From NCBI GenBank assembly GCA_018818125.1, contig JAHISQ010000120.1, forward strand, positions 4,658 through 68,657: a stretch of 64,000 nt of DNA. Reading direction: 5' to 3'. Positions within the stretch are counted from its first letter, which is position 1, and the number at the start of each line of letters is the position of its first letter. Shown here piece by piece: positions 1-64,000 of the stretch. Below the pieces are notes generated by a model. That model made no database searches. It was not told the DNA's origin and saw only the letters and a list, made by a program, of their open reading frames with translations. This DNA comes from Candidatus Rifleibacteriota bacterium. GTDB lineage: Bacteria; Muiribacteriota; Ozemobacteria; Ozemobacterales; Ozemobacteraceae. The translations under genes were made by a program, and so were the position numbers.

Positions 1-1
1 A

Positions 2-970
2 CAGGTCGTTGAAGCATCTGATCTCAGCCGTTATGCGCCAGAGAAGAGACACATTCACCTTGGCAGCGGAATCGATTATTTCGATGTCGAAAACTATGTG
101 AACAGTGGCCGCGCCAGTTCTGGCGAATGGCAGCCATATTGCAGTCATTCGCATCTTGAAGTCCTGAAAATGGCTGAAAAATATGAACTCAGAGGCGGTC
201 AGTCCGCTAATGTCGCCGCCTGCGTTGCATCGACCCAGGCCATAGGCCTCGGATTCAGAATCGTGCGTTCTGATCCTGCAACGATGGTTATCAGCGGCGG
301 TTATGATTCGATGCTGTGTCATCTTCACTATCTCGGCTTCTATAAACTTGGAGCTCTGTCAGACTGGCCCGGAGACCCGTCACAGGCTTGTAGGCCTTTT
401 GATAAAAACCGGCGCGGTCTTGTTCTTGGCGAGGGTGCGGTTTCGTTTCTTCTCGAAAGCGGCAATAACGCCGCCCGTGAACGCATTCTCGGCGAAATAT
501 GTGGTTACAGTTCTACAATGGATGCCTATCTGGTTACCGACCCGGATCCGGGCGGTGAACAACTGGCGCGCGCGGCACTTGAAGCCATAGGCGAGGCCGG
601 GATTACTCCGGACCAGATCGACTGCGTTCATCTGCACGGAACCGGAACCCACAAAAATGCACCGGCTGAAGCAAATGCCATGAAGCGCATTTTTTCTGAC
701 AGATACAAAGAGATACCTGTATATTCAATGAAGGGGCAGATAGGTCATCTGATCGGCGCCTGTGGTGCCATGGAACTTCTTGCGGTTATCTGGTCTTTAA
801 CAAAAGGGCAGGTTCCCGTAACTGTAAATTATGACGAACCTGATCCCGAGGTAGGGCTTAATGTTGTCAGGGGCAAGCCGCTTGATCTTGAGATAAAATA
901 TGTTCTCAAACTCAATGCCGCATTTGGCGGGCAGAATACAGCTATAGTAATGAGGCGTTTCGATGCGTAA
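2..970 (+). CDS. Beta-ketoacyl-ACP synthase (FabF/KAS II-like), 5'-partial
   Basis: Frame is open from base 2 (QVVEASDLSRY...). Cys-His-His triad motifs are intact: AACVAS, HLHGTGT, KGQIGHLIGACG; C-terminal NAAFGGQN. Confidence 0.92.
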   Translation, partial: QVVEASDLSRYAPEKRHIHLGSGIDYFDVENYVNSGRASSGEWQPYCSHSHLEVLKMAEKYELRGGQSANVAACVASTQAIGLGFRIVRSDPATMVISGGYDSMLCHLHYLGFYKLGALSDWPGDPSQACRPFDKNRRGLVLGEGAVSFLLESGNNAARERILGEICGYSSTMDAYLVTDPDPGGEQLARAALEAIGEAGITPDQIDCVHLHGTGTHKNAPAEANAMKRIFSDRYKEIPVYSMKGQIGHLIGACGAMELLAVIWSLTKGQVPVTVNYDEPDPEVGLNVVRGKPLDLEIKYVLKLNAAFGGQNTAIVMRRFDA

Positions 971-1682
971 AATTGTCGTAACCGGTGCAAGTTCCGAAAT
1001 TGGCGCGGCAATATGCCGTAAAATAGCTCAGCCGGATGATGAAATGGTCATACATGGTTTCAGGCACCATGAGGCTCTTGAACAGCTCAAGACCGAATTG
1101 GAATGCCGGGAAACTGTTATCGCATCAGGTGATCTTGCCGATTCCGGCTTTTTATCAGAATTTGTCAAGACTGCCAAAGACTGTGACATTCTTGTGAACT
1201 GCGCTGCCGCAACAATTTCTGCTCCACTTGCCCAATTGACCGACGATGAGGTTGACCTGATGCTTGCAGTGAACCTGGTTGCCATGATCAGGCTTTGCCG
1301 TGAGGTGGTTCCCGGAATGCTGGCCAGAAGAAGCGGTTCTATTCTTAATATTTCTTCTGTGGCGGCATCCCGTGGCGTGCGCGGTCAGACCGTTTATGCC
1401 GGCACCAAAGGCTTTATTGAGTCATTCACCCGTTCCCTGGCCGCCGAGTGCGGAAGAAAAGGGGTTAGAGTTAACTGCATCGCACCCGGGCCAATAGAGG
1501 CCGGCAGCCTGAAGAGTTTACTCAGTTACACAGGTGATGAGGTCAAAAAGAACGTCGCTCTCAACCGTCTGGGTTTGCCTGCCGAAATCGCGAATGTCGC
1601 AGCCTTTCTCCTCAGCGAGAACGCATCATTCATCGTCGGTGAGGTCGTTCACGTGAACGGAGGCTTCATGTATGGATTGTGA
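963..1682 (+). CDS. SDR, 3-oxoacyl-ACP reductase (FabG-like)
   Basis: TGASSEIG nucleotide-binding loop, NISSVAA, YAGTK catalytic motif, VNCIAPG; overlaps the KAS stop. Confidence 0.9.
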   Translation: MRKIVVTGASSEIGAAICRKIAQPDDEMVIHGFRHHEALEQLKTELECRETVIASGDLADSGFLSEFVKTAKDCDILVNCAAATISAPLAQLTDDEVDLMLAVNLVAMIRLCREVVPGMLARRSGSILNISSVAASRGVRGQTVYAGTKGFIESFTRSLAAECGRKGVRVNCIAPGPIEAGSLKSLLSYTGDEVKKNVALNRLGLPAEIANVAAFLLSENASFIVGEVVHVNGGFMYGL

Positions 1683-2268
1683 TTTTGCCAGCTATGAGGC
1701 GCTCAAGAGCATTGCGCAGGCACGCAAAAGCTGCAGAACATTTTCCTCAAGGCCGCTCGACGATGATATTTTACAAAAAGTTCTCGACGTTGCCATGCTT
1801 TCTCCTTATGCTTCCGGCCGTAAGAACTGGACTGTCAGAATTATCAAAGACGGCGAAACCATTTTAAACGCTGCCGAGCTTGTTCAGGCACATTGCAAAG
1901 TCCTGTCAGCAGACGTCAGAGAAGATATGAGAGATTCTTTTGAAGCTTATGCAGAAAATTTTGTCGCATTCAAGACGGCCCCGGTTCTGCTGGTTACCGA
2001 GTTCAGGGTCATGCCGGCGCTTTCTCTAATGCTGGGAGGCAGTGAAGAGGTCGGTCGTTGGGAGAGAGAGAACTTTATCAAGTCGATTTCGTGCGTCAGT
2101 ATGCTGATTCTGCTTGCCGCCGAGTCGTTGAATCTTGGGGCTTGTTGCATGACCGGCCCTCTGCTGGCTCATGACGGGCTTGCCCGCTTGTTTAAGATTA
2201 AAGAGTCCAGAGAAATCGGAGCTATAATAGCGCTCGGATACAAATCACAGGAGATAAACAATGGTTGA
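1672..2268 (+). CDS. Nitroreductase-family flavoprotein
   Basis: RKSCRTFSSRP, LSPYASGRKNW, LAAESLNLGACCM, IALGY motifs typical of the FMN nitroreductase fold. Confidence 0.85.
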   Translation: MDCDFASYEALKSIAQARKSCRTFSSRPLDDDILQKVLDVAMLSPYASGRKNWTVRIIKDGETILNAAELVQAHCKVLSADVREDMRDSFEAYAENFVAFKTAPVLLVTEFRVMPALSLMLGGSEEVGRWERENFIKSISCVSMLILLAAESLNLGACCMTGPLLAHDGLARLFKIKESREIGAIIALGYKSQEINNG

Positions 2269-2635
2269 ACAGAAACTGCGAGAGCTGCTGCTGCCGGTGC
2301 TTGATATCGATTCAATCGATGAGATCAGTCCTGATGCATCGCTGGTTAGCGACCTTGGCGCCGACAGCATCGATTTTGTCGAGATCATCTATCTTGTTGA
2401 AAAAAACTTTGGTGTTGTGCTTAAAACCAGCCAGATCATCGTAGCCGGAACCAATCCTGATGAGCTGTTTGAAGATGAAAGATTGACGGCGGCCGGAGCC
2501 GATATCGTTTCGCGTAACCTGGGTGCCGACAGCGGAAGATACCGTGAAGGCATGACAAAGATAGAACTTTTTCGGGTCCTGTCGGTGAGAGATCTCGCCA
2601 GGGTCATTGAACTTAAAATGTCAGAAAAGGCTTGA
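2261..2635 (+). CDS. Acyl carrier protein, long form (124 aa)
   Basis: DLGADSIDFVEI phosphopantetheine-Ser motif, acidic composition, located within the KAS/FabG operon. Confidence 0.9.
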   Translation: MVEQKLRELLLPVLDIDSIDEISPDASLVSDLGADSIDFVEIIYLVEKNFGVVLKTSQIIVAGTNPDELFEDERLTAAGADIVSRNLGADSGRYREGMTKIELFRVLSVRDLARVIELKMSEKA

Positions 2636-2636
2636 T

Positions 2637-3359
2637 ATGCTAAACGGAAAAACTGTTTTTATCACCGGTGGAACCGGATACATCGGAAGCGAGCTCGTCA
2701 GAGTCTTTGCCGGTTACGGCGCGCATGTCATCTTTTCTTACAATCGTAGTGCTGATAAAGCAGAAAAGCTGAAAAGCGAAGTTGCCTCATGCGAATCAGT
2801 CAAAATGAACATGTCTGATGTCAAAGAAATAACTGCAGTGATTGAGCAGATCTACAAAGATCACGAAAAGATCGATATCCTGGTTAACAACGCTGCGATA
2901 AGCCAGATCATGCCTCTGGCCATGCTTGATGAAGAAGACGTTGACGCCGTTCTCGCCATAAACATGAAAGGCCTGATTTTTGTAACCAAAGCTGTTGTTC
3001 GCGGCATGATCCGCAACAAGGCTGGCGTCATCATAAACATGGGCTCTATCGCTGGTCAGCGCATTCTCGATGTGCCACTGACCTACGCAATGACCAAAGC
3101 CGCGGTAAATGGAATGACATACTCGCTTGCTGCAGAGTTAAAGCGGTTCAATATTCGCGTAAACTCGGTGATTCCAGGTCTGCTGGCCGGAGGTGTCGCC
3201 AGAGGCGTGCCCGATGACCTGCGTGATGATTTCGTCAAGCACTGTGCCGCCGGTCGAGCCGGCACTGCTGCTGATATTGCCGAATTGACCGCGTTTCTTG
3301 CTTCCGATAAAGCCTCGTATATCAACGGGCAGAACATCGCTTCTGACGGAGGAATCTAG
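2637..3359 (+). CDS. Second SDR, 3-oxoacyl-ACP reductase (FabG-like)
   Basis: ATG at 2637 directly after the ACP stop; TGGTGYIG, LVNNAA, NMGSIA, YAMTK, VNSVIPG. Confidence 0.9.
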   Translation: MLNGKTVFITGGTGYIGSELVRVFAGYGAHVIFSYNRSADKAEKLKSEVASCESVKMNMSDVKEITAVIEQIYKDHEKIDILVNNAAISQIMPLAMLDEEDVDAVLAINMKGLIFVTKAVVRGMIRNKAGVIINMGSIAGQRILDVPLTYAMTKAAVNGMTYSLAAELKRFNIRVNSVIPGLLAGGVARGVPDDLRDDFVKHCAAGRAGTAADIAELTAFLASDKASYINGQNIASDGGI

Positions 3360-3363
3360 GCTG

Positions 3364-4758
3364 ATGGGTGATACTCTGATCCGATCGACAAGTGCCTGGT
3401 GCAACGTCTGCGAGCAGGTCGAGCATGCCGCGATTGTTGAACGCAAAGGCTCGGTATACATGGAGCGGTTCTGCTCCAAGGGCGTGCAATCAGAGATAAT
3501 TGCCGAAAGCTATGCCTGGTATGCCGAAAGAATCAATCAGCCGCATGTTGCGACTACCGTGGCCGAGCCCGTTGCCTGCCGCCAAGGCTGTCCGCTTGAT
3601 TGCGGCCCCTGTGAATGGCACAGTAACGGTTTGAGACTGCCGGTTTTTTCGATTACCAACGACTGCAATCTTGATTGCCCCAAGTGTTTCACTTTTAACC
3701 GCCCTGATCAGCGCTATTATAAATCAGTCGAAGAAACCCGCGCGATTATTCGCGGTATCACTAAGGCTTCGGGCGGGGTTCAGCTGATAAATCTTACCGG
3801 CGGCGAGCCGACGCTGCATCCTGAGCTGTTCGAAATCATCGAAGCCTGTAAAGATGCGAAGATAAAGCGCATAACGATGAATACAAACGGCATCAGAATC
3901 GCCCAGGATTTTGAGTTTGCCCAAAAAATCAAGCAGTCGGGAGTTCAGCTGGTTTTAAATCTCGACACTCTTAACCCCGAAACCAGCGTTCTGATGTATG
4001 GCAAGGACATCACGGATCTCAAATTGCAGGCTCTGGCGACAATCGAACGACTCGAAATTCCGACGACAATTCTTCTTGTCGCTGCGCTCGGAGTTAACGA
4101 AAAAGAGGTCGCGCAGCTCACGCGTGCCTGGATCGGCAAAAGTTTTGTCAGAAGCATTACGATTCAGAACATGACATTTACCGGGAAAAATGGTGCCGCT
4201 TTTGAGCCGAAAAGACGCCTGCCGATCGATCAGATGGAGCGCCTTCTTTGCGAAGAGGAAGGCTTCGACACTAATGATTTTTTTCCGCTCGGGTCTTATC
4301 ATCCGCTTTGTTACAGTGTTGCCTACTATGTGTTTTATGACGGTCAATTGATCTCTCTGGCGAAAGTATTCGACCGCAAGCGACTGTCTGAGCTAACTGC
4401 AGGCAACTATCTGCTCGAACCGGATCGACGCTTCTCGATGGATTTTATTGAGGGACTGAACCGGATGTGGGCTGAAAATGTTGATGAGTCTCTTATTTTG
4501 CATTTTAAGAGATTGTTACGGGAAGTATATTCGGGCGATCACCCTGAGGATGACGAAGACAGGCGAAAACAGCTCGAAAGCATGGTGAAGATGGTTTACA
4601 TTCACCCTCACATGGATGCTGACAACTTTGATCTCGACAGGATCTCGCGCTGTGGCGACCTGGTTCCTGACGAAGAGGGCAATATGATACCCGCGTGTTC
4701 CTACAATCTGCTTTATCGACAGAAAGATCCGCGATTCTGGGTGGACAGTGATGAATAA
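3364..4758 (+). CDS. Radical SAM protein, Tes/GDGT-MAS (MJ0619)-like, paralog A with degenerate auxiliary motifs
   Basis: ATG at 3364; N-terminal CNVC, GCPLDCGPCEWH, CNLDCPKC (CxxxCxxC at 3664-3687), TGGEP, TNG, C-terminal HMD-x12-C...IPACSYN. Confidence 0.85.
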   Translation: MGDTLIRSTSAWCNVCEQVEHAAIVERKGSVYMERFCSKGVQSEIIAESYAWYAERINQPHVATTVAEPVACRQGCPLDCGPCEWHSNGLRLPVFSITNDCNLDCPKCFTFNRPDQRYYKSVEETRAIIRGITKASGGVQLINLTGGEPTLHPELFEIIEACKDAKIKRITMNTNGIRIAQDFEFAQKIKQSGVQLVLNLDTLNPETSVLMYGKDITDLKLQALATIERLEIPTTILLVAALGVNEKEVAQLTRAWIGKSFVRSITIQNMTFTGKNGAAFEPKRRLPIDQMERLLCEEEGFDTNDFFPLGSYHPLCYSVAYYVFYDGQLISLAKVFDRKRLSELTAGNYLLEPDRRFSMDFIEGLNRMWAENVDESLILHFKRLLREVYSGDHPEDDEDRRKQLESMVKMVYIHPHMDADNFDLDRISRCGDLVPDEEGNMIPACSYNLLYRQKDPRFWVDSDE

Positions 4759-6148
4759 AGCCGAAAGCAAACTGATTTATTCGCAGACCATGGCTCTTTG
4801 CCCGAAGTGTATGAGCAAGGTTCGGGCAAGAATAATCGAAGTCGACAGCAAGGTTTTTCTTGAGAAGTTCTGCCCTGAACATGGCTTTTCAAGAGTTCTT
4901 ATCTCTTCGGATCCCGAGTGGTATCGCGCCAGCATGGCTTACATAAAGCCCTCACAGAATCCAAAAGAAAGAAACGTTGAAAAATTTGTCGGTTGCCCGC
5001 AAAGCTGCGGACTGTGCCCCGAACACCGTCAGCATGTTTGCCTGCCGATAATTGAGATTACCGACAGGTGTGATCTGTCATGCCCGGTTTGCCTGAAAAA
5101 ATTCGATCGCGCGTTTTCATTGTCTGTTGATCAGTTCGCCGGGATTATCGACAACCTGATGAGAACAGAAGGGCGGATGGATGTTGTTAACATCAGCGGT
5201 GGTGAGCCTCTGCTTCACCCCGATCTGGAGCAGATGATAAGGCTTGCCAGGGAAAAAGGCGTCTCTCAGGTGTCAGTTTCAACAAACGGTCTCGCTTTTC
5301 TAGATAATCCGGCTTTAAGACAAATGTTTCGCGAGACGCGATCCATAGCTGCGCTGCAGTTCGATGGCTTCAAGCCTGAAACCTGGAAATTCATAAGAGG
5401 CGTCGATCTTGCCGCGAAAAAACAGGAAATCATAAGGGTTCTCGAAGCTGAGGGAATTACCTATTCGCTGGTATCTACGATATTGAAAGGTGTTAATGAC
5501 GACGAAATCGCGGCAATCAGAGATTTTTTCTTTGCATCGCAAGCCGTCTCATTGATGTTTCAGCCGGTTACATTTTCGGGCAGCGCAGCAAGTCTGGATG
5601 CTGAGCGGCACCGTCTGACCATTCCCGATGTCGTGCAGGCAATTGAGGGCGGCAGACATGTTAAAAAAGGCGATTTCAATCCTCTTCCATGTTCGCATTA
5701 TTCATGTTTTGCGCTGTCATATTATTTGAAGGTTGAAGATGGAGACTATTACAGCCTGAAAGAGTTTTTAGGCCGCGATGATTACCTTGCGATGATTGCG
5801 AACAAAACCCTGCCCGGGCTCGATAGCAATGGTTATGACATGATGAAAAACCGCCTGTACAAGCTGTGGTCAGCGGCCGATTCAAGCACCGCTTCGACTA
5901 AATTGCTCAATCGCGTTAAAGCAATTCTGAAAAAGCTCAACCAGGATTCTTCGACTGATGCCAGAATTAATGCTGGTATTGAGAATATGAAGGCTATTTT
6001 TATTCATCACTTCATGGATGTACATACTCTCGATTTTGGCCGATTGATCAAGTGCTGCAACCCTTATCCGATGCCGGGTGACCGTCTTGTGCCGATGTGT
6101 GCGCAGAATGTTTTCGGCTCTTATCAGGAGTCAGGGAAGAAATCTTGA
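4748..6148 (+). CDS. Radical SAM protein, Tes/GDGT-MAS (MJ0619)-like, paralog B with a full motif set
   Basis: CPKC...CPEHG, GCPQSCGLCPEH, CDLSCPVC (5069-5092), SGGEP, LQFDG, GVND, FQPVTFSG, HFMD-x12-CCNPY...VPMC. Confidence 0.88.
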   Translation: MMNKAESKLIYSQTMALCPKCMSKVRARIIEVDSKVFLEKFCPEHGFSRVLISSDPEWYRASMAYIKPSQNPKERNVEKFVGCPQSCGLCPEHRQHVCLPIIEITDRCDLSCPVCLKKFDRAFSLSVDQFAGIIDNLMRTEGRMDVVNISGGEPLLHPDLEQMIRLAREKGVSQVSVSTNGLAFLDNPALRQMFRETRSIAALQFDGFKPETWKFIRGVDLAAKKQEIIRVLEAEGITYSLVSTILKGVNDDEIAAIRDFFFASQAVSLMFQPVTFSGSAASLDAERHRLTIPDVVQAIEGGRHVKKGDFNPLPCSHYSCFALSYYLKVEDGDYYSLKEFLGRDDYLAMIANKTLPGLDSNGYDMMKNRLYKLWSAADSSTASTKLLNRVKAILKKLNQDSSTDARINAGIENMKAIFIHHFMDVHTLDFGRLIKCCNPYPMPGDRLVPMCAQNVFGSYQESGKKS

Positions 6149-7438
6149 GCGGCGGTAATTCCAGCCAATCGAAGCAAGAAAACTCATCAGCTCGATTGAG
6201 CCGGCAAACCTCGGGTAGACCTTCCAGTTTCTCAGCATGCTGCGATTATGGTAGAGCCGGTCCAGCCTTTTATATAGTTTGACAACACCGTCTTCAAGCT
6301 GTTTTTCAGTCATCTGTTTCGGTTTTATGACAACGTGATCCCAGTCAAAATCTGACCAGTCATTGCCTGTTATACGGTTTTCAGCCCTGGTCTGTTCGAG
6401 ATATGGGGTTTCGGGATATGGCGTCAAAAAATAGAACGTGTATGAGTCCAGGCCCAGTGTGCGAATCAGCTCCTCGGTTTCTCTGAATACGCTCGGAGCA
6501 TCGCTGTCGAAGCCAAAAATAAAGGTTCCGTCGACGAGAATTCGGTGCTTGTGCAGCAGATCAACAAGTGTTTTATAGCGATCGGCACGGTTTTGAAATA
6601 TTCTTTCGGCCTGGTTGGTCTCATCGCTGCCAGTCTGAAAGCCGATACTCACCGAAAAACAGCCTGAGCGTGCCATCATTTCGATCAGTTCCTCGTCGTC
6701 AAAAATGTTAGAAGGCGCCTGTATCCACCAGTGTTTTTTCAGCTTTGTGATTTCTGACAGCATCGACATCATATAGTCGCGATTACAAAACATGTTGTCA
6801 TCACAAAACAGAACGATATTCGCCGATAAGGCCTGCAACTCATTGTAAACGTCGCTGATATCCTTATACACCAGTCCCTTTTTTGGCATACAGTTCAGGT
6901 AACAAAAACGACAGCTGTTAAGGCATCCTCTGGTTGTTTCGCAGTATGCCAGGGTGTCGTTGCGTGACCTGAAGAGATCCCGGCGCGGACTGGCCAGTTT
7001 TATGCCGGTCCAGTTCGAATCGTAGCGATTTTTAAGGTTGCCGGCGGCAAAATCCTCAAGTAGTTTTGGCCAGGTGTCTTCGGCATAGCCAATAACAATG
7101 CTGTCAGCGTGCTTCGAGCATTCAGTCGGTGTTAACCCGACGTGAACTCCGCCCATGACGACTTTGATGCCTTGCGCTCTCAGCCGGTCTGCAAGTTTGA
7201 AAGCCTGGGGCGCAACATAAGTGTTTACCGAGATTCCCACAAGGTCATACTTTGAGAGATCAGCAGGAACTGGCTCCATCGCTTCATCAATGATTGTGAC
7301 CCGGTGCGGTGCACTGCAGGCGGCTACAACCCCAAGTGTCAGCGGATGAATGAGGTTTTCATCGACCTTGATTTTTCTACGATAGCCATGACTTTTCCAG
7401 CGTGGCTGCACAAGCAGGATATCAAGCAACCTTGTCAC
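6131..7438 (-). CDS. B12-binding-domain radical SAM protein (class B-type architecture)
   Basis: N-terminal cobalamin-binding fold (DLVGIS...VVMGGVH...ADSIVIGYAE), TTRGCLNSCRFC, FCDDN, FIFGFD, LTPYPETP. Confidence 0.9.
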   Translation of the reverse strand: MTRLLDILLVQPRWKSHGYRRKIKVDENLIHPLTLGVVAACSAPHRVTIIDEAMEPVPADLSKYDLVGISVNTYVAPQAFKLADRLRAQGIKVVMGGVHVGLTPTECSKHADSIVIGYAEDTWPKLLEDFAAGNLKNRYDSNWTGIKLASPRRDLFRSRNDTLAYCETTRGCLNSCRFCYLNCMPKKGLVYKDISDVYNELQALSANIVLFCDDNMFCNRDYMMSMLSEITKLKKHWWIQAPSNIFDDEELIEMMARSGCFSVSIGFQTGSDETNQAERIFQNRADRYKTLVDLLHKHRILVDGTFIFGFDSDAPSVFRETEELIRTLGLDSYTFYFLTPYPETPYLEQTRAENRITGNDWSDFDWDHVVIKPKQMTEKQLEDGVVKLYKRLDRLYHNRSMLRNWKVYPRFAGSIELMSFLASIGWNYRRSRFLP

Positions 7439-8112
7439 TTTACACCTGTCATGACATCGATTGAGCCCTTCCAGCGGTCAGTTACCCGAAACTGCGAAAA
7501 ACCGGCGGATTCAAAAAGCCTGGGAACAATACCGTCAAAGTTAGCCGGGGCATTAGCACCGATTTCTGGGATAGCTCTGCCCCAGACTTTTTTGGTATAG
7601 AGTGCCAGAAGATTTCCGATGATTCCGGAAGGTTTGCCGAATTCGGCCATAACAGCCTTTCCGCCGGGCTTGAGCACTCGAAATATCTCATTAAACAAAA
7701 CCTGCTTGCCCTCAACCGGGATCTGGTGGGTAACGAGCGATGAAACAAAGATATCAACGGATTCCGACTTTACCGGAAAATTTGGGAAAAGGGGAATCTG
7801 CACAAAACACTTGCCCTGGTGATCGATTGTCTTGCCATTTGCAATTTTAAGCATACCGGCTCCGGGATCAATACCGAGATAAAGACCGTTATACTGATAA
7901 TTGGTCTTGATAAACTCTAGAAGTAGACCTGTCCCGCAGCCGAAATCAAGAATTGTCGAGTTCTTGAAATCGCCGAAATTGTTGACTATTGACCGCCGAA
8001 AAGCGTTGTAAGAGCCTAGCCAGTGCAATTTCATACCGGTATCGTAAGCGCCGGCATTATCTTCATGTTTCATTATCTGTTTCGCTTTGATAAAATTATA
8101 GAAAATTCTCAT
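7435..8112 (-). CDS. Class I SAM-dependent methyltransferase (UbiE-like)
   Basis: ILDFGCGTG, GIDPGAGML, EIFRVLKPGG; 4-nt overlap with the B12-radical SAM start. Confidence 0.88.
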   Translation of the reverse strand: MRIFYNFIKAKQIMKHEDNAGAYDTGMKLHWLGSYNAFRRSIVNNFGDFKNSTILDFGCGTGLLLEFIKTNYQYNGLYLGIDPGAGMLKIANGKTIDHQGKCFVQIPLFPNFPVKSESVDIFVSSLVTHQIPVEGKQVLFNEIFRVLKPGGKAVMAEFGKPSGIIGNLLALYTKKVWGRAIPEIGANAPANFDGIVPRLFESAGFSQFRVTDRWKGSIDVMTGVK

Positions 8113-8210
8113 CGATAGTGTATCATTCTGCAGTTGGTCTGTAAACCCGATGGTCGCTATGACTGACAGAGTGTAAGAATACTATTAGTTGAAATCCGGA
8201 TGAATTTACC

Positions 8211-9209
8211 GTGAAAATTACTGCATTTATAAGACTGATGAGTCTGGTTTTGTGTCTCAGATCTGTTGGAATCCCGGATTCTGCTGCAGAGACATGTAGC
8301 ATTCTTGAAAAAAGAGACCTCGTTGCACCGTCTGGCGGTCATTACCACCTGTTTATGCCAGTTTCCCCGGCTGGCATCACCGTAATTGCAGCGCATGGCG
8401 TCACGCTCGATGGCTATAATGACTTTAGAGTCGTTCAGTTTGCCCGTGCGCTGGCCGGTTCCGGGGTGGTCTGTGTACTTCCAGACCTGCATCACATCGC
8501 TAACGGTAGTTTTAATACGAAAGATCTCGATCTGATCAGTGAGTTGATTTGTGAGTATGAGCAAAACAAGGCACGGCGCCTCGGTCTGGTTGGCTTCAGT
8601 TATGCCGCAAGTTACGTGCTGACCGCTGCGGCCAGTGAAGAGTCAGCTGCAAAAGTTTCTTCTGTTACAACATTTGGAGCATGCTATTCAATTTCCGAAT
8701 CATTCAAAATCAGCGAATCGTTCAAAGCTCTGCCGGAAACTGATCTCGAGTGGGATAAATACATTCATTTTGCTTTAATGGGGATTCATCGATTCTACAG
8801 GGAAATGGGTATACCTTCACATATTGCAGGTGAATGCGAGGATCTGCTGAGAGACTACTGCAGTCTTTATTCGATTGAGTTCAAGCGCCAGTTTTACCAA
8901 AGCAGGCTTGCGAGCTATGAACCGCTAGAATTCTACCGCACGCAAGTTATGCACGATTCGCTTGACAAGCTGTCGCCGAAAGGCAAACTTGCCGGCATAA
9001 AATGCAAAGTATCATTGATTCATGGTGTCGACGATCACATGATTCCAGCACATGAATCTCGAAGAATCCATGCTGAGCTGAGTATGGCACAACGTCCGGT
9101 CGACTCTCGCCTTCTCGTCACCAGTCTTCTCGGGCATGTTCATCCCGGTCAGATCAAACTGTTTGAGCTGCTGCAGTTTGTGAAGTCTCTTCGGCTGATT
9201 TTTGATTAA
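8211..9209 (+). CDS. Secreted alpha/beta-hydrolase-fold protein
   Basis: Signal-peptide-like N-terminus, AHG, nucleophile elbow GFSYA, LIHGVDD, late His (LLGH). Confidence 0.75.
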   Translation: MKITAFIRLMSLVLCLRSVGIPDSAAETCSILEKRDLVAPSGGHYHLFMPVSPAGITVIAAHGVTLDGYNDFRVVQFARALAGSGVVCVLPDLHHIANGSFNTKDLDLISELICEYEQNKARRLGLVGFSYAASYVLTAAASEESAAKVSSVTTFGACYSISESFKISESFKALPETDLEWDKYIHFALMGIHRFYREMGIPSHIAGECEDLLRDYCSLYSIEFKRQFYQSRLASYEPLEFYRTQVMHDSLDKLSPKGKLAGIKCKVSLIHGVDDHMIPAHESRRIHAELSMAQRPVDSRLLVTSLLGHVHPGQIKLFELLQFVKSLRLIFD

Positions 9210-9212
9210 TCT

Positions 9213-9302
9213 GGCGAGAGTAGCGTTAGAGCTATTCCGCACCAATCAGCGTGATTCACGAATTACGAATGAGATTGAAGATTTTCGAATTGATGAAGTG
9301 AT
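9213..9302 (+). pseudogene. Internally deleted fragment of the ECF sigma gene at 11459
   Basis: 9213-9280 matches 11692-11759 (8 mismatches) and 9281-9302 matches 11793-11814 (1 mismatch); 33 nt are missing between two TTGAAG copies. Confidence 0.9.
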
Positions 9303-9517
9303 CCGACCTGCTCGTGGCTTCACGTTATGTTGCAAAAATCATAGCCATTATCAGTTCAGGTATGCTAAAAATACTCATGTTAACAGACTACCTTAGGTAG
9401 ATGTGAGGAATGCCATACTGTTTTGCATACTAGATAACTTTGTTTGGTGAGCTGTTGTTGCAAGCAGGTCGCAAATAGTTTTGGACATAAGGATTAAGCA
9501 GGTAATTTATTAGTAAC

Positions 9518-11299
9518 ATGCTCAGAAACCGGCTAAAAAATTTCCCTGTCAAAATTCGGATATTTATTCCGATCCTTCTGATCATCGTTTTGTCGGTTTC
9601 GCTTGTCACCTGGTATTCTGTCTATGTTTCCAATCAAAATCTTTATGAGCTGGTTGAAAACTACCTGAGGAACGAAGTTCAATCTCTTAAGATAATGTTT
9701 GAGCGTGAGCATGAATTAAAGCTCTTAAAAGCCAAAAAAGATATGCGTGTAATTGACTCCTTTTTTCATCATCAGCAGCTTCGCATATCAGACGAAAAAA
9801 TTGATTTTTCGATCCGCTTTCCAGATGCTGAGAAGAATTGCGTAGTTTCTCTTAATAAATGGTATTTGGGTGATAGTCTTTTACATAATAATTTTGATTT
9901 TGTCGACACCATCGAGAAGATCGTAGGCAGCAAGGCAACTATTTTCCAGAAGTCTGAAGTTGGTTTTGTCAGAATTTCAACCAATGTTATGGATAATAAT
10001 AATGCGCGTGCCGTGGGAACGGTAATTCCTTTTGATTCGCCTATAGTAGACAGTATTAACAAGTCCGAGCATTATTTTGGACGGGCTTATGTGGTTAACG
10101 ACTGGTATGTAACGGGTTATGAACCCATCTATTTTAACGACGAAGTTGTCGGTATGCTTTTTGTCGGAACCAGGGAAAAGGATCTGCCCGAATTGTCGCG
10201 CAAGTTTATGAAACTGAATATCGGCAAATCCGGCTATCCATTTGTTTTTGACAAGACAGGTGAGATAGTTATCAATCATGATCGTGCTCAGCATGATTGG
10301 GTAGACAAGGTAATTATCAACGCCATTGTCGAACAGAAGACAGGTTTGAAGAGGTTTTTGTCGCCGGTTGATGGGAAAAGAAAAATCATCGCATTTGATT
10401 ATTTTCCTGAATTTGAGCTCTATATTGCTGCTTTTGTAAACGAAAGTGAAGAAACCAGGCAGATGATGCGACATCTGATTTATGGTTCTGTTATAGTTTC
10501 TCTTTTGCTGATTATGGTGATTTCGATCACCGTCTATTTTATGACCATTGAAAAGCTTCATGGCTATTTGGAGGCTCTGAAAAACAGAGATCAGGAGCTT
10601 TATAGTGCAAAAGAAGCTCTTGAACAATCTGAAAAACTGGCTACCATGGGGCAGCTTGCTGCCGGAATAGCCCATGAAGTGAATAATCCTCTTGGCGTGG
10701 TACTTATGTACAGCCATCTTCTCATGGAGGACTGCGAACCTACTTCAAGGATTTACAAAGATCTTGAAACGGTTGCGACGCAGGCCAACCGCTGCAAAAC
10801 TATTGTTTCTGGTTTGCTGAATTTTGCCAGAAAAAACCAGATAAACAAGAAAGAAGTCAGACTTGGCCAATTTATTGAATCGATTCGAAAAAACCTGGTC
10901 ATACCTGGAACGGTTGCTTTTTCGATCATCAGTGATTGCTCAGAAGATGAGATTGCCATTGATGAAGCACAAATGACACAAGTGTTCGTAAACCTGGTCA
11001 ATAACTCTATCGATGCGGTAAAGTCTTCTGGTGAGATTATTCTGAGTGCCAGCACAGATGGGCAGCATGTTTTTTTCAAAGTTGAAGATAATGGCGCTGG
11101 CATCAGCGAAGAGAATCAGAAGCACTTGTTTGAACCATTTTTTTCGACAAAAGAAATGGGCAAGGGCACTGGACTTGGTCTTGCGGTCTGCTACGGCATC
11201 GTTAAGATGCACAATGGTAAGATAGATGTCGAATCTTGCGCAGATCCAGCCAAAGGCAAAACTTTTACCCGATTTGTCATTACGTTGCCGCAAATGTAA
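9518..11299 (+). CDS. Cache-domain sensor histidine kinase
   Basis: Two TM helices around a Cache-type domain (FVRISTN, YFGRAYVV); H-box AHEVNNPL, N-box NLVNNSIDA, DNGAGI, FFSTK, GTGLGL. Confidence 0.92.
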   Translation: MLRNRLKNFPVKIRIFIPILLIIVLSVSLVTWYSVYVSNQNLYELVENYLRNEVQSLKIMFEREHELKLLKAKKDMRVIDSFFHHQQLRISDEKIDFSIRFPDAEKNCVVSLNKWYLGDSLLHNNFDFVDTIEKIVGSKATIFQKSEVGFVRISTNVMDNNNARAVGTVIPFDSPIVDSINKSEHYFGRAYVVNDWYVTGYEPIYFNDEVVGMLFVGTREKDLPELSRKFMKLNIGKSGYPFVFDKTGEIVINHDRAQHDWVDKVIINAIVEQKTGLKRFLSPVDGKRKIIAFDYFPEFELYIAAFVNESEETRQMMRHLIYGSVIVSLLLIMVISITVYFMTIEKLHGYLEALKNRDQELYSAKEALEQSEKLATMGQLAAGIAHEVNNPLGVVLMYSHLLMEDCEPTSRIYKDLETVATQANRCKTIVSGLLNFARKNQINKKEVRLGQFIESIRKNLVIPGTVAFSIISDCSEDEIAIDEAQMTQVFVNLVNNSIDAVKSSGEIILSASTDGQHVFFKVEDNGAGISEENQKHLFEPFFSTKEMGKGTGLGLAVCYGIVKMHNGKIDVESCADPAKGKTFTRFVITLPQM

Positions 11300-11458
11300 A
11301 CCCGGCAAACAGGCTGTAAGGTAAGATTGCTCGTTGAGCTCATAAAGTCAGCTTGAGCGACGGGTTCGTCTCTTACCATTAAAAAATAAAAAAAATACTT
11401 GTCGCAAAATGATTGTTTTGCTTCACTAACCTGCAGAATCTAATCTTTTGAAAGAAAT

Positions 11459-12004
11459 GTGATGGAACTACCAGATAAAGAATTAATCGAAAAATGTCTC
11501 TCAGAGAATTCAGACTACTTCCGTTTTCTCGTCAGACGTTATGAGAAGCCATTGTTTGCATATTTGCTTGGAAGGTTGAAAAATCGTCAGCAGGCCGTCG
11601 AAGCTGCGCAAGAGGCTATGGTCAGGGCATATATGGGACTATCTAACTTGAAAAAGCCTGAATCATTTCATTCATGGCTAATTGGTATTGGGGCGAGAGT
11701 AGCCTTAGAGTTATTTCGCACTAACCAGCGTGATTCAAGAAACACGAATGAGATTGAAGGTTTTGCTGCAGAAAGAGTCGGAGATGTTGAAGATTTTAGA
11801 ATTGATGAAGTGATAGCCGAATTGCCTGAAATTCAACGACAGATGATTTTATTGCGCTATTACGAGAGCTATTCATGCCTGGAGGTTGCTGAACTTTTGC
11901 AGATACCGATTGGAACGGTTACCAAGACACTTTCCCGGGCTTACGCAACTTTGAGACAAAAGCTCAGTGTAACTTCCCCGGAGCTTTTGGAGGCTTTATC
12001 ATGA
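11459..12004 (+). CDS. ECF sigma-70 factor
   Basis: Region 2 (LVRRYEKPLF...SFHSWL) and region 4 (LPEIQRQMILLRYY...IPIGTVTKTLSRA); start is GTG 11459 or ATG 11462. Confidence 0.93.
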   Translation: MMELPDKELIEKCLSENSDYFRFLVRRYEKPLFAYLLGRLKNRQQAVEAAQEAMVRAYMGLSNLKKPESFHSWLIGIGARVALELFRTNQRDSRNTNEIEGFAAERVGDVEDFRIDEVIAELPEIQRQMILLRYYESYSCLEVAELLQIPIGTVTKTLSRAYATLRQKLSVTSPELLEALS

Positions 12005-13350
12005 ATTGCAATGAATGTCAGGAATATATGGTGGCTCACCTTGAGGGAGCACTGGAACAAGAAACGGATCTTGCCTGGAAGAAACATCTCAGTGAATGTG
12101 ATGACTGCAAAGAAATTTTGCAGTCGTTTCAGGAATTAGAATTTGAACTTAAGAAACGCGGGCCCATAACGGCAGACGTGTCGTTGGTGAATCCTGTAAT
12201 GGACAGGATCAAGCGTATTGAGGTGAACAAACAATCTCAAGAAACTGAAAGGAGCACGTTTATGAGCAGACTTCTTAAGTGGCGCTGGTCAATGGGAGTT
12301 GGGGCATTTGCCGGCATGGCTTTGCTCATTCTTCTGGTGGTATTTCCGGGAACAAATAACATTGCTGCTGCGGCTGAGGCAATTTCAAGAGGAGTAAAGG
12401 CTATTGGCAAACTTACAAGTATTCATCTGAAAGGAAAGCTGCGCACTCTGCCGCGCGATAATTTTTCCTCTATTGCCCCTGACCAGGAGTTTGTCGACAT
12501 CGAATTGTGGAAGGAATTCAAGCCCGCTGTAAAATGGAAAGTGGAAAAGCCAGGAAGAATCGCGGCAATGAATGGTGAGACAACTATACTTTTTATTCGG
12601 CCAGATTATGCATATAAAATTCCTGAACCAACCAGAAGCGCTTTTGATACCGGATGGCTTCTTCAGATCGCTGATATTTCAGGATCATTGAATGAAGAAT
12701 TGAAAACCATAGAAAAAAATGGTTTGAAAACAAAGGTAGAGCATATTAAAGATGCCTCCGGCAATCCGAAAACAGAGGTTACAGTAGAGGTAAAATCTGC
12801 CTACAGCGGTGATGATTTTCTGAAGAACACATTTTTCTGCACTGCTGACACGCGTCGGGTATATGTTTTCGATGATCAGAGCGGCTTGCTGACCGCTGCC
12901 AGAATCTATCTTGAAGGCTGGACGGATTCTACGCTTTTATTCGAGCTTTCACAAATCGATTACGATCCTGAATTTGCTTCAGAAACCTTTCAAATAGATC
13001 TTCCTGAAGATGTCACCTGGGACAGGTCGGGAGATATATTGCCAGACAATAAAAAATATGAGGCTATGAGCTCAGAAGAAGCAGCCCGCACTTTTTTTGA
13101 AGCTTGTGGTCGCGAAGATTGGGAAGAGGCAGGAAAGTTTGACACCATAACCACTTCCTTCAAAACCTATTATGGTGGCATTAAAATTATCAGTCTGGGC
13201 GAGCATTTTACTGGAATGATTTCCCTAATCAATGGTGATGAATTTGTTCCTTACGAAATTGAGCTAAGAGATGGCACCAAACGGAAACATAATATTGCTC
13301 TGAGGCGCCATCAGACAACAAACCGCTGGTTTGTTGACGGCGGGATCTAA
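12001..13350 (+). CDS. Zinc-finger (ZAS/zf-HC2) anti-sigma factor with a large extracytoplasmic domain
   Basis: N-terminal MNCNEC...HLSECDDC (HxxxCxxC), one TM helix, ATGA coupling to the sigma gene. Confidence 0.85.
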   Translation: MNCNECQEYMVAHLEGALEQETDLAWKKHLSECDDCKEILQSFQELEFELKKRGPITADVSLVNPVMDRIKRIEVNKQSQETERSTFMSRLLKWRWSMGVGAFAGMALLILLVVFPGTNNIAAAAEAISRGVKAIGKLTSIHLKGKLRTLPRDNFSSIAPDQEFVDIELWKEFKPAVKWKVEKPGRIAAMNGETTILFIRPDYAYKIPEPTRSAFDTGWLLQIADISGSLNEELKTIEKNGLKTKVEHIKDASGNPKTEVTVEVKSAYSGDDFLKNTFFCTADTRRVYVFDDQSGLLTAARIYLEGWTDSTLLFELSQIDYDPEFASETFQIDLPEDVTWDRSGDILPDNKKYEAMSSEEAARTFFEACGREDWEEAGKFDTITTSFKTYYGGIKIISLGEHFTGMISLINGDEFVPYEIELRDGTKRKHNIALRRHQTTNRWFVDGGI

Positions 13351-13372
13351 TCAATCGCTATTTTTGAATCTA

Positions 13373-13409
13373 AAGCATCCGAAGTTGGCTTAACCAGCTT
13401 TGGGTGCTT
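13373..13409 (+). terminator. Probable intrinsic terminator after the sigma/anti-sigma operon
   Basis: AAGCATCCGAAGTTGG pairs with CCAGCTTTGGGTGCTT (GU pairs allowed); a T-rich tail follows. Confidence 0.6.
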
Positions 13410-13581
13410 ATTCTCTGTCTTATCGCTTAACTGGTTCATAATAATGATAACATTCGCGCCACCGCGTTCCAGGTTTAGACAATACAACTGTGTAAAAAGT
13501 GGACTTTTGTGCGCCTTATACAGGATCTTTCTTCCCTGGTTAACGCCGCGAAAGGAAAAAATAGAAAAATATCGACGTATC

Positions 13582-13590
13582 TGCTAGAAT
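13582..13590 (+). promoter_or_regulatory. Extended -10 promoter element upstream of the ABC operon
   Basis: TGCTAGAAT (TGn + TAGAAT) 30 nt before the permease start; no strong -35. Confidence 0.4.
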
Positions 13591-13619
13591 TCACTTTGAA
13601 TCAATAGAGGGGGTGTATC

Positions 13620-14552
13620 TTGGCAGTTACAAGTTCAAAAGACACCGCGATTTCCTTTGGCTTTTTATCGCCGTTTCTGCTGTTTTTCGGCGTGTTCCTG
13701 ATCTTTCCGATCTTTTATTCGTTTTATCTGAGCTTTTTTGGCTCACCAACCGATTACAGCCTTGCCAATCTCGATTTTGTCGGCCTGAAGAATTACTTCA
13801 GAATCGCTACTGATGTGCAGTTCTGGTGGTCTTTGGGTGTTACCGCATTATACGGTATTCTCAGCATTCCGCTTGGCATCACGGCCTCGCTTGCTTTGGC
13901 ACTGCTGCTCGACAACAAGCTTTTTGGCAAAAGTTTTTTCAGAAGTGCTTTCTTTTTGCCCAACGTTCTTGACATGCTGGTAGTTGGTGTTATCTGGACC
14001 CTCATCTATGCTCCGCGTTACGGCGCCCTGGCACAGGTCACCACCTGGCTGTTCAGTGAAGACAATTTTTTCAACACAACCGGACTGCTTGGCAGTCCGA
14101 TGACCGCTCTGCTCGCTGTCGTTATTGCCATGGTGCTCAAGGGTGCCGGCTTCGGCATGGTGCTGTTTCTCGCAGCACTGCAGAATATTCCCGAAGCTGT
14201 TTACGAGGCCGCAGACATCGATGGCGCAACTGAATGGCAGAAATTCAAACACATCACAGTGCCGCTATTGCGCCCGATCATCTTTTTTATGGTAATTACC
14301 GGGATTATCGCCTCGCTTAACGCTTTTACCGAAATTTACGCAATGACTGCAGGTGGCCCCCAGGTCGTAATTGCCGGTGAAACTGTCGGTTCGACTTCGG
14401 TTGCCGGTTACTACCTGTTCAAGCAGTTTGATGCCGGCAACTACGGCTACGCTGCCGCCATCTCGTACATGCTGCTTATTATCACGCTTGGTATAACCTG
14501 GCTGCAGCAGTGGCTGCTCAACCGTGGCAGTGCCCCGGAGGTAAAGAAATGA
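13620..14552 (+). CDS. Carbohydrate ABC transporter permease
   Basis: FVGLKNY, EAA loop [22 protein letters not shown]. Confidence 0.93.
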
Positions 14553-15739
14553 CCAGCTTAACTGCTCTCTCACCCCACGAAACACACTCAGCTAAAGTTG
14601 GCCGGGTTTTGTATTTCGTTCTTCTCGTTGCCATAATGATTTCGATGTCGTATGTGATCTCGGGTCAGCTCTTCAAATTCGCGGTAATGGCCCTGTCGGC
14701 CTATGTTGCCCCGGAGGGCGCCACTGCCGTCGCTGAAGCGAGCAAACTGATGAGCAGTATGACAGTTGTACATAATGGTTTGGCCGTGGTGTTGACCATA
14801 GTTCTCACCATAATTGTTGTTCGCAAGTTTATCAACACCGGTCATGTGCATCGCATGGCTTTTCTACACCGCATGGTGCTTTATCTTGCGCTGATTGTCG
14901 GTGTGGTTGTGGTGCTTTTTCCCTTTTTCTGGATGCTCTGCACTGCCTTCAAACCCTCGGGCCAGGAGCTGGTGATAAGTAAGACCAACCCGTTTGACAT
15001 CGTGCCTTCTGAGCCAACGCTTGATAACTTCAGGCGCGTGCTCAAAATCGACGCCGCATCAAAAGCCATGGCAGCCGTCGATGCAATTGAGCAGAAGAAA
15101 AACTTTGGCACCTTTTTTCTCAACAGCCTGCTGGTAGCTACCACGGCTGCTTTCATGGTTACCTTTTTTGCTGCGATGGGCGCTTACGTTTTCTCGAAAA
15201 AGCAGCTGCCTTACAAACAGCAGATCTTCATGCTGCTGCTTGCTACCATGATGATTCCCGGCATGATGTTCATGGTTCCGCAGTTTTTCATGGTTTGCAA
15301 GATGGGCCTGTTCGGAACCAAATGGGCGATGTTTCTGCCGCATCTGGCGTCGGTCTTTGGCATTTTCATGCTTAAACAGTTCATGGATACCATACCAGAT
15401 TCACTGATCGAAGCGGCTCAGATTGATGGCGCTTCTGAGTGGCAGGTATTCAGAGTGGTTATCGTGCCGCTGGCGTTTCCGATTATTCTGACTCTGTTTT
15501 TGTTGACCTTTCTGTTTCACTGGTCAAACTTTCTCTGGCAGCTTATTGTCACCAACTTTGAGAATCCGCTAAGTATTACATTGCCAGTTGGCCTGGCGCT
15601 GTTTCGTGGCCAATATACCTCTGAACTGGGTCTGATCATGTCTGCTTCGTGTTTCTCAATCGTGCCGATTGCCGTGCTGTTTTTGTTTGCGCAGCGCTAC
15701 TTCATCGCCGGCATGACTCAGGGCGCGGTCAAGGAATAG
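14549..15739 (+). CDS. Carbohydrate ABC transporter permease with N-terminal extension
   Basis: ATG 14549 overlaps the previous stop; [43 protein letters not shown]. Confidence 0.92.
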
Positions 15740-15749
15740 GAGAAATACC

Positions 15750-17027
15750 ATGAACGAAAGAAAGCTTATAGTCGTTGCGGTTATCGCCTATCTTGCACTG
15801 GTTTTTGTCTGCTGGGATGACTCGATCACCAGCAGCCCCGATGGTCGCAAAATTCTTACTTTCTGGCATACCTACAACGACCAGGAAGAGCAGGTTCTGC
15901 GCAGTATAATCAAAGACTGGGAAACCGCCAACGCGAGTTTTACTATTCGCCCGGTTCGCATACCCTTCGATGGCCACAAAGCCAAGCTCAGAACCGCTTT
16001 GACTGTTGGACAGGGCCCAGATATGGCTCGTGTCGACTGGTCTTTTGTCTGCGAACTTGCTCGTAAAAATTCAGTAATCGACCTCGAAACCCTCGGCTTC
16101 GAAAAGATTCGAGATCAGTATTTGCCGGCTCCGCTTAAAAGCGCCTTTATTGACGGAAAATACTACGGAATCCCGGATCAGAGCACCTGTGTGGCGATGT
16201 TCTACAATCGTCAGATGTTCAAAGCTGCTGGCCTGATCGGACCTGCCGAAGAAGACCAGAATAAAGTCGAAGAAGTAGTATTGCCAAAGACCTGGGAAGA
16301 ATTCATTGAAGTCGGCAAAAAGCTCACTGATAAATCAAAAGATCAGTATGCCTTTGCCATGACCAATACCCTCTGGTGGAATCTGCCATTTTTCAACAGT
16401 TATGGTGCCCGCATCGTTTCTGAAGACGGCAAAAAGTGCGTCCTCGACTCAGACTCGGCAGTGCAGGCCCTCGAAATGATGGCCTCGCTGGTCAATGAGC
16501 ACAAAATCGAAGCTGGCGCGTGGCGGCCGGGTGCAATTTCCCCGGAACAGGGCTTTGTTAACGGCAAATATGCGATGGTTTTTATGGGTCCCTGGAACCT
16601 TGCCAAATTCGCTACCGCTAAAATGGATTTCGGCGTCGGGTTGATCCCTGGCGGAACTGCTGGCACCTCGACCAACGTTGGCGGAACTGATGTCGTAATT
16701 TTCAAGGGCACCAATTATGCGGCCGAGTGCTACGATTTTTTGACATTTTTTACCAGTGCCGAGAACCAGAAAACGTGGTGTACTGAGCTCAATCAGTTGC
16801 CTATCAATCTTGGCGCTTACGATCTTGTCAGCTTCGATGATCCCAACCTGAGGGTGTTCATGGAACAGATGAAGCACGCCGGCCCCAACCCGGTAGTCAA
16901 AGACTACGCTTTGCTCGAAGATCTTATTAACCCCGAAGTTGAAGCGGTGCTCTCAGGCCAGAAAACTGCGCGCGAAGCACTCACTACTGCTGCAAAGAAG
17001 GTTCAAGAGCGTCTGATCGACTTGTGA
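15750..17027 (+). CDS. Carbohydrate ABC transporter substrate-binding protein
   Basis: LTFWHT, GPDMARVD, YGIP...MFYNRQMF, PKTWEEF, GKYAMVFMGPW. Confidence 0.92.
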   Translation: MNERKLIVVAVIAYLALVFVCWDDSITSSPDGRKILTFWHTYNDQEEQVLRSIIKDWETANASFTIRPVRIPFDGHKAKLRTALTVGQGPDMARVDWSFVCELARKNSVIDLETLGFEKIRDQYLPAPLKSAFIDGKYYGIPDQSTCVAMFYNRQMFKAAGLIGPAEEDQNKVEEVVLPKTWEEFIEVGKKLTDKSKDQYAFAMTNTLWWNLPFFNSYGARIVSEDGKKCVLDSDSAVQALEMMASLVNEHKIEAGAWRPGAISPEQGFVNGKYAMVFMGPWNLAKFATAKMDFGVGLIPGGTAGTSTNVGGTDVVIFKGTNYAAECYDFLTFFTSAENQKTWCTELNQLPINLGAYDLVSFDDPNLRVFMEQMKHAGPNPVVKDYALLEDLINPEVEAVLSGQKTAREALTTAAKKVQERLIDL

Positions 17028-17129
17028 ACTAAATATTGAAAACTGTTTTTTTGTTGAAAGCCGTATCAAATGGCAGACTCTGGTAGCCATTTGCTGAATA
17101 CTTTTTTCAGCATAGTCAGGTAAAAACTT

Positions 17130-18011
17130 GTGGACATTAAAACGCTTTTTATATGCAATGCGTCCATAGTTCTTTTTATGGCTTCGGCTTTTTTGTTTTA
17201 CAGGGTCAACTATAAAACTTATCCGGGCTATGGAAGCTGGCTTTGTTCTCTTTTTGCCATGGCGATCGGTTATTGTTCAATCATTTTTCGTGAAACAATG
17301 CCTACTGCATTAGGTATTGGATTGACGAATGTCGCGTTTATTTCTGTTGGAGTTTTTCGCCTGGATGCCGTCAAGAGATTTACGCAGGGGCAAGAACTTA
17401 AAAAAGTGTATTATCTTCTCCCCGTTGCGGTGCTTCCATTCGCAATGTATTTTTATCTTGTCAAAGATGCCATAATCATTCGCACCTTCTTTACAAGCTT
17501 GTTTCTGGCATTACCGGCTTTACTCATCAGTGCAGAACTCTATAAAAACAGAAACAGAGAAAATAGTAATCTCTTCTTGGCCATTGCTGGATTAAATGCA
17601 TTCAATGTTTTGCTCCTTATGCTTCGTGCAATCATCGGGCTTTCAAGCACAAATGCCACTTTGTTTTCAAGCGAAAAAATTCACCAGATTTATTTTCTGG
17701 CAGTAATTGTTATAGAGGTTGGAGTCGGAATTGCCTGGTTGATGATGAACAACCAGCGCCTTGAAGTAGAGTTGCGAGCATCACGGGACAGTCTGCAAAC
17801 AACAAATACTGAGCTTGAAAAGGCGCTGTCAGAGGTTAAGGCGTTGAGCGGAATAATTCCGATATGTATGCATTGCAAAGAAATCAGAGACGATAAGGGT
17901 TACTGGAATCAGCTTGAAACATTCATTTCAAGACATTCCGAGGCTAAATTCAATCATAGTATCTGCCCGAGATGTCTGAAAGAAAAATATCCGGATTTGG
18001 ATGATGACTGA
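17130..18011 (+). CDS. Multi-TM membrane sensor with coiled coil and C-terminal Cys/His module
   Basis: About seven hydrophobic helices, coiled coil, then IPICMHCKEIRDDKGYW...HSICPRC. Confidence 0.8.
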   Translation: MDIKTLFICNASIVLFMASAFLFYRVNYKTYPGYGSWLCSLFAMAIGYCSIIFRETMPTALGIGLTNVAFISVGVFRLDAVKRFTQGQELKKVYYLLPVAVLPFAMYFYLVKDAIIIRTFFTSLFLALPALLISAELYKNRNRENSNLFLAIAGLNAFNVLLLMLRAIIGLSSTNATLFSSEKIHQIYFLAVIVIEVGVGIAWLMMNNQRLEVELRASRDSLQTTNTELEKALSEVKALSGIIPICMHCKEIRDDKGYWNQLETFISRHSEAKFNHSICPRCLKEKYPDLDDD

Positions 18012-18049
18012 TTCAGTTAATCTGCTATAACATGCGCCGCGCGCTGTGA

Positions 18050-18451
18050 TTAAGCTGATCGATATTTTAGCTGCAGCTCCTTAATCCAGCAATAGCCGAC
18101 CGGCACCACAAAGAGTGTCAACAGTTCGACGCACATGCCGCCAAAAGTCGGCACTGCCATTGGTATCATCACATCGATGCCTATGCCGGTGAAAACCAGG
18201 AAAGTTACTGGCACAGAAGAGAATTCAAGATAAAGGATCAGAGAGATTATCAACAGGCTCAGTGGCAAAACCACTATCAGTTTGTTTTCTGAGCGAACCT
18301 GATTCTGGTAGTTGCCGATGAATTTAAAACCGGTGTTTGCTGGCAATTTAAGGCTGCCCTCGGCGATTCTGCGTTTCAGGCAGACATCAGCTGCCTCAAC
18401 TACATCTGTCTCGGCGTATTCGGGCATTTTATCGAAAATGGCATAGCCGAC
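18050..18451 (-). pseudogene. Diverged, internally deleted copy of the cusA 3' region
   Basis: 18066-18176 matches 22460-22570 and 18177-18451 matches 22919-23193; 348 nt (116 codons) are deleted at a CGCCT microhomology. Confidence 0.92.
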
Positions 18452-18452
18452 T

Positions 18453-18493
18453 CTGCTGCAAAGAAAGTTCAGGAGCGTCTGATCGACTTCTAA
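18453..18493 (+). repeat. Second copy of the 3' end of the sugar-binding protein gene
   Basis: 18453-18489 equals 16987-17023 at 35 of 37 nt, both changes synonymous; reads AAKKVQERLIDF* versus AAKKVQERLIDL*. Confidence 0.92.
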
Positions 18494-18526
18494 AGCTCTT
18501 CATAGGCTTTAAAAAGGTATAAATTA

Positions 18527-18556
18527 ACAATCCCCGCCAAATCTGGCGGAGATTGT
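18527..18556 (+). terminator. Stem-loop behind the displaced SBP 3' end (terminator or stabiliser)
   Basis: ACAATC-C-CCGCCA / TGGCGG-A-GATTGT with a 4-nt loop; no clear U-tract on the + strand. Confidence 0.45.
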
Positions 18557-18715
18557 CAGCTAAGCAGGAGTTTGCCAGTTATTCAAGTGTTTTAACGAAC
18601 ACGGTTTATGATATGCTGGATTAATAGAAGAGCTGCTTAGGATTGGGTTAGAAAATTTGTGAAAATGTTGTTGTCCAGCTGGATTTAATGCTTTGATAGT
18701 TACACAGGATGTGAA

Positions 18716-21700
18716 ATGATTGAGACCATTGTTGCGAATGATGACTTTTACTTTTTTGCCCTTGGTTTTATTTTTCTGCTCGCTTTTTTCAATTGTCAGG
18801 TTCTGAAAAAAATACTGTCAGATAAGCTTGCCTGGATATTTCTTTCGTTATTTTCTTTGTCTCAATCTGCGTATTTTGGTTTAAATCTGATTCAACAGTT
18901 CAAAAATGTTTCATCAAATTTTGATACTATCAGCATCTTTTTTTCGGCTCTTTCGTTCAGCTTTCTTGGAGCTTTCGCCTTAAACATACATGACCATAAT
19001 GGAGAATTGCCAAAAATAAGAAAATGGTTTTTTATCCCTTTGATAGGAGCAGGGACTGGTTTTCTGTATAGTCTGGATGTCTTTGCCTATTCGCAGGCTG
19101 TTTTTATTGGATTTCCAGCTATCTTTGCTGCGTCTTATGTTTTTATCAAGAGAACAGTCTATAAAACAAGGCTTATGTGTCCCTGGCAAAAAGCCACCGG
19201 AGTTTCTCTGGTTGTTTATAATGCTGTTGGCTTGCTGGTTGATGTGGGACTTATAAACCCAGGTTCTTCAGCTGAAACAGGCAGTAAAATTTTTCTCTCT
19301 GCTCTATTTCTTATTTCGCTTTGGTTTTGCTCAAGAATTGCTACAGAGGAAGAGATTTTGCCTGAATTGGAGAATAGTCAGAAAAGTCTCAGGTTTTTTC
19401 TTCCGGTATCCCTGCTGATTGTTCTTCCATTAGGTTACATGTTTTCTATTTTTATTTCTGAGCGTAATTTTAATCAGGAAAAAATGATCAAGAAGAGTCA
19501 GGGAAATGCTTTTGAATCGCTTTTAGAAGTGAATTTTGCCCATTCTGATCTGGTGGCAGAGGGAATGAGCCGATCTTCTGTTTTGGCAGAAGCCCTTTCC
19601 AGACCTTGTTCTGAGACGATTGATATGGCTAATGCCGAAATAGACAGGTTCTCGAGTCCGTTTCCACGCTCGGTAGCTTATTTGCTAGATCTTAATGGAA
19701 ATACTATTGTTTCTTCAAATAGGAATTCAGACCAATCTTTTGTTGGTAAAAACTTTTCCTTTCGCCCATATTTTAAAGGGGCTCGCGCAGGACAAACTTC
19801 GTTCTATTTAGCAAGAGGAACGGTCTCAAAAGAATATGGCTGTTACTGCGCTTATCCGGTCAGAGTAGATGGCGGTTCCGTTCTAGGAGTAGTGGTCTAT
19901 AAGAACACCATGGAAAATGTTGTTTCTCATTTTGCTGATCAGCCTGCAACTGTTTTACTTGATGACAAAGATGAAATCATAGCCTCTAATCGACCAGATG
20001 AGTTTTGGAGCAAATTATTTCCAATTGATAAGACCAGTTTTATTTCGTTTGCTGATATCAGTTCCTTCAGATTGCCTCTTAAGTTGAGCTACAGACCCGT
20101 TTTATCCAAAGAATCAATTGCTGGATACGAAAAGAATCTTTTTCTGTGGCGCTATAATCTTGATGTCTCAGACTGGTCTTTTTATTTGCTGGAAGAATCG
20201 GCTTCTTCGCTATGGTCAAGACTTCTTGGGATAAGCTTAACCTTGCTTGCCTGCCTGGTATTGATAGTAATTGCCATTATCTGGAGCTTTTCTCTTACCA
20301 CTGTTCGGGTAATAAAAAAGAGTGCCAGAGTTTATCATACACTGGTGGAAGGCTCTTCGAATATTGTCGCGCTAATGGATATTTCTGGTCAATTTATTGC
20401 TCTAAATGAAGCTGGTAAAAATGAGTTTCAGTTGACCGATGAATCGTTCTCTGAAGTAAGACTTCCTGACCTTTGGGATGATGACTCTGTCAGCAAGGTT
20501 CGCTATGCCATACAGGAGACTGTAACCGAAAAAAAGGTGTTTTTTGAGGCATCAAGATCAAATGCAGAAGGTCAGGTTGGATATTGGGAAATAACTCTTA
20601 ATCCTATTGTTGGGACAAAATTCCGACCAAGCCAGCTGATTGGTATCTTTCACAATATAAGTGCCAGAAAGCTTGCTGCGAAAGAGTTGAATCGCGAAAA
20701 AGAATTTACGGCTAACCTTCTCAATACTGCTCAGGCAATCATTTTGTTTCTGGATATGACTGGAAGAGTAAAAAGAGTAAATCAATATTTTTATGATTTA
20801 ACCGGCTTCAAAAAAGAAGAGGTGATTAATAAAAACTGGTTAGAAGCTTTTGTTCCTGATTCTTGCAAAACAAACATTAGTAAGTATTTTAGAGAACATT
20901 CAACAAACCTTAGTGAAGAGCCAGTTATAAACGATATACTTAAGGCCAATAGTGAAACTCTGAAGGTTGAATGGAAAAATCGTACTCTTCTTGGCGATGA
21001 CAGAGAGCCTGTCGGGGTAATTGCAGTAGGCCAGGATATTACGGAACATACAAAGATTGAGGATGCTCTTAGAGAGGGCAAGACAAAGTTCGCCATGTTG
21101 AATAATTGTTTTATAAAATTTGGTAACTCTCCCAGAGAGAATATCAATCTCCTGACTGATATGGCCTGGTTGCTGACCGGTTCAGACATTGCTATGGTGA
21201 GAGAAATTGATGGTGATGAGTTCAATATGCTTAGCCTGTCGTCTATGTCTGAGGAACTCAGTTCGCAACAAGCTGCTTCAGGCATGATTGAAAGTTGTCC
21301 TTTCAGTTCAGAAATTGCAAAAATTGGTAAATCGCCAATTTTAATTAAAAATATTTCCAAATACGATTTTAATTCCAGCTGGATACAGACTTTTAATTCA
21401 ATGATTGTATGTGCTATTTACCTCGGAGAAGAAATAACAGGCTGTCTTATGTGCTGTTTTGAAAAGACGGTAGATGCATTGATTGAAGAAGATCTTGAAC
21501 TTATAAACATTGTCGCCAGGGCCATTGGAATAGAAATAGCCAGGTTGCGAGAAGATCGCCATTTGCGCCAGGTTATTGAAGAACTTGCTTCTAAAGACAA
21601 GAGAATGTCGCTGGAAATGGAAATCGCGCGGACTGTTCACCGTGCATTTTTGCCGTCGAAAAGTCCAGAGTTTTCGCCCTACAGGATCGGATTTGTGTTT

Positions 21701-22345
21701 AAGCCATGTTTCAGTGTTGGCGGCGATTTTTTTGATTTTGTTGCATTTCCGGAAAAAAACCAGCTGGGCATACTTTTTGCCGATATAAGCGGCCATGGAG
21801 TTGCGGGCGCGCTTTTGGCATCAATGTTGAAGGTTCTTCTGACGTCAGTAACCTTACATAATAATGAGCCAGCCAGCATTCTTTATGATATGAATGGCCG
21901 GATTGAAGAGAGTTTTCCTAGTGGCTATTTTGTCGCTGCCTTTTTTGCTGTTCTTGACAGTACATCTGAGTCAATTACATTCGCCAGCGCGGCTCCTGAG
22001 CCGGTTCTTCTTCTCAAAAAAAGCGGTAAAGTAGAAAAAATTGGCGACGGCGGGCAACCGATGGGGCTGCTGCCAGCGGAATTTACTGATGAAGAAAGCT
22101 TTGTGTCTGTGTCAGTTAAAATGGAACCTGGTGATATGCTGATATTTTTTACCGATGGTATAACTGATATTAAGATCTCTGAGAATGAGAGAATAGGCGT
22201 TGACCGTCTTTGCGATTGGGTCTCCGAGCTGTCAGGGTCATCGGCACAGGATCTTAGTGAAGAGATTTATCGTCGAGCAATTGCTGCTGCCATAGAAAAT
22301 GGTATTGATGACGACATAATGATTTTAGCCATAAAAAGAGAATAG
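18716..22345 (+). CDS. Membrane sensor phosphatase: multi-TM, Cache, two PAS, GAF-like, SpoIIE/PP2C
   Basis: GKNFSFRPYF Cache motif; two PAS-like segments; GGDFFD, DISGHG, FTDG, DDDIMI. Confidence 0.9.
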   Translation: MIETIVANDDFYFFALGFIFLLAFFNCQVLKKILSDKLAWIFLSLFSLSQSAYFGLNLIQQFKNVSSNFDTISIFFSALSFSFLGAFALNIHDHNGELPKIRKWFFIPLIGAGTGFLYSLDVFAYSQAVFIGFPAIFAASYVFIKRTVYKTRLMCPWQKATGVSLVVYNAVGLLVDVGLINPGSSAETGSKIFLSALFLISLWFCSRIATEEEILPELENSQKSLRFFLPVSLLIVLPLGYMFSIFISERNFNQEKMIKKSQGNAFESLLEVNFAHSDLVAEGMSRSSVLAEALSRPCSETIDMANAEIDRFSSPFPRSVAYLLDLNGNTIVSSNRNSDQSFVGKNFSFRPYFKGARAGQTSFYLARGTVSKEYGCYCAYPVRVDGGSVLGVVVYKNTMENVVSHFADQPATVLLDDKDEIIASNRPDEFWSKLFPIDKTSFISFADISSFRLPLKLSYRPVLSKESIAGYEKNLFLWRYNLDVSDWSFYLLEESASSLWSRLLGISLTLLACLVLIVIAIIWSFSLTTVRVIKKSARVYHTLVEGSSNIVALMDISGQFIALNEAGKNEFQLTDESFSEVRLPDLWDDDSVSKVRYAIQETVTEKKVFFEASRSNAEGQVGYWEITLNPIVGTKFRPSQLIGIFHNISARKLAAKELNREKEFTANLLNTAQAIILFLDMTGRVKRVNQYFYDLTGFKKEEVINKNWLEAFVPDSCKTNISKYFREHSTNLSEEPVINDILKANSETLKVEWKNRTLLGDDREPVGVIAVGQDITEHTKIEDALREGKTKFAMLNNCFIKFGNSPRENINLLTDMAWLLTGSDIAMVREIDGDEFNMLSLSSMSEELSSQQAASGMIESCPFSSEIAKIGKSPILIKNISKYDFNSSWIQTFNSMIVCAIYLGEEITGCLMCCFEKTVDALIEEDLELINIVARAIGIEIARLREDRHLRQVIEELASKDKRMSLEMEIARTVHRAFLPSKSPEFSPYRIGFVFKPCFSVGGDFFDFVAFPEKNQLGILFADISGHGVAGALLASMLKVLLTSVTLHNNEPASILYDMNGRIEESFPSGYFVAAFFAVLDSTSESITFASAAPEPVLLLKKSGKVEKIGDGGQPMGLLPAEFTDEESFVSVSVKMEPGDMLIFFTDGITDIKISENERIGVDRLCDWVSELSGSSAQDLSEEIYRRAIAAAIENGIDDDIMILAIKRE

Positions 22346-22434
22346 CTTCAAGAAATCAAAAAGCGTAAATTGACAGCTTTCTAAGCCTGATGGCGTTCGA
22401 GTAGCACATCAATGTTTTGCTGTTTAAGTGATGG

Positions 22435-25400
22435 CTATGTTGTCTGTTTGGCCTCGAGTTTCAGGCGCAACTCTTTGATCCAGCAGTAACCGACCGGCAC
22501 CACAAAGAGTGTCAACAGTTCGACGCACATGCCGCCAAAGGTCGGCACTGCCATTGGTATCATCACATCGGCGCCTCGGCCGGTCGAGGTTAAAACCGGT
22601 AATAACGCAAGAATGGTGGTTGCTGTTGTCATCAGACACGGTCGGATTCTTTTTAAGCCGGCTTCGAGAACAGCTGCTCTGATCTGTTTAATATCGTTGG
22701 TGTCATTTTTTTCAAAAGTGCTTTCAAGATACGATGCCATGACCACGCCATCATCGCTGGCTATGCCAAACAGCGCAATGAACCCGACCCACACGGCAAT
22801 AGAAAGATTCATCGAATGCATATTCAGCAGTTCACGAAAGTGTATGCCGAACAGCGAGAAGTTGAGGAACCATCCTTGCGAATACAGCCAGATCATCAAA
22901 AAGCCACCGGACCAGGCGACGCCTATGCCGGTGAAAACAAGGAAAGTTACTGGCACTGAAGAGAATTCAAGATAAAGAATCAGAAAGATTATCAACAGGC
23001 TCAGTGGCAAAACCACCATCAGCTTTTTTTCTGAACGCACCTGATTCTGGTAGTTGCCGATAAATTTATAACTGGTATTTGCCGGCAATTTAAGGCTGCC
23101 CTCGGCGATTTTGCGTTTCAGATAGACGTCTGCTTCCTCAACTACATCTGTCTCGGCGTATTCGGGCATTTTGTCGAAAATGACATAGCCGACCGGAAAA
23201 GAATTTTCGCTTTTGAGCACCTGTGGGCCCTTAACAAACGAAATGGTCGTGAGGTCGCCTAACGGAATGAACTTTTTATCAGGAGTCGCGACCGGAATGT
23301 TTCTGATGAGTTCAGGATTATCGCGTAACTCTCGGGCAAATCTCAGCCTGATGCCGTATCTTTCGCGGCCTTCGAATGTCTGAGAAAGAACTTTACCGCC
23401 CAGGGAGATTTCGATCACATTTTGCAGATCGGCAACCTTGATTCCATATCTTGCGGCTGCCTGGCGATTAACTTCAATCTCGATGTATGGCTTGCCAACG
23501 ATACGGTCAGCAGAAACTGTGCTGGCATCAATTCCCTGAATCTGTTTAAGCTCCTTTTCAAGAGCGAAACCTAATTCTTCAACTGATTGAGTGTCAGGGC
23601 CAAATATCTGAATCCCCATCGGTGCTCTGATACCGGTTTGCAGCATTACCAGTCTGGCAGCAATTGGCTGTAGCATCGGCGCCGAGGTTGTACCCGGGAC
23701 TGAACTGGCGCGCACAATCTCTTTCCAGATATCTTTCGGAGATTTTATCTGGTCTCGCCATTGTCGTTTTCTAAGCCCGGTTACCGGGTCTGGTTCGCTG
23801 TATTCCGCGACATAAGAAATTACCGTCTCAATCATCGAAATTGGTGCCGGATCAAGTGGCGAATCAACTCGACCAATCTTTCCAACCACCGATTCGACCT
23901 CGGGGATTGCTCTAATAGCTCTATCCTGTTTGCTGAGAACGTCAATACATTCAGCCAAGCTGGCGTGGGGCATGGTAGTGGGCATCAAAAGGTAACTGCC
24001 CTCATCAAGTGGTGGCATGAATTCTTTGCCCAGCCCAGGAAAGACTTGAACACCTTTTTTCCAGGCCCAGGAGTTGGTGATTAGTTCCGAAGAGATGCCC
24101 GTTTTTGCCAGCAGATCCGGCATCCATGAGTTAATTCTGGCAAAACCGAGCCAAACGTGAAGCCCAAATAGAACTACCATAATTGGAATGATCGCAAAGG
24201 TTTTCTTGTTATCGAGAAACCATGACAGCATGCTTCCGTAGTAGTTTAAAAATAGTCTGAAAAAAACAAGAACTGAACCTGTGGTGACAACTACCGCTAT
24301 GAGGTTGAAAAAGTAGCCACGACCAAAACCAAGAGGCATCCAGATCCAGGTTAGATAAAGAGTAGCCGCAACTGCAAACATAACTGGAGCCCATTTGTTT
24401 GAAAAGGTGCGGATCTTTTCTGGTATTTTGCCCCAGAAAATACCGGTTAACCCTGCAAAAACAAGAATAATACCGGCTTTAGGTGCGAAGAACGTTAGCA
24501 GAATACCAGAGATGAGAATTGCAAAAAATCTCAGGTCACGAGTTTTATCTTTCTTTTTGAATATAACGGTTGCGGCAACTGGAATGAGAATCAAGGCTAT
24601 GAACAGCGAAGAAATCAGCGCGAAGGTTTTGGTCCAGGCGAGCGGGGAAAATAGTTTTCCCTCGGCACCGGTCATGGCAAACACTGGCAGGAAGCCAACT
24701 ATGGTAGTAGATACGGCGGTGATAACGGCAGAACCAACCTCGGAGGCTGCGTTGAATATTGACTCCTTTGCAGGGATATCGGTTTCAGAATCCTTTTCAA
24801 GGTGTTTGAGGATGTTTTCGCAGAGAATAATGCCCATATCAACCATGGTGCCGATTGCAATGGCAATGCCCGCCAGTGACATCAGATTAGCCCCGACGTT
24901 GAAAAACTTCATGGCAATAAAAGTCATGAGAACCGCTAAGGGCAAAAGACCTGAGATAAGCAGGCTTGAACTCATATGAAGCAGCATGACAATTACCACC
25001 AGAATGGTAATAGTTATCTGTTGTGATAGCGCGTCCTGCAGTGTTTGTAGAGTTTCGTTTATCAGTTTGGTTCGGTCATAGAAAGGAACTATTTTAACCT
25101 GGCTCAAACTGCCATCAGCAAGAGTTTTTGCTGGCAACCCATGCGAAATTTCAGTAATTTTATGCTTAACTTTTTCAATAACTTCCAGCGGGTTTGCGCC
25201 AAATCTGGTTACAACCACTCCGCCAACTGCTTCGGCCCCTTCCTTGTCGAGAACGCCACGTCGTCTCGCCGGCCCGGAAACCACTCTGGCAACATTTCCG
25301 ATGGTAATTCCAACGCCGTTGACTGACTTGATTACCGAGTTTTTCAAGTCTTCAATTGATTTTATAAAGCCGATACCGCGGATTACATATTCTACCCGGT

Positions 25401-26094
25401 TAATTTCTATCGTACCGGCTCCGACATCGAGATTACTCTCTTTGATAGTTTTAACCAGTTCAGGAATCGTAATATTGTAAATTCTCAACATCTCAGGATC
25501 AATGTCGACCTGGTATTCACGAACCATTCCACCAATTGAACCAACTTCTGAGACGCCATCTACCGACTGCAGGGCGAACTTTATGGTCCAGTCCTGAATA
25601 CTCCTGAGCTCGTGCAGATCAAAGCCTTTGCCTTCGACGGTATACCAGAAAATCTGGCCAAGTGCGGTTGCATCCGGGCCCAGCACGGGAGTAACGCCAT
25701 CGGGAAGACTGCCCTTTATAGACGCGAGCTTTTCAATTATTCGCGAACGGGACCAGTAAAAATCGATTTTTTCGTTAAAAATAATGTAGATCGAGGCGAA
25801 TCCGAACATTGAGCTGGCCCTGATTGTAGAAACACCAGGAATGCCCATTAAATTCACTGCCAATGGGTAAGTTATCTGGTCATCAACATCTTTTGGCGAT
25901 CTACCTGGCCAGGAGACAAAGACTATCTGCTGATTTTCGCCGATATCCGGTATCGCGTCCACCGACACCGGGTCTCTTATTATGCCGGTGTTAAAGTCAA
26001 ACGGGATGACCGAAAAGCCGTAACCAGCAAGCATTACCAGTAAAATGGCCGCAATAATGCGTTTTCTCAGAAAGAATCTAATTATTGCGTCCAT
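22435..26094 (-). CDS. cusA: Cu(I)/Ag(I) heavy-metal efflux RND permease
   Basis: DAIPDIGENQQIV, GPDATALGQIF, GTMVDMG, ASDDGVVM, RIRPCLMT; Met residues in LLMPT, PISMIET, LVMLQTG contexts that match the CusA Met triad. Confidence 0.93.
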   Translation of the reverse strand: MDAIIRFFLRKRIIAAILLVMLAGYGFSVIPFDFNTGIIRDPVSVDAIPDIGENQQIVFVSWPGRSPKDVDDQITYPLAVNLMGIPGVSTIRASSMFGFASIYIIFNEKIDFYWSRSRIIEKLASIKGSLPDGVTPVLGPDATALGQIFWYTVEGKGFDLHELRSIQDWTIKFALQSVDGVSEVGSIGGMVREYQVDIDPEMLRIYNITIPELVKTIKESNLDVGAGTIEINRVEYVIRGIGFIKSIEDLKNSVIKSVNGVGITIGNVARVVSGPARRRGVLDKEGAEAVGGVVVTRFGANPLEVIEKVKHKITEISHGLPAKTLADGSLSQVKIVPFYDRTKLINETLQTLQDALSQQITITILVVIVMLLHMSSSLLISGLLPLAVLMTFIAMKFFNVGANLMSLAGIAIAIGTMVDMGIILCENILKHLEKDSETDIPAKESIFNAASEVGSAVITAVSTTIVGFLPVFAMTGAEGKLFSPLAWTKTFALISSLFIALILIPVAATVIFKKKDKTRDLRFFAILISGILLTFFAPKAGIILVFAGLTGIFWGKIPEKIRTFSNKWAPVMFAVAATLYLTWIWMPLGFGRGYFFNLIAVVVTTGSVLVFFRLFLNYYGSMLSWFLDNKKTFAIIPIMVVLFGLHVWLGFARINSWMPDLLAKTGISSELITNSWAWKKGVQVFPGLGKEFMPPLDEGSYLLMPTTMPHASLAECIDVLSKQDRAIRAIPEVESVVGKIGRVDSPLDPAPISMIETVISYVAEYSEPDPVTGLRKRQWRDQIKSPKDIWKEIVRASSVPGTTSAPMLQPIAARLVMLQTGIRAPMGIQIFGPDTQSVEELGFALEKELKQIQGIDASTVSADRIVGKPYIEIEVNRQAAARYGIKVADLQNVIEISLGGKVLSQTFEGRERYGIRLRFARELRDNPELIRNIPVATPDKKFIPLGDLTTISFVKGPQVLKSENSFPVGYVIFDKMPEYAETDVVEEADVYLKRKIAEGSLKLPANTSYKFIGNYQNQVRSEKKLMVVLPLSLLIIFLILYLEFSSVPVTFLVFTGIGVAWSGGFLMIWLYSQGWFLNFSLFGIHFRELLNMHSMNLSIAVWVGFIALFGIASDDGVVMASYLESTFEKNDTNDIKQIRAAVLEAGLKRIRPCLMTTATTILALLPVLTSTGRGADVMIPMAVPTFGGMCVELLTLFVVPVGYCWIKELRLKLEAKQTT

Positions 26095-27971
26095 TATTTA
26101 ATCTCTTTATTCCAGATTTTTTTGGTGGATCCGCATTTGAGCATCATTTTGCCAAAATAAGGGTTGGCCAGTTGTGGGGCAGATTGAAGCCAGATTGCGC
26201 CTTTATTATCGAAAGCCATGGGACAAAAATTTTCCTGAACTGCAAAACTCAATTTGCCATCTACCATAATGATGAGATTTTTTAACACCGCAGTGAGCTT
26301 AAAAAGCTCTTCTCTGGCCATTTTAATGTCCTTGTCTGCGGCCAGTTTCATTAAAATCGGCATCAGTTGATCGGCTACGAGAGACAGTGATTTTACCGAA
26401 GCTTTTTTTAAACCTGGAAGCTGTTCATGTGCCTTCGTTGCAGCGGCCACGGTTGCCTCCAGATCGTCTTCTGCAAGCTTTTCGGAGATTACGAGACAGT
26501 CTTTTACAAGCGTTTCAACGATTCTCAGGTTTTCTTCGGAAAGTTCTTCGCCGGGTGTCTCAGGAGCTTTTGGCGCCGAAGTGTCACGATGTGGGCTCAT
26601 CATACTGTTTTGCCCGCGGATCTGTTGCTCCGAATCAATTTTGAAGGCCCCTTCTACCACAACCCGATCGCCCTTTTCCAAACCCGAATACACGAGATAA
26701 CCAGAATCTACACGCGATCCGACCAGTACTTCTACGGTTTCGTAGGCGCCTTTTTCGCCGACAATTTCTCTGAACACAAGGGATCTTGGACCACTCCAGA
26801 GAACTGCACTTTCAGGAATAATCAAAGGTAATTTGCCATTACTGGCAGTTTTAACTCCCATGCTTTCTATTGGCACCAGATCCATTCCGCAAACATCACA
26901 TTGGCCCGGGCCATCTTTTATCACTTCCGGATGCATTGGCGATATCCATTTGCCGGCCATGGCTGGACTAATTACCTCGCCGTTGCTGCCAATGGATACC
27001 TTTATGGTTACCCTGCCGAACATTCCGGGTTTCAAGAGGCCATTGCTGTTTTCAATGTTAATTCTGGCGTCGACTGTTCGGGTCTCACCAGACAGAATCG
27101 GAGAAATAAAAGATATTGTGCCCGGAAAAATTTTGCCGGGAAACGCTTCAAACTCGCATTCAACCGCCTGACCGTATCTGAGCCATTGAATGTCACGTTC
27201 GTAAACCGATGCAATCAGCCAAAGATGGTTCACGTCAGCAATTGAAAACATCCTTGTGCCCTGATTTACATACATTCCTTCTTTTACTGCCTGCTCTATC
27301 ACGATGCCAGCGCTTGGCGAATTAATGGTAACAAGTTCAGAGGGTGATTTTTTTGCATTAAACATTTCAATCTGTTGAGCGGAAATGCCCCAGCGCAGCA
27401 GGCGCTCAATCACTGCCTTGTGCAAGCTGTCGTTACCGGCAGATCTGATCAATTCTTCCTGGGCGGCGATCAGGTCTGGACTGTAGAACTCTGCCATGTG
27501 ATCGCCCTGTCTGACCGGAATTCCGGTGTAGTTGACATACAACTTTTCAATTCTGCCACCTACCCAGGCAGTAACATGTTTAACTCTGGTTTCATCAAGT
27601 TTAACCGTGCCCGGCAATCTGATTGTTTGTGTAGCAAGGCCCGAAAAAACTTCTGTGGTTCTGACCTCGGCAAGTTCTTGAGCAGTTTCAGAAAGTGTTA
27701 AGACGTTCGGAGCACCTGAATCTGTGCTTTGATTAAGCAGGATGAGGTCCATAAAACAGATGGGACATTTACCGGCACTGGGTTTTCTTATTTGCGGGTG
27801 CATTGAGCAGGTCCATGTTTCGGCCTTGTGTTCCTGGTGACCTGCTTTTACTGCTGGATCTGTCGTGGTCATATCGTTGGCGAAAAAAAAGTAGCCTGCT
27901 ATTATGCCGGCAAGAAAAACAGCCAGAGCGGGCACTAACAAAGTCTTTTTCTCAATCCGATTAAATTTCAT
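26094..27971 (-). CDS. cusB: Heavy-metal RND periplasmic adaptor with metal-binding domains
   Basis: WTCSMHPQ...CPICFMDL, second SPMHP...CDVCGMDL, barrel/hairpin core, C-terminal FCPMAFDNKGAIWL...NPYFG domain. Confidence 0.9.
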   Translation of the reverse strand: MKFNRIEKKTLLVPALAVFLAGIIAGYFFFANDMTTTDPAVKAGHQEHKAETWTCSMHPQIRKPSAGKCPICFMDLILLNQSTDSGAPNVLTLSETAQELAEVRTTEVFSGLATQTIRLPGTVKLDETRVKHVTAWVGGRIEKLYVNYTGIPVRQGDHMAEFYSPDLIAAQEELIRSAGNDSLHKAVIERLLRWGISAQQIEMFNAKKSPSELVTINSPSAGIVIEQAVKEGMYVNQGTRMFSIADVNHLWLIASVYERDIQWLRYGQAVECEFEAFPGKIFPGTISFISPILSGETRTVDARINIENSNGLLKPGMFGRVTIKVSIGSNGEVISPAMAGKWISPMHPEVIKDGPGQCDVCGMDLVPIESMGVKTASNGKLPLIIPESAVLWSGPRSLVFREIVGEKGAYETVEVLVGSRVDSGYLVYSGLEKGDRVVVEGAFKIDSEQQIRGQNSMMSPHRDTSAPKAPETPGEELSEENLRIVETLVKDCLVISEKLAEDDLEATVAAATKAHEQLPGLKKASVKSLSLVADQLMPILMKLAADKDIKMAREELFKLTAVLKNLIIMVDGKLSFAVQENFCPMAFDNKGAIWLQSAPQLANPYFGKMMLKCGSTKKIWNKEIK

Positions 27972-27986
27972 TCTATCTGGCCCCGC

Positions 27987-29375
27987 TTAAAATTGGATTT
28001 TGCCAATATCATAAAGCATGTCTGCTTTGGCTTTGAGGGTGGCGAATTCAGAATCGATAAGCTTTTCTCTCAGATTCAGGAGTCGCTTTTCAGTTTCAAC
28101 CAGTTCCTGAAAGCTGGCTTGTCCGCTTTCATATTTTGATTTTACGCTGGCAAAAGCCTTTTCAAGCTCTGGCAGCATTTGAGCTCTGATAATCTGCAGA
28201 TTCTTTCTGTTGCGCTGAAAAGATTCAAGGTCGCTGGTATATTGCGCCTGCAGTGCCAGTCTGGTAGAAGTTACTGTTTCTGATTGTGCCTGTTTTCGTG
28301 CTTTGATCTGCTCAACGAAAACCCGGTTGAATTCAATTTTTGAGTCAACCTGAGGCATACCGGCTGAGGCTGTAGCTGACATGCCTTTTTTCATCGGCAG
28401 TTGAGCTGTGCTCGTATATTCGGGAAAAGCCATTCTCTGAACCAGTGCAATTGAATCTTCGAGCCGGCTCAGTCCGATTTTTTCTGCGCTTAAACCCGGG
28501 TGATCAGCGAATTCGAGATTGTTCGACCAGCTTAAAGTTGCAAAATCAGAAGTAAGAAAGCCGCTGAAATTCAGTACCGGCCGCTTTCCATCGAGCAGCG
28601 TGAGCGCTTTTTCCTGCTGCTCCTTTAACATCGTCTGATACTGATTCTTCTGAGTCTCAAGTCGCCCGGCCTCAATCGAGATCATGGTCAGCTCTGGGAA
28701 AGAAATCTTTCCATTGCGATAGAGAGAGTCTGAGGTTGTCTTGAGATCATTGTAGAGATTGATTGTTTTATCGAGCAGAGTCAGTTTTTTGCGGGCTGCA
28801 ATGATTTGATATGCTGTAATTCTGGCCTGTCGGGCCAGTCCGGCAAGAAAGTTGTCAAGCCTTGCGCTGGCTTCGTCGCCGATTGATTCTGCTATCCTTG
28901 ATTTGATTGCCGACACACCAGGAAACGGATGCTCTTTAAAAAGTGGTGTCAATGTCGGCGATTGGCTCATAAAAGCCGAAAACTGATTAAGCAGAAGCTC
29001 CAGTGCTTGAGTTTGCGACAGATTGTATCTGGCTGCGACAAGCATCTGCTTTTGTTTGCGGGCTTCCGGAGCAAGCGTCAGGGCAGCTCGGGCAAAGTCT
29101 TCAGGCGTCGCGATTGCCAGTAATGCTGAAGATTGCGCGTCTGCGGTATCGTTGCTAATCTGGCCTGATCGCTTTTCTGAGCTGATTGGAACTGCCTGAG
29201 TCTTGTTGGTAAGACCCGGAAAGTCGCTGTTAAAAGTGCTTTTGCTCTCTTTGGCAGGTTTGTAGCTTTTCAAAACGTCGAGTTGCTGGCGGTAAAATGT
29301 GCTTGCAGGCATTGGCTCAGCAAAACCCGGCAGATTGAGGCAGAACAGGGCAAGAATTATCGTAGTTTTTCTCAT
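27987..29375 (-). CDS. TolC-like outer membrane efflux protein (divergent)
   Basis: Signal peptide, helical repeats, C-terminal KYESGQASFQELVETE; within the cus operon. Confidence 0.75.
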   Translation of the reverse strand: MRKTTIILALFCLNLPGFAEPMPASTFYRQQLDVLKSYKPAKESKSTFNSDFPGLTNKTQAVPISSEKRSGQISNDTADAQSSALLAIATPEDFARAALTLAPEARKQKQMLVAARYNLSQTQALELLLNQFSAFMSQSPTLTPLFKEHPFPGVSAIKSRIAESIGDEASARLDNFLAGLARQARITAYQIIAARKKLTLLDKTINLYNDLKTTSDSLYRNGKISFPELTMISIEAGRLETQKNQYQTMLKEQQEKALTLLDGKRPVLNFSGFLTSDFATLSWSNNLEFADHPGLSAEKIGLSRLEDSIALVQRMAFPEYTSTAQLPMKKGMSATASAGMPQVDSKIEFNRVFVEQIKARKQAQSETVTSTRLALQAQYTSDLESFQRNRKNLQIIRAQMLPELEKAFASVKSKYESGQASFQELVETEKRLLNLREKLIDSEFATLKAKADMLYDIGKIQF

Positions 29376-30670
29376 TTCAAGGTCTCCTCTGACTGAATCT
29401 CAAATGGCGTTCCGATCCATTTTTCCAGCTCGCTGGCGCTGATAAAATAATCAGCTTCTGCGCGCAGGGCGGCGATTTTAATCGCGTAAACAGTCGTCAT
29501 GGCTTCGAGATAGTCAGAGAATTTGCTTTTATCTGCAGTAAAGGTGCTTTGGGCAGTATCAGCGGCAGTTTGCGCCTGTGGCAGTATGGTCTGGGAATAA
29601 AGCTGATGCAGCCTTTTTCGGTTGGCCATGCTGTACCAGAGCTTGATAAAACTGACTCTGGTTTTATCTTTTTCGGCGGTCAGCAGAGCATCTGCCTCGG
29701 ATTGTTTTTCTCTCGCCTCTTTTGTTCGGCTTCGATTCTTGCTGCCCCAGACGGGCAGGTTCATCTGCACAAAGAAACCATAGGAGTCTTTGCCTTCGTC
29801 TTTGAGATACATATTGCCAAGATCGGGGCGATTACCGGTATAGTTTTTACTGTAGCCAATGGTAAAGTCGGGTTTGTTGTCAAAATGCGCCAGTCGAAGC
29901 TTTGTTGCCGCTATTTTCTGCGAATTTTCCGCCACGGCGATTTCGGTTCTGTTGACTAAGGCCTGTTCGATAAGTTCTTTTTCGTCACTGGCAATTTTGT
30001 GTTGAGGAAGCATGGTGAACCATTGAGAATCGAGTGTCTGAAGGCCGGTTAAAGCTATGAGCCTGGCTTTTTCTGATTCCAGCAGCTCAGAGTAATTGAT
30101 TTGATCGTTTGCACTTTGTGCAAGCTGGCTTTGAGCACGCAAAACCGGAAGCATCGAAGCCGACGAAGTGTTTGCAGTTGCTTCGGCGGCGAGAAATTCT
30201 ACAATTTTGGCGTTGGCCTCAGTTGTTTCGGTAGCGTGCTGCAAAAACCATATTTCGGCGTAACTCTTTTTGATTTCGCTGACAAGATCGCGAAGTTTCA
30301 TCTCATAGAGCAGCTTTTCGTTTTGCGACAGCTGATGATTTAATCTTATTGCAGCTTTCTGCTTACCTGGAAACGGCAACATCTGGCTGATGGTCAGCGT
30401 TTGCTTTTGCTCGCCGGTTCTGGTCTGTACCGGCTCAATATTCTGGCGAAAATTTACCACCGGGTCAGCAAGTGCGGTTTTATGTATTATTGCTGACTCG
30501 GCGGCTTTCCAGCGATGGTAAGTGGCTGAAAGCTCTGGATTTTTCTGCAGGCAGCTTTCGAGCAGAATGGTCAGACCATTGCTTTCCTGGCTAAATAATG
30601 CGGCAGGTCGGCAGAAAAGAACAAAAAGGGCAAAAAGGGCAAAAAACAGCTGGTTTCGATAAGTCGCCAT
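29372..30670 (-). CDS. TolC/CusC-like outer membrane efflux protein
   Basis: QKNPELSA, LADPVV, SQMLPFPGK, KPDFTIG, NLPVWG, ILPQAQ. Confidence 0.88.
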   Translation of the reverse strand: MATYRNQLFFALFALFVLFCRPAALFSQESNGLTILLESCLQKNPELSATYHRWKAAESAIIHKTALADPVVNFRQNIEPVQTRTGEQKQTLTISQMLPFPGKQKAAIRLNHQLSQNEKLLYEMKLRDLVSEIKKSYAEIWFLQHATETTEANAKIVEFLAAEATANTSSASMLPVLRAQSQLAQSANDQINYSELLESEKARLIALTGLQTLDSQWFTMLPQHKIASDEKELIEQALVNRTEIAVAENSQKIAATKLRLAHFDNKPDFTIGYSKNYTGNRPDLGNMYLKDEGKDSYGFFVQMNLPVWGSKNRSRTKEAREKQSEADALLTAEKDKTRVSFIKLWYSMANRKRLHQLYSQTILPQAQTAADTAQSTFTADKSKFSDYLEAMTTVYAIKIAALRAEADYFISASELEKWIGTPFEIQSEETLK

Positions 30671-30735
30671 TTAATTCTCCATCCGCGAGAAACTTACTGA
30701 AATCTTATTATACTATTTCAGCTGCCAATGACGAG

Positions 30736-31143
30736 TTATTCTACTTTTGGCTCCATGCTTTCCTGATTACTATAGAATGTGATTGTGGAGGCCTCTTCGT
30801 CGATTTTGAAGAACTTAAGGCTGGCTTCCAGCCCTGAAACTGGGCATTTGCCATCAACGTTGGTTACTTTTAGAGTTTTGGTCGGAGCATCTTTCAGCTT
30901 TTCCAGAAATTTGGCGGGATCAGCCTCAAAGGTGCCAATACAGCCGCCGCAGCAGAAATAGTAGAGATGTCCGTCAACAATCGTATTGACTGTTTTGTCG
31001 ATTTCGCCTCCCATAACCGGGCAATTCGTGTTGAGAACTTCGATTATCTCGGTTGGAAAGGTTATTGATGCTTCTTCAGCGGTCAGATTGGTATAGAAAA
31101 AAACTGCCAGAATCACGGTTAAGATCAGAATTGTATTTTTCAC
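30736..31143 (-). CDS. Periplasmic YHS-like metal-binding protein
   Basis: Signal peptide, NCPVMGG...YYFCCGGC...ADPAKF and a second degenerate KCPVSG repeat. Confidence 0.8.
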   Translation of the reverse strand: MKNTILILTVILAVFFYTNLTAEEASITFPTEIIEVLNTNCPVMGGEIDKTVNTIVDGHLYYFCCGGCIGTFEADPAKFLEKLKDAPTKTLKVTNVDGKCPVSGLEASLKFFKIDEEASTITFYSNQESMEPKVE

Positions 31144-31258
31144 TTTCAGTTTCCCCCCCCTAGCGATGTTTATGATACCAAAAATGTATTATAAAGTATG
31201 TGTGATGTCAACGTACATTACAATTGCTCTGGAGAATGAGTTCTCTGTTTACACTGAG

Positions 31259-34147
31259 TTAAACTCGATATATGGGCACTGGCTCTGTTTTGCCCTTAAT
31301 GTTGATCTCACCGAGGCTTTCAGCCTGAATACTGTTGGCAAGGTGTCTTCTAGTTGTGCTTTCAATAATGATCTTCGAGCCGGAGTCTTTTTCTGCCAGT
31401 GCGTTGAGACGTGCCGAAAGATTCACGGCGTCGCCGATTACCGTATAGTCGAGGCGAATATCCTTGGCGCCCAGTATGCCTGCTACTACCGATCCGGTAG
31501 CCAGGCCGTAATAGCCGGAACAGCCCTGGGACATCAGTTGTTGCTTGAGTGAAACAACCGTTTCGATGCCCTGCTTTACGGCTTCATCTGCGCTTTGGCA
31601 GGCCTCATGATCGAAGAATACCAGGATTTTGTTTTCCATAACCTTGTCGATGACGCCGGAGGTTTGGCGAACAGCTTCCTGACAGGACTTAAGATGAAAA
31701 GCCAGCTTATCTAGAAAAACCTCTGCTTCACTGTTTGCATCGGTTTTTATTGAGGCGAAGAGAATGGTCATTTCACGCCTTTCGCCGATCATGGCTTTTT
31801 CGAAGGCCGCTTTGTCTCGAATTACATTTATGACTGCTGATGATACGAACTTGCCGAGCAGCGAGCCTTCTTCGAGTCCTTTTGCCATAGTATTGAAAGA
31901 TCTGGCAATATGCCCAAATTCATCTTGCCTATGATCAGCGTTTATTCTGGTGTGAAAATCGCCGAGTCTGACGTTGTTAAGCCCTATCTGCAATTGTTTT
32001 AGCGGGCTCATGAAATACCAGTAAAGACCTATTACCATAAACAACAATAGAATCAGACCTGACAGCAGACGGTTGTTAAATTCTTGTTCCAGTCGCATCT
32101 GTTCAGCGAAAACCTCTTTTAATGATGTAATGCCGGTCAGAATATACATGCGCAGAGATTTGCCTGGCCGAGATTTGATCAATAGTCTGTCTTCGGTTGA
32201 CAATAGTTCACGCGATGTTAGCTGAATGCCAACGCGGCGAGTTCTCTCTGTGAGATCCCATGCTTGCGGTATTACTGGTGTTGTGCTTCTGTTAAAGCCT
32301 TGAAAAGCGCCTTTTCTAACGGCAATAAATTCAAAATTATCAGCAAGTTGAGATCTATTATTAATCAAAAAGTCGAGATAATCCTCGGATTCGTTGAATT
32401 CACTCCACATGATCAGCAGTAACGCTCTGATGACGCCATTGAATTTTAACGGCAAACCAGTCATTGAAATCATAATAAATGTTGAATCTACCTCGACAAG
32501 ATTGGACGAGTTAGCCATCAGCTGGTGATACAATTTTTGGCCAAGAATGCCCTGAAAAAAATTGACAATAAAGTCGGTTATCATCTCGTCTTTTACACCC
32601 TGCAAAGACAGATTCTCAGAAGATTGCTGTGTTTTTTTTATCAACTCTGGCCGGTATTTATGCAACAAACTCTTCAGTAGTGGCGAAATCATTTCGCTTA
32701 TTTTTTTTGCATCCTCTTGCTTGCGAAGCCGGATCGTGTTTTCGCCAGTGTCCTGTTGCAATGACATGAATAACAGACTGTTGCCAAGCTGGGTTGGGTA
32801 AAGGGCCTTAACTTTATTATCAATGGCCTCTAAAGCCTCACTCTGTTTCTCGTTGGCGATCAGTTGCATTATCTCAGGGTAGTTTTCGAGATGCTGAACA
32901 CGGTAAAAAAAGTCGGCCATCGACAGGTCATAGCGGTCTTCGAGACATTGCAGGTTTCTTTCGAGATCACTTTCGGCTTTTTTGCGCATGACAGAGAGAT
33001 GGCTATCCATTGAGTATTTGACCACGAGTCGTCCGAGTCCGGCGGGCAGATAAAATATTGAGATGATCGCAGTCAGCATTACCAGTGCAATAGAAATGCG
33101 CCAGCCCCGGCGAAAGATTTTTCGTTGCAGAAGCATTAGCGAAAGGCCCCCGAACAGAACAAAAACCAGCGCAATAAAACAGGTTTCACCGATCGAAAGT
33201 GGAATAGCTGCGATCTGGCGGCTGACAAGTATTATAAAAGCAGGCTCTCCGACCAGAACTGGTGCTGCACAGATATTAAATTCACCAAACTCTTTCTGAA
33301 CCAGAGTCATTGGCAGGCGTGTCACTTCATTTTTGATAAAGCGCTGCAATCTTGGCTGTTTGCGCAGTAATGGCGACCAGAAAGGTTTGCCATTTCCAGA
33401 CATTGGCAGAAAAGCGAAGCCGGTTGTGGCAGAATCGGCAGTATCAATCAGTGCTTTGTAGGAATAGTCAGATGCAATGCTTTTGACATCGAAGATAGCG
33501 CTGACCAGAACTCTTTTGCCAGCCGTGTCTGGGTAAAACCAGTAAAGCAAGGTGTTGCCAGATTTAGAAGTGAATGGAATCATGATCCCTTCGTCTTTAC
33601 GTTTAATAGCGTTTTGACTGAAACTGATCGTAAGAACATTGACTGGAAAACCGGTCATTATACTTAGTTTTTCGGCTGCATCATCATATTGAAATTTGCT
33701 GCAGGTTTCTTCGCGCATCAGTGGCGTAAGGCTGCTCAAAAGATTGGGTCCGGGCAATGTGGAGCTTTCAAAGACGGTCGTCGGCAGTTCGTCTTTTTCT
33801 GTTTTAACGGCAACAGATAGATGATGCGGCGGTAGACCGTTTTTCAGTTGCTGCTGATAAAGTTTTTCGGCTGCTGCTGTAATACTGTTGCTGCCCGCAG
33901 ACTCTATTTTGGCACGCAGACTGCGCTGAAAGGTGTTGAGACGTTGCAGTATCTGATATTCCCAGTTGCCACTTACCTGCATTTTTTCAATCAGAGTTCT
34001 GGAATTCTGATTGGAGGTATCTACAAGTTTTGCAAAATCGCGTTGGCGCGATGAAGACCAGTCTATAAGCACCAGCACAAAAGGAATCGCGAGAAACAGC
34101 CATGCGGCAAGAATTGCAAGTGCCGAAAACTTTTTCTGACTGTTCAT
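31259..34147 (-). CDS. 4TM-HAMP class III adenylate cyclase, C2-like half (metal Asp pair lost)
   Basis: HAMP then cyclase: ILFASIK (Asp to Ser), DKVMEN (Asp to Asn); YTVIGDAVNLSARL and IKGK retained. Confidence 0.88.
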   Translation of the reverse strand: MNSQKKFSALAILAAWLFLAIPFVLVLIDWSSSRQRDFAKLVDTSNQNSRTLIEKMQVSGNWEYQILQRLNTFQRSLRAKIESAGSNSITAAAEKLYQQQLKNGLPPHHLSVAVKTEKDELPTTVFESSTLPGPNLLSSLTPLMREETCSKFQYDDAAEKLSIMTGFPVNVLTISFSQNAIKRKDEGIMIPFTSKSGNTLLYWFYPDTAGKRVLVSAIFDVKSIASDYSYKALIDTADSATTGFAFLPMSGNGKPFWSPLLRKQPRLQRFIKNEVTRLPMTLVQKEFGEFNICAAPVLVGEPAFIILVSRQIAAIPLSIGETCFIALVFVLFGGLSLMLLQRKIFRRGWRISIALVMLTAIISIFYLPAGLGRLVVKYSMDSHLSVMRKKAESDLERNLQCLEDRYDLSMADFFYRVQHLENYPEIMQLIANEKQSEALEAIDNKVKALYPTQLGNSLLFMSLQQDTGENTIRLRKQEDAKKISEMISPLLKSLLHKYRPELIKKTQQSSENLSLQGVKDEMITDFIVNFFQGILGQKLYHQLMANSSNLVEVDSTFIMISMTGLPLKFNGVIRALLLIMWSEFNESEDYLDFLINNRSQLADNFEFIAVRKGAFQGFNRSTTPVIPQAWDLTERTRRVGIQLTSRELLSTEDRLLIKSRPGKSLRMYILTGITSLKEVFAEQMRLEQEFNNRLLSGLILLLFMVIGLYWYFMSPLKQLQIGLNNVRLGDFHTRINADHRQDEFGHIARSFNTMAKGLEEGSLLGKFVSSAVINVIRDKAAFEKAMIGERREMTILFASIKTDANSEAEVFLDKLAFHLKSCQEAVRQTSGVIDKVMENKILVFFDHEACQSADEAVKQGIETVVSLKQQLMSQGCSGYYGLATGSVVAGILGAKDIRLDYTVIGDAVNLSARLNALAEKDSGSKIIIESTTRRHLANSIQAESLGEINIKGKTEPVPIYRV

Positions 34148-37017
34148 GCTTCGAGAACCTCAAAATTTTCGCTGTTGGTAAGTGGCGTCAGTGACAGATC
34201 TGGCATAAGGTTCTTTATTTCCGGACTTACCACGATGTGCGTATAATGGCCTTGCTTGGACTCTGCTTCGAGCTCTTCTGATTGCTGCCGCGCCTTTCCA
34301 GTAAGGCTGTATTCGTGACGCTCGCCGGCGCCAAATGAGCCGATCAACAGTTCTCCGCAGGCGACGCCGATGCCCATGCCATAACCGAACAGGCCTTGTT
34401 CGTTGCGTTTCTCGACAAAATGACCATGCTGCGTCATCATGCCGATTGCTGCTTCTACTGCATTTTTGCAGGCTGAGGTTTTGCTGTCGCCGAAGAAAAC
34501 GGCAATAATAGCATCACCGATAAACTTGTCAATTTCGCCGTGGTTGCTGGTAATTTGTGTGCTCATCAGCTCAAGATGGCGGTTGAGCAGTTCGACAATC
34601 TGTTCTGGCGGATAAGTCTCGGAAAGAGTTGTAAAATTGCGGATATCTGAGGCCAGAACAACACCCCAGCGCTTTTCCGGCTTTTTTTCAAGCTGGTCTG
34701 TCACATCCAGTCTCCTTGAAAGTGTGCCGGAAACAAACTGTGCCAACTCGTTGCGCTCATAAAGCCCTTGCGCCATGCTGTCAAAAGCATCAGCAACATC
34801 GCCAAGCTCATCATCGCGATTCATGTTCAGTCTAAAGTCGAATTTGCGTTCGAGAATATTAATGATACCGGTTTCGATAACATGCAATGGCCGAAGAAAG
34901 AACGAAGCCAGAGCGCTGGTAACCATTGCCAGAATTGCTGATAAAAGCAAAGCAGCGGTCAGTAGCAGATGATATTGCTGACTTGTCCTGGTGAACAGTG
35001 GCTCAAGGCTCACTGTAGAACCAAGCGCGATGCCTTGCATGTTTTCGCATGGTGTGCATATTGCCAGAGTTTTTTCGAGAGTTTCGACTTGAAAAGAGCT
35101 GGTTCTTAGCGCTTCTGACAGTGTCTGCAGAAACCAGTTTTCATGTTCTTTGACAACCCTGGATCTGGGCACTACCAGACCGATATTTGCCTCGCGCTTT
35201 TCGGCCATGGCCCATAGGCGATCTGGCGACGATTTTGCTCCACGCATAATCGCATTTCTGGCGAATCTGGCATAGGCTTCAGAGGCGGGGGCAAAGAAGA
35301 TCACGGCTGCGACTATTTTTCCATTGTCGGCGATAAAATCATAAACGATAAAATCTTCGGTATCGCCGAAAGACATCAGCAGGCTTTTTTGACGAGCTAA
35401 CGACAGGTCGCCGAAAATCGGAGTATTGGTGATTGTGTGATAAGTTTCAAAGCCAAGTCTCTTGCTCTCAGAGAGTTTTTCCATCGCTTTGTTGTGATCT
35501 GATTCAGATAGATCTTTGAGACCTGCATACATCATGGGTGAAAAAAAGTTGAGTTTGGATTGGTCACCTTTTTTGTTTGAATCAGGCGAAAAAATCATCT
35601 GGTCAGTGTTTCCAAAATATACTATGCCGATAGCATTTAGCGGAACACCGTTTGCTGCGAATTCGGCGAAACAGTGGCGCAATATTTCTGAATTTTTATC
35701 AACTTTGGCAACCGCCATGGCGCTCTTAAATTCTTTGTTAGACAGGTATCGACGTGCGATATTTTCAAAAATCATGCGTAGCGCTGTGCTGTTTCCATCT
35801 ATTTCCCGCATCTCCGAACGGACTTCATCGATCAGCGAGCGTTCGCGAACATAGTGATCCTGCTCAATAACCGATCGCCCGGCGAGAATCAGCAATAGTA
35901 TCGGAAATCCGCCTACAATTATAACCAGCCCAAGTAAACGTGCTTTTACCGAAAAATTAAAAGGCTGTGAGCGCCAGAGCCTGATGCCAAAAGTTGTGAG
36001 CCAAAACAGTGCCAGCAGCCATCCATAGATGCTGCTGATTCTGATTCTGTTTTGTTCTGGGAGTTCTGCTGTCAGCCAGAGCTCGTAAGGCAGGTGCCTG
36101 GGCAAGACTGCTCGGAATGTAAAAACGTGTTCGTACAATATCCCTGAACTCAATGATGCTATCTGAGAATATTCGGTGTTTTTGGTGAGCAGCGAAAAAA
36201 ACTGTAACACTGTTGTTTCACCACGATATTCGCCGGGAATTAAAGGATTTAGTTCGCTTCTAAGGCTTTTTAGCGGCATCAGAATCGGAAAAAATCTGTT
36301 TTGCGAGGCTTTTGCAATCTCATCCAGAGCTTTTTCAGCAGTATCCTTTGGAGATGGCTTTGTGCTCGAAATAATCAGAAAAGCTCCTATCTGCTTTCCT
36401 GAAACCCTGAGAAAGTCCCAGAAGATGATACGGCTTTTGCCGTTAAATACTACGTCGATACTGCGTCCGTTACGATTACTCAGCAACATTTCGCCGTTGA
36501 CGCGTTCGCCAAAAATACTGGCGAGCCGGTTGTTTATCTTGTTTTGTTCGACTACATTGATGTTTTGCCAGTCGCGCAGCTGGTAAATGATTTTTGCCAT
36601 AAAGGCACTGTTTTGTCTGGCCAGACCTTCACCTGTCAGCGCTTTGCTGTTGTTTGGAGAAAATTTGAATACGTAAACGACGGCATCTTCTGACAGCCAA
36701 CCCTGCGGCAGATTATTGAGCAGCGCGTTTTTTATCAGTCCGCCATTTTGCTCAAAAGGATCAGCAACGTTGCCAAGCTGATTTTGAGCCTGCAATATAC
36801 CGTGTTGCATCTGTATTGCTGTTGTGCAGTTGGCATTGAACTGCTGAGCCAGTGCCGCAGATTCTTCTTCATGTTCGACAATCAACTGTTGGTCGGACAA
36901 ACGCTTTTGATAATTGTCCCAGTAATTGGCACCGGGCATAAGCAGCAAAGACAGCACAAACACCGCTGCCAGAAAAAAATCAGACCGCCTGTTCAAACAA
37001 GTTTCCTGCCTTCTCAA
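34144..37017 (-). CDS. 4TM-HAMP class III adenylate cyclase, C1-like half (Asn/Arg lost)
   Basis: VLASDIRNFT and DKFIGD intact; YSLTGKARQQSEEL replaces YTVIGDxVNxAxRL; no KGK. Confidence 0.88.
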   Translation of the reverse strand: MRRQETCLNRRSDFFLAAVFVLSLLLMPGANYWDNYQKRLSDQQLIVEHEEESAALAQQFNANCTTAIQMQHGILQAQNQLGNVADPFEQNGGLIKNALLNNLPQGWLSEDAVVYVFKFSPNNSKALTGEGLARQNSAFMAKIIYQLRDWQNINVVEQNKINNRLASIFGERVNGEMLLSNRNGRSIDVVFNGKSRIIFWDFLRVSGKQIGAFLIISSTKPSPKDTAEKALDEIAKASQNRFFPILMPLKSLRSELNPLIPGEYRGETTVLQFFSLLTKNTEYSQIASLSSGILYEHVFTFRAVLPRHLPYELWLTAELPEQNRIRISSIYGWLLALFWLTTFGIRLWRSQPFNFSVKARLLGLVIIVGGFPILLLILAGRSVIEQDHYVRERSLIDEVRSEMREIDGNSTALRMIFENIARRYLSNKEFKSAMAVAKVDKNSEILRHCFAEFAANGVPLNAIGIVYFGNTDQMIFSPDSNKKGDQSKLNFFSPMMYAGLKDLSESDHNKAMEKLSESKRLGFETYHTITNTPIFGDLSLARQKSLLMSFGDTEDFIVYDFIADNGKIVAAVIFFAPASEAYARFARNAIMRGAKSSPDRLWAMAEKREANIGLVVPRSRVVKEHENWFLQTLSEALRTSSFQVETLEKTLAICTPCENMQGIALGSTVSLEPLFTRTSQQYHLLLTAALLLSAILAMVTSALASFFLRPLHVIETGIINILERKFDFRLNMNRDDELGDVADAFDSMAQGLYERNELAQFVSGTLSRRLDVTDQLEKKPEKRWGVVLASDIRNFTTLSETYPPEQIVELLNRHLELMSTQITSNHGEIDKFIGDAIIAVFFGDSKTSACKNAVEAAIGMMTQHGHFVEKRNEQGLFGYGMGIGVACGELLIGSFGAGERHEYSLTGKARQQSEELEAESKQGHYTHIVVSPEIKNLMPDLSLTPLTNSENFEVLEA

Positions 37018-37091
37018 TCAGAATCTAGCTGGCATGGCTGCGTGGGCTCTGTGAAGCGAAGCAAAGCAATTTTTTCAGCCCGTAGACAGTT

Positions 37092-38972
37092 TTAATCTTC
37101 AGATAAATCATATTCAGGGTAATACTTTTTTGCACACTCTTCACAGATTCCATGAGTGAATTCTGCATCTGAATGCTCTCGGACATACGACTCTATCTGG
37201 TTCCAATACCCTTTGTCATCCTTGATTTTTTTACAATGTGAACATATTGGCAATAGCCCACTTAATTTTTTTACCTGAGAAATTGCTTTTTGCAATTTAA
37301 TAACGGTTTCTTCCAATTTCTGATTTATCTGTTCTAGTTTTTGATTGTATTTTGAAACAATTGTAAATAGATAAATACCTACGGATAAGACGGCAATGAT
37401 GCCTCCTATGATCTTCCAGAAAAGGTTATAGTCAAACCCCCTCTCATATTTGACGGATATCCATTGTGAAAGAATTTTTGCTCTTTCTTTTTCTGTGATT
37501 GAGTCGATCGCTTTGTTAATTATTGATAGTAATAATGGGTCGTCGTTTCTGATACCGACTGATATTTTATATCTTTCTTCCAGTTTCCCTGCTATTTTCA
37601 AGTTAAACAAATTATAGCGTTGGATCAGGTAGCCAATCGCAGATATTGTGCCAATATAACCAAGCACTTCCCGTTTTTCCACCATCCTAAGACCTGATAA
37701 TGCATCATTAACTTCTACAATTTTGAGATCTGGATATTTTTTTCTTAAAATCTCAATTGCAGGGTAATTTTTTGTAATAGCAAACTTAGAATTCATGACC
37801 TGGTGAATGCTTTCTATAAATACCTGATCCTGTGTCGTTGCAATAACCATGGGAACATCTATTAGTGGTTGAGTGAAATTCAGATATTCTCTACGTGAAG
37901 GAGTTGGAACTGCCGCTGACAGAATGTCGCACTGTTTGCTTTTTGCAAACTCAAGCGACTCGGACCAGCTTTTTGTTTTCAACAATTTGATTTGTCTACC
38001 AATTCGTTTTGCAATAATATCTAAATAGTCTGCCAGCATACCCTTGTGCAAATCATTGTCATCTATGTAGGAATATGGCATCCAGTTAGGGTCTGTGCAC
38101 ATATCTATAACTTCTTTTTCGGCAAGATACTTTTGCTCTTCTGGTGTGAAATTTATCGTTCCCAGCTTGTCTTCATCGCTTTTTAAGGGGAAAAACCATC
38201 TGTTTTGTATTCTTAGTCTTTCCTCGCCAGAAATCTCAGCCAGACCCTTGTTGAGAATTGATATTGCTTCCGGCCAGTCCTTTCTTATTCCAAATGCTAC
38301 GCTCAGCGTGTCTTCAAGAGGGAATGCAATTTGGATGTAGGGCAGGTTCAGTTTATAGGATGCATACAAAATAGAACCATTGCCAAATGCGGCATCGGCT
38401 TCTCCGCTGATAACGGCTTTAATCACGCCCTCAATTGAATCACTGCTGAGAATTGTGGACTCCTTAAAATCCAGTGCAAGCTTTTCATCCAGAAGGTTGC
38501 CCTTGTGAATTATGATTTTTTTTCCCTTAAGGTCTTTTTTTGAAAAAATGTTTTTTGGGTTCCCGTTCTGGACAAGAATTGTTTTTTTTAATGAAGCGTA
38601 AATATTTGAGAAATTCAAAAAAACTTTGCGTTCTTCATGAATTGCACCGGTGCTTAATCCATCTATTTCTTTTCGTCTTGCCTTTTCCTGCATTTCCAGC
38701 CATTTGCCGGCCCTTAGTTGAAAGTTGGCTCCAGTAGCTTCGTTGATTTTTCCTAGTATTTCAGAATCGTATCCTGTGATGTCTCCATTGTCTTTAACAA
38801 TGACAAATGGTTCCCATGTTTTTTCGGTTCCAAGTGTAATCAATGGATGCTTGTCTAAAAATTCTCTCTCACTTTTGGATAGTTCTACTTTTTGCATACT
38901 GATGACTTCCGAAAACGGAATCAAGCTGAAAATCAGTGCTATAATGGCTGTCCAGCATTTTGAATGCAACAT
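37092..38972 (-). CDS. Sensor with two family-3 solute-binding domains, TM helix and C-terminal Cys/His module
   Basis: Two SBP-like repeats (TWEPF...GYDSEI; DPNWMPY...GMLADY), KYERGFDY-TM, LPICSHCKKIKDDKGYW...HGICEEC. Confidence 0.87.
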   Translation of the reverse strand: MLHSKCWTAIIALIFSLIPFSEVISMQKVELSKSEREFLDKHPLITLGTEKTWEPFVIVKDNGDITGYDSEILGKINEATGANFQLRAGKWLEMQEKARRKEIDGLSTGAIHEERKVFLNFSNIYASLKKTILVQNGNPKNIFSKKDLKGKKIIIHKGNLLDEKLALDFKESTILSSDSIEGVIKAVISGEADAAFGNGSILYASYKLNLPYIQIAFPLEDTLSVAFGIRKDWPEAISILNKGLAEISGEERLRIQNRWFFPLKSDEDKLGTINFTPEEQKYLAEKEVIDMCTDPNWMPYSYIDDNDLHKGMLADYLDIIAKRIGRQIKLLKTKSWSESLEFAKSKQCDILSAAVPTPSRREYLNFTQPLIDVPMVIATTQDQVFIESIHQVMNSKFAITKNYPAIEILRKKYPDLKIVEVNDALSGLRMVEKREVLGYIGTISAIGYLIQRYNLFNLKIAGKLEERYKISVGIRNDDPLLLSIINKAIDSITEKERAKILSQWISVKYERGFDYNLFWKIIGGIIAVLSVGIYLFTIVSKYNQKLEQINQKLEETVIKLQKAISQVKKLSGLLPICSHCKKIKDDKGYWNQIESYVREHSDAEFTHGICEECAKKYYPEYDLSED

Positions 38973-39154
38973 TATAAGTAATCCTCTTTATCCATGCGTG
39001 CATGATAATAACATATAACCAAGCATTCTTAGGATAGAGAATTTCACAGAACATTGGTATTGAGTGCTCGGTCAACGCCTGATTTCCATCCTGCTGTTTT
39101 TGCGCTGTAACCCTTTTAATTGGCTGTAAATAGTAATATCATATCGAAATACTT

Positions 39155-42067
39155 ATGATGAATATATTCAAAATTCCGCTCAGGTTGCTTGAGAGTTTTT
39201 TTGCCCGGAAGTTTCTGGTGCTGAATGCTCTCATCGGAATTTTGTGTTTTGTTGTATTGCCTGGTCTGATTGTATTTCGCGGCATTGAGGCAATGACATC
39301 GCACCATATATCTGAGATTAATTCAACGGCGCGTCACAGGCTCGAAAACAGACTTGATCAGCTTGAATTCTTTTCGAGTAACGACAGGTTTGCCCATTTT
39401 TTGCTGACATCGCTGTGTAAGGATTCTGATGGCAGCGAAAAGAACCTTTGTAGTCTTTCTGCTGATATTGCACGTCTTAAGAAACGTTTTGCCAACGCCT
39501 TTACTTTTGTTGTGGCGGATCGGCAGGGAAAGATTATTCCGAAATTGTCTGACGAGAAGAACTACGCTTATCTTTACCGTCAGGCTTTTTTGCTGATCGC
39601 CGAATGTGAAAAAGCTGTTCAGCAGAATTTTCAGCCTGAGAGCCTGGATAACATCGATGTGAGAATTACCCGTTTACGTCCGGTTCTTGGCGACCTGCTC
39701 AGACAGACTGATTTGTTCATGCCTTTAAAAGGTCCTCGTACCGGGCAATCTATTCTGGTATCTGGCAGCGCTGATAAATTCAATCTGTGGTATGGCACCG
39801 GGCGGGATTTTCGACTGATTGTTTATGTCAGTCGCGATTTTATAAGAGGAAACGATGGACTGGTGTGGGCTGTAGACAGACTGAATCGCCAGAGTCCAGA
39901 TCTGCTGACAGGAATTTCCAGATATCCGCCACTGTCTGAAAATCTGATTCCGCAGATTGCAGATGAGCAGTCGGCAAAAGTGATGCTTGCGCTGGCAAAA
40001 TATGAAGATATAAACCTGGAAAGCGCAGGCGATGATGATCAGATTGCCTGTAGTTTTCTAAACCAGCAGTGGCGTGGTTTCTGTTTTTTCAGATCTGGTG
40101 GTTTCAGCAATGTAGTGGCAATAAGAGCCAGCATGTTCAGTTCTCTTGCACGCATTTTACTGGTGATTCTATTCATAATTGCCGTTTATCAGCTGAAGAC
40201 CCCTGTTTCTGTCACCGTAAAGCTCAAGATCACAGCTTTTTTTAGTTATGCAATTGTTTTGCCGCTGCTTGTGATTGCTTCGCTCTCCTTGCAGTATATA
40301 AGGCAGGCAGAAGGCAGTATTATCAATGATTTGCAAAAAGAGGCGCAACAAACTCTCGAAAGAATTGATGCCGATCTGGCCTGGTATTCCAAGAACAAGG
40401 CTGCAGATCTTGATGATTTTCTAAGCCGGCAACTCAAAAATCGTTCAGTGGATCAGTTCAGTCGGAATGAACTGGTAAATTTCGACCTGGATCTTCGCAA
40501 AGTAGCAGATCACGATGATGCAATTATTCTCAATGCTTCTGGAAATGACTTTTTGCAGGGAATTTCTCCAAGAATCTCAATGAATCATGTTCTTGTTCGC
40601 CGAATTGGTTGTGATACTCTCAAACTTCTTGTTGCGCCAGATTATGTCTCCAGCATCAATAAAGCGAATGTTTTATCCTGGGAGTTTCTGGGAGATATCT
40701 ACGATTTGCAGAGTACAATTACCTATCTGGGAGTTGGTGACTTTGAGATGGCTGCATATTACCGTCTATTGACGCCCCCCTCAGGTCGTATTGATGATGT
40801 TCTTTTTGTTGCCATATTCTGGAAGTTGAGTAAACTCCACCGCAGTTTTGTCGAGAATTACTGTAAAACCAAGCTGATTTCGACACCGAGGCTAAAAATT
40901 GCGGCTTTTTGTCGCGACAGCGATCGTTTATTTGTATCTCCTGATGGAGCTGATTCAAGACTTACCCGATTCATGAAGCTTTCAATAAATCGTCAGAATA
41001 TCAGGAGTTCTGATTTCAGGCTTTCTGGAAGTCGGCATGTAGCAATAGCTATGCCTGGTCGTAGTCTAAAACACATCATTCTGGCAGCTTTAATGCCTGC
41101 GGATGTTATTGAACAGCAGACCGATAAAATTGTAAATAAAGCCTTGTTCTTTGCGGCTTTTCTCTGTCTGATAAGTGTGGCAACTATGTATTTATTGCGC
41201 AGTTGGATATTCAGGCCGCTCGAAGAACTAAGGACTGGCATCAGGGCAATTGGTGAAAGAGCATTTCACAAGCGGCTGAATCTGGTCTGTAACAATGAAC
41301 TTGGCAGGCTTATGAGCGCTTTTAATTATTCTCTGGAAACACTACAGGAACTTGAAGTCGCGCGAATTGTTCAGGAAAGCATATTGCCTGAACCAAGAAT
41401 GACAGTGAACCGTGTCGAAGTTGTTGCACAGACTCTTGCCATGAGCGGTTTGGGCGGTGACTATTTTGACATGATCAAACTGGATGACCAGAAATTACTT
41501 GTCTTTATCGGCGATGCTACGGGGCATGGCATTCCAGCGGCCCTCAGTATGGCAATGGCCAAAGCAACGCTGATTCATGAAAACAATCGAAGTTTGTCGC
41601 CAGAAAACCTGATGCAACAGCTGGATAAACTTTTTGCAAAACTTCGAAAACATGGAGTTAAAGACTATATGACTGCTCTCTGTGTCGAGATAGACAGCAT
41701 GTCTGGCGTTGTCAGAATCATTAATGCCGGGCACTGTTTTCCGATATTGCTTGAGTCGTTAACAGGAAAAGCTCGACTGCTGAAGGCTGCGCGAGGACTT
41801 CCCGCCGGATTTGATGCATATGGCAGTTCTAAGCCGGCTGAGATTAAGCTTGCACCTGGTGACAGCCTGATTCTTTATACAGATGGTTTTATCGAATGTT
41901 CCAGTCCGAGTGGCGAACCTGTTGGCTTTGATGGTCTGATAAAAATAGTTGAACTTGCTCAAACTGTTGATCTGACTGCGCACGTTGCAGGAATTTTTCA
42001 GCATCTGAAGCAGTGGTCGGAGCATCGCCAGGATGACTGTACTATGATAATTTTGAGGTTTTCATGA
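39155..42067 (+). CDS. 4TM-HAMP SpoIIE/PP2C phosphatase
   Basis: HAMP (RPLEEL...NELGRL), GGDYFD, DATGHG, NAGH, YTDG, QDDCT. Confidence 0.9.
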   Translation: MMNIFKIPLRLLESFFARKFLVLNALIGILCFVVLPGLIVFRGIEAMTSHHISEINSTARHRLENRLDQLEFFSSNDRFAHFLLTSLCKDSDGSEKNLCSLSADIARLKKRFANAFTFVVADRQGKIIPKLSDEKNYAYLYRQAFLLIAECEKAVQQNFQPESLDNIDVRITRLRPVLGDLLRQTDLFMPLKGPRTGQSILVSGSADKFNLWYGTGRDFRLIVYVSRDFIRGNDGLVWAVDRLNRQSPDLLTGISRYPPLSENLIPQIADEQSAKVMLALAKYEDINLESAGDDDQIACSFLNQQWRGFCFFRSGGFSNVVAIRASMFSSLARILLVILFIIAVYQLKTPVSVTVKLKITAFFSYAIVLPLLVIASLSLQYIRQAEGSIINDLQKEAQQTLERIDADLAWYSKNKAADLDDFLSRQLKNRSVDQFSRNELVNFDLDLRKVADHDDAIILNASGNDFLQGISPRISMNHVLVRRIGCDTLKLLVAPDYVSSINKANVLSWEFLGDIYDLQSTITYLGVGDFEMAAYYRLLTPPSGRIDDVLFVAIFWKLSKLHRSFVENYCKTKLISTPRLKIAAFCRDSDRLFVSPDGADSRLTRFMKLSINRQNIRSSDFRLSGSRHVAIAMPGRSLKHIILAALMPADVIEQQTDKIVNKALFFAAFLCLISVATMYLLRSWIFRPLEELRTGIRAIGERAFHKRLNLVCNNELGRLMSAFNYSLETLQELEVARIVQESILPEPRMTVNRVEVVAQTLAMSGLGGDYFDMIKLDDQKLLVFIGDATGHGIPAALSMAMAKATLIHENNRSLSPENLMQQLDKLFAKLRKHGVKDYMTALCVEIDSMSGVVRIINAGHCFPILLESLTGKARLLKAARGLPAGFDAYGSSKPAEIKLAPGDSLILYTDGFIECSSPSGEPVGFDGLIKIVELAQTVDLTAHVAGIFQHLKQWSEHRQDDCTMIILRFS

Positions 42068-44979
42068 GCGCAGAAAAATCAAAAAAAGTTGCTCAACCCG
42101 GCCTTTTTTCCAGGCTGTATTTTGTGCTAATTCTGCTTGTATTCCCTGCTTTTGCTCTTTATGAAGGCCTGTCATATTTTGCAGCCAATAACAAAAAACT
42201 CGAAATTTCTCAGGCAGCAAAAGATCTTTTTAAAATCAAGAATGATCTAAAATTGCATGCCAGTGAATCAGAGTTCTGGATAAACAAGCTGACATCAATT
42301 AAGGCCAATTCTCCTTCGCCAGCTTCTTTTGCTGAATCTCTCAGCGGATTTATCGCAAAGTATGATGTAAATATGGAGTTTGCTACCTATAGTTCTTCTG
42401 GCACGCTTGTTGCTGATAATTTTGCTGCAACAGTAACCAGAAAAGATCTGCAGGTCGCCGGGCCGCTGTTGGTGACATCAGTGAGTTCTTCCGGCTCACA
42501 TAAACGCTATAAAGCATTGGATAAGCTTAGGTCGCTGCTGGGAAGAAATCTTTTTATTCCATTTATGGGTAAGGATCGGGCATATGTATTGAATGGCTTT
42601 TTGCAGACTGATTTTGTCGAAGACAAATATCGAATATGGCTGGTTCGAGACACTGATTTAATGGTTCTGGTAAGGTTTCCGTCGGCTGAGCTTAAAGAAC
42701 ATACCGGGCTGAAGGATTTTATGACTGGTATGACTGTCAGTAACATCAGTTTTGCCAGCTTTAAAGATGACAAACTTGTTGGCAATACTGATTTCAGCCC
42801 AACTCTTGCCCGTGTTGCATTTTATCGACTGAAGGAAACTCCTGGTAAAGAATATCAGGAAATCGAGAATTGCCTTTTCTCTAAAGTTCAGACTGGTCGC
42901 AACAACGGTATTCTATTGATGATGCAGCTGCAAAAGCCCATGTTAAGGCCGGGGCAGCAGGTTTTGCTGATAGTTCTGCTACTGCTGGTAGCAGGAATTA
43001 TGCTGATGCGCTCGGGATTTTTTCCGGCAAGAATTGAGGATTTATCGCTGCTCGTGCAGATTTGTATTTTGATGTCGATTTCGGCTGGTATCCCTTTACT
43101 AATTCTTGGTTCGGTTGCAATAGGCTATTTTAACAACAAGCAGTCAGGTCTGGTAAGAGAGAAGAGTCAGCAGATGGTTGAATTTGTTCAGCAGTTCGAT
43201 CAAGGTCTGCAATTGGAATATGCCCGCCAGGCCCGCGCGGTTAATCATACTATTTCTATGCTGAATGATTCTCTGCGTAATGGCTTCGACAGAGAAGAGA
43301 TTTTTAGAGGCATTTTGCAGTATCTGGGCAGGAATTTTTCCGATGCAGTTATTCTCAGAGATACTGGAGCCCGTGATGCCACAACTGGCAAAAAAGCTGC
43401 TGTTGAGGCCTTTGCCGCCAATCAGAAGTCAATTAACATGGTTGAAAAGAATAACGAAAATGTAAGTTTTGATCTGATCGGGAAGCAGCTTCTCTCGGCA
43501 GTAAGATCGGATCCCTGTGAGGATATACCGGTTGATAAAGCATACATACTGGAAATGTATTTTCAGAAGCCGGTGCCGATGATAGTTCATGATCTATTAA
43601 AACTTGCTGGAAATCTGTCGGATTTTGCCTGGGGCAACTCGCAGACTGCTCTTTTCCTCGATACTTACAAAGTTTTGTTTTCCGGCAATTTTGATCATCT
43701 TCTGCTGGTTTCATTTCAAACTTCAACCATACAGAGCGATTACACTGCGAACAATATACTCAGGCTTTCACGAAATCCTTTTGGATTCGAATTTTTTGTT
43801 GCTCAGGGCCGTCATTTTCATAATGAAAATGCTGATCTGTTGAATTATCCAGAAATCAACGAGCTGTTTTTACGTGTCTCTGAATATCCGCCGGTTGAGC
43901 CGGAAATCGTTGAATTCAAAAATGAGAAACACATTTATTTAGGTCTTAATGGTCGGCGCGCTGATCGGTTAAAGTTTTGTGTGCTTTACCCGCTTTCGCG
44001 CATTGAAAATGAAATCGAAAAAGAAGCAAAAGATTTGATATATCTATCGGCGCTGGCCGTTGCGATTGTGATTTTTATGGTACTGATTCTTTATCTGAAT
44101 CTGCTGCTGCCGGTAAATCGATTGCATCAGGCGGCGTATGCGCTGCAGACACGCGATTCCTCTTTCCGGCTGCCCGAAAGTCAGGGCGATGAATTTGCGG
44201 AAATGGCGACTATTTTTAATGCCAGCATCGCTGATTTCGAAGAATTGCAGATCGCCAGCATTGTTCAGAAGCGTCTGTTTCCGAATAAGTCTTTGAATGT
44301 TGAAGGTTTCAGTATTTTCGGGCGCTGTCTGCCTATGGCTGATCTTGGCGGCGATTATTTTGACTATTTTAAGATTGATGACGATCATTTTGCTCTGCTA
44401 CTTGGCGATGTTGCCGGGCATGGCGTCGGTGCGTCGCTGATAATGGCCATGGCTAAGGCAGGGGTGATCTGTGCGCATGATGTTTACAAAGATCCGGCGC
44501 TGCTACTGATGAGACTGCACCAGATAGTGTTTGCCGCCAAAAGCCGTATACAGCGCAAGGTTATGACTTTTCAGTATATGCTTATAAATAGCCGCACGCG
44601 TCAGATCGTTTACTCAAATGCTGGCGGTTGTTCGCCGGCACTGGTAGATGCTAAAACATCCTCTGTAAGCGAGATTAGTCACGCTGGCCCGGTTCTTGGT
44701 GGCTTTAAAAAAACTACCTATAGCAACCTTTCACTGTCTATTAGAGGTAATCAGGCGGTGATTTTTTACACAGATGGTATGGTCGAGGCACGCAATGAAG
44801 CAGGAATAGAACTTGGATATCAGGGTCTTTTTGATCTTTTTGCCAGATGCTTTGATTCTGATGCGCATGTTTATTACGAGAAGGTTCAGACCGCATTTCG
44901 TCAGTGGCTTGGCAATTCAACAGTTGATGACGACATGACCCTGATCGTAATGGTATGTCAAAACCCTCAGACTCAGTAA
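42064..44979 (+). CDS. 4TM-HAMP SpoIIE/PP2C phosphatase, second paralog
   Basis: ATGA overlap; HAMP, GGDYFD, DVAGHG, NAGG, YTDG, DDDMT. Confidence 0.9.
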   Translation: MSAEKSKKVAQPGLFSRLYFVLILLVFPAFALYEGLSYFAANNKKLEISQAAKDLFKIKNDLKLHASESEFWINKLTSIKANSPSPASFAESLSGFIAKYDVNMEFATYSSSGTLVADNFAATVTRKDLQVAGPLLVTSVSSSGSHKRYKALDKLRSLLGRNLFIPFMGKDRAYVLNGFLQTDFVEDKYRIWLVRDTDLMVLVRFPSAELKEHTGLKDFMTGMTVSNISFASFKDDKLVGNTDFSPTLARVAFYRLKETPGKEYQEIENCLFSKVQTGRNNGILLMMQLQKPMLRPGQQVLLIVLLLLVAGIMLMRSGFFPARIEDLSLLVQICILMSISAGIPLLILGSVAIGYFNNKQSGLVREKSQQMVEFVQQFDQGLQLEYARQARAVNHTISMLNDSLRNGFDREEIFRGILQYLGRNFSDAVILRDTGARDATTGKKAAVEAFAANQKSINMVEKNNENVSFDLIGKQLLSAVRSDPCEDIPVDKAYILEMYFQKPVPMIVHDLLKLAGNLSDFAWGNSQTALFLDTYKVLFSGNFDHLLLVSFQTSTIQSDYTANNILRLSRNPFGFEFFVAQGRHFHNENADLLNYPEINELFLRVSEYPPVEPEIVEFKNEKHIYLGLNGRRADRLKFCVLYPLSRIENEIEKEAKDLIYLSALAVAIVIFMVLILYLNLLLPVNRLHQAAYALQTRDSSFRLPESQGDEFAEMATIFNASIADFEELQIASIVQKRLFPNKSLNVEGFSIFGRCLPMADLGGDYFDYFKIDDDHFALLLGDVAGHGVGASLIMAMAKAGVICAHDVYKDPALLLMRLHQIVFAAKSRIQRKVMTFQYMLINSRTRQIVYSNAGGCSPALVDAKTSSVSEISHAGPVLGGFKKTTYSNLSLSIRGNQAVIFYTDGMVEARNEAGIELGYQGLFDLFARCFDSDAHVYYEKVQTAFRQWLGNSTVDDDMTLIVMVCQNPQTQ

Positions 44980-45051
44980 CAGGTTTATTCCATAGGAATT
45001 TCAGAAAGCATAATGGCAGTTGCAGGCGCTTAACTACAATCAGGTGCCAGG

Positions 45052-46119
45052 TTAATAGTCGAAAAACAGTTGCTGAATTGCAGGCTTAGCAAGGTTTTTC
45101 TGTAGAGCCAGCATGAGAAGTATTCGTGACTTTTGCGGAGTCAGGCTGTCAGAAACAATAAAACCATATTTCGTATCGTCAACTTCGGCATCCAGTGTAA
45201 CTGGTCCACCGGGTACGCGTGAGGCCCGAACGACAGTTAGACCGTTTTCAGAAGCCTTCGCGAGAACGGCAAGAACTTCTTCAGAAGGGTTTCCGTTGCC
45301 GACGCCGGCATAAACAAGTCCTTTTATGCCGGTGTTACAGATGGCTTCAACTATTTCAGAGTTGATTCCAGCATAGCCGTAGATGATAGCAACTTCAGGC
45401 AAAGAGGCGGTAAAGATTCCCAGCTTAAGGGCACTTTGATAAGTGTGTCGTTTGTCAGGTCTGGCATTAAAACTTACTTTGCCATAGTTTACCCGGCCAA
45501 TCGGCCCATTTTCCTGATCGGAAAATGCTGCTGGATTTATGGTGTCACACTTTTTGACGCCACGGGCCGAATAAACTCTATCGTTCATTACCACCATTAC
45601 GCCTTTATTTATTGAGTTTGGCGCTGCAGCCACTGCGACCGCATTATACAGGTTCATAGCTCCATCTGCGCTCAGTGCAGAACCTGGCCGCATCGATCCG
45701 GTCAGAATGACTGGTTTGTCATAGGCTACGGTAAGATTCAGAAAGTATGCTGTTTCTTCCATTGTATCTGTGCCGTGGGTAATTACGACGCCATCAGCCA
45801 GACCTAGTCTGAAGAGCTGATTAATTCTTGCAGCCAGTTTCAGCCAGTATTCAACTTTCATGTCCTGACTGCTGATATTGCAGATTTGCTCGCCACTTAT
45901 TTTGGCAATATTGCTCAGTTCAGGAACTGCGGCAATAACTTTTTCAACCGGACTGACTGCCGCTTTATAAGCTGATCCGGTCGAACTGGCACCACTTCCG
46001 GCAATGGTTCCGCCGGTTGCCAGAACACTGATTTTCGGCATGGCAACAGCAGCCAGTGATACTGACAACAGTAAGAAAATATGGCAGATAATAATTTTAT
46101 TCAGAAATTTTTTGTTCAT
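45052..46119 (-). CDS. ansB: Type II (secreted) L-asparaginase
   Basis: Signal peptide, ATGGTIAG, HGTDTMEET, GSMRP, SADGAMNL, GVGNGN. Confidence 0.92.
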   Translation of the reverse strand: MNKKFLNKIIICHIFLLLSVSLAAVAMPKISVLATGGTIAGSGASSTGSAYKAAVSPVEKVIAAVPELSNIAKISGEQICNISSQDMKVEYWLKLAARINQLFRLGLADGVVITHGTDTMEETAYFLNLTVAYDKPVILTGSMRPGSALSADGAMNLYNAVAVAAAPNSINKGVMVVMNDRVYSARGVKKCDTINPAAFSDQENGPIGRVNYGKVSFNARPDKRHTYQSALKLGIFTASLPEVAIIYGYAGINSEIVEAICNTGIKGLVYAGVGNGNPSEEVLAVLAKASENGLTVVRASRVPGGPVTLDAEVDDTKYGFIVSDSLTPQKSRILLMLALQKNLAKPAIQQLFFDY

Positions 46120-46206
46120 CTGTAACTCCCAAAAGTTAAACTCATGCTAGAATAAGCAGAACGACCTCTATTATGGTTCTTGATCAGCATACCAGCCTGA
46201 GAGGAA

Positions 46207-46494
46207 ATGTTGCTAATGAATTTTAACAGAATTATTTCGCTGCTGATTTATCTGGTATATCTGGGTTTTGCCATAAAGGAAAAGGCAGTAGTTATCGCTC
46301 TATTTCCTTTGCTGGGACTGGTTTTTATCTGGTTCCCTTCGATGGCTAAAATTTTTGATTCCATGGGCGCGGTCGCGAGAAGATCCGCACCAATGGACCC
46401 TGATACTCCATCCTGTGCTTTCGCTCTAATTGGTTGGGCAATACTTTTATCGCCAGTTTTCATGGCCGCAATTGCCAAACTCGCCAGCATGTAA
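46207..46494 (+). CDS. Small membrane protein of unknown function
   Basis: Three hydrophobic segments, GAGG RBS, TGCTAGAAT element at 46145-46153. Confidence 0.6.
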   Translation: MLLMNFNRIISLLIYLVYLGFAIKEKAVVIALFPLLGLVFIWFPSMAKIFDSMGAVARRSAPMDPDTPSCAFALIGWAILLSPVFMAAIAKLASM

Positions 46495-46546
46495 CGAATG
46501 CTAAAAGTTGCTTAAAGCAGACCGCTTATGGTAACCTGAGCAAGCT

Positions 46547-46620
46547 GCACCCATAGCTCAGCTGGATAGAGTGTCTGCCTCCGGAGCAGAAGGTCACAGG
46601 TTCGAATCCTGTTGGGTGCG
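46547..46620 (+). tRNA. trnR: tRNA-Arg (anticodon CCG)
   Basis: Acceptor stem GCACCCA/TGGGTGC, D-arm AGCTCAGCTGGATAGAG, anticodon stem TCTGC/GCAGA with CCG at 46581-46583, GGTTCGAATCC; CCA not encoded. Confidence 0.97.
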
Positions 46621-46733
46621 CTTTCCTTTTTAGTCCAGTCGATGACTTATATGTTATACTTAATGTACGGGGAGAGTGTCTTCTCTTCTGATACGTATAT
46701 TCTAAGAATGTCGTTTGGCACAAGAGGCAAAGC

Positions 46734-47561
46734 ATGAAGTTTATGCCGATGAAGTTGTTGCTGTTTTTCCTGGTTTTTCAATCAGCAAACATTGCCTTTT
46801 CCTGCGATCTGCAATTAGTGGGATTACTTACCGCTCCCTTTGAAGCAGAACAGGAGTTTTCTGGTCTGGTGACCGACATTGCTTCTCATACCAAGACTTT
46901 AAGTACGACTCTTGCAGATTTTTTGCTGAAACATCAGAAATATTATTTCCCGCCTAAAAATGTTAATGGTCAGTTTCTGTCTTCAGATATTGAAGTAACC
47001 AAAGAAGAGGCGAATGCTTTTGTTAAGCAGTTTGCCGGACAGGTTGACCAGATTGCAGTTATCTGGGATGGCCTTAGAAAAAACAGCGCGATTCACCCGC
47101 CATGGGGCAATGATGACAAGATCTGGGATCAGAAGTGCCAGGACATCGAAAGCTTTTTGAAAAAACTGAAGGAAAACGTGATTCACAGAGATTTTATTGT
47201 TTTGCATGATTTTGTATCTGGTTTGTATGTCAGTATCCTTTCACTGCTTGAACCTGAGCCGAAAGATGTAATGCAAAGCTCCTTGCTGGCTCTCTCAGGA
47301 GATATCATAAAGTTGGTTCGTGGGGTTGAGCAGAGTAGAATTATTGACATAGAATTGGCATCATTCGCTCTGATTACTCATGTAGATAAGCTTGAAAACT
47401 CTCTGCCTCAAGAACAGCGCGTTTGTCTGAACGATCTAAAATCTACGGTCAATGAGTTGGAAAACGCCTTGAAAAATGAACAGCTTTATTTACTTATTGA
47501 GCTGGCAGGTAAAACAGAGCAGCATTTTGGTGAACTTACCGAGTCTTTAAGTGGAAAATAG
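46734..47561 (+). CDS. Secreted helical protein of unknown function
   Basis: Signal peptide, long ORF, overlaps the first prepilin-like gene. Confidence 0.7.
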
Positions 47562-48378
47562 CCTAGTGAAAAACCATCATTTTATTAAAAACCCGAGCAT
47601 TGACAGGGATGGCGTAACGCTGATCGAAATAGCAATTGCCATGCTAATTCTTGCAACCAGTCTTATACCTATTTTTGGTCTCATGACCAAAAGCACGAAA
47701 GACTCTGATGCAACCTTGACCAGAGCGTTTGCGATAAATTACGCCAAATCGGTTTTATCTACCATAATTGATGATATTCCTTTTGCTGATATTCGACTGG
47801 GAGCTCCCGCTATTATTGCAGAAAGCTCCAAAGACAAGGCGGAAGCTTTGTTTCCAGGCGCAGTTTCAGCCTCCGGCGGGATAGCCTGTAATGGAATCGC
47901 CAGCGATGCCAGAGGGATAAATTATCGTATTTTTGTTAGATCTGATGCTGTCATGGACACTACAGACGGCTACAACGATGGGGAATTTTATTTTTCGTAT
48001 TATCCCAACCCGGATGTTGAAAGTCAGCCCAAATGGGACGTTCTGCAGCAGAATGCTTTGAAAAATGAAGATATAGACAATATTCCATCGGTTTTCTCCA
48101 AAACCGATCCCCCAGGTTTAAAATCTCCTTATCGCTATTATGGTGCTGACGTTCCCGCAGGCAGATGGGGGCCGGCTGAAGAGGCTGCTGGCAACAAAAT
48201 TCTTGTTGATCAGAGAGAAGTGACCCAACTTGATTCAGATGGCAATGTTTATTTGATGCAGCGGCTCGTACTACAAATAAGATGGAATATGGACAGCGCA
48301 TATTATAAAGATCCTGATGAAGAAAAGGGTCGCCCGGTGAAGCTTCAGATCGTTACCTTCAAGGCAAATCTGGATTAA
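47551..48378 (+). CDS. Prepilin-type N-methylation protein (PilV-like minor pilin)
   Basis: RDG|VTLIEIAIAMLIL class III signal with Glu at +5. Confidence 0.82.
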   Translation: MENSLVKNHHFIKNPSIDRDGVTLIEIAIAMLILATSLIPIFGLMTKSTKDSDATLTRAFAINYAKSVLSTIIDDIPFADIRLGAPAIIAESSKDKAEALFPGAVSASGGIACNGIASDARGINYRIFVRSDAVMDTTDGYNDGEFYFSYYPNPDVESQPKWDVLQQNALKNEDIDNIPSVFSKTDPPGLKSPYRYYGADVPAGRWGPAEEAAGNKILVDQREVTQLDSDGNVYLMQRLVLQIRWNMDSAYYKDPDEEKGRPVKLQIVTFKANLD

Positions 48379-48381
48379 ATT

Positions 48382-49203
48382 ATGACTATTAAAGAAAAAA
48401 AAGGGTTCGCGATAGCTTTGGTTCTGGTTTTGAGCTCGATTCTGTTGTTGACTTCCATAACCCTGTTCAGAACCGGCAGGGAGTATAACGCTCACGTAAA
48501 AAACGATTTCAGCGAGCTGCAGGCTTACTATATGGCTGTTTCTGCCATTCAACATACTCAACTGAAGGTTAAATATTTTCCGACTGAGTTATATGACGCC
48601 AGTGAATTTAGTCTCGGCAAAAACCCGATGTTCGATTTTTCCATTCTTTCCAACGACGAATATGATTCTCTGTCTCCTATGGTCAAGTCAGAATACTCTT
48701 CAGTCTCTCCTCATTTTCGCAAGGCGAGCCCAAACAACTCAGGGCCAAGATTTCTCTCGGCTGGCACCATGTCAACAGATAACAATGAAAAATGGTTTCA
48801 ATTAAATTCTCTGGATTCAGCCGATGCAAATCTTGTTGATTCAAGTTGGTTTTCTGACGGGTGGCCGAAAGACAAGAAATTTCAGCCTATCAAAAATTCA
48901 GATCTGTATTTGTGGAAATACGCGAGAGATATCGCCAATCTTAAGGATATTCAGCCAGCACTTTCGTGTGATGCCGGCAAGGTTTCTGCAAATCCGAATT
49001 CTCTTGATGTTTCATCGTCCAATGAACTTCCCTATGAAGCTACTTACCAGATAGTTGATATTAGAGTTATATCAACCACAGACCAGAAAAGGCTTAATGA
49101 AGAAGTTGTTTCATTTACCGGTGTTGGTTCTATAAAAGTCCCGGTTACCGGCGAAATCATAACTTACGAAATCAATAAAAAGATAAAAGTGAGGCGAAAA
49201 TAG
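48382..49203 (+). CDS. PilX/GspK-like minor pilin
   Basis: KKG|FAIALVLVL lacking Glu5, followed by QAYYMAVSAIQ, typical of the PilX N-terminus. Confidence 0.78.
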   Translation: MTIKEKKGFAIALVLVLSSILLLTSITLFRTGREYNAHVKNDFSELQAYYMAVSAIQHTQLKVKYFPTELYDASEFSLGKNPMFDFSILSNDEYDSLSPMVKSEYSSVSPHFRKASPNNSGPRFLSAGTMSTDNNEKWFQLNSLDSADANLVDSSWFSDGWPKDKKFQPIKNSDLYLWKYARDIANLKDIQPALSCDAGKVSANPNSLDVSSSNELPYEATYQIVDIRVISTTDQKRLNEEVVSFTGVGSIKVPVTGEIITYEINKKIKVRRK

Positions 49204-49204
49204 C

Positions 49205-49960
49205 TTGTTATCTTCTAAACAGAACAGACTCGCATTTACTCTTGTCGAGGTTATAGTTGCCTGTGGCGTCGTATCGCTTTTTCTTACTGGTGTCTATACT
49301 CTTTTTGGTGGTGGGCAACGCATAGCGGCAAAGTCAACCTGGCTGCAATATACAATAGATCGTCACCGACTCACTCAACAGGCGATTTTTAAAGCGATCA
49401 AAACCAGCAGTTACCCATCGACAATACTTCCGTCAAAAATTTATGATGCCGGTGGTACCGAGGAGAATCCCGGTGCCAATGCCAGTGCTTATTTTATCAG
49501 CATCGTATCTGGAGCAGGCAAATTTAAAAGTGCAGATATTATAAGTAAGAATAGTGGGATTTTTCTAGTCACAATGCGGTCAGAGCCCGAAATGACTAAA
49601 TTCCAGGATAGTTCAGAAAATAAAGCTGGATCAATTTGTTGGAGTGTTTTTACGATGAAGCCCTCGCCGAATGGCCAAAATTTGGGTACAATATATATGG
49701 AGGAGAGAGTAGCTTCTTATTCCACTAGTTCTCCTTCATACGCGGAATCGCTTAATCTCAAATATGATGCGGCCCCGGTGCTGAAGTCTTTCAAACTGGC
49801 CGAGGATGTTGATTGGATCGAGTTTGGCGTCGAAACTGCCGGCTATGTACCTTCTGAAATAAAAATTACCCTGTCATCCAAATATTACAGAGATGAAAAT
49901 CTCACAAGACAGTCGGTTATAAAAATGGTTCCCAATGTTGGTGTGAAAACTGGTTCTTGA
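49205..49960 (+). CDS. Prepilin-type protein (PilW/PulJ-like minor pilin)
   Basis: RLA|FTLVEVIVACGV class III signal. Confidence 0.82.
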   Translation: MLSSKQNRLAFTLVEVIVACGVVSLFLTGVYTLFGGGQRIAAKSTWLQYTIDRHRLTQQAIFKAIKTSSYPSTILPSKIYDAGGTEENPGANASAYFISIVSGAGKFKSADIISKNSGIFLVTMRSEPEMTKFQDSSENKAGSICWSVFTMKPSPNGQNLGTIYMEERVASYSTSSPSYAESLNLKYDAAPVLKSFKLAEDVDWIEFGVETAGYVPSEIKITLSSKYYRDENLTRQSVIKMVPNVGVKTGS

Positions 49961-49986
49961 GTGTGGCTAGGAGGCCTTTTGAATAA

Positions 49987-50988
49987 ATGAAATCGAAAAA
50001 CTTTCTGGTGATAATGCTGATTTTGCTTATTGTGTCTGTTGGGCAACTATCTGGCGTGCAACAGGGCAACCCTGCCGATACTGCCCCTCAACAGATGATA
50101 ATAGGTCTGGTTGATGTTTCAGCAGTTATAGCTTTTCACCCGGTTATGAGAAATTTTGATTATCATGCACAAAAATTTGTAAGACCCTGGAACGGTCAAA
50201 GGTATCCTACCGCCCAGGAAGCCTGGGATGGCAACAAAGAACTCATCATCAAGATCAAGAGTGTTGAAGCAAAGATACTAAAACAGATTCAAGCGGTAAA
50301 TCTGGCTCTTAACGAATATTCAAAACAAAAAATCAAACTTGCCGAGAAAGAAAGCGCTTTAGAAGAGCTTAAGAAGCTGAACAAAAGCAAAGTTGAAATG
50401 CTGGCAACGTTGACCCGCAGTACCATCGGCGTTTTTCCCGAAAATGACTTTTTTGAAGCTGATGAGCAGACTGGTAACTACGTAATGGGCGAAATAAGAA
50501 GAGCTGTTTACGAAGTTGCGTTAAGAAACCAGGCTGCCTTTGTTTTTAACACATCTCAATTGGCCATTTCGGGAAGCGAAAGCGTAGCCATGCAACAACC
50601 AGGAAAAGAAGATCCGGTCAGCATACTGCAACGCTTTGGCATTGCTAACCTTGAGGACTTGAGACGACTATTGTTTGAAACCGGCAAAAACGAGCAGTCA
50701 CCTTATGGCAAAGCCCCTGGAAAAATGGACTTTCGCAAGGGGCCAAGCGGTGAGCATTTTGACCAGATAAAAGACCCGGCGCACGTTCAGGTTTTGATGG
50801 ATGAATATTACCAGAATCGCGATATTTTCAGTAATGCCCTGAAAAAATATGGTTCGGGAAGTTTTCTGCTGCACGGCGGGGCATCGGTCTTAGAGAAGAA
50901 CATTACCCGAGAGGTAATTCAATATATCTTTGATCTGCATAAAACAAAAGCCATTGTGACTGAATCTGCCTTTAAGGCGTTGAAATAG
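49987..50988 (+). CDS. OmpH/Skp-like periplasmic chaperone with an insertion
   Basis: Signal peptide, IGLVDVSAVI, coiled coil, IRRAVYEVA...FVFN, terminal NITREVI. Confidence 0.65.
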   Translation: MKSKNFLVIMLILLIVSVGQLSGVQQGNPADTAPQQMIIGLVDVSAVIAFHPVMRNFDYHAQKFVRPWNGQRYPTAQEAWDGNKELIIKIKSVEAKILKQIQAVNLALNEYSKQKIKLAEKESALEELKKLNKSKVEMLATLTRSTIGVFPENDFFEADEQTGNYVMGEIRRAVYEVALRNQAAFVFNTSQLAISGSESVAMQQPGKEDPVSILQRFGIANLEDLRRLLFETGKNEQSPYGKAPGKMDFRKGPSGEHFDQIKDPAHVQVLMDEYYQNRDIFSNALKKYGSGSFLLHGGASVLEKNITREVIQYIFDLHKTKAIVTESAFKALK

Positions 50989-51012
50989 GTGAAGTATCCG
51001 GGAGGTACGGAC

Positions 51013-54000
51013 ATGTTAAGACGATTATTTTTGTTGCTGGCAATATTTTGTATTTTCAGTCAGGTTTTATCTGCTGCAACCAGTTTTTATCGTGAAAACA
51101 GGAACGGCAAGGTTTTTGTGCTTCAGGTCGACCCGGATACCGGTATTGAAACCGTATTTAACGCACAAAAAAGTAAAATTTTTCTGGCACCTGGTGCTAA
51201 GAGGCTGTCCGTAATTCCGACCGCCGGCTGGGGAGATTATACAAGCAACAAAGATCCTCTTGGAAACAGCCTGGCACCGGGAGAACAGCCGGGTGACTCC
51301 AGAGGGATAATAACTTTGCGTCAAGGCTCGAACCCAGCAAAAGTCATATATGAAATCTATTCCGGCACCACCAAGATTCACTCAATAGAAGATACAAGCA
51401 GAACTGTTTTTCCAGACAATTTTGACGTGTCATGTAGCCAGTTTGTAGGAAAAAACAGAAATGTTCTGCGAGTTTATCTTTATTTGTCAGCTTACAAGAA
51501 CTGGGGACCAACACTTTTCAGATTTGAGTTTGACAATTTTGTTCTGCAGAATGCGCGCTATAAAAACTCCAATTCCTCACAAACGCAGAATTGGCAGGCG
51601 GCTAACGTGCTCGAATCCGGTTCTATGGGCAGCGCTCAGACAATAGAAATTAACGCTGCCGGTTCTGATGAAAAAGATCTTGTTGTTTATGAGCCCTCCA
51701 GAAAATATTCCTTGCAACATCTATGGGATGCATCTAAGAACAGTGGCGTGTGGGGCATAAATTATCTTATGACCGACAACCATGTTTTTAAGGCCAAACC
51801 ACTGAATCCGCTAACTTCTGCTGAGGCGAATATGAATGATATATTCGACGTTTCAGTCGATCTCGGCAATTCTTATATAGATACAATTCAATACATAAGA
51901 AGTTATTACAATATCGGGCTGACTTTTGTCTGGCTCAATCACAATACCAATGCGACTTTCAACAATATCCGCTACGATGTCAGAGATCCAGTTGGCCAGG
52001 ACGTTGAAGTTCGCAGTGGTTCTTATAGTGGTGCGGTTATCGATACATGCAAGATAAACCCCAATCCGGCAATACTAGGTCACAATATTACCGCTCTTTT
52101 TGGTCTTTCATGTAAAAATGCACTTTCAGGTAAAAAACTTATCGTCTATGAGCCGGTATATAAGCTGAATCAGGCAGCAATAGATGAGAACGAGTTCACT
52201 GATAACAACAAAAATAATGTTCCGGATAATTTTGATACAGATGGAAAAGGTTACTGGGGCTACCGAACCAATTTGCTTATAGATATAAACGCTGGTTCAT
52301 CACTGAGCTCAGATTATGTTCTCGACTTCGTAATTGCTCATGAATTTGATTTAACCGGGAAAACTGCTAACGACGAGTTTACTTACCAGGAACTGGCAGT
52401 AGAAAGGCGCCCGGTTGCTGATAAGGCAAAACCTTCTGAGTTTATTCCTGGTGCTGTTGTTCATATCAGAATTGGCAATATCTGGCACCGTGACCCAGAT
52501 GTGTATGGTGAATATGGCCAGTTTGGTTGGAACAGCAGTCCCGGCAATTCGATCTTTTTCTATGTCTCAAACCCTGGAAACGGCTACAACACTCAGAATA
52601 CAGCACTAATCCGTAATTCTGGCAAAATCCTTGGCGTTGAAGTTCTCGGAACTTCAAATGCCACAGCAGATTACTTTGGTGTTGTCGGAAACGATGACTG
52701 GGCATCAGGTCAGGGTGACCTTTACTTTCTCTCAAGAAAATACGGGGAATACATAAACCCCAGAATAGTCCAGAGCAACACCACGCTGGTTCCCCCCTGC
52801 ACTGGTTACGGACTGTGGTGGAAATACCAGTATGAAAGAAAAACCTTCTACGGTTCATCGCGAACCTATTGGATTAGTAGTCTTCCTTACACTGAATGGA
52901 TAAACGACGACAGCTTTTTTATTGGTAATTCGGTCTATTCGCAAAAAGTTTATACCGTTAACTGTGGTTGTCGCGGACTGAGATACGACAATTTCCAACT
53001 CGAAAAGGAAGCATCTTCACCAATCCTGGATTTTGCGATTGTCAACATTGGCGCTCCGCCTTATCTTGACGGTACTATTGCGCCCACAATAGCTGCAAAT
53101 ACAGGAAGCACCGTTATCAAGCCAAACACTCCCGTATCATTTACCGGTAGTTATGCCGATCCGGTTGGACTGATCGATCCGGCGACCGTTAAGTTCAGAT
53201 ATGTCATTTTGAATAACAGCTTTAATGATACCGATCCATCGACTGATTCCAAGCTTGTTATCGACTCTCTGGTCGAAACCGGCGATTATCTGTCGAGCCC
53301 GAACTGGATGTATGTGTTTAAAGATTCGGATCTTGCCGGCAGTAAGGTTGCCACATTCACGGTTTATCTGGGCATCAAATTTAAGTATCAGGACTATAAC
53401 AGCTTGCCATACCCAGCCTACTCCTGGTGGCCAATTCCAATGACCGAAAAATTTGCCTGGAGCAATTCGAATGGTGGTAGTTACTACGATGGTCAGATGC
53501 ATGGTTTTTTCGGTGCACCCTTAAGAATCACAGTAAATACAATCAGTGCCCTGACACCGGATAAACCGTTGCTGATTACCTCAGTGTCGGCCAATACCAA
53601 CAAGTGCAGCACTAGCACTGATTTTAGAAGCGGTCAGGTCAAGGGTGACCAGAATACAGCTATCAGGCTTAAAATAGACGGAAAGTTCAGATATCTCTCA
53701 GAAATACCTGAACCCAAAGAGAGCAACTACCAGAAAATGGGCGGTATCATGCCCTGGCCATACGGCAATCCTGGGGTTCTGAATCACTATCGAGTCAGCC
53801 TTGATGCGGCTGGCTATCAGCACAACTATGCCACCTCGCTGGGGCTGAGCTCTGACGAATTCAGTCTGGACAACAGAGGCATAGAATACGGCATTTATGT
53901 TAAATCCAGAATAAATACGAAAACCGGTGAAAAGGGTTATACTTCGACTGTGCCAGCCAATATCCTCAAGCATCTGCTGTATGACGGGGCGACACTGGCG

Positions 54001-55557
54001 TCTATCGAAGGCTGGCAGGAAATAGGCTCCGGCACCTTGGATCAGTTTTACAATCAGCATTATCACCCGATTTTCACCGATGAGAAGCCTAACGTTTCGC
54101 TGACACCTCGTGGCGATGCCAGTGGCATAAGGACTTTCGACTTTTCTCTTGTCACGCCGGTTTTTAAACTTCCTGTTCCTCTTGATAACGGCAATGACGG
54201 CAATCCATTGGGTGATTACCAGATTAAAGTCGCGTTTAGATACCCGATAGGTGGCTGGAGCCAGGTAGAGGTAGAAAATTACGATTACAGCCAGATTGTA
54301 AAAAGCTACAACTGTAACAAGACTCAAGATCAGACAATAACCAGTGATACCCTGCCGGAAAGCAAGAATGTAAAATTGCGAATATTGGATACCGAAGGCC
54401 CGGCGCTTGAAGCCTTTGATTTCGAAGTGGCAGCATCTTCGGGAGATCCAATGCCGGGTAGCGATAAGAACCTGCGCATGGTCGACAATAATCCTCATGA
54501 CTATATCAAGCGCGGCAGTTTCCCTGCGTTACGCTTCGCCTACGGCATTGGAAAAGATAAGTATCTGAATATTCAAAATGAAGATGGCGATTCACCAACT
54601 GACCCGGGCCTGGGTTTTAGCTTGGGCAAGTATGATGTGCCAGGAAACTTTGATATTTCGATTAACACCCAAAGTTCAGGTGAACAGAACTGGGCAAGCG
54701 TGGCAGGAACAATCCTGTCCTCATATTCAGTTGAAATCTCAGCATTCCCGGGCTTGTGTCGTGTAACTTACGAACCAGTAGCACGCAAATTCCTTGCTGC
54801 CAACAGTCTTTATCAGTCTGCTTTCAATGCCAATCTCTTTAACTCAAAATGGTATCTTTATGGCGGTCCTGTGCCACCCTATTCTGAAAATCCTGATGAT
54901 TACCAGATTTTCGATGGCAGTGCCAATCTGCTGGACTTTTCCAGATCTGTATATAAGGGAACAACGCAGGTTTACAACAATGATTGCCCCAATATGAGAG
55001 TTGTTCTTTCAGATTCAGCCAATCTTATGCTGATGATAGAGGTCCGAAACGGCATAAAAGACGGCAGTGCTACTATGGCTACCAGAAAGATAAAAATTTC
55101 GAATCTGAAAAACAATACCAGTCTGTTTGAAGGCAGATATCAATCAGATAAAACGCTATTGTCAGTAATGACTGCGCCGTTGATTGAAACTTACAGTCTG
55201 GCTTCCCTGGTTACTGCGCCGGCGGGTATCACCGTGTTAACGCCATTCACCGGCGAGCTTCCGGTTAAAATCATTGCCGATTCAAGATTCAAAATTACTG
55301 GAGAAGCTTATGATAACGCTGGTGTTTCTACAGTTGGAGTGACATTCAGCATAAATGATCCTAAGATAAACCTCGGTGGCTCAGACAAAGTCTCTTACAT
55401 ATTCAGAGGTGGTCAGGAAGGACAGAGCTATACAATAACTGCCACTTCAGAGGATGATGCCAAAAACAAGGTAATATTAGAGATTCCCGTCATCATCATA
55501 AGTGCAAAAGACTTTAACATAAGAACCATCGAAGAAAATATCAAAAAGCAGCGCTGA
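51013..55557 (+). CDS. Giant secreted beta-rich protein (candidate pilus-tip adhesin)
   Basis: GGAGG at 51001 before ATG 51013, signal peptide, about 1510 aa rich in N/S/T/G/Y, Ig-like C-terminal segments. Confidence 0.8.
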   Translation: MLRRLFLLLAIFCIFSQVLSAATSFYRENRNGKVFVLQVDPDTGIETVFNAQKSKIFLAPGAKRLSVIPTAGWGDYTSNKDPLGNSLAPGEQPGDSRGIITLRQGSNPAKVIYEIYSGTTKIHSIEDTSRTVFPDNFDVSCSQFVGKNRNVLRVYLYLSAYKNWGPTLFRFEFDNFVLQNARYKNSNSSQTQNWQAANVLESGSMGSAQTIEINAAGSDEKDLVVYEPSRKYSLQHLWDASKNSGVWGINYLMTDNHVFKAKPLNPLTSAEANMNDIFDVSVDLGNSYIDTIQYIRSYYNIGLTFVWLNHNTNATFNNIRYDVRDPVGQDVEVRSGSYSGAVIDTCKINPNPAILGHNITALFGLSCKNALSGKKLIVYEPVYKLNQAAIDENEFTDNNKNNVPDNFDTDGKGYWGYRTNLLIDINAGSSLSSDYVLDFVIAHEFDLTGKTANDEFTYQELAVERRPVADKAKPSEFIPGAVVHIRIGNIWHRDPDVYGEYGQFGWNSSPGNSIFFYVSNPGNGYNTQNTALIRNSGKILGVEVLGTSNATADYFGVVGNDDWASGQGDLYFLSRKYGEYINPRIVQSNTTLVPPCTGYGLWWKYQYERKTFYGSSRTYWISSLPYTEWINDDSFFIGNSVYSQKVYTVNCGCRGLRYDNFQLEKEASSPILDFAIVNIGAPPYLDGTIAPTIAANTGSTVIKPNTPVSFTGSYADPVGLIDPATVKFRYVILNNSFNDTDPSTDSKLVIDSLVETGDYLSSPNWMYVFKDSDLAGSKVATFTVYLGIKFKYQDYNSLPYPAYSWWPIPMTEKFAWSNSNGGSYYDGQMHGFFGAPLRITVNTISALTPDKPLLITSVSANTNKCSTSTDFRSGQVKGDQNTAIRLKIDGKFRYLSEIPEPKESNYQKMGGIMPWPYGNPGVLNHYRVSLDAAGYQHNYATSLGLSSDEFSLDNRGIEYGIYVKSRINTKTGEKGYTSTVPANILKHLLYDGATLASIEGWQEIGSGTLDQFYNQHYHPIFTDEKPNVSLTPRGDASGIRTFDFSLVTPVFKLPVPLDNGNDGNPLGDYQIKVAFRYPIGGWSQVEVENYDYSQIVKSYNCNKTQDQTITSDTLPESKNVKLRILDTEGPALEAFDFEVAASSGDPMPGSDKNLRMVDNNPHDYIKRGSFPALRFAYGIGKDKYLNIQNEDGDSPTDPGLGFSLGKYDVPGNFDISINTQSSGEQNWASVAGTILSSYSVEISAFPGLCRVTYEPVARKFLAANSLYQSAFNANLFNSKWYLYGGPVPPYSENPDDYQIFDGSANLLDFSRSVYKGTTQVYNNDCPNMRVVLSDSANLMLMIEVRNGIKDGSATMATRKIKISNLKNNTSLFEGRYQSDKTLLSVMTAPLIETYSLASLVTAPAGITVLTPFTGELPVKIIADSRFKITGEAYDNAGVSTVGVTFSINDPKINLGGSDKVSYIFRGGQEGQSYTITATSEDDAKNKVILEIPVIIISAKDFNIRTIEENIKKQR

Positions 55558-55617
55558 TAGCTGCTTTGCCTGAAGTCTTTTCTGGCGGCTCCGCCTGATG
55601 GAAAAGTTTGGAGCTGC

Positions 55618-56424
55618 TCAGATAAAGATTTCGGGTTGTTTGCGGTCAGCGCAGGTTTGAGAGAGGTTTTCTCTGATTTGCGGAATATGCTCTGAAACGA
55701 TTACGCGAGCGCGGCGCTTGCAGGCTTTAACACAGGCGCAGCAGAGATTGCACAGCTCCGGAGTGGTCTTGTAGGCATTTTTATAAAAAATTGCCCCGGT
55801 TGGGCATGCGGTCTGGCAGTCTCCACATTTTATGCATTTGTTGGGCATAGTTTCGGCGTGAGCTGGGCCGAGAACGGGTCTTTCCGGTAGTGGAAAAGTG
55901 CCGGGCAGTTCCAGTGTTGGCAGATCCTTGGCTGACTTGAGTGCTCTCAGTTTTTTAGCGATTTTTTCGCCAAAGCTGATTGCCAGCTTTTTATCTTCGG
56001 CGTCAGGTCGGCCTTTGGCGATTGGAAAGTCCCGGGTTGAATATGAGTGTTCTCCAACGAAAGCAGCGGCAGCCAACGGGTGTAGGCCAAGGCTGATTGC
56101 GACTTCACGCAGATCTATCAGGGCGTCGTCGTAGTGACGATTGCCGTAAACGGCAACGAGAACTGCGAGATTGCCGGCAAACTTCATGGTTTTAAGGCGT
56201 TCGATCGCAGTGATGGCAATGCGTCCGGCATAGACCGGGGCACCGATAATCACCAGATCCTTGGGTTCGACATTTATTATAGTGTCAGCGTATTCCGGGT
56301 AAGTAAAATTGTTCTCGATCAGGTTCATCGGATCGATGCCAATTCCGGCGCCGATGCTGGTAACAATTTTTTGTGTGGTGTGCGTAGGTGAATAAAAGAA
56401 CTGATTGACTCTGGCGACTAGCAT
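55618..56424 (-). CDS. EFR1-family flavodoxin-ferredoxin fusion
   Basis: YSPTHTT, GAPVYAG, VYGNRHYDDAL, GEHSY, two CxxCxxCxxxC motifs. Confidence 0.88.
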   Translation of the reverse strand: MLVARVNQFFYSPTHTTQKIVTSIGAGIGIDPMNLIENNFTYPEYADTIINVEPKDLVIIGAPVYAGRIAITAIERLKTMKFAGNLAVLVAVYGNRHYDDALIDLREVAISLGLHPLAAAAFVGEHSYSTRDFPIAKGRPDAEDKKLAISFGEKIAKKLRALKSAKDLPTLELPGTFPLPERPVLGPAHAETMPNKCIKCGDCQTACPTGAIFYKNAYKTTPELCNLCCACVKACKRRARVIVSEHIPQIRENLSQTCADRKQPEIFI

Positions 56425-56448
56425 TGGGGTTGTTCCTTACCTGTTTGA

Positions 56449-57477
56449 TTATTCTGATTCTGACATACGCGGTTCGACTTCGGCAAGAGCTTCGTCGAGA
56501 AATGACGGGCGCTCTTTGATGGCGCGAACTATTTCGAACCAGGCGCGGGCTTCTTTTATCTCACCGAGTCTGCGATGCAGTTCGCCGGTAAGGTAGCAGA
56601 AGCGGGCCTTGAGTTCGGCGTTTTTTTCTTCATTGATGGCAATTTTGAAATTTTCAATTGCCAGTCTTTGAAATCCCTGTTCACGTGCAATACTGGCTTT
56701 TAACGATTCTTCAATGCGTTTTCCGGTTTCGCCGTCAAGTATCGGAAGCAGGCTGCTCATGGCCTTAAGCGCGGTTGGATTTTCTCCGTGCTGGCGCAAA
56801 TACATCAGAGAACCAATGAGAGCCGCCCTGGCATCTTGTGGACTTGCGCTTTCGGCAATTTTGAGAAGCTCAAATGCTATTTCGACCATGGTTGTAGAAG
56901 GGTTAGCTTCGCGATTTTTGAACTTGTCAGCAAACTTTGCCTGTAAAAAATCTGCTGCCAGTTTGAGGTCTTCTTTTGGCAATGGCAGGTTATCTTCAAG
57001 TCTGACCGACCACGCGGCCGACAGGTATTGATGTGCAATCTCGCCGGCGGGTCTGTTCTCAAGCTTGCGAACTTGCGCGATCAGGTCATATTTTGCCCAG
57101 GCCGGCATTTCTGTATGATTTGTATATGAAGCAAGATCTACAGCTGGTTTTAGTGCTTTTTCCTGCATAATTGAGGCTGTGAGGGTGGCTGGTATACTCT
57201 TTTTAGCTTCACTGGAAAAATCATCGATATACCCGGAAAATCCGCATTTCAGGCAGGTCGATGGTCTGATAAGAATAGGCGAGGCTCCCATTGCTATTTG
57301 CAGAAAGTCGGTGTCGACCCCGCCGAAGTTATTGGTAGACATAAGTTCGCGTGCAGAAATGCTGCTGTTGCAAATCGGACATTGCAGCTGAACACTGCTG
57401 GAGCGGGTTGCGTCAGCACTGACAGACTGAAACAACGCTATTACCAGCAATAATATTAAACAACGTCTGTTATTCAT
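56449..57477 (-). CDS. DUF2225-like Zn-ribbon plus TPR secreted protein
   Basis: Signal peptide, CPIC...GGVDTDF...CLKCGFS, helical TPR-like C-terminus (YLTGELHRRLG). Confidence 0.78.
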   Translation of the reverse strand: MNNRRCLILLLVIALFQSVSADATRSSSVQLQCPICNSSISARELMSTNNFGGVDTDFLQIAMGASPILIRPSTCLKCGFSGYIDDFSSEAKKSIPATLTASIMQEKALKPAVDLASYTNHTEMPAWAKYDLIAQVRKLENRPAGEIAHQYLSAAWSVRLEDNLPLPKEDLKLAADFLQAKFADKFKNREANPSTTMVEIAFELLKIAESASPQDARAALIGSLMYLRQHGENPTALKAMSSLLPILDGETGKRIEESLKASIAREQGFQRLAIENFKIAINEEKNAELKARFCYLTGELHRRLGEIKEARAWFEIVRAIKERPSFLDEALAEVEPRMSESE

Positions 57478-57757
57478 AAACGCCTCCACAAACATCCTGA
57501 CTCATTTCAGATTCAGCTTAACAGGGCATGCCAGCAAAGTCAAAGGCATCTGGCACAGGACTCCTGGAACCTTCTTTGAACTGTTACTTAATCATCTTAT
57601 ATGTCTTTATGTAGATTACTTATGCTGAAAAAACATGGTTTACTATTCGTAGCTATCTGAATAAAATGTTTTGGGCCATGGCAAGGATTTATGGACGGCA
57701 TATGAGTCTGAGTCTGCAGCAATAATGTTTTACGTAATGACAAGATGGAGTATAGGC

Positions 57758-58102
57758 ATGGTTGAATTGCCTGACAGCGAAAGTGTCCAGCAAACCTCAG
57801 AGGGGCAGATTTGCCTGCAATCTTTTTCTAATGGCAGAAGCCTGTTCTGGGTCATATTTCTTTTCATGGCAGTTCAGACTCTGCTGGCACTGATAATTAA
57901 CTTTTCCGGAAATATCAGTCTCTTTTATCTGCAACCGGTCGTGTCAGTAATCTTTTGCGCACTTACGGTCAAAATTGCATTGGCGACAATGACTACGAAT
58001 TTCTCTCAGGCAGTTGCGGTTTTTCTTGTTATTCTGGCATATTTTATGGCAACAGGCTTCTTCTTTATCACTGCTATTTTTGTCGGTGGTTTGCCGGGTT
58101 GA
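57758..58102 (+). CDS. Small membrane protein of unknown function
   Basis: GGAG at 57747 before ATG 57758; three hydrophobic helices. Confidence 0.55.
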   Translation: MVELPDSESVQQTSEGQICLQSFSNGRSLFWVIFLFMAVQTLLALIINFSGNISLFYLQPVVSVIFCALTVKIALATMTTNFSQAVAVFLVILAYFMATGFFFITAIFVGGLPG

Positions 58103-58211
58103 AAACGCCAGTGCTTTTGAAACATGAAACAATCCCGGTTGTGTGTTTGCATGCGGATGTGGCGGATCTTGTGGTATACTTTCTATTATCTTTTAACTGA
58201 GGCATGGAAAA

Positions 58212-59135
58212 GTGAAAATCAGGTTACTGCTTATTAGTTTGCTGCTGGCGGTTGCAGTCGGTGCTTCTGCCCAGGAAACACCGGCCGGAATACTCTTTGT
58301 TGGCGTCAAGAACGAAAGTTCAGATATTTATCTGTGGCAGCCCGATGGCGACAGCGGCCTGATCACACCACTGACGCAGACTCCGCAAAAAGAAGGAAAT
58401 GCCTGTTGGTGGACGCGTAAGGGTCTTATTCTGGCTTCCCGCGAAATGTCTGAGAATCATTATGGCCTGGTTGCTCTCAATGACCAGCTTGAAACCGTCT
58501 GGCAGCTCGAAGACCCTCTTGGCAGTCTGGGCTGGCCGGTGCCATCGCCATGGGATGACCGAATTCTCTGTGTAAGAGCTCTAAGCAATGGTTTTGTGCA
58601 GACCGGCATGATGAGTTTTCCTGATGGTGGATTTGAGCCATTTGAATTCGAGAATCTTTCGGGTGGACAGCTTGCCTGGCTGACGCCAGACCGAATTATG
58701 CTTTCACGCGTTACCGCAACCGGTTTTGTAATTACTCAGCGCGATCTCAATACTGGGGTCGAAGAAGTGGTGGTAAGTGGTGGCCAGAACTGGCAAAGCC
58801 ATGTGAATATGACCAGCGGCCGCATGTTTTTTGTCAGAAGAGTTGACCAGATCAGTAGCATATTTGAGCTGTGTAAAGACGCGCAGGGGAGCTGGGAATA
58901 CGAAAACCTGACTAATTCGCGGACCTACGACTGGCAGCCTGCGACCTGTTCGGAAGGTAGGACCCTGATCTACCAGTCATTACGTGGCGGCCGGTTTGTT
59001 ACCATAATTCGCGATCTTAGCAGTGGCGCAGAAAAACAGATTGGCCTTACCGGTTTCGTGCAGATTTATCACCCTACAATTCTTGACCGCTCAGATGTTG
59101 AGCGTTTGTTGCCGGGTAACGGCAGCCAGAAGTGA
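58212..59135 (+). CDS. Secreted TolB-like beta-propeller protein
   Basis: Signal peptide, SDIYLW, PVPSPWDDRIL, WQPATCSEGRTLIYQS repeats. Confidence 0.75.
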   Translation: MKIRLLLISLLLAVAVGASAQETPAGILFVGVKNESSDIYLWQPDGDSGLITPLTQTPQKEGNACWWTRKGLILASREMSENHYGLVALNDQLETVWQLEDPLGSLGWPVPSPWDDRILCVRALSNGFVQTGMMSFPDGGFEPFEFENLSGGQLAWLTPDRIMLSRVTATGFVITQRDLNTGVEEVVVSGGQNWQSHVNMTSGRMFFVRRVDQISSIFELCKDAQGSWEYENLTNSRTYDWQPATCSEGRTLIYQSLRGGRFVTIIRDLSSGAEKQIGLTGFVQIYHPTILDRSDVERLLPGNGSQK

Positions 59136-59144
59136 AGCTGTAGT

Positions 59145-59921
59145 TTGACAGAATTATTTACACCCATAGGATTTTTCATCTGTGACCGCGATTATCACCA
59201 GGAACAGCCTATGCAGGGTGTGTTTTCAGAGGTCGAGGGCTACATTGAGCTGGTGAAGGGTTTTAACTACGAGCAGGGTCTGAAGGATCTTGACGGCTTT
59301 GAATACATATGGGTTTTGTTTGTTTTTCATCACAACAGCAACTGGAAGCCACTGACCAACCCACCATACTCTGATGGAAAAGGGAAAAAGGGAGTTTTTG
59401 CCACGCGTTCGCCTTATCGCCCGAACCCGGTTGGCATGAGTTGTGTCAGACTTGATCGAGTCTCGGCAAACCGGGTTTATATAAGTGGTTCAGATTTGCT
59501 CAACAAAACACCGGTGATAGATATAAAGCCATATATTGCCGATTATGACAGTTTTCCGAAAGCTCGACGCGGCTGGCTTGACAACGTGATTAAAGACGTT
59601 TTCGCGATTGTTTACGAGGGCATTGCCGCCTCAAAAATTGCTTATCTTAAAAGGCACCGTGTTGATCTGCACGGAGTTATTGCCAGTCAGTTGCAACATA
59701 ACCCGCACGATCAGACGCGAAATAAGTTTGTAAAAACGCAGGAAGGTCTGCTTTTGCGCTTTAAATCATGGCGCGTTATATTTGAGATTGGCACAGAAGC
59801 TGTAGTCGTAAAAGATATTCGCTCTGGTTATGACAATTTTGAAAACCTGCTTGGAAACGATAATGCCGAGGATATGAAGGTTCATCAATTGTTCAGGCGT
59901 CATTTTAAGCAAATTCCTTGA
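59145..59921 (+). CDS. trmO: tRNA (t6A37-N6)-methyltransferase TrmO/TsaA
   Basis: LDGFEYIWVLFVFH, GVFATRSPYRPNPVGMS, DLLNKTPVIDIKPY. Confidence 0.9.
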   Translation: MTELFTPIGFFICDRDYHQEQPMQGVFSEVEGYIELVKGFNYEQGLKDLDGFEYIWVLFVFHHNSNWKPLTNPPYSDGKGKKGVFATRSPYRPNPVGMSCVRLDRVSANRVYISGSDLLNKTPVIDIKPYIADYDSFPKARRGWLDNVIKDVFAIVYEGIAASKIAYLKRHRVDLHGVIASQLQHNPHDQTRNKFVKTQEGLLLRFKSWRVIFEIGTEAVVVKDIRSGYDNFENLLGNDNAEDMKVHQLFRRHFKQIP

Positions 59922-60000
59922 TTTCTTGACGGTGCGGCCTTTGAGCGAGCGATTCCGCGACATAACTTCCCCCGATGTACCTCGCCGCCTTTTGATTTTG

Positions 60001-60029
60001 TTGATGTACATAGCTGTTGGTGTTAAAAT
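60001..60029 (+). promoter_or_regulatory. Sigma-70 promoter for the lipoprotein-aminotransferase operon
   Basis: TTGATG, 17-nt spacer ending in TGT, TAAAAT. Confidence 0.6.
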
Positions 60030-60063
60030 CAGCAGGTTCTAATTTTGAATTACAGGAAATATT

Positions 60064-60531
60064 ATGAAAAACATCAAAAGAATTCTTACTGTTTCGATTC
60101 TCGCTGGCGTGATTATGTCAGTTGGTTGCGGTGGCGATGCCACTCAGCCGTCAGCTATTGAATCTGCTGATGTTAAGGGTGGTGTCAAGATCGATAACGG
60201 CGCGGGTGGCACCAATATCAGCCTGCCGGGCGGCGTTAAAATTGACGCTAGCGCAGGTGGTGCGAAGGTAAGTCTGCCCGGAGTTAGCATTGACGCGAGT
60301 GAAGATGGCGCCAAAGTCAATCTTCCCGGCATTTCGATCAATGCTTCTGAGGACGGTGCTACTGTGGGCGTAACTGGCGATAATGAGTCTGGCAACGTTA
60401 AGGTTGACAGCAAAGGCGAAGAAAGCAGCGTGACTGTTGGCGATATTAAAATCGACAGCAAAGACGGCAAAAGCACAATTCAGCTGCCAGACGGATCGAC
60501 AATTGTAACTCCCACCACCGATTCTGAATAA
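60064..60531 (+). CDS. Lipoprotein with tandem beta-hairpin repeats
   Basis: Lipobox-like SVGC; three repeats of about 16 aa, (V/I)xLPG(V/I)xI(D/N)ASxxGA. Confidence 0.78.
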   Translation: MKNIKRILTVSILAGVIMSVGCGGDATQPSAIESADVKGGVKIDNGAGGTNISLPGGVKIDASAGGAKVSLPGVSIDASEDGAKVNLPGISINASEDGATVGVTGDNESGNVKVDSKGEESSVTVGDIKIDSKDGKSTIQLPDGSTIVTPTTDSE

Positions 60532-61637
60532 TGGCAATCAGACCATTTGAGCTTGAGCGTTATTTTGCCGAACATGAGTTTTCGGCAAAATATCTGCTCG
60601 GCTCAAGTGATCCCGAAGCCATGAGTGTCGAAGATCTTCTTGTCTTCGAACCTGGTGCCGAATCAGGGCTCAAAAAAATCTGGCTTGGTTATACCGAGAG
60701 TTTGGGTGATCCGGCTTTGCGTCGTGACATTGCGGCTTTGTACGAGTCAGTGACGCCAGAACAGGTTCTTGTTTTTACTGGTGCTGAAGAACCGATATTT
60801 GCTTTTATGCATGCTGTTCTTGAGCCTGGTGACCATATTGTCGTGCATTTTCCGGGTTATCAGTCACATTATTCGGTGGCTGAATCTCGCGGCATTGAAG
60901 TTTCGCACTGGCATGGCGACCCGCTGCAAAACTGGGCTCCAGATCTTTCTGAGCTGCCAAAGCTGATAAAGCCTAATACAAAGGCTCTGCTCATCTGTAC
61001 GCCACATAATCCGACCGGCTATCTTTTCGATAGAGCGGCCTGGCAACATGTTATAGAGATTGCCCGGCAACACAATCTCTATTTGTTTTGTGACGAAGTT
61101 TATCGCGGTTTAGAACATGATCCGACTGATCGCCTGCCGCACCTGGCTGACCATTACGAAAAAGGTGTGTCATTGAACTGTTTGAGCAAAAATTGTGGGC
61201 TGGCTGGCCTGCGAATTGGCTGGATAGCCACGAAAGATCGTCATATCTACAACCGCCTCGCAATGTTCAAAGATTATCTGACCATCTGCAACTGTGCGCC
61301 GGGCGAATATCTTGCCGGCATTGCGGTGCGCAACATTGGCAAGATATTTGAGCAGCAGCGTTTGCGACTGGTGCGCAACCTTGATTTGCTGGAAGATTTT
61401 TTTAAGCGCCATGAAGCACTATTCAGCTGGCAACGGCCTCGCGCTGGCACTGTTACTTTTCCGGGCTATCTTGCCGGCAGTGCCCTGGAATTTTGTAATA
61501 AACTGGTGACTGAGGCCGGAATAATGCTGATTCCAGGCACTTTTTTCGATATGTCAGGTGAATATCTGCGTTTTGGCTACGGTCGCGCCACTTTTGCCGA
61601 AGTACTGAACCGGCTCGACGAGTATTTAAGCGTCTGA
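60531..61637 (+). CDS. PLP-dependent aminotransferase class I/II
   Basis: CTPHNPTG, FCDEVYRG, CLSKNCGLAGLRIGW, LRFGYG. Confidence 0.92.
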   Translation: MAIRPFELERYFAEHEFSAKYLLGSSDPEAMSVEDLLVFEPGAESGLKKIWLGYTESLGDPALRRDIAALYESVTPEQVLVFTGAEEPIFAFMHAVLEPGDHIVVHFPGYQSHYSVAESRGIEVSHWHGDPLQNWAPDLSELPKLIKPNTKALLICTPHNPTGYLFDRAAWQHVIEIARQHNLYLFCDEVYRGLEHDPTDRLPHLADHYEKGVSLNCLSKNCGLAGLRIGWIATKDRHIYNRLAMFKDYLTICNCAPGEYLAGIAVRNIGKIFEQQRLRLVRNLDLLEDFFKRHEALFSWQRPRAGTVTFPGYLAGSALEFCNKLVTEAGIMLIPGTFFDMSGEYLRFGYGRATFAEVLNRLDEYLSV

Positions 61638-61687
61638 TCTCAAACTTTTTCACCCTTTTTTCTCTTTTTGACGCCTTTCAAGAAAGC

Positions 61688-61736
61688 TACAAGACATAAG
61701 CGCACAGAAGACTGTTCTGTGCGCTTATGTCTTGTA
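61688..61736. terminator. Perfect 22-bp inverted repeat between convergent genes (bidirectional terminator candidate)
   Basis: TACAAGACATAAGCGCACAGAA-GACTG-TTCTGTGCGCTTATGTCTTGTA. Confidence 0.75.
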
Positions 61737-61828
61737 AGGTTATATTTTAGCTTTATTGTTCACTTTTCCTTCTTCATTTGAACACCTCGTTGCCAATTTT
61801 GCTGCTCAACTTCAGTATTCACAATTAC

Positions 61829-64000
61829 TTAATACAGCAGAGGCTGTGCTTCGCTCGGTTTTACGATGTATTTGATGAACTGACCGCGAACCTGACCCGG
61901 CTGGTATGGTCCAAGGTCACCTGCATCGCCAGATTCATAAGTAAGTCCGTCTTTTTCGTCGCGACTGTACTCTTCGGGGTCGAGAATTTTGAACAGCGCA
62001 AATCCGATAACTCTGACAGATGAGCCAAACGCGTAATCCTCGGGACGATATGCACCGTTTGGGTGATCCTGTCCCTGAAGGTCGTAAATTGTGTCGATTC
62101 CGGCATTTGCAGGGTTGTTGACGCCGATTTCCGGTCCTACGTCGGTTATCGGAACGATAACTAAACGATTTGGCGGATAAGTGCCATCGCCATTTGTACG
62201 GAAATCTACGGCCTGATCGGTTGGTCCGCTCATGTTGCCTGGTTCGGTAATCAGTCGGTCATTCACTCCAATTGGAAGGTTGACGCCAAATTTAAAGCGG
62301 TCGCGATAGTCGTTAGCTCCGCCACTTAGGCTATTGTCTGGGTCGAGCGGCCCGTAATTGTTTTTGTTCTTGCCTGTAACTTCAGGTGGTTCAACATCGC
62401 CAACAACCTGCTTGTCAACCAGCGAACCCAGAAGAATGTTATTAAGAACCAGGCGCTTACTTTCTACGTTGTTGTGCCAGTGACCGCCAAGGAAGGAAAA
62501 TTCGCCTTTTCCACGTTTGCCTTTAAGATATTTCGCCTGTGTACTGTAATTTTTTCTGTTCCCGAGAACGGTACAGTCTTCTTTTATGCAGCTATGGTTG
62601 AAAACACTTGTATGTCCGGTTCCGGTGTCTGGCCATGAGCCATGATTCTGGCATCTGGGGTCAAGTGGTGATAGCAGATTAAAGGGAACAGCTGTTCCGG
62701 GGTCGATAAGAGCATTGATGGTTGAATAATAGCTGGAGCTATATTTAATCGGAAATCTTCGATATCCATAGTCGGTAAAGGCAAAACATGCAGAAAAAGC
62801 CTCAAGAGCTGACGCGCCATCATGAATCTCTGCCTGCCAAAGGGCAATGTCAAGAGTTTCCGGGGCGAAACACTGAGCAAACAGGAATCCACCAACTTCA
62901 ACATGGTTGCTGATCGTGCGTGCCACGTCGAATTTCATTTTCTGTACCTTATTCGCTCGGTTGAACCAACCATCCTGATTGTTTGACATGCCCGGGCCAT
63001 TGTTGCCGGTGCTGACTGCCGTCTGAGGCTTAGGTTCAGAATTGGCATCACTGGTATAGCCATTAGCGTCAGCTATATTGATTAGGCGGTTGTAGTCGCG
63101 GCATTGGGGGTAATTAGTATCACCACACATTGTAACGCCCGAATCGTTGCGCCAGAAAACTCCGTTAATACCCTTGCGTTCAGCGCAGCGCATATTAGTG
63201 TGTAGACAGCTGGATCTATCGTAAGTCCCAGGCCATTGCCATTCCAGAGAAGTTGTTTCCACCCATTTTTTCAGTTTTTTGTCGTAATAGCTGCTGGTAA
63301 CGTTTGTGAGAGCATATTGGGAGCTGCAGTATGAACACATGCGCTCCTGAGCTGCTGCCTTTGTTCCGATATGATTATCATCAAAAAAATCTTTGCAGCT
63401 GTCGAGATAATTGCCACAGCCACCATTAAAGCCAGTAAAATCTTCATGATGAAGATGGACCCAGTGGTAATTATCAAGAACACCGTTAAGAATTTCGTTG
63501 TCATATATGTGATCATTTGAAGCTGCGCTATAGGTTTCACTTCGTTGCCATCCACCGGGAAGACTATACTCGCCATAGGGGATATTTGCTGCCCTGAGTA
63601 CATCTTCCACTGGGTCGGTACCACTCTGGGAAGAATACACAGCAATTCTGGGACGATCATAAAGCTCTAGAATATTGGGGTTAACCTGATCAAAAATAGC
63701 CTGAATATTCTCTGATCCTTCAACCAGATCCCAGTTAACTTTTAAGGCATTGAGCTTTTTTACAACATCATCATGATAGGGCAGCAAAAATGAGCCGCCA
63801 CGGTACCCAAGTAACCAATAAACAGGCACAAAACCCAAATCAGAGCCATCCCCGATTCTCAAACACCAGAATGCACCACCATAGGCTTTGAGGTATCCTG
63901 TTTCAGTCTGAGAATTAGAGTCCATAGGGACCAGGATCATTTTCAGGTCTTCATTGTCAGGCGGTACTACTGTGTTTCCGCCTCCTGAACCAAGCTTCAG
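61829..64000 (-). CDS. TadG-like pilus-associated protein with an inserted GATase-like domain, 5'-partial
   Basis: Frame is open to base 64000 (LKLGSGGG...); TadG-type NYGPLD...GANDYRD...TEPGNMSGPT and RLVIVPI...VIGFALF...RGQF flank an inserted domain. Confidence 0.75.
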   Translation of the reverse strand: MKLGSGGGNTVVPPDNEDLKMILVPMDSNSQTETGYLKAYGGAFWCLRIGDGSDLGFVPVYWLLGYRGGSFLLPYHDDVVKKLNALKVNWDLVEGSENIQAIFDQVNPNILELYDRPRIAVYSSQSGTDPVEDVLRAANIPYGEYSLPGGWQRSETYSAASNDHIYDNEILNGVLDNYHWVHLHHEDFTGFNGGCGNYLDSCKDFFDDNHIGTKAAAQERMCSYCSSQYALTNVTSSYYDKKLKKWVETTSLEWQWPGTYDRSSCLHTNMRCAERKGINGVFWRNDSGVTMCGDTNYPQCRDYNRLINIADANGYTSDANSEPKPQTAVSTGNNGPGMSNNQDGWFNRANKVQKMKFDVARTISNHVEVGGFLFAQCFAPETLDIALWQAEIHDGASALEAFSACFAFTDYGYRRFPIKYSSSYYSTINALIDPGTAVPFNLLSPLDPRCQNHGSWPDTGTGHTSVFNHSCIKEDCTVLGNRKNYSTQAKYLKGKRGKGEFSFLGGHWHNNVESKRLVLNNILLGSLVDKQVVGDVEPPEVTGKNKNNYGPLDPDNSLSGGANDYRDRFKFGVNLPIGVNDRLITEPGNMSGPTDQAVDFRTNGDGTYPPNRLVIVPITDVGPEIGVNNPANAGIDTIYDLQGQDHPNGAYRPEDYAFGSSVRVIGFALFKILDPEEYSRDEKDGLTYESGDAGDLGPYQPGQVRGQFIKYIVKPSEAQPLLY

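Follow-up and report, generated by a model that had tools for sequence, protein, structure and literature searches.

Two adjacent minus-strand genes, encoding a class I SAM-dependent methyltransferase (MTase) and a B12-binding-domain radical SAM enzyme (B12-rSAM), are proposed, with a probability of roughly 0.7, to form an optional, late-acting tailoring module of an orphan gene cluster which combines a chain builder, Tes-like radical SAM enzymes and a sulfur relay. They are located in a 64,000-nucleotide stretch of DNA from a Candidatus Rifleibacteriota bacterium (JAHISQ010000120.1:4658-68657), referred to here as the window. The pair is an orphan tailoring arm and not a new kind of system. 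Going by its gene content, the cluster is widespread and uncharacterised and builds and remodels a fatty-acid-like chain; it comprises private KAS, FabG, FabZ, ACP and nitroreductase genes, one or two Tes-like radical SAM enzymes and a cysteine desulfurase/rhodanese sulfur relay. A full-text literature search found no paper that describes it. Homologues of the archaeal tetraether synthase in bacteria are candidate makers of membrane-spanning and branched lipids that serve as environmental proxies, and to our knowledge few of their accessory enzymes have been described. The present data show that one such Tes-like cluster has, as dedicated additions tied to its sulfur relay, a specific B12-rSAM clade and a small MTase family that follows this clade. 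The two-gene module offers a testable handle and could serve as a genomic marker for a tailored variant of the cluster product.

Gene arrangement at the locus

The plus strand of the window carries the private chain-building genes (2-3359), starting with the 3' part of a KAS gene and continuing with a FabG-like gene (963-1682), a nitroreductase gene (1672-2268), a long ACP gene (2261-2635) and a second FabG-like gene (2607-3359). Two Tes-like radical SAM genes follow: paralog A (3298-4758), identified with Pfam and NCBIfam profiles, and paralog B (4748-6148; Zn_ribbon_HMPTM and Radical_SAM domains), which is the last gene of the plus-strand operon. The top NCBIfam match of the Tes-like genes was TrsS, with paralog B scoring below the cut-offs of both TrsS (272 against 490) and Tes (268 against 450). 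Upstream of the window, the same contig (C28:1783-5627) encodes a 196-aa ORF, for which no family match was found, a FabZ-like protein and a NifS-rhodanese. It should be noted that this link to a sulfur relay of cysteine desulfurase and rhodanese, which the initial annotation had missed, is the strongest clue obtained. A 444-aa ORF, also upstream on this contig, encodes a secreted HExxH protein which probably lies outside the cluster. It was considered as the membrane part of a rhodanese-membrane protein of Planctomycetota, and that Planctomycetota protein was in turn considered as containing the MTase; both ideas were rejected for lack of similarity.

On the minus strand, the B12-rSAM gene (6131-7438; 435 aa, GTG start) is preceded by the MTase gene, for which the likely coding sequence is 7435-8073 (212 aa). 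The start at Met14 (8073), where all database homologues begin, is the most likely one, with an alternative at 8112 (225 aa). The start codon of the B12-rSAM gene sits on the stop codon of the MTase gene within a GTGA sequence (7435-7438), which is ATGA at the same place in congeners, and the two genes also abut stop to start in two metagenome contigs (L104 and L105). The coupled minus-strand pair described in the initial annotation (ORFs 6131-7438 and 7435-8112) was thereby confirmed in its reading frames, domains and overlap. The stop codons of the B12-rSAM gene (6131-6133) and paralog B (6146-6148) also bore out the 18-nt overlap on opposite strands reported for 6131-6148. The term 'head-on' does not apply in the sense of facing 5' ends; the genes meet tail to tail. 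This convergent overlap measured 18 nt in four congeneric loci (L023, L024, L026 and L027) and 16 nt in a fifth (L025), and one of the same type, 17 nt long, was found in a Verrucomicrobia cluster. It would most simply reflect gene packing after inversion of the module. The sequences show that the MTase and B12-rSAM genes are both intact, that their translation is coupled and that they are passed on along with the cluster.

Terminator-like hairpins were not in excess over shuffled sequence (2 found, 2.4 expected), nor did the count of promoter-like sites rise above that in shuffles. One such site (8145-8117, minus strand), a consensus match only, lies in the divergent intergenic region (8113-8210) between the MTase gene and the next gene. 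A search for RNA evidence across the overlap found the region in groundwater DNA metagenome runs only. GC content, taken as a sign of an island, showed a small shift only (0.489 against 0.445).

The gene beyond this intergenic region (8211-9209, plus strand; weak Abhydrolase_6 match) encodes an alpha/beta-hydrolase-fold protein which is probably another accessory member of the cluster. It adjoins the MTase gene in all Riflebacteria loci, and a full-length homologue with 30% identity (L117:13956-14948) is found beside a third Tes-like gene in a cluster without a B12-rSAM. This adjacency would fit a pair acting at the start of the pathway, in which the MTase is a BioC-like malonyl-ACP O-methyltransferase disguising the primer and the divergent hydrolase a BioH-like esterase. 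The cluster does have its own KAS, FabG, FabZ and ACP, and the MTase shows weak similarity to BioC (TIGR02072, E = 3e-9). However, the BioC score was 37 against a cut-off of 185, and the MTase follows the B12-rSAM and the NifS-rhodanese instead: it occurs without the hydrolase in L032, L103, L104, L105 and Wallbacteria, and the hydrolase without the MTase in L117. Because the distributions of the MTase and the hydrolase do not match, a BioC/BioH-like pair was rejected as quite unlikely.

Occurrence of the module with the cluster

Orthologues of the B12-rSAM were defined at 44% identity or above, and the cluster was defined by synteny, with a B12-rSAM orthologue lying within approximately 12 kb of Tes-like, ACP, FabG and rhodanese genes; the window itself conforms to this definition. 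The orthologues formed a clade (support 99/91) in which 17 of the 19 members were in or beside the cluster, with ketosynthase, reductase, ACP, nitroreductase, Tes-like radical SAM and rhodanese genes as neighbours. None of the 64 tree rows outside the clade, 38 of them in its sister clade, was cluster-associated. The sister clade includes a Kuenenia homologue (42% identity) with no cluster genes nearby. Members of the B12-rSAM clade came from Riflebacteria, Wallbacteria, Planctomycetota, Verrucomicrobiota and unbinned contigs, and the tree and gene neighbourhoods show the clade to be almost restricted to the cluster across at least four phyla. Outside Riflebacteria, adjacency was found in Planctomycetota (L020, L028, L116), Verrucomicrobiota (L018/L030, L033, L035), Wallbacteria (L013/L014), 'bacterium MF1' (L032) and three metagenome contigs (L103, L104, L105). 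In most of these other lineages the genes are co-directional, in the order TesB, rhodanese or NifS-rhodanese, MTase where present, B12-rSAM. The tailoring role that had been suggested for the pair from the window alone is supported by this distribution.

Five genomes of the genus had the Tes pair, the B12-rSAM and the MTase, and ten had none of them. Among 87 genomes of the phylum, seven had both a TesB homologue and a B12-rSAM orthologue, 15 had TesB only, 64 had neither and one (G034) had a B12-rSAM homologue only, which falls in the sister clade. With G034 counted as B12-only, the association was significant by Fisher's test (p = 2e-4), the genomes not being phylogenetically independent. 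The co-occurrence within Riflebacteria is largely that of one inherited block. The genome of L034, a sister of the clade, also has Tes-like genes.

Recurrence with the Tes-like genes, which the initial annotation had proposed to check, was found for the pair within the genus and for the B12-rSAM across the clade. That annotation had also held that homologous clusters without the module would speak against a link, and taken literally many such clusters exist: the module is missing from 15 of the 22 phylum genomes with a TesB homologue and from the loci L106-L111 and L117-L119. This reads as optionality; the module is optional and not unrelated to the cluster, because it is almost never found without it. 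That the pair is a neighbouring operon which merely abuts the lipid cluster, a reading already disfavoured, is considered extremely improbable. It would account for the opposite strand, for the Tes-like clusters that lack the pair and for two orthologues (L021, L022) which lie distant from any cluster gene. It does not account for the clade-specific adjacency seen in several phyla and in varied gene orders, the co-directional operons and the domain fusion described below.

In clusters without a rhodanese gene the B12-rSAM was missing from the whole genome, and it was found only in clusters that have a rhodanese. The clusters L117-L119 have a rhodanese but no B12-rSAM, so the rhodanese is independent of it. 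Clusters of Planctomycetota and Verrucomicrobiota have the B12-rSAM without this MTase. The MTase family, which is small (19 proteins of 212-221 aa each), occurs almost only beside a cluster B12-rSAM or fused to the NifS-rhodanese of the cluster, with one lone homologue (G018). Occurrence thus looks nested, from the Tes core through the rhodanese and the B12-rSAM to the MTase.

The B12-domain radical SAM enzyme

The B12-rSAM passed the gathering score of PF02310 (B12-binding; 37.7 bits, cut-off 32.1) in an N-terminal Rossmann-like domain, and it matched PF04055 (Radical_SAM) with 54.5 bits and the cluster motif CLNSCRFC. In 27 homologues the CxxxCxxC motif (C172-LNS-C176-RF-C179, that is C172-x3-C176-x2-C179) was invariant, as were C260 and C107, the latter being the sole invariant cysteine of the N-terminal domain. 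The predicted structure (pLDDT 89.5) had AprD4, MgmA, TsrM, MiaB, CysS and TokK as its closest solved folds, at 13-18% identity, and its fold also matched OxsB. Its architecture, with a Rossmann-like B12 domain at the N-terminus and the radical SAM barrel after it, is that of CysS (9N1B), TokK (7KDY), MgmA (9CCB) and TsrM (6WTE) (Foldseek E 1e-13 to 1e-18, TM 0.61-0.69, identity 15-16%), but the 435-aa protein has none of the additional C-terminal domains found in TokK and CysS. The enzyme resembles MiaB and RimO in its three-layer N-terminal domain, its barrel and a functional link to sulfur; it differs from them in having neither a three-Cys auxiliary-cluster motif in the N-terminal domain nor a TRAM domain, and its score for the methylthiotransferase model TIGR00089 (35.6 against 251) was below the cut-off.

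Membership was not supported for any of the curated families that were scored. The initial annotation had named lipid and ladderane-type enzymes as analogies, and like these the B12-rSAM lies inside a lipid gene cluster. However, it scored far under the cut-offs of HpnR (40.8 against 650), HpnJ (61.7 against 577.6) and the ladderane-type TIGR04072 (50.3 against 360) and is not a member of any of them. HpnP was not among the NCBIfam matches listed. Cut-offs were likewise not reached for BchE (68.8 against 481), PhpK (61 against 600), AprD4 (NF033070; 37.5 against 500) and MgmA (47.3 against 360). For the B12-rSAM and the MTase alike, NCBIfam and Pfam gave superfamily-level matches only, and PDB sequence and fold searches returned no specific functional neighbour.

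Most characterised enzymes with a B12 domain and a radical SAM domain are cobalamin-dependent methylases, which favours the same activity here. A clearly less likely but still plausible alternative is that the enzyme is no methylase and performs AprD4-like dehydration, Grs- or BchE-like ring closure, epimerisation or C-S bond formation with a rhodanese persulfide, perhaps without cobalamin, in which case methyl donation by the module would fall to the MTase alone. AprD4, a B12-independent diol dehydratase acting on an aminoglycoside, was the best PDB match by both sequence (6FD2; profile E = 7e-17) and structure (TM 0.74) and is of similar length, although its identity was just 18% and its family model scored far below threshold. 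Two cysteines beyond those of the SAM cluster, Cys107 and Cys260, are invariant, and Cys260, which lies within the barrel, could serve as a hydrogen-atom donor in such non-methylating chemistry. The confinement of the enzyme to rhodanese-bearing clusters would also fit a chemistry other than methylation, as would a Wallbacteria operon in which its gene is found together with that of a BadF/BcrA-type ATPase. In the genome, CobS, CbiB and a cobalamin riboswitch were not found, so cobalamin would have to be imported. Against this alternative, PF02310 is matched above its gathering score and cobalamin is in use in the organism, as judged by the presence of an MCM-type mutase and a MetH-type protein.

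A parallel to the methylase reading is found in the archaeal GMGT lipids, in which Gmm, a B12-rSAM, methylates lipids cross-linked by Gms and the two genes overlap; bacterial Gms homologues cluster with tes genes (Garcia et al., 2024; PMC11214058). Common to the two systems is the coupling, within one cluster, of a C-C-forming type of radical SAM lipid enzyme to a B12-binding radical SAM enzyme. In the sister clade of the present B12-rSAM, too, an overlapping rSAM-SPASM gene lies directly ahead. Compared with Gmm by description only, the present system differs in its Tes-like partners, private ACP chain, sulfur relay and extra class I MTase. A search from an archaeal homologue toward Gmm gave only bacterial relatives among the 120 best matches listed.

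The methyltransferase and the sulfur relay

The MTase scored above the cut-offs of Pfam Methyltransf_25, Methyltransf_11, Methyltransf_12 and Ubie_methyltran (approximately 55 bits for the first two). Its motif DFGCGTG is part of the GxGxG SAM-binding motif LDFGCGTG, which is nearly invariant across the family, and its predicted structure (pLDDT 91) had generic class I enzymes only as neighbours. No NCBIfam cut-off was reached; the best matches were CpaM (60.8 against 180, E = 1e-16) and UbiE (59.9 against 216), with UbiE/MenG (54.9 against 158) and ArsM (38.3 against 263) below. The arsenic-binding cysteines of ArsM were not conserved, the sole invariant cysteine lying in motif I.

With CpaM as the top match and a B12-rSAM nearly always alongside, the MTase could be imagined as a corrinoid-methylating partner of the B12-rSAM with no action on the lipid. 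This is regarded as very doubtful: the CpaM score is about equal to that of UbiE, many clusters have the B12-rSAM without this MTase, and the NifS-rhodanese fusion points elsewhere. In the known class B enzymes, it is the enzyme itself that methylates its cobalamin, with SAM as the source.

In the CysQ/CysS pathway a methyl group is made first and then extended by a B12-rSAM. By analogy, the MTase might form an S- or O-methyl group which the B12-rSAM extends to an ethyl or branched alkyl group. At least six lineages have the two genes translationally coupled and side by side, and one of the closest solved folds is that of CysS, whose substrate is pantetheinylated. Such sequential alkylation is nevertheless unlikely, as the Planctomycetota and Verrucomicrobiota clusters with a B12-rSAM and no MTase of this family imply that the substrate of the B12-rSAM is independent of the MTase, unless another enzyme substitutes.

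The MTase is tied to the sulfur relay by a 737-aa Rosetta-stone fusion of Aminotran_5, rhodanese and MTase domains in Wallbacteria, encoded directly after TesB, and by an overlap of the NifS-rhodanese and MTase genes in L103. The catalytic cysteine of the rhodanese is retained.

Under the preferred reading of a tailoring module, the substrates and reactions of both enzymes are assigned by analogy. The B12-rSAM would abstract hydrogen from an unactivated carbon of a carrier- or lipid-bound chain and then, most likely, methylate that carbon with methylcobalamin as donor, by class B radical SAM chemistry, as CysS and TokK methylate pantetheine-tethered substrates. The MTase would methylate a heteroatom and so introduce a second, polar methyl group; the most plausible target is sulfur from the rhodanese relay. 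The cluster product is, on this analogy, probably a methylated and perhaps sulfur-bearing lipid, and the end product of both steps would be methyl-branched and possibly methylthio-bearing.

The nested occurrence and the NifS-rhodanese-MTase fusion also permit a more speculative proposal, held only tentatively, in which they reflect a stepwise sulfur-dependent branch. In it, an unactivated carbon of an ACP- or membrane-bound chain would receive sulfane sulfur, and the B12-rSAM and the MTase would then convert this site to a methylthio or branched alkylthio group. If so, uncultured anaerobes of groundwater and sediment would use the cluster to make methyl-branched lipids that contain sulfur and belong to a class not yet described.

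Gene pair and adjoining operon

Two intact ORFs lie on the minus strand, the first encoding a B12-binding-domain radical SAM enzyme (B12-rSAM; 6131–7438, 435 aa, GTG start) and the second a class I SAM methyltransferase (MTase; 7435–8112) with Methyltransf_25/11 matches and a DFGCGTG motif. Since every MTase homologue in the databases is 212–221 aa long and begins near Met14, its true start is probably at 8073. In the B12-rSAM, a B12-binding domain at the N-terminus (PF02310; 37.7 bits, cut-off 32.1) is followed by a radical SAM core (PF04055) that contains C172-x3-C176-x2-C179. The B12-rSAM GTG start overlaps the MTase stop (GTGA), the junction being ATGA in congeners. These domains and this overlap confirm the coupled pair described in the initial annotation. 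The reported overlap with the tetraether-synthase-like (Tes-like) paralog B (4748–6148, plus strand) was also found, the B12-rSAM stop reaching 18 nt into the 3' end of that gene. Five related genomes share this overlap, four with the same 18-nt length and one with 16 nt. The orientation, given earlier as head-on, is actually tail-to-tail. The same genes are co-directional in most lineages, and gene packing following inversion of the module best accounts for the overlap. Matches to terminator-like and promoter-like patterns did not exceed the frequency seen after shuffling the sequence.

The operon on the plus strand, whose last gene stops at 6148, extends on this contig beyond the upstream edge of the window and encodes, in order, a NifS-type cysteine desulfurase-rhodanese fusion, a FabZ-like dehydratase, a 196-aa ORF without family match, KAS, a FabG-like reductase, a nitroreductase, a long ACP, a second FabG-like reductase, and Tes-like A and B. 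Still further upstream, a secreted HExxH protein of 444 aa is encoded that probably does not belong to the cluster. An alpha/beta-hydrolase (8211–9209), divergent from the MTase, is probably itself part of the cluster; a full-length homologue (30% identity) adjoins a third Tes-like gene within a cluster lacking the B12-rSAM (locus L117:13956–14948). Homologues carry the names Candidatus Rifleibacterium and Riflebacteria, and the sequencing runs holding the region are groundwater DNA metagenomes.

Enzyme families and predicted structures

Neither enzyme reached the cut-off of a curated family. The B12-rSAM scored 68.8 against BchE (cut-off 481), 61.7 against HpnJ (578), 61 against PhpK (600), 50.3 against the ladderane-type TIGR04072 (360), 40.8 against HpnR (650) and 37.5 against AprD4 (500). 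The HpnR and ladderane analogies drawn in the initial annotation thus do not hold as memberships, and those with HpnP and Grs are likewise unsupported as such. Its AlphaFold model (pLDDT 89.5) is nearest in fold to AprD4 (TM 0.74), followed by MgmA, TsrM, MiaB, CysS, TokK and OxsB at 12–18% identity. A methylthiotransferase identity was rejected, with only Cys107 invariant in the N-terminal domain and no TRAM domain.

For the MTase (model pLDDT 91), structural neighbours are limited to generic class I enzymes, and no ArsM-like cysteines are present. A corrinoid-loading role such as that of CpaM would be one unlikely alternative for this protein and a BioC/BioH-like priming role another; scores were 60.8 for CpaM (cut-off 180), 37 for BioC (185) and 59.9 for UbiE (216).

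Association with the lipid cluster across phyla

Within the genus, the Tes-like pair, B12-rSAM and MTase occur together in the same layout in five genomes, with none of them present in ten others. Among 87 genomes of the phylum, seven encode a B12-rSAM orthologue (at least 44% identity) alongside a TesB homologue, 15 hold TesB only and 64 neither. The sole genome with a B12-rSAM homologue only (G034, 43% identity) carries a sister-clade member and not an orthologue. Counting it as B12-only, Fisher's test gives p = 2e-4. The genomes tested lack independence, as one inherited block is common to six of the seven double-positive ones. The evidence from other phyla is stronger.

All cluster proteins were searched by tblastn against 80 genome loci (L numbers), then against further loci. 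Apart from L021 and L022, all B12-rSAMs of at least 44% identity with enough flank adjoin the same gene set. In Planctomycetota including Pirellulales (L028, L020, L116) the co-directional order is FabA, KAS, nitroreductase, ACP, FabG, FabA, TesA, TesB, rhodanese, B12-rSAM. The same neighbourhood was found in three Verrucomicrobiota loci (L030, L033, L035) and three metagenome contigs (L103–L105), L104 and L105 having the convergent layout of the window, with MTase then B12-rSAM facing a Tes-like gene. An unclassified MAG (L032) has TesA, a hexapeptide protein, two small rSAMs, TesB, NifS-rhodanese, MTase and B12-rSAM, and in Wallbacteria (L013/L014) the B12-rSAM lies 12 kb downstream on the same strand.

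A maximum-likelihood tree of 84 B12-rSAM homologues placed all cluster-associated members in one clade (99/91 support), of which 17 of 19 rows are cluster-associated, against 0 of 64 rows outside it, including 38 sister-clade rows with the Kuenenia homologue. The orthologues at L021 and L022 stand away from cluster genes at those loci, and the genome of the clade's nearest outlier (L034) has Tes-like genes on other contigs. That the module is instead an unrelated neighbouring operon is unlikely; the clade-specific adjacency across phyla argues for its belonging to the cluster. The earlier observation is real, and comparative genomics supports the core of its reading as a putative tailoring arm. 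The clade-specific association, the nested occurrence and the sulfur-relay link described below are new here.

Several further features were seen at these loci. In both sister-clade loci examined (L114:4782–7296, L115:4892–7293) an overlapping rSAM-SPASM gene precedes the B12-rSAM, away from lipid genes, resembling the archaeal Gms/Gmm pair. The L104 and L105 clusters, most similar to that of Rifleibacterium (TesB 55%, FabA 53–64%), have a single Tes-like gene, ankyrin-repeat proteins between biosynthetic genes (L104:7775–8749; L105:14112–15221 and 16324–17298) and a pair of small conserved ORFs ahead of the MTase (144 and 160 aa, neither matching Pfam). In Verrucomicrobia (L018:16193–16974) a gene for a PIN-domain protein and an accompanying small ORF, resembling a toxin-antitoxin pair, interrupt the cluster between its two Tes-like genes. 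In Wallbacteria (L014:2360–6718) the B12-rSAM overlaps an upstream 383-aa ORF and comes after DUF2229 and BadF/BcrA-type ATPase genes, a context which suggests ATP-driven low-potential electron supply.

Nested occurrence, proposed chemistry and cobalamin supply

Absence of the module from homologous clusters had been named as evidence against a tailoring role. Many related Tes-like clusters do lack it, but the dependence is one-way, the module almost never occurring without the cluster, which instead favours an accessory role. In the same phylum, L106–L109 and L111 have no rhodanese domains in their clusters and no B12-rSAM orthologue anywhere in their genomes. L117–L119 have the rhodanese but no B12-rSAM. 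A rhodanese with catalytic Cys accompanies every B12-rSAM cluster with the relevant flank covered (short or cut loci such as L031 and L105 excluded), and the MTase occurs only with the B12-rSAM, except for one homologue (45% identity) in an unrelated context (genome G018). The occurrence pattern is therefore Tes core, rhodanese, B12-rSAM, MTase, as successive optional tailoring steps would produce.

The MTase family has only 19 members in a large collection, and on informative contigs (Riflebacteria, L031, L032, L103, L104, L105) the gene is directly upstream of a B12-rSAM orthologue. At L103 it overlaps the preceding NifS-rhodanese gene. In Wallbacteria a 737-aa Aminotran_5-rhodanese-MTase fusion with the MTase C-terminal directly follows TesB (L013:11662–13875, G028:C59) and acts as a Rosetta-stone link from sulfur relay to MTase. 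In Planctomycetota (L020:8621–9958) and Verrucomicrobia (L018:13376–14665) the cluster rhodanese forms the N-terminal part of a ~430–445-aa protein; as the remaining ~300 residues look hydrophobic, this hints at sulfur transfer at the membrane.

A two-step mechanism is considered most likely. The B12-rSAM would modify an unactivated carbon of the chain that the cluster's private FAS and its Tes-like enzymes build, most probably by cobalamin-dependent C-methylation, and the MTase would methylate a heteroatom, the best candidate being sulfur from the NifS-rhodanese relay. Precedents are provided by the Gms and Gmm genes involved in archaeal GMGT modification, which overlap (PMC11214058), and, for the B12-rSAM step, by CysS and TokK, whose substrates are pantetheine-tethered. 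Iterative alkylation as in CysQ/CysS is a less likely rival reading.

Non-methylating or B12-independent radical chemistry is the likeliest alternative to C-methylation. Cobalamin use by the B12-rSAM is plausible. In its own genome (G000, 94.6% complete) no CobS, CbiB or cobalamin riboswitch was detected, yet an MCM-type mutase (C14:9354–10910) and a MetH-type B12 protein (C187:6738–6953) are encoded, so that the organism is probably a B12 importer, and probably an auxotroph with unrecognised uptake control. The genome also encodes four close B12-domain rSAM paralogues and weaker radical-SAM matches. Beyond the window, a stretch of ~28 kb (C122:52113–80370) holds six or more B12-domain rSAM paralogues with 27–36% identity to the enzyme studied, and similar tandem arrays of 4–7 copies were found in Oscillospiraceae, other Clostridia, Anaerolineales and bacterium UASB14 (L073–L092).

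Follow-up and report, generated by a model that had tools for sequence, protein, structure and literature searches.

In a 64,000-nt stretch of DNA from an uncultured Candidatus Rifleibacteriota bacterium (GCA_018818125.1, JAHISQ010000120.1:4658-68657; the window in what follows), the 3' end of an ABC-transporter substrate-binding protein gene (SBP), a sensor-like cargo gene and the 3' end of the efflux gene cusA follow one another twice, head to tail, and the two cargo genes are unrelated to each other. Our preferred explanation, to which we give a probability of roughly 0.55, is that a diverged version of the SBP-cusA interval became linked to the resident one through recombination with homology on one side only, the other side being non-homologous. 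What remains is the relic of a familiar type of recombination event, not a new system, and no recombinase need be invoked for the linkage of the two units.

Layout of the duplicated interval

The repeats and gene identities named in the original prediction, which had been made from the sequence alone, were all found by repeat search and by Pfam and NCBIfam at the positions in Table 1. The double series of SBP end, cargo and cusA end also stands, with unrelated cargo and with flanks 8-10% diverged between the two units. Homology between the units ends a few nucleotides from the SBP stop codon and about 10 codons from the cusA stop codon, and the four spacers have no significant mutual similarity (p ≥ 0.09).

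Table 1. Features of the SBP-cusA region, in window coordinates.
Feature	Position	Strand	Description
SBP	15750-17027	+	Intact, 425 aa, ABC-transporter substrate-binding protein; Pfam SBP_bac_8 and SBP_bac_1
Copy a	16987-17028	+	Last 38 coding nt of SBP (TGA stop among them) and one following base
Cargo A	17130-18011	+	293-aa membrane protein, sensor-like; about 7 hydrophobic segments
cusA fragment, 3'-most segment	18065-18190	-	About codons 1168-1215 of cusA; matches 22459-22584
Deletion scar in cusA fragment	18175-18190		Overlap of two repeat families, spacings 4742 and 4394
cusA fragment, inner segment	18175-18451	-	About codons 968-1059 of cusA; matches 22917-23193
Non-homologous junction	18451-18453		cusA interior (23193 equivalent) joined to SBP 3' end (16987 equivalent)
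Copy b	18453-18494	+	Orphan SBP 3' end; reads ...KKVQERLIDF, then TAA stop
Hairpin	18527-18556	+	3' of copy b; 6+6 bp stem, no T-run; folding z = -2.2
Cargo B	18716-22345	+	1209-aa dCache-PAS-PAS-SpoIIE (PP2C phosphatase) sensor; Pfam
cusA	22435-26094	-	Intact, 1219 aa; TIGR00914, 775 bits
Rest of cus operon	26094-31143	-	Pfam

The SBP gene is the last of a permease-permease-SBP operon, and its residues 1-425 align with Riflebacteria orthologues at 58-87% identity. Cargo A, which matched no Pfam or NCBIfam family and has no curated family, has, besides its hydrophobic segments, a coiled-coil linker and, at the C-terminus, a CxxC...CxxC module that is also carried by REC, PAS, HAMP, Cache, GAF and DUF3365 proteins and by a 626-aa protein elsewhere in the window (37092-38972). 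GC content is 39-40% in cargo A and 36-41% in cargo B, compared with 49-51% in the SBP operon. Beyond cusA, the cus operon consists of cusB (26094-27971), a 462-aa OEP-like gene, a 432-aa OEP gene and a 135-aa YHS/TRASH gene. The hairpin reported after the second SBP end does fold; because it has no T-run it is not a canonical terminator, and it is absent from the list of terminator-like structures and has no Rfam match. A Pfam scan covering the 64 kb through its 44 main ORFs (six without any family match) found no recombinase, integrase, transposase or resolvase domain, in line with the original prediction that no integrase or transposase lies nearby.

Copies a and b of the SBP end are 90% identical over 42 nt, and a 35-nt core of the repeat has exactly two occurrences at up to 3 mismatches (0.00 expected, from 100 shuffles). 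Two of the four differences between the copies are synonymous, and the stop codon remains a stop (TGA to TAA). On the cusA side, the fragment matches the resident gene over 126 nt at 89.7% (E = 5e-42; 83% amino-acid identity by tblastn) and over 277 nt at 91.7% (E = 2e-110), both counterparts being contained in the resident cusA, and a 125-aa ORF within the fragment (18050-18427) matches Pfam ACR_tran and the CusA/CzcA family TIGR00914. The fragment is discontinuous: 348 nt (116 codons, in frame; 22585-22916 of the resident gene) are gone, and the imperfect direct repeats GCGCCTCGGCCGGT and ACGCCTATGCCGGT bound the deletion at the resident cusA sites. Five of the seven amino-acid changes in the fragment fall at residues that are invariant among the 15 closest CusA proteins. 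The cusA 3' fragment is a pseudogene fragment that has decayed since becoming redundant, and both orphan pieces (the SBP end and the cusA fragment) probably have no function.

The locus has a single novel junction, essentially without homology: cusA homology ends at 18451, SBP homology begins at 18453, one unassigned base stands between them, and microhomology is at most 3 nt.

Elsewhere in the window lies a second orphan fragment, a sigma-factor piece of about 100 nt (9190-9303) with an internal deletion between direct repeats, located just upstream of a Cache histidine kinase gene that precedes the intact sigma gene.

The interval in related lineages

At 13 other Riflebacteria loci, different genes follow SBP, usually a homologue of 31259-34147, so the whole of 17028-31258 is lineage-specific. 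The closest cus operons belong to three relatives (L034, L035 and L036; CusA 93% identical in amino acids; P0001-P0003, of the same length) and are collinear with window positions 22459-31151. In these relatives an SBP 3' remnant of about 115 nt is followed by a 108-nt spacer and then cusA, with no gene between, and the spacer bears a strong bidirectional terminator hairpin (z = -5.6). The presence of an SBP remnant beside cusA in these relatives indicates that SBP and cusA were once adjacent in the clade, in several diverged 'alleles'; adjacency of the two flanks is confined to this one clade. Copy b shares 38 of 44 bases with the remnants, and copy a, copy b and the remnant are approximately equidistant (38/44). 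All three have the bases GCAAAGAA and CGTCTGATC in common, which are absent from the SBP of every other species compared; copy b also has bases in common with other SBP genes (CAG, TTC).

The original prediction described the interval as a variable sensor slot and anticipated relatives with only cargo A or only cargo B in it. Searches of GTDB species genomes, JGI metagenomes and a 5.8-billion-protein collection, in which relatives are sparsely sampled (the nearest SBP recovered has 87% protein identity), returned no SBP-A-cusA or SBP-B-cusA arrangement. For both cargo genes the best homologues reach only 58% identity and lie elsewhere, in unrelated contexts, and cargo B has just two full-length homologues (58% and 43% identical). 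Since the only other lineage with an SBP-cusA junction has nothing in the slot and the neighbours differ in other species, the term 'sensor slot' over-reads the locus. The net effect of the rearrangement is two sensor-like genes in a genome where related lineages hold none.

Proposed one-sided joining of a diverged copy

Judging by the relatives, the ancestral arrangement in the clade would have been a cus copper/silver efflux operon and an SBP gene pointing toward each other. One copy of the interval may have borne cargo A and another, about 8-10% diverged, cargo B; their head-to-tail linkage would then have been homologous on one side, in the cus operon or in the SBP operon, and non-homologous on the other. 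The original prediction put forward homology-facilitated illegitimate recombination (HFIR), and its action on linear DNA fits the map; the same map could equally have arisen if a circular molecule inserted by a Campbell-type event and its redundant part was later deleted. The redundant cusA end would have decayed afterwards. Left today are one intact SBP, one intact cus operon, both cargo genes and the two orphan pieces. Neither cusA nor SBP is truncated in its resident copy, both are collinear with relatives, and dS is patchy along the cus operon; no crossover point could be located, and neither unit stood out as the original resident. Relative to L034, dS is 0.56 in cusA, 0.62 in cusB and 1.2-1.7 in the two OEP-like genes, a mosaic showing that recombination with diverged alleles has occurred at the locus. 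The proposed connection to competence is unsupported: its sole basis is a pseudopilin-like operon (N_methyl motif), and the window contains no competence gene.

With flanks 8-10% diverged, unrelated cargo and unrelated spacers, the two units differ too much for a recent simple duplication, and a simple duplication with content shared by descent was rejected on the unrelated cargo genes and the spacers without significant similarity. Distances between cusA ends are 0.077 for fragment and resident, 0.10-0.11 for fragment and lineage X, and 0.09 for resident and lineage X; in the 3' segment of cusA they are 0.059 for fragment and resident versus 0.118 for fragment and X. The SBP ends and the cusA ends each form three roughly equidistant lineages, and the site patterns (about 3 sites for fragment plus resident, 2-3 for fragment plus X) do not set the fragment apart from the resident lineage. 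Synonymous divergence between fragment and resident, about 0.2-0.3, is like that between species-level lineages. Of the changes found only in the fragment, 7 are synonymous and 7 non-synonymous, against a ratio of about 1:2 to 1:3 expected under neutral drift; with only these 14 changes, a neutrality test on the fragment branch gives P = 0.02-0.16 depending on transition bias. This ratio, with the synonymous changes and the preserved stop of copy b, suggests that part of the divergence may date from a time when these were working genes.

A possible but less probable alternative is that a stretch of about 0.9 kb, made up of the spacer with 42 nt of SBP on one side and 760 nt of cusA on the other, was duplicated in place by non-homologous recombination, after which the copies diverged where they stood and cargo A and cargo B, independently of each other, entered the two spacers or took their place. 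The map matches a tandem duplication with one novel junction exactly, and L034-L036 have an 'empty' unit of the size required. The fragment is slightly nearer to the resident than to lineage X, most of all in the 3' segment, and under high transition bias the neutrality test does not reject drift. The fragment has also really decayed, and its 348-nt deletion and five changes at invariant residues make a long residence in place possible. Against this, two independent insertions must have struck equivalent 100-nt spacers, all spacer homology must have been erased, a non-functional fragment and a 42-nt orphan must have lasted through about 0.2-0.3 synonymous divergence, and drift along the whole branch would be expected to leave about 15-22 non-synonymous changes, compared with the 7 found. 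For one-sided joining of two alleles, which the original prediction had pictured as stacking in tandem, the non-homologous junction and the third diverged allele count in favor; missing from that picture is a relative with a single cargo, and divergence before joining is no more than suggested by the P value of 0.02-0.16 given above.

Site-specific integration as an unlikely alternative

Direct repeats built from the 3' end of a gene are a classic signature of integration, and the 42-nt SBP-end repeats could be read as attL and attR of an element integrated in the SBP 3' end, with the relatives' cus module as its mobile form; we consider both parts of this reading very unlikely. The cus module and SBP remnant are 97% identical between L034 and L036 and end sharply about 15 nt past the remnant, in two different contexts, and in L034 a serine resolvase abuts the other end of the module, with toxin-antitoxin genes there as well. 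In the window, however, recombinases are absent from the 44 main ORFs, the repeats enclose only cargo A and the cusA fragment without the cus operon, and a pattern search found no third SBP-end copy past that operon. Moreover, the left end of copy b is cut by cusA sequence and shows no element end, and the homology of the fragment to the gene beyond cargo B would be left unexplained. An integron cassette array was rejected: Pfam detected no integrase, and no counterpart follows cargo A to match the sole hairpin (18527-18556).

Support for the assembly

The source is a metagenome-type assembly, and the original prediction had itself raised co-assembly of two strains. An independent contig from run SRR6514274 (Logan SRR6514274_122904, L002) equals window positions 18401-22519 at 100% and spans 18451/18453, so the junction is no co-assembly join; a second Logan contig equals 7130-18125. 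The two cusA copies share exact runs of 50, 31 and 37 nt, and the Logan contig ends sit exactly k-1 = 30 nt into these runs, which is the pattern expected from a real repeat in a k=31 graph. The breaks of that graph at all three shared runs would also suit a merger of a cargo A strain with a cargo B strain, or a chromosome with SBP-A-cusA beside a separate 4.4-kb circle or variant population (at that k, a chromosome plus a 4394-nt circle likewise uses each graph segment exactly once), and we give such an artefact little credence: cusA and SBP have no k-mer in common at 18451/18453 from which an assembler could make the junction, the shared runs, at 50 nt or less, are below ordinary read length and hence resolvable, a 4.4-kb circle without a replication gene would not persist, and the deletion and junction would make no sense in the working locus of a second strain.

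Comparison with known systems

The closest likeness is to 3' displacement, a mechanism suggested for rhs loci and for the effector-immunity arrays of type VI secretion (Kirchberger et al., 2017, PMC5361080), with 3' (C-terminal) displacement arrays outlined for rhs, CDI and Vibrio cholerae type VI loci (Jackson et al., 2009, as presented in PMC5361080). In such arrays, as here, homology within the conserved portion of a gene anchors a diverged incoming module at one end and the other end is non-homologous, the old 3' end and downstream gene are displaced yet kept, leaving orphan fragments and stacked genes, and no integrase is involved. The anchor here is a metal-efflux pump, whereas there it is a polymorphic toxin, and the retained genes are sensor-like and not immunity genes, so there is no obvious selection to keep the old cargo. 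The present locus also differs in having a single round of stacking and in carrying along a piece of the opposite flanking gene (SBP).

HFIR in transformable bacteria (de Vries & Wackernagel, 2002; Prudhomme et al., 2002; Meier & Wackernagel, 2003; all cited through PMC5361080 and PMC2884548) resembles the locus in combining one homologous anchor with one junction of little or no microhomology and in gaining foreign DNA without a recombinase. DNA uptake and a donor are putative here, and a circular intermediate with deletion would lead to the same result. Experimental HFIR events differ in that they usually replace recipient DNA and are not known to leave a partial duplicate.

Tandem duplication with pseudogene decay shares the head-to-tail units, the one novel junction and a truncated copy that has lost sequence between short direct repeats by a slippage-type deletion; units from a fresh duplication would be identical, unlike the 8-10% diverged units seen here with their different cargo and spacers. 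Replacement-type flexible genomic islands hold varied cassettes between conserved flanking genes and exchange them by homologous recombination. The SBP-cusA interval likewise has conserved flanks and unrelated content by lineage (empty, A or B), and differs in that two versions stand in one genome, none replaced.

Only tentatively, and against the odds as we judge them, one-sided recombination that leaves fragments behind might be a recurrent, recombinase-free way of gaining signal-transduction genes beside conserved Riflebacteria operons, with the sigma-factor piece near the Cache histidine kinase gene as a candidate second instance in the window. If so, the remnant of SBP that marks the sharp end of the cus module in the relatives would be a portable homology arm that brings cus-type modules back to the SBP locus.

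The repeated gene ends are a recombination relic

Family searches bore out the gene identities given in the original prediction, and the repeated substrate-binding protein (SBP) ends and the 3' copy of cusA that it had described are real and far above chance expectation. A repeat search of the window found the 42-nt SBP end (copy a) repeated downstream with 4 mismatches (copy b), and a pattern search with its 35-nt core returned exactly 2 occurrences in 64 kb, against 0.00 expected. Directly left of copy b lies a fragment of cusA made up of two pieces that overlap by 16 nt. These pieces lie at spacings of 4742 and 4394 from their counterparts in the intact resident cusA; the 348-nt difference means that 116 codons (22585-22916) are missing from the fragment, a deletion that falls between imperfect direct repeats both coding for a TGxGxD-like motif. 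At 18451/18453 the cusA homology ends and the SBP homology starts, with 1 unassigned base between them. The feature is a real, readable recombination relic, and its orphan gene pieces are probably without function.

Coordinates of the repeated gene ends, their cargo, the downstream signalling genes and the related cus modules
Feature	Coordinates	Strand	Remarks
SBP gene	15750-17027	+	
SBP end, copy a	16987-17028		
Cargo A	17130-18011		membrane protein, sensor-like
cusA fragment	18065-18451	-	3' pseudogene piece
cusA fragment, 3' piece	18065-18190	-	89.7% identity to 22459-22584
cusA fragment, inner piece	18175-18451	-	91.7% identity to 22917-23193
SBP end, copy b	18453-18494		orphan
Cargo B	18716-22345		dCache-PAS-PAS-SpoIIE sensor
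Resident cusA	22435-26094	-	intact
Signalling genes	31259-44979		two HAMP-cyclase proteins (962, 957 aa), a 626-aa protein, two HAMP-SpoIIE phosphatases (970, 971 aa)
cus operon, spacer and SBP remnant, locus L034	1673-10752		
cus operon, spacer and SBP remnant, locus L036	1-9080		
cus operon, spacer and SBP remnant, locus L035	1-8152		

We consider it very improbable that the junction is an artefact such as the co-assembly of two strains, the outcome that the original prediction had raised against itself. In the Logan k=31 assembly of run SRR6514274, two contigs are 100% identical to parts of the window, one over 7130-18125 (L001) and the other over 18401-22519 (L002), and the independent contig L002 crosses the 18451/18453 junction. 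Since cusA and SBP have no k-mer in common there, co-assembly cannot be its source. Exact runs are common to both cusA copies at 18096-18145, 18244-18274 and 18394-18430, and the contigs end 30 nt inside such runs, which is the behaviour expected of a genuine diverged repeat. The k=31 graph fixes the junction, not the order of the variant segments on the path from one shared run to the next; the shared runs are at most 50 nt, and ordinary reads, being longer, are able to resolve that order.

The SBP locus and the cus operon in relatives

Matches to the SBP protein (58-87% identical), all in metagenome-assembled genomes or metagenome contigs, assign the window to Candidatus Riflebacteria. Our scans covered 16 loci in GTDB genomes and 15 in JGI metagenomes; amino-acid identity reached 87% at most, and cus was never beside a full SBP gene. 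In all species with enough flank, the permease-permease-SBP operon is kept and the gene downstream of it is a different one. SBP is followed by a homologue of the HAMP-cyclase sensor gene 31259-34147 in L005-L007, L019, L020 and L031, and by a homologue of the asparaginase gene 45052-46119 in L004. L029 has the same HAMP-cyclase neighbour, but an extra gene (844-1689) comes first, whose product, a multi-pass membrane protein of 281 aa, is not related to cargo A, so the position right after SBP is variable in other lineages too. Relative to these species, the window thus has about 14 kb of inserted sequence (17028-31258), containing cargo A, the cusA fragment, copy b, cargo B and the cus operon.

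Riflebacteria carry the cus operon (YHS, OEP, a 462-aa protein, CusB and CusA) in four or more different contexts. In the three closest cus operons, which we call lineage X (L034, L035 and L036; CusA protein 93% identical), an SBP 3' remnant of about 115 nt faces cusA in convergent orientation, 108 nt away from the cusA stop, with only a strong bidirectional terminator hairpin between them; the slot between the SBP and cusA 3' ends, predicted to hold sensor cargo, is empty in this lineage. More distant cus operons do not have the remnant. Its presence beside cusA in lineage X implies that SBP and cusA were adjacent in an ancestor of the clade. The module of operon, spacer and remnant is 97% identical between L034 and L036 and ends sharply about 15 nt past the remnant, beyond which the sequences are unrelated and two contexts are seen: a small histidine kinase and haem/TRASH genes in L035 and L036, HicB in L034. 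At the other end of the module in L034 a serine resolvase gene (1116-1676) abuts, with a RelE/HTH toxin-antitoxin pair upstream. In this one lineage, then, a piece of the SBP-cusA junction has travelled since with the cus operon, which in this clade changes context carrying part of a former neighbour. The sole sign that L036 might be circular was a match of its last 30 nt (one k-mer overlap) to an internal part of the L034 resolvase gene, and the idea was set aside.

Three diverged versions of one interval

Over the final ~110 nt of SBP, bases that are absent from other species (GCAAAGAA, CGTCTGATC) are common to copy a, copy b and the lineage X remnants, which are about equidistant from one another (38/44). 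Over the 379 alignable columns of the cusA fragment, the p-distance is 0.077 between fragment and resident cusA, 0.10-0.11 between fragment and lineage X, and 0.09 between resident cusA and lineage X. Site patterns polarised with outgroups L037 and L041 are nearly balanced, a three-way split without a favoured pairing, and give the fragment no definite place on a tree. The agreement of the SBP ends with the cusA ends points to three diverged versions of the interval, namely copy a with the fragment, copy b with the resident cusA, and the remnant with lineage X. Two of the three are now in one genome, in keeping with the original idea of strain alleles stacked in tandem; the relatives that idea called for, with only cargo A or only cargo B in the slot, were found neither in the GTDB and JGI scans nor in searches for homologues of A and B.

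Between fragment and resident cusA, pS is 0.20-0.34 and pN is 0.05-0.12. A pairwise pN/pS of 0.24-0.29 could be read as purifying selection, a reading that becomes no more than suggestive once the changes are polarised and a 13:1 transition bias is allowed for. Changes confined to the fragment comprise 7 synonymous and 7 non-synonymous substitutions (13 of the 14 are transitions), against a synonymous share of 23-34% expected under neutrality, depending on the transition bias (P = 0.02-0.16 on 14 changes). This synonymous excess is suggestive, and only that, of divergence partly before joining. Of the seven amino-acid changes, five alter positions that never vary among the 15 nearest CusA proteins, which together with the 348-nt deletion indicates that the fragment has been drifting for a while. 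In copy b, two of the four differences are synonymous, one yields the F of other species, and the stop codon is kept.

Exchange with diverged alleles has also occurred at the cus operon itself, as indicated by a stepped, mosaic dS along the operon (22435-31143 versus L034 1855-10530): 0.56 in cusA, 0.62 in cusB, 1.2 in the 462-aa gene, 1.7 in OEP and 1.1 in YHS, with further patchiness inside cusA and inside cusB.

Origin of the junction

The reading we favour, with a probability of roughly 0.55, is a family of events in which a diverged copy of the interval was joined by homologous recombination on one side and non-homologous joining on the other. Seen from cusA, a new 3' end with cargo B and 42 nt of SBP would have displaced the old 3' end with cargo A. 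The observed map would result from linear homology-facilitated illegitimate recombination (HFIR), from a circular intermediate with one crossover in the 760-nt cusA end, or from insertion of an entire second operon and a later deletion. Published work describes this same architecture, and explains it by the same argument, at rhs loci and in the effector-immunity arrays of type VI secretion (PMC5361080). Dimorphic variable segments are another case for which HFIR has been invoked. The pattern of displacement and retention, known from toxin-immunity loci, here occurs at ordinary transporter and efflux loci as well; events of this kind are known already, and the relic adds a new example from an uncultured phylum, at a locus that encodes no toxin.

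An old duplication in place, with the cargo turning over later, is a possible but weaker candidate; the spacers of the two units showed no similarity to each other, and no remnants of an ancestral spacer were found around A or B. An att-type island is most unlikely, as it predicts a third copy of the SBP end beyond the cus operon and none was found. The window contains no detectable recombinase, as originally stated; the proposed compatibility with competence had the pseudopilin-like operon as its sole basis and is not supported.

What the locus offers is a sequence-level record of gene gain without mobile-element machinery in the genome of an uncultured phylum, in which one scar, two orphaned ends of genes and the decay of these ends are all directly readable. 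It reveals neither a new mechanism nor a new functional system, and would carry greater weight should the genome turn out to have many orphan fragments next to signalling genes.

Cargo genes and spacers

Cargo A and cargo B are unrelated genes, both AT-rich (36-41% GC versus 45-51% in the flanks). Cargo A belongs to no curated family and has about 7 hydrophobic segments and a C-terminal CxxC...CxxC module. The best homologues of A and B are 58% identical and lie in unrelated contexts, uninformative on the donor. Exact-protein look-ups of A and B returned the source contig and one Logan run only, and those of SBP and the fragment ORF returned nothing. One spacer similarity to L034 (p = 0.013 uncorrected) fails after ten comparisons. 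Rfam gave no match over 16500-23500 at E <= 0.1, and the hairpin at 18527-18556 was rejected as a terminator because a T-run is absent.

The C-terminal ~80 aa of cargo A (17751-17993; coiled coil and CxxC...CxxC) are 51% identical to the C-terminus (37107-37346) of the 626-aa protein, a double SBP_bac_3 protein (37092-38972). Neither Pfam nor NCBIfam has a model for this module; in a protein search it stands at the ends of REC, PAS, HAMP, Cache, GAF and DUF3365 proteins, and the few matches with an organism name are from Desulfobacterota or Proteobacteria.

Other features of the window

A second orphan, ~100 nt of an ECF sigma-factor gene (9190-9303), lies just past the stop of a hydrolase gene and upstream of a Cache histidine kinase gene (9518-11299). 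Compared with the intact sigma gene 11459-12004, it is 64% identical in amino acids (residues 70-119 of that gene) and 88% identical in nucleotides over 73 nt (9213-9285 versus 11692-11764), and it has a ~30-nt internal deletion between GAAG(G/A)TTTT direct repeats.

The large signalling genes that follow one another from the cus operon to the asparaginase gene include a HAMP-cyclase pair and a HAMP-SpoIIE pair, each only ~27% identical. None of these genes is kept in L004 and only the first two in L006, L007 and L019; the region is a variable sensor-rich zone. A pseudopilin-like operon (46734-55557) encodes four proteins of ~250-275 aa, one with an N_methyl motif, and proteins of 333 and 1522 aa, with no Pfam match besides N_methyl; it is apparently missing in L004, where only ~2.3 kb separates the flanking homologues.

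A 49-nt near-perfect palindrome (61688-61736, 94%), on which the genes 60531-61637 and 61829-63940 converge from either side, probably acts as a bidirectional terminator. The cluster at 98-8112 may represent a pathway for a lipid or a natural product; it encodes a ketoacyl synthase, a nitroreductase, two short-chain reductases, an acyl carrier protein, a methyltransferase and three radical SAM proteins, of which two have an HMPTM zinc ribbon and one is B12-binding.

Follow-up and report, generated by a model that had tools for sequence, protein, structure and literature searches.

A coupled gene pair from an uncultured Riflebacteria bacterium predicted to encode a heterodimeric class III adenylate cyclase with split catalytic residues

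The gene pair and its domain architecture

Within the window (the whole stretch of DNA analysed here, 64,000 nucleotides in length) the list of open reading frames (ORFs) places two genes coding for class III nucleotide cyclases on the minus strand, namely gene A at 34144-37017 and gene B at 31259-34147. The source of the pair is an uncultured Riflebacteria bacterium. The genes and their conserved cytoplasmic domains are as follows:

34144..37017, minus strand: gene A, the C1-like subunit (ORF; 957 aa counted from the first TTG)
31259..34147, minus strand: gene B, the C2-like subunit, its architecture as in A (ORF; 962 aa)
34144..34147, minus strand: ATGA overlap of the A stop and the B start (the junction reads gcATGAac)
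34762..34911, minus strand: HAMP domain of A, residues 703-752 (Pfam PF00672, 28 bits)
31868..32026, minus strand: HAMP domain of B, residues 708-760 (Pfam PF00672, 44.3 bits)
34147..34680, minus strand: cyclase domain of A, residues 780-957 (Pfam Guanylate_cyc, 44.6 bits; cut-off 21.9)
31262..31786, minus strand: cyclase domain of B, residues 788-962 (Pfam Guanylate_cyc, 32.1 bits; cut-off 21.9)

Based on the presence of an AGGA motif 6 nt upstream of the second TTG (36996) and the length of the database copy of protein A (950 aa), which fits a start at that codon, we propose that translation of A probably begins there. The ATGA overlap raises the possibility of translational coupling, by which A and B would be made together. 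In each protein, four predicted transmembrane (TM) segments delimit two periplasmic regions and are followed by a HAMP domain and then a class III cyclase domain; both pass the Pfam gathering scores for HAMP and Guanylate_cyc. The two are paralogous over their full length (hhalign probability 99.3 over 825 columns, with 21% identity).

Reciprocal loss of catalytic residues

Catalytic residues were assigned by translating the codons cited in the original prediction, which had been made without database searches, and aligning the products to Pseudomonas aeruginosa CyaB (PDB 3r5g), a class IIIb enzyme of solved structure. CyaB is the best solved-structure match for the cyclase domains of both A (E 2.8e-19) and B (E 1.3e-15); A additionally matches residues 41-192 of human ADCY10, its C1 half, and B residues 266-417, its C2 half. 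The nearest solved structures to the pair are the class IIIb enzymes CyaB, CyaC, bPAC/OaPAC and ADCY10. The key positions, all by alignment to CyaB, are:

34645..34647, minus strand: A Asp791 (D791), first metal-binding Asp, kept; invariant in 14/14 orthologues
34525..34527, minus strand: A Lys831 (K831), kept; also supported by the orthologue alignment
34513..34515, minus strand: A Asp835 (D835), second metal-binding Asp, kept; also supported by the orthologue alignment
34357..34359, minus strand: A Cys887 at the substrate-specifying Thr/Asp position, the catalytic residue being lost
34273..34287, minus strand: A Gln911...Glu915 at the positions of the transition-state Asn and Arg, neither of which is retained
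31751..31753, minus strand: B Ser799 (S799) at the first metal-Asp position; Ser invariant in 15/15 orthologues
31643..31645, minus strand: B Lys835 (K835), purine-selecting, kept; invariant in orthologues
31631..31633, minus strand: B Asn839 (N839) at the second metal-Asp position, the Asp being lost
31496..31498, minus strand: B Thr884 (T884), class IIIb partner of the substrate Lys, kept; invariant
31421..31423, minus strand: B Asn909 (N909), transition state, kept; invariant
31409..31411, minus strand: B Arg913 (R913), transition state, kept; invariant
31289..31297, minus strand: B Lys951-Gly-Lys953 (KGK), terminal phosphate-binding Lys motif, kept; invariant

The positions degenerate in A vary among its orthologues, the Thr/Asp position being C, G, S or A, the Asn position Q, H, N or K, and the Arg position E, V, I, K or Q, such that two orthologues have Asn at the former transition-state position and none has Arg at the latter. 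The C-terminus of A reads ...NFEVLEA and lacks both KGK and a terminal Lys. In B, the loop directly after the first metal position has suffered a 4-residue deletion, as seen in an alignment of the A and B domains, and the second metal position is N, S or E across orthologues; the class IIIb substrate pair of Lys and Thr (K835, T884) is present and invariant in 15 orthologues. Both A and B are class III members by profile, yet the full catalytic set is found in neither chain alone: A is without the Thr, Asn, Arg and terminal Lys, B is without both Asp, and the set is complete only across A and B. The pair displays complementary loss across two different catalytic domains, as in heteromeric class III cyclases.

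The original prediction had described two coupled genes with a 4-nt overlap, an A product retaining both Asp with Gln and Glu for the Asn and Arg and no KGK, and a B product with Ser and Asn for the two Asp that keeps the Lys, Thr, Asn, Arg and KGK. The overlap holds (ATGA at 34144-34147), and every residue named in either gene proved correct, coordinates included, both by codon translation and by alignment to CyaB; what we add are two refinements, the probable A start at 36996 and the extra 4-residue deletion in B.

Conservation, paralogous pairs and natural fusions

Reciprocal degeneracy is kept throughout the orthologues (14 of A and 15 of B, at 48-71% identity), with the positions unneeded in each subunit drifting and the needed ones fixed. 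At least six other assemblies have orthologous A and B genes side by side, with their order preserved and again a 4-nt overlap (the overlap recurs at loci L002, L003, L081, L082, L085 and L086); their wider gene neighborhood is only partly conserved. An absence of reciprocal degeneracy from orthologous pairs would have refuted the original prediction; this test was run on the 14 A and 15 B orthologues and the claim survived it. Further cases are found among tandem pairs from Riflebacteria/Ozemobacteraceae loci. The same split is seen in about ten such pairs of HAMP-cyclases of around 1000 aa, this being every pair examined (L004, L006, L007, L009/L018/L020, L028, L047, L083, L084 and L014/L017/L021/L023, with the gene order reversed in the last group). 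Because the reciprocal pattern is invariant across orthologues and repeated in every paralogous pair examined, it is not the product of chance.

We also recovered 16 natural single-chain fusions of about 1970-2007 aa, in which an A-like half precedes a B-like half, in the same order as A and then B at the locus. The first half is a sensor-HAMP-cyclase unit with the signature D,K,D and no Asn-Arg, and the second is another such unit with the signature S,K,D followed by N,R,K. These fusions provide indirect, Rosetta-stone support for an association of A with B. The residues, their conservation, the gene pairing and the fusions are direct observations; the physical association of the two proteins is an inference for which the fusions and the conserved gene coupling offer only indirect support. 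A structural model of one fusion (P0049, residues 783-1969) had a mean pLDDT of 47 and a pTM of 0.32, and the matches that Foldseek found for it covered no more than a single domain (about 195 columns), giving no docking information.

A profile of the sensor region of B alone detected just 48 representatives among 1.84 billion, 41 of which carry a cyclase domain. Every one of these 41 is B-like, with Asn and Arg in 41/41 and a residue other than Asp at the first metal position in 40/41. In a neighbor-joining (NJ) tree of cyclase domains computed with the signature columns removed, the A-like domains, including the N-terminal halves of the fusions, form a single clade (84/100 bootstraps), and the monophyly of the B-like domains is unresolved (8/100 bootstraps). 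No complementary partner was found among the 50-odd relatives recovered from outside Riflebacteria, all of which are single genes with canonical or near-canonical residues.

These observations bear on an alternative in which A and B each homodimerise, with B, and perhaps A, being a dead pseudo-cyclase that serves as a receptor, scaffold or nucleotide-binding regulator, and in which the gene adjacency reflects only co-regulation following tandem duplication. In its favor, degenerate cyclase domains without a known partner do exist, as exemplified by an orphan A-like domain at 13130-15334 in L047; HAMP/dCache receptors normally homodimerise; and there are no A-B interaction data. However, it leaves unexplained the exact complementarity of losses in every pair and orthologue, the invariance of residues that would be useless in a dead homodimer (the Lys, Thr, Asn, Arg and KGK of B and the two Asp of A), and the repeated fusion of A-like and B-like units in one chain. 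Accordingly, we rate this alternative as very unlikely and favor a functional A:B pair.

A further alternative is a higher-order or exchangeable assembly, either an A2B2 complex or one in which subunits swap between inactive homodimers and active heterodimers; in the swapping version subunit exchange, rather than ligand binding, would set the activity. No data here fix the stoichiometry, and a single genome can hold many paralogous A-like and B-like subunits (L002 and L018, for instance, come from one MAG), making cross-pairing possible in principle. Against this, the genes are strictly paired one to one with a start/stop overlap and covalent 1:1 fusions exist, both of which argue for fixed pairs of cognate subunits, and this scenario too appears to us very improbable relative to a dedicated A:B heterodimer.

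Membrane, HAMP and sensor regions

The extracytoplasmic portions of the two proteins map as follows:

34966..36927, minus strand: periplasmic regions of A, residues ~31-328 and 380-684 (hydropathy; full-length hhalign match to B)
33188..34060, minus strand: first periplasmic region of B, residues ~30-320 (AF2 pLDDT ~75-90; Foldseek)
32081..33040, minus strand: second periplasmic region of B, residues ~370-689, between TM3 and TM4 (hydropathy)

By hydropathy, three TM segments of A rise above threshold and a fourth is weaker; from the four hydrophobic segments in each protein we infer two extracytoplasmic regions apiece. Foldseek searches with the model of the first periplasmic region of B recovered the dCache domains of PctD (7prq), TlpQ (6fu4) and Mlp24 (6ios) with E-values of 5e-6 to 1e-3, the TM-scores normalised to the target being only about 0.3, and a Pfam search of B returned no dCache match. 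A dCache-like fold for this region is accordingly no more than a possibility raised by a moderately confident model. The second periplasmic region of B has no Pfam match and a pLDDT below 50 over most of its AF2 model, and no fold could be assigned to it. The claim of four extracytoplasmic domains in the original prediction rests on hydropathy and on the model of a single B domain.

The last TM segment spans residues ~685-703 in A and ~690-708 in B (window numbering), with the HAMP domain following directly in both. In this family the HAMP motif and the first metal position are separated by 55 residues in A as against 57 in B; this difference of two residues means that an in-register coiled coil is not self-evident, and as a test of coiled-coil register the spacing is uninformative. 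A neighboring HAMP-SpoIIE protein was considered as sharing the sensor module; the alignment is confined to the TM-HAMP stretch (probability 83), and the idea is not supported.

Proposed mechanism

Taken with the comparative data, the residue distribution leads us to propose that A and B likely constitute a membrane receptor adenylate cyclase that is an obligate heterodimer, with a single active site and a second, degenerate pocket. The original prediction had inferred the same obligate heterodimer, with a C1/C2-style split and one active site; all the comparative evidence gathered supports it, in the absence of activity or interaction data. In this proposal each chain would cross the membrane four times and present two regions to the periplasm, from which a signal would pass via the HAMP domain to the cyclase domain. 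The cyclase domains of A and B would adopt the head-to-tail pairing common to all class III cyclases, generating two sites. One of these would be catalytic, combining the two metal-binding Asp of A with Lys835 and Thr884 of B for ATP selection, Asn909 and Arg913 for stabilizing the transition state, and the KGK lysine for contacting the phosphate. The mirror-image site would be dead, being formed by the Ser, Asn and shortened loop of B along with the Cys, Gln and Glu of A and no Lys from the latter. Neither an A nor a B homodimer could assemble a full site. Since each protein lacks the half of the residues kept by the other, cAMP is expected only from the pair. Physical heterodimerisation, cAMP as the product, the need of both partners for activity and periplasmic signaling are all inferences made without biochemical or interaction data. 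Weak activity of an A homodimer remains possible, as some non-canonical class III cyclases keep low activity.

It might also be argued that an A:B heterodimer makes a different product, such as cGMP or another cyclic nucleotide, or cyclises no nucleotide at all. The choice of substrate is indeed inferred from just two residues, and predicting the specificity of class III cyclases sometimes fails. Nevertheless, the Lys and Thr of B are the class IIIb ATP signature common to CyaB, CyaC, bPAC, OaPAC and ADCY10, the full catalytic residue set is strictly conserved, and genes for cNMP-binding proteins adjoin related systems (L002, 5501-6697; L084, 7851-8304). We consequently see little room for this alternative, holding it to be very unlikely, and retain adenylate cyclase activity as the favored reading.

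Comparison with known cyclases

A close parallel in the division of labor is with the mammalian membrane enzymes AC1-9 (class IIIa), in which the metal-binding Asp come from one domain (C1/C2 arrangement) and the Lys, Asn-Arg and terminal Lys from the other, with one active and one degenerate site as proposed for A/B. The C2 domain of these enzymes, like B, reads ...FASI... at the first metal position. In contrast to A/B, AC1-9 are single polypeptides with two 6-TM anchors, G-protein regulation and a class IIIa Lys/Asp pair, whereas A/B comprises two polypeptides with 4 TM segments each, large periplasmic domains, HAMP domains and a Lys/Thr pair. Because the A-like and B-like domains group with class IIIb enzymes of bacteria, we infer, from sequence alone, that the A/B split arose independently of AC1-9. 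Human ADCY10 belongs to the same subclass as A/B, its C1 and C2 halves matching A and B respectively, but it is a soluble single chain without HAMP or a periplasmic sensor. ADCY10 has one active site, and its degenerate site serves bicarbonate regulation.

Among two-polypeptide systems, the chytrid RGC1/NeoR and RGC2/NeoR receptors have a subunit without NxxxR that donates the metal-binding Asp to a partner supplying the base-selecting residues (PMC12264004). Like the proposed A/B, they are two separate membrane receptor polypeptides sharing one active site, the second RGC/NeoR site being regulatory (PMC12264004); unlike A/B, they are eukaryotic, GTP-specific and coupled to a rhodopsin sensor. 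Moreover, RGC1 retains a metal-binding Asp of its own, and its isolated domain is active without a partner, whereas both partners are degenerate in A/B. Animal soluble guanylate cyclase alpha/beta also consists of two polypeptides with one active and one degenerate site (PMC3591389), differing from A/B in being soluble, eukaryotic, GTP-using and equipped with a haem-NO sensor. The D300A and R376A mutants of Mycobacterium tuberculosis Rv1625c, each inactive, regain activity upon co-expression (PMC4821796), and this combination of a metal-Asp mutant with an Arg mutant is an exact experimental model of A/B; it differs in being engineered from a natural homodimer in which both sites are active. 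Bacterial HAMP-linked class IIIb cyclases such as Rv3645, and CyaB, share with A/B a class IIIb catalytic domain and an output that runs from HAMP to cyclase, but they form homodimers, each chain of which carries the complete residue set. Rhodospirillum centenum GcyB/GcyC was also considered as a bacterial precedent; the papers, in which the terms used are 'putative guanylyl cyclase subunits' and 'non-catalytic subunits', describe no complementary class III domains, and we rejected it in this role.

Implications

Textbook and review accounts present bacterial class III cyclases as homodimers with two equivalent sites, and asymmetric one-site enzymes as the outcome of eukaryotic duplication and fusion; a 2022 specialist review states that the bacterial enzymes homodimerise and that a fused dimeric form is not known in bacteria. 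The full-text literature searched, in which key older reviews were not covered, yielded no account of a heteromeric class III cyclase occurring naturally in bacteria, and a passing earlier mention cannot be excluded. As far as that literature goes, a pair-dependent split cyclase has been described for animals and fungi and apparently not for bacteria. If our proposal is correct, the pair is a natural bacterial split enzyme with unfused and fused relatives in one phylum, in which the order of duplication, reciprocal loss and fusion can be studied directly. It would also furnish a simple expressible system for addressing the role of the degenerate site and the integration of signals from two sensors, both of which are open questions for the mammalian enzymes.

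A bolder reading, which we offer only as a possibility, is that Riflebacteria, independently of eukaryotes, evolved a full series of class III cyclase forms of their own, and that the pair is a true two-input receptor. The series would start with a homodimer, continue with an obligate heterodimer encoded by two genes, whose alpha-type and beta-type sensors are distinct, and end in a covalently fused pseudoheterodimer of about 2000 aa; the ligand bound by the periplasmic domains would differ between the two subunits, with the dead second site acting as an allosteric pocket. Such an allosteric pocket and operation as an AND gate had both been part of the original prediction; they are without direct support and remain speculation. 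If true, this reading would provide a bacterial model for the origin of the animal membrane adenylyl cyclases and for the usefulness of asymmetry. At a more practical level, the automatic annotation 'adenylate cyclase' conceals that each gene is likely non-functional without the other.

The coupled HAMP-cyclase genes

Gene A, C1-like HAMP-cyclase: 34144-37017, minus strand, ORF of 957 aa counted from the first TTG
Gene B, C2-like HAMP-cyclase: 31259-34147, minus strand, ORF of 962 aa

At their junction, gcATGAac, A ends and B begins within four shared bases, an ATGA overlap suggesting that their translation is coupled. Based on an AGGA six bases upstream and a database copy of 950 aa, the true start of A is likely to be the second TTG at 36996. 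Both products contain a HAMP and a class III cyclase domain above Pfam gathering scores, and hydropathy analysis indicates four membrane segments per chain (in A three pass the threshold and the fourth is weaker) with a strongly basic TM2-TM3 loop. From the hydropathy and this loop we predict that two regions of ~300 residues in each chain are extracytoplasmic and that HAMP directly follows TM4. A and B align over their full length as paralogues (hhalign probability 99.3; 825 columns at 21% identity).

The best solved relative of both catalytic domains is Pseudomonas aeruginosa CyaB (3r5g; E 2.8e-19 for A, 1.3e-15 for B), and catalytic positions were assigned from alignments to it.

Catalytic positions in A and B
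First metal Asp: A Asp791; B Ser799, then a 4-residue deletion
Substrate Lys: A Lys831; B Lys835
Second metal Asp: A Asp835; B Asn839
Substrate Thr: A Cys887; B Thr884
Transition-state Asn: A Gln911; B Asn909
Transition-state Arg: A Glu915; B Arg913
Terminal Lys: A absent (C-terminus ...NFEVLEA); B Lys951-Gly-Lys953

The observation of a split cyclase pair in the original prediction held in full, as did all of its residue coordinates, each codon translating to the claimed residue. Residues 41-192 (C1 half) of human soluble adenylyl cyclase align with the A domain, and residues 266-417 (C2 half) with that of B. Class III cyclase sites form across a head-to-tail dimer, in which one chain supplies the two metal Asp and the other the base-selecting pair, the Asn-Arg pair and the terminal Lys. 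We propose that an A:B dimer would have one complete site, composed of Asp791 and Asp835 of A with Lys835, Thr884, Asn909, Arg913 and Lys951 of B, while the second site would be dead; A:A would be without the transition-state and phosphate residues, and B:B without metal ligands. From the Lys/Thr pair of B the substrate is predicted to be ATP.

Conservation of the split in orthologues and paralogous pairs

The window comes from a member of Candidatus Riflebacteria. We recovered 14 orthologues of A and 15 of B (48-71% identity), many on the same contigs. Asp, Lys and Asp are retained in all those of A, with the remaining positions drifting (Thr to C/G/S/A, Asn to Q/H/N/K, Arg to E/V/I/K/Q); in all those of B the first metal position is Ser, the second is N/S/E, and Lys, Thr, Asn, Arg and KGK never change. 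Thus, each subunit keeps exactly what its partner has lost and the rest is free to vary, and the expectation that reciprocal degeneracy is conserved in orthologous pairs held. The A-then-B order and the same 4-nt overlap recur in six loci from other assemblies (L002, L003, L081, L082, L085, L086). In L081 and L085 the gene directly upstream of A codes for an asparaginase; in the window the asparaginase gene is farther upstream, past inserted genes. Apart from this the neighborhood is not the same across orthologous loci, and the conserved unit is therefore the A/B pair itself.

We scanned 185,579 species genomes using the B alignment and obtained 80 loci, in which all ORFs were translated and scored at the catalytic positions against a joint profile of the A and B domains. 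Every tandem pair of ~1000-aa HAMP-cyclases examined displays the same split, and the pairs come from Riflebacteria, Ozemobacteraceae or metagenome-assembled genomes that also carry A/B orthologues.

Signatures of tandem pairs, first gene then second (order: first metal, substrate Lys, second metal, Thr/Asp, phosphate Arg, Asn, Arg, terminal Lys)
L004: DRDARTEE; CKDTHNRK
L006: DKDCRQQE; AKDTHNRK
L007: DKDFRDEE; AKESRNRK
L009/L018/L020: DRDTR...; QKNSKNRK
L028: DRDRRQE-; RKEFRNR-
L047: DQDVRITE; DKESRNRR
L014/L017/L023, reversed order: HKD.RNRK; DTDARD.-
L021, reversed order: HKDARNR-; DSDSRDAE
L083, Candidatus Ozemobacter sibiricus: DLDRKQA-; EKDARNRK
L084, metagenome contig: ---YRIKE (fragment); GLEDKNRK

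Relatives from other phyla, 50-odd in number, occur as single genes, nearly all with the canonical D,K,D,(T/S),R,N,R,K, and signature scoring of the scanned loci found no complementary partner among them. L047 also codes for an orphan A-like cyclase (13130-15334, minus strand; D,K,D,T,K,G,Q,-). It is in convergent orientation with a canonical single cyclase (11000-13129), has no B-like neighbor at the locus, and might pair in trans or be inactive.

Natural fusions and phylogeny

Just upstream of the orthologous pair in L002, a single ORF (117-5387, plus strand) codes for two HAMP and two cyclase domains. A search with it recovered 16 proteins (P0041-P0056; ~1970-2007 aa, 37-99% identity) from different contigs, one of them from Candidatus Rifleibacterium amylolyticum. 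These Riflebacterial single chains of ~2000 aa have a sensor-HAMP-cyclase module followed by a second such module, with the halves in the order A then B. In 16/16 the N-terminal cyclase follows the A type (D,K,D; Asn position H/A/N/S, Arg position Q/N/E, terminal Lys missing) and the C-terminal one the B type (first metal position S/G; N, R and K retained). As classical Rosetta-stone evidence, inferred from sequence, the fusions suggest joint action of A-type and B-type chains; we also infer that loss of one base would be sufficient to fuse ATGA-overlapping genes. A 2022 review states that a fused dimeric class III cyclase is not known in bacteria, with which these proteins appear to be at odds.

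In a neighbor-joining tree of catalytic domains, with the seven signature columns left out, all A-like domains including the fusion N-halves form one group (84/100 bootstraps), for which reason the A-type lineage seems to have had a single origin, followed by multiplication along with its partners. The B-like domains are unresolved as a clade (8/100).

Published experiments support the logic of the heterodimer: the D300A and R376A mutants of Rv1625c are inactive singly and regain activity on co-expression (PMC4821796), and in chytrid RGC1/NeoR the subunit without NxxxR gives the metal Asp to the sole active site, with the second site acting as a regulator (PMC12264004). The predicted A:B heterodimer is thus likely and well supported by comparative evidence, with physical pairing, product and ligand sensing remaining inferences. 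Of its suggested corollaries, an allosteric role for the dead pocket is no more than a possible inference, and operation as an AND gate is plausible without direct support. Rv1625c chimeras with two different receptor halves regained activity but not ligand control (PMC4821796), a caution that the inputs of unlike sensors may not be simply additive.

The sensor region

A profile of B residues 1-712 alone, searched against 1.84 billion representative proteins, returned only 48 matches, nearly all of 965-1035 aa, defining a small family whose named members are Riflebacteria. All cyclase-bearing matches are B-like (Asn and Arg in 41/41, a non-Asp first metal position in 40/41); hence, sensor type and catalytic type are tightly linked. 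An AlphaFold2 model of this region has moderate confidence at 30-320 (pLDDT ~75-90), and Foldseek relates the first periplasmic region to double-Cache ligand-binding domains of chemoreceptors and histidine kinases (E 5e-6 to 1e-3; PctD 7prq, TlpQ 6fu4, Mlp24 6ios, PctA 5ltx). As the TM-scores are modest and Pfam gives no match in this region, we go no further than the term dCache-like and do not claim membership. No fold could be assigned to the second region, the model being poor over 450-680.

Comparison with known cyclases

Mechanistically, the proposed A:B enzyme would work like the membrane cyclases of mammals, the soluble adenylyl and guanylyl cyclases and the fungal RGC/NeoR. It differs from these eukaryotic enzymes in its bacterial host, its independent origin, its class IIIb chemistry and its two separate receptor chains, which have four TM segments, HAMP and dCache-like domains in the periplasm. 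No bacterial precedent for a heteromeric class III cyclase was found in the full-text literature searched, although passing mention in older reviews is not excluded. Rhodospirillum centenum GcyB/GcyC was considered and rejected as such a precedent, being described differently in the literature. The pair, its many paralogues and fused relatives offer a tractable bacterial setting in which to follow the evolution of asymmetric one-site cyclases and to ask what they gain by asymmetry.

Neighboring genes

In L002 the fusion gene is followed by one for a 398-aa cNMP_binding protein (5501-6697, plus strand), and a cNMP_binding-MCPsignal chemoreceptor fragment lies near a cyclase pair in L084 (7851-8304, plus strand); both might be cAMP receptors for the adjoining cyclase systems. 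Among the window ORFs scanned, none codes for a cNMP-binding protein.

Other features of the window
98-8112: ketoacyl synthase fragment, two short-chain dehydrogenases, nitroreductase, methyltransferase and three radical SAM enzymes (two with an HMPTM zinc ribbon, one B12-binding)
9518-11299: Cache_3-Cache_2 histidine kinase
18716-22345, plus strand: 1209-aa dCache-PAS-PAS-SpoIIE phosphatase
22435-31143, minus strand: heavy-metal-type efflux cluster, downstream of B
37092-38972, minus strand: gene just upstream of A with two SBP_bac_3 solute-binding domains, one TM and a C-terminal Cys-rich tail (CSHCKK...HGICEEC)
39155-42067 and 42064-44979, plus strand: second coupled pair (4-nt overlap, ~970 aa each)
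46734-55557, plus strand: small genes without Pfam matches, then a 1522-aa ORF (50989-55557), also without a match

The efflux cluster codes for a YHS/TRASH-domain protein, tandem outer-membrane factors (29372-30670 and 27987-29375), a membrane-fusion protein with heavy-metal-binding domains and an AcrB-family pump, and has its own promoter-like site (31211-31183); it looks inserted, as it is not at this position in the orthologous loci examined. The SBP_bac_3 gene is likewise absent upstream of A in orthologous loci. The 98-8112 cluster resembles one for lipid or natural-product modification, and the 46734-55557 run, in which 49205-49960 has a prepilin N-terminal methylation motif, is perhaps a pseudopilus or secretion-related cluster.

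Each protein of the second coupled pair has several hydrophobic, putative TM segments, HAMP and a SpoIIE/PP2C phosphatase domain. The two share 27% identity over the last 345 residues, and both keep the GGDYFD, GDxxGHG, YTDG and DD motifs, so that reciprocal loss is absent; having sensors in pairs may be a more general trait of this organism. With the dCache-PAS-PAS-SpoIIE protein, the histidine kinase and both coupled pairs, the window is unusually rich in membrane sensors.
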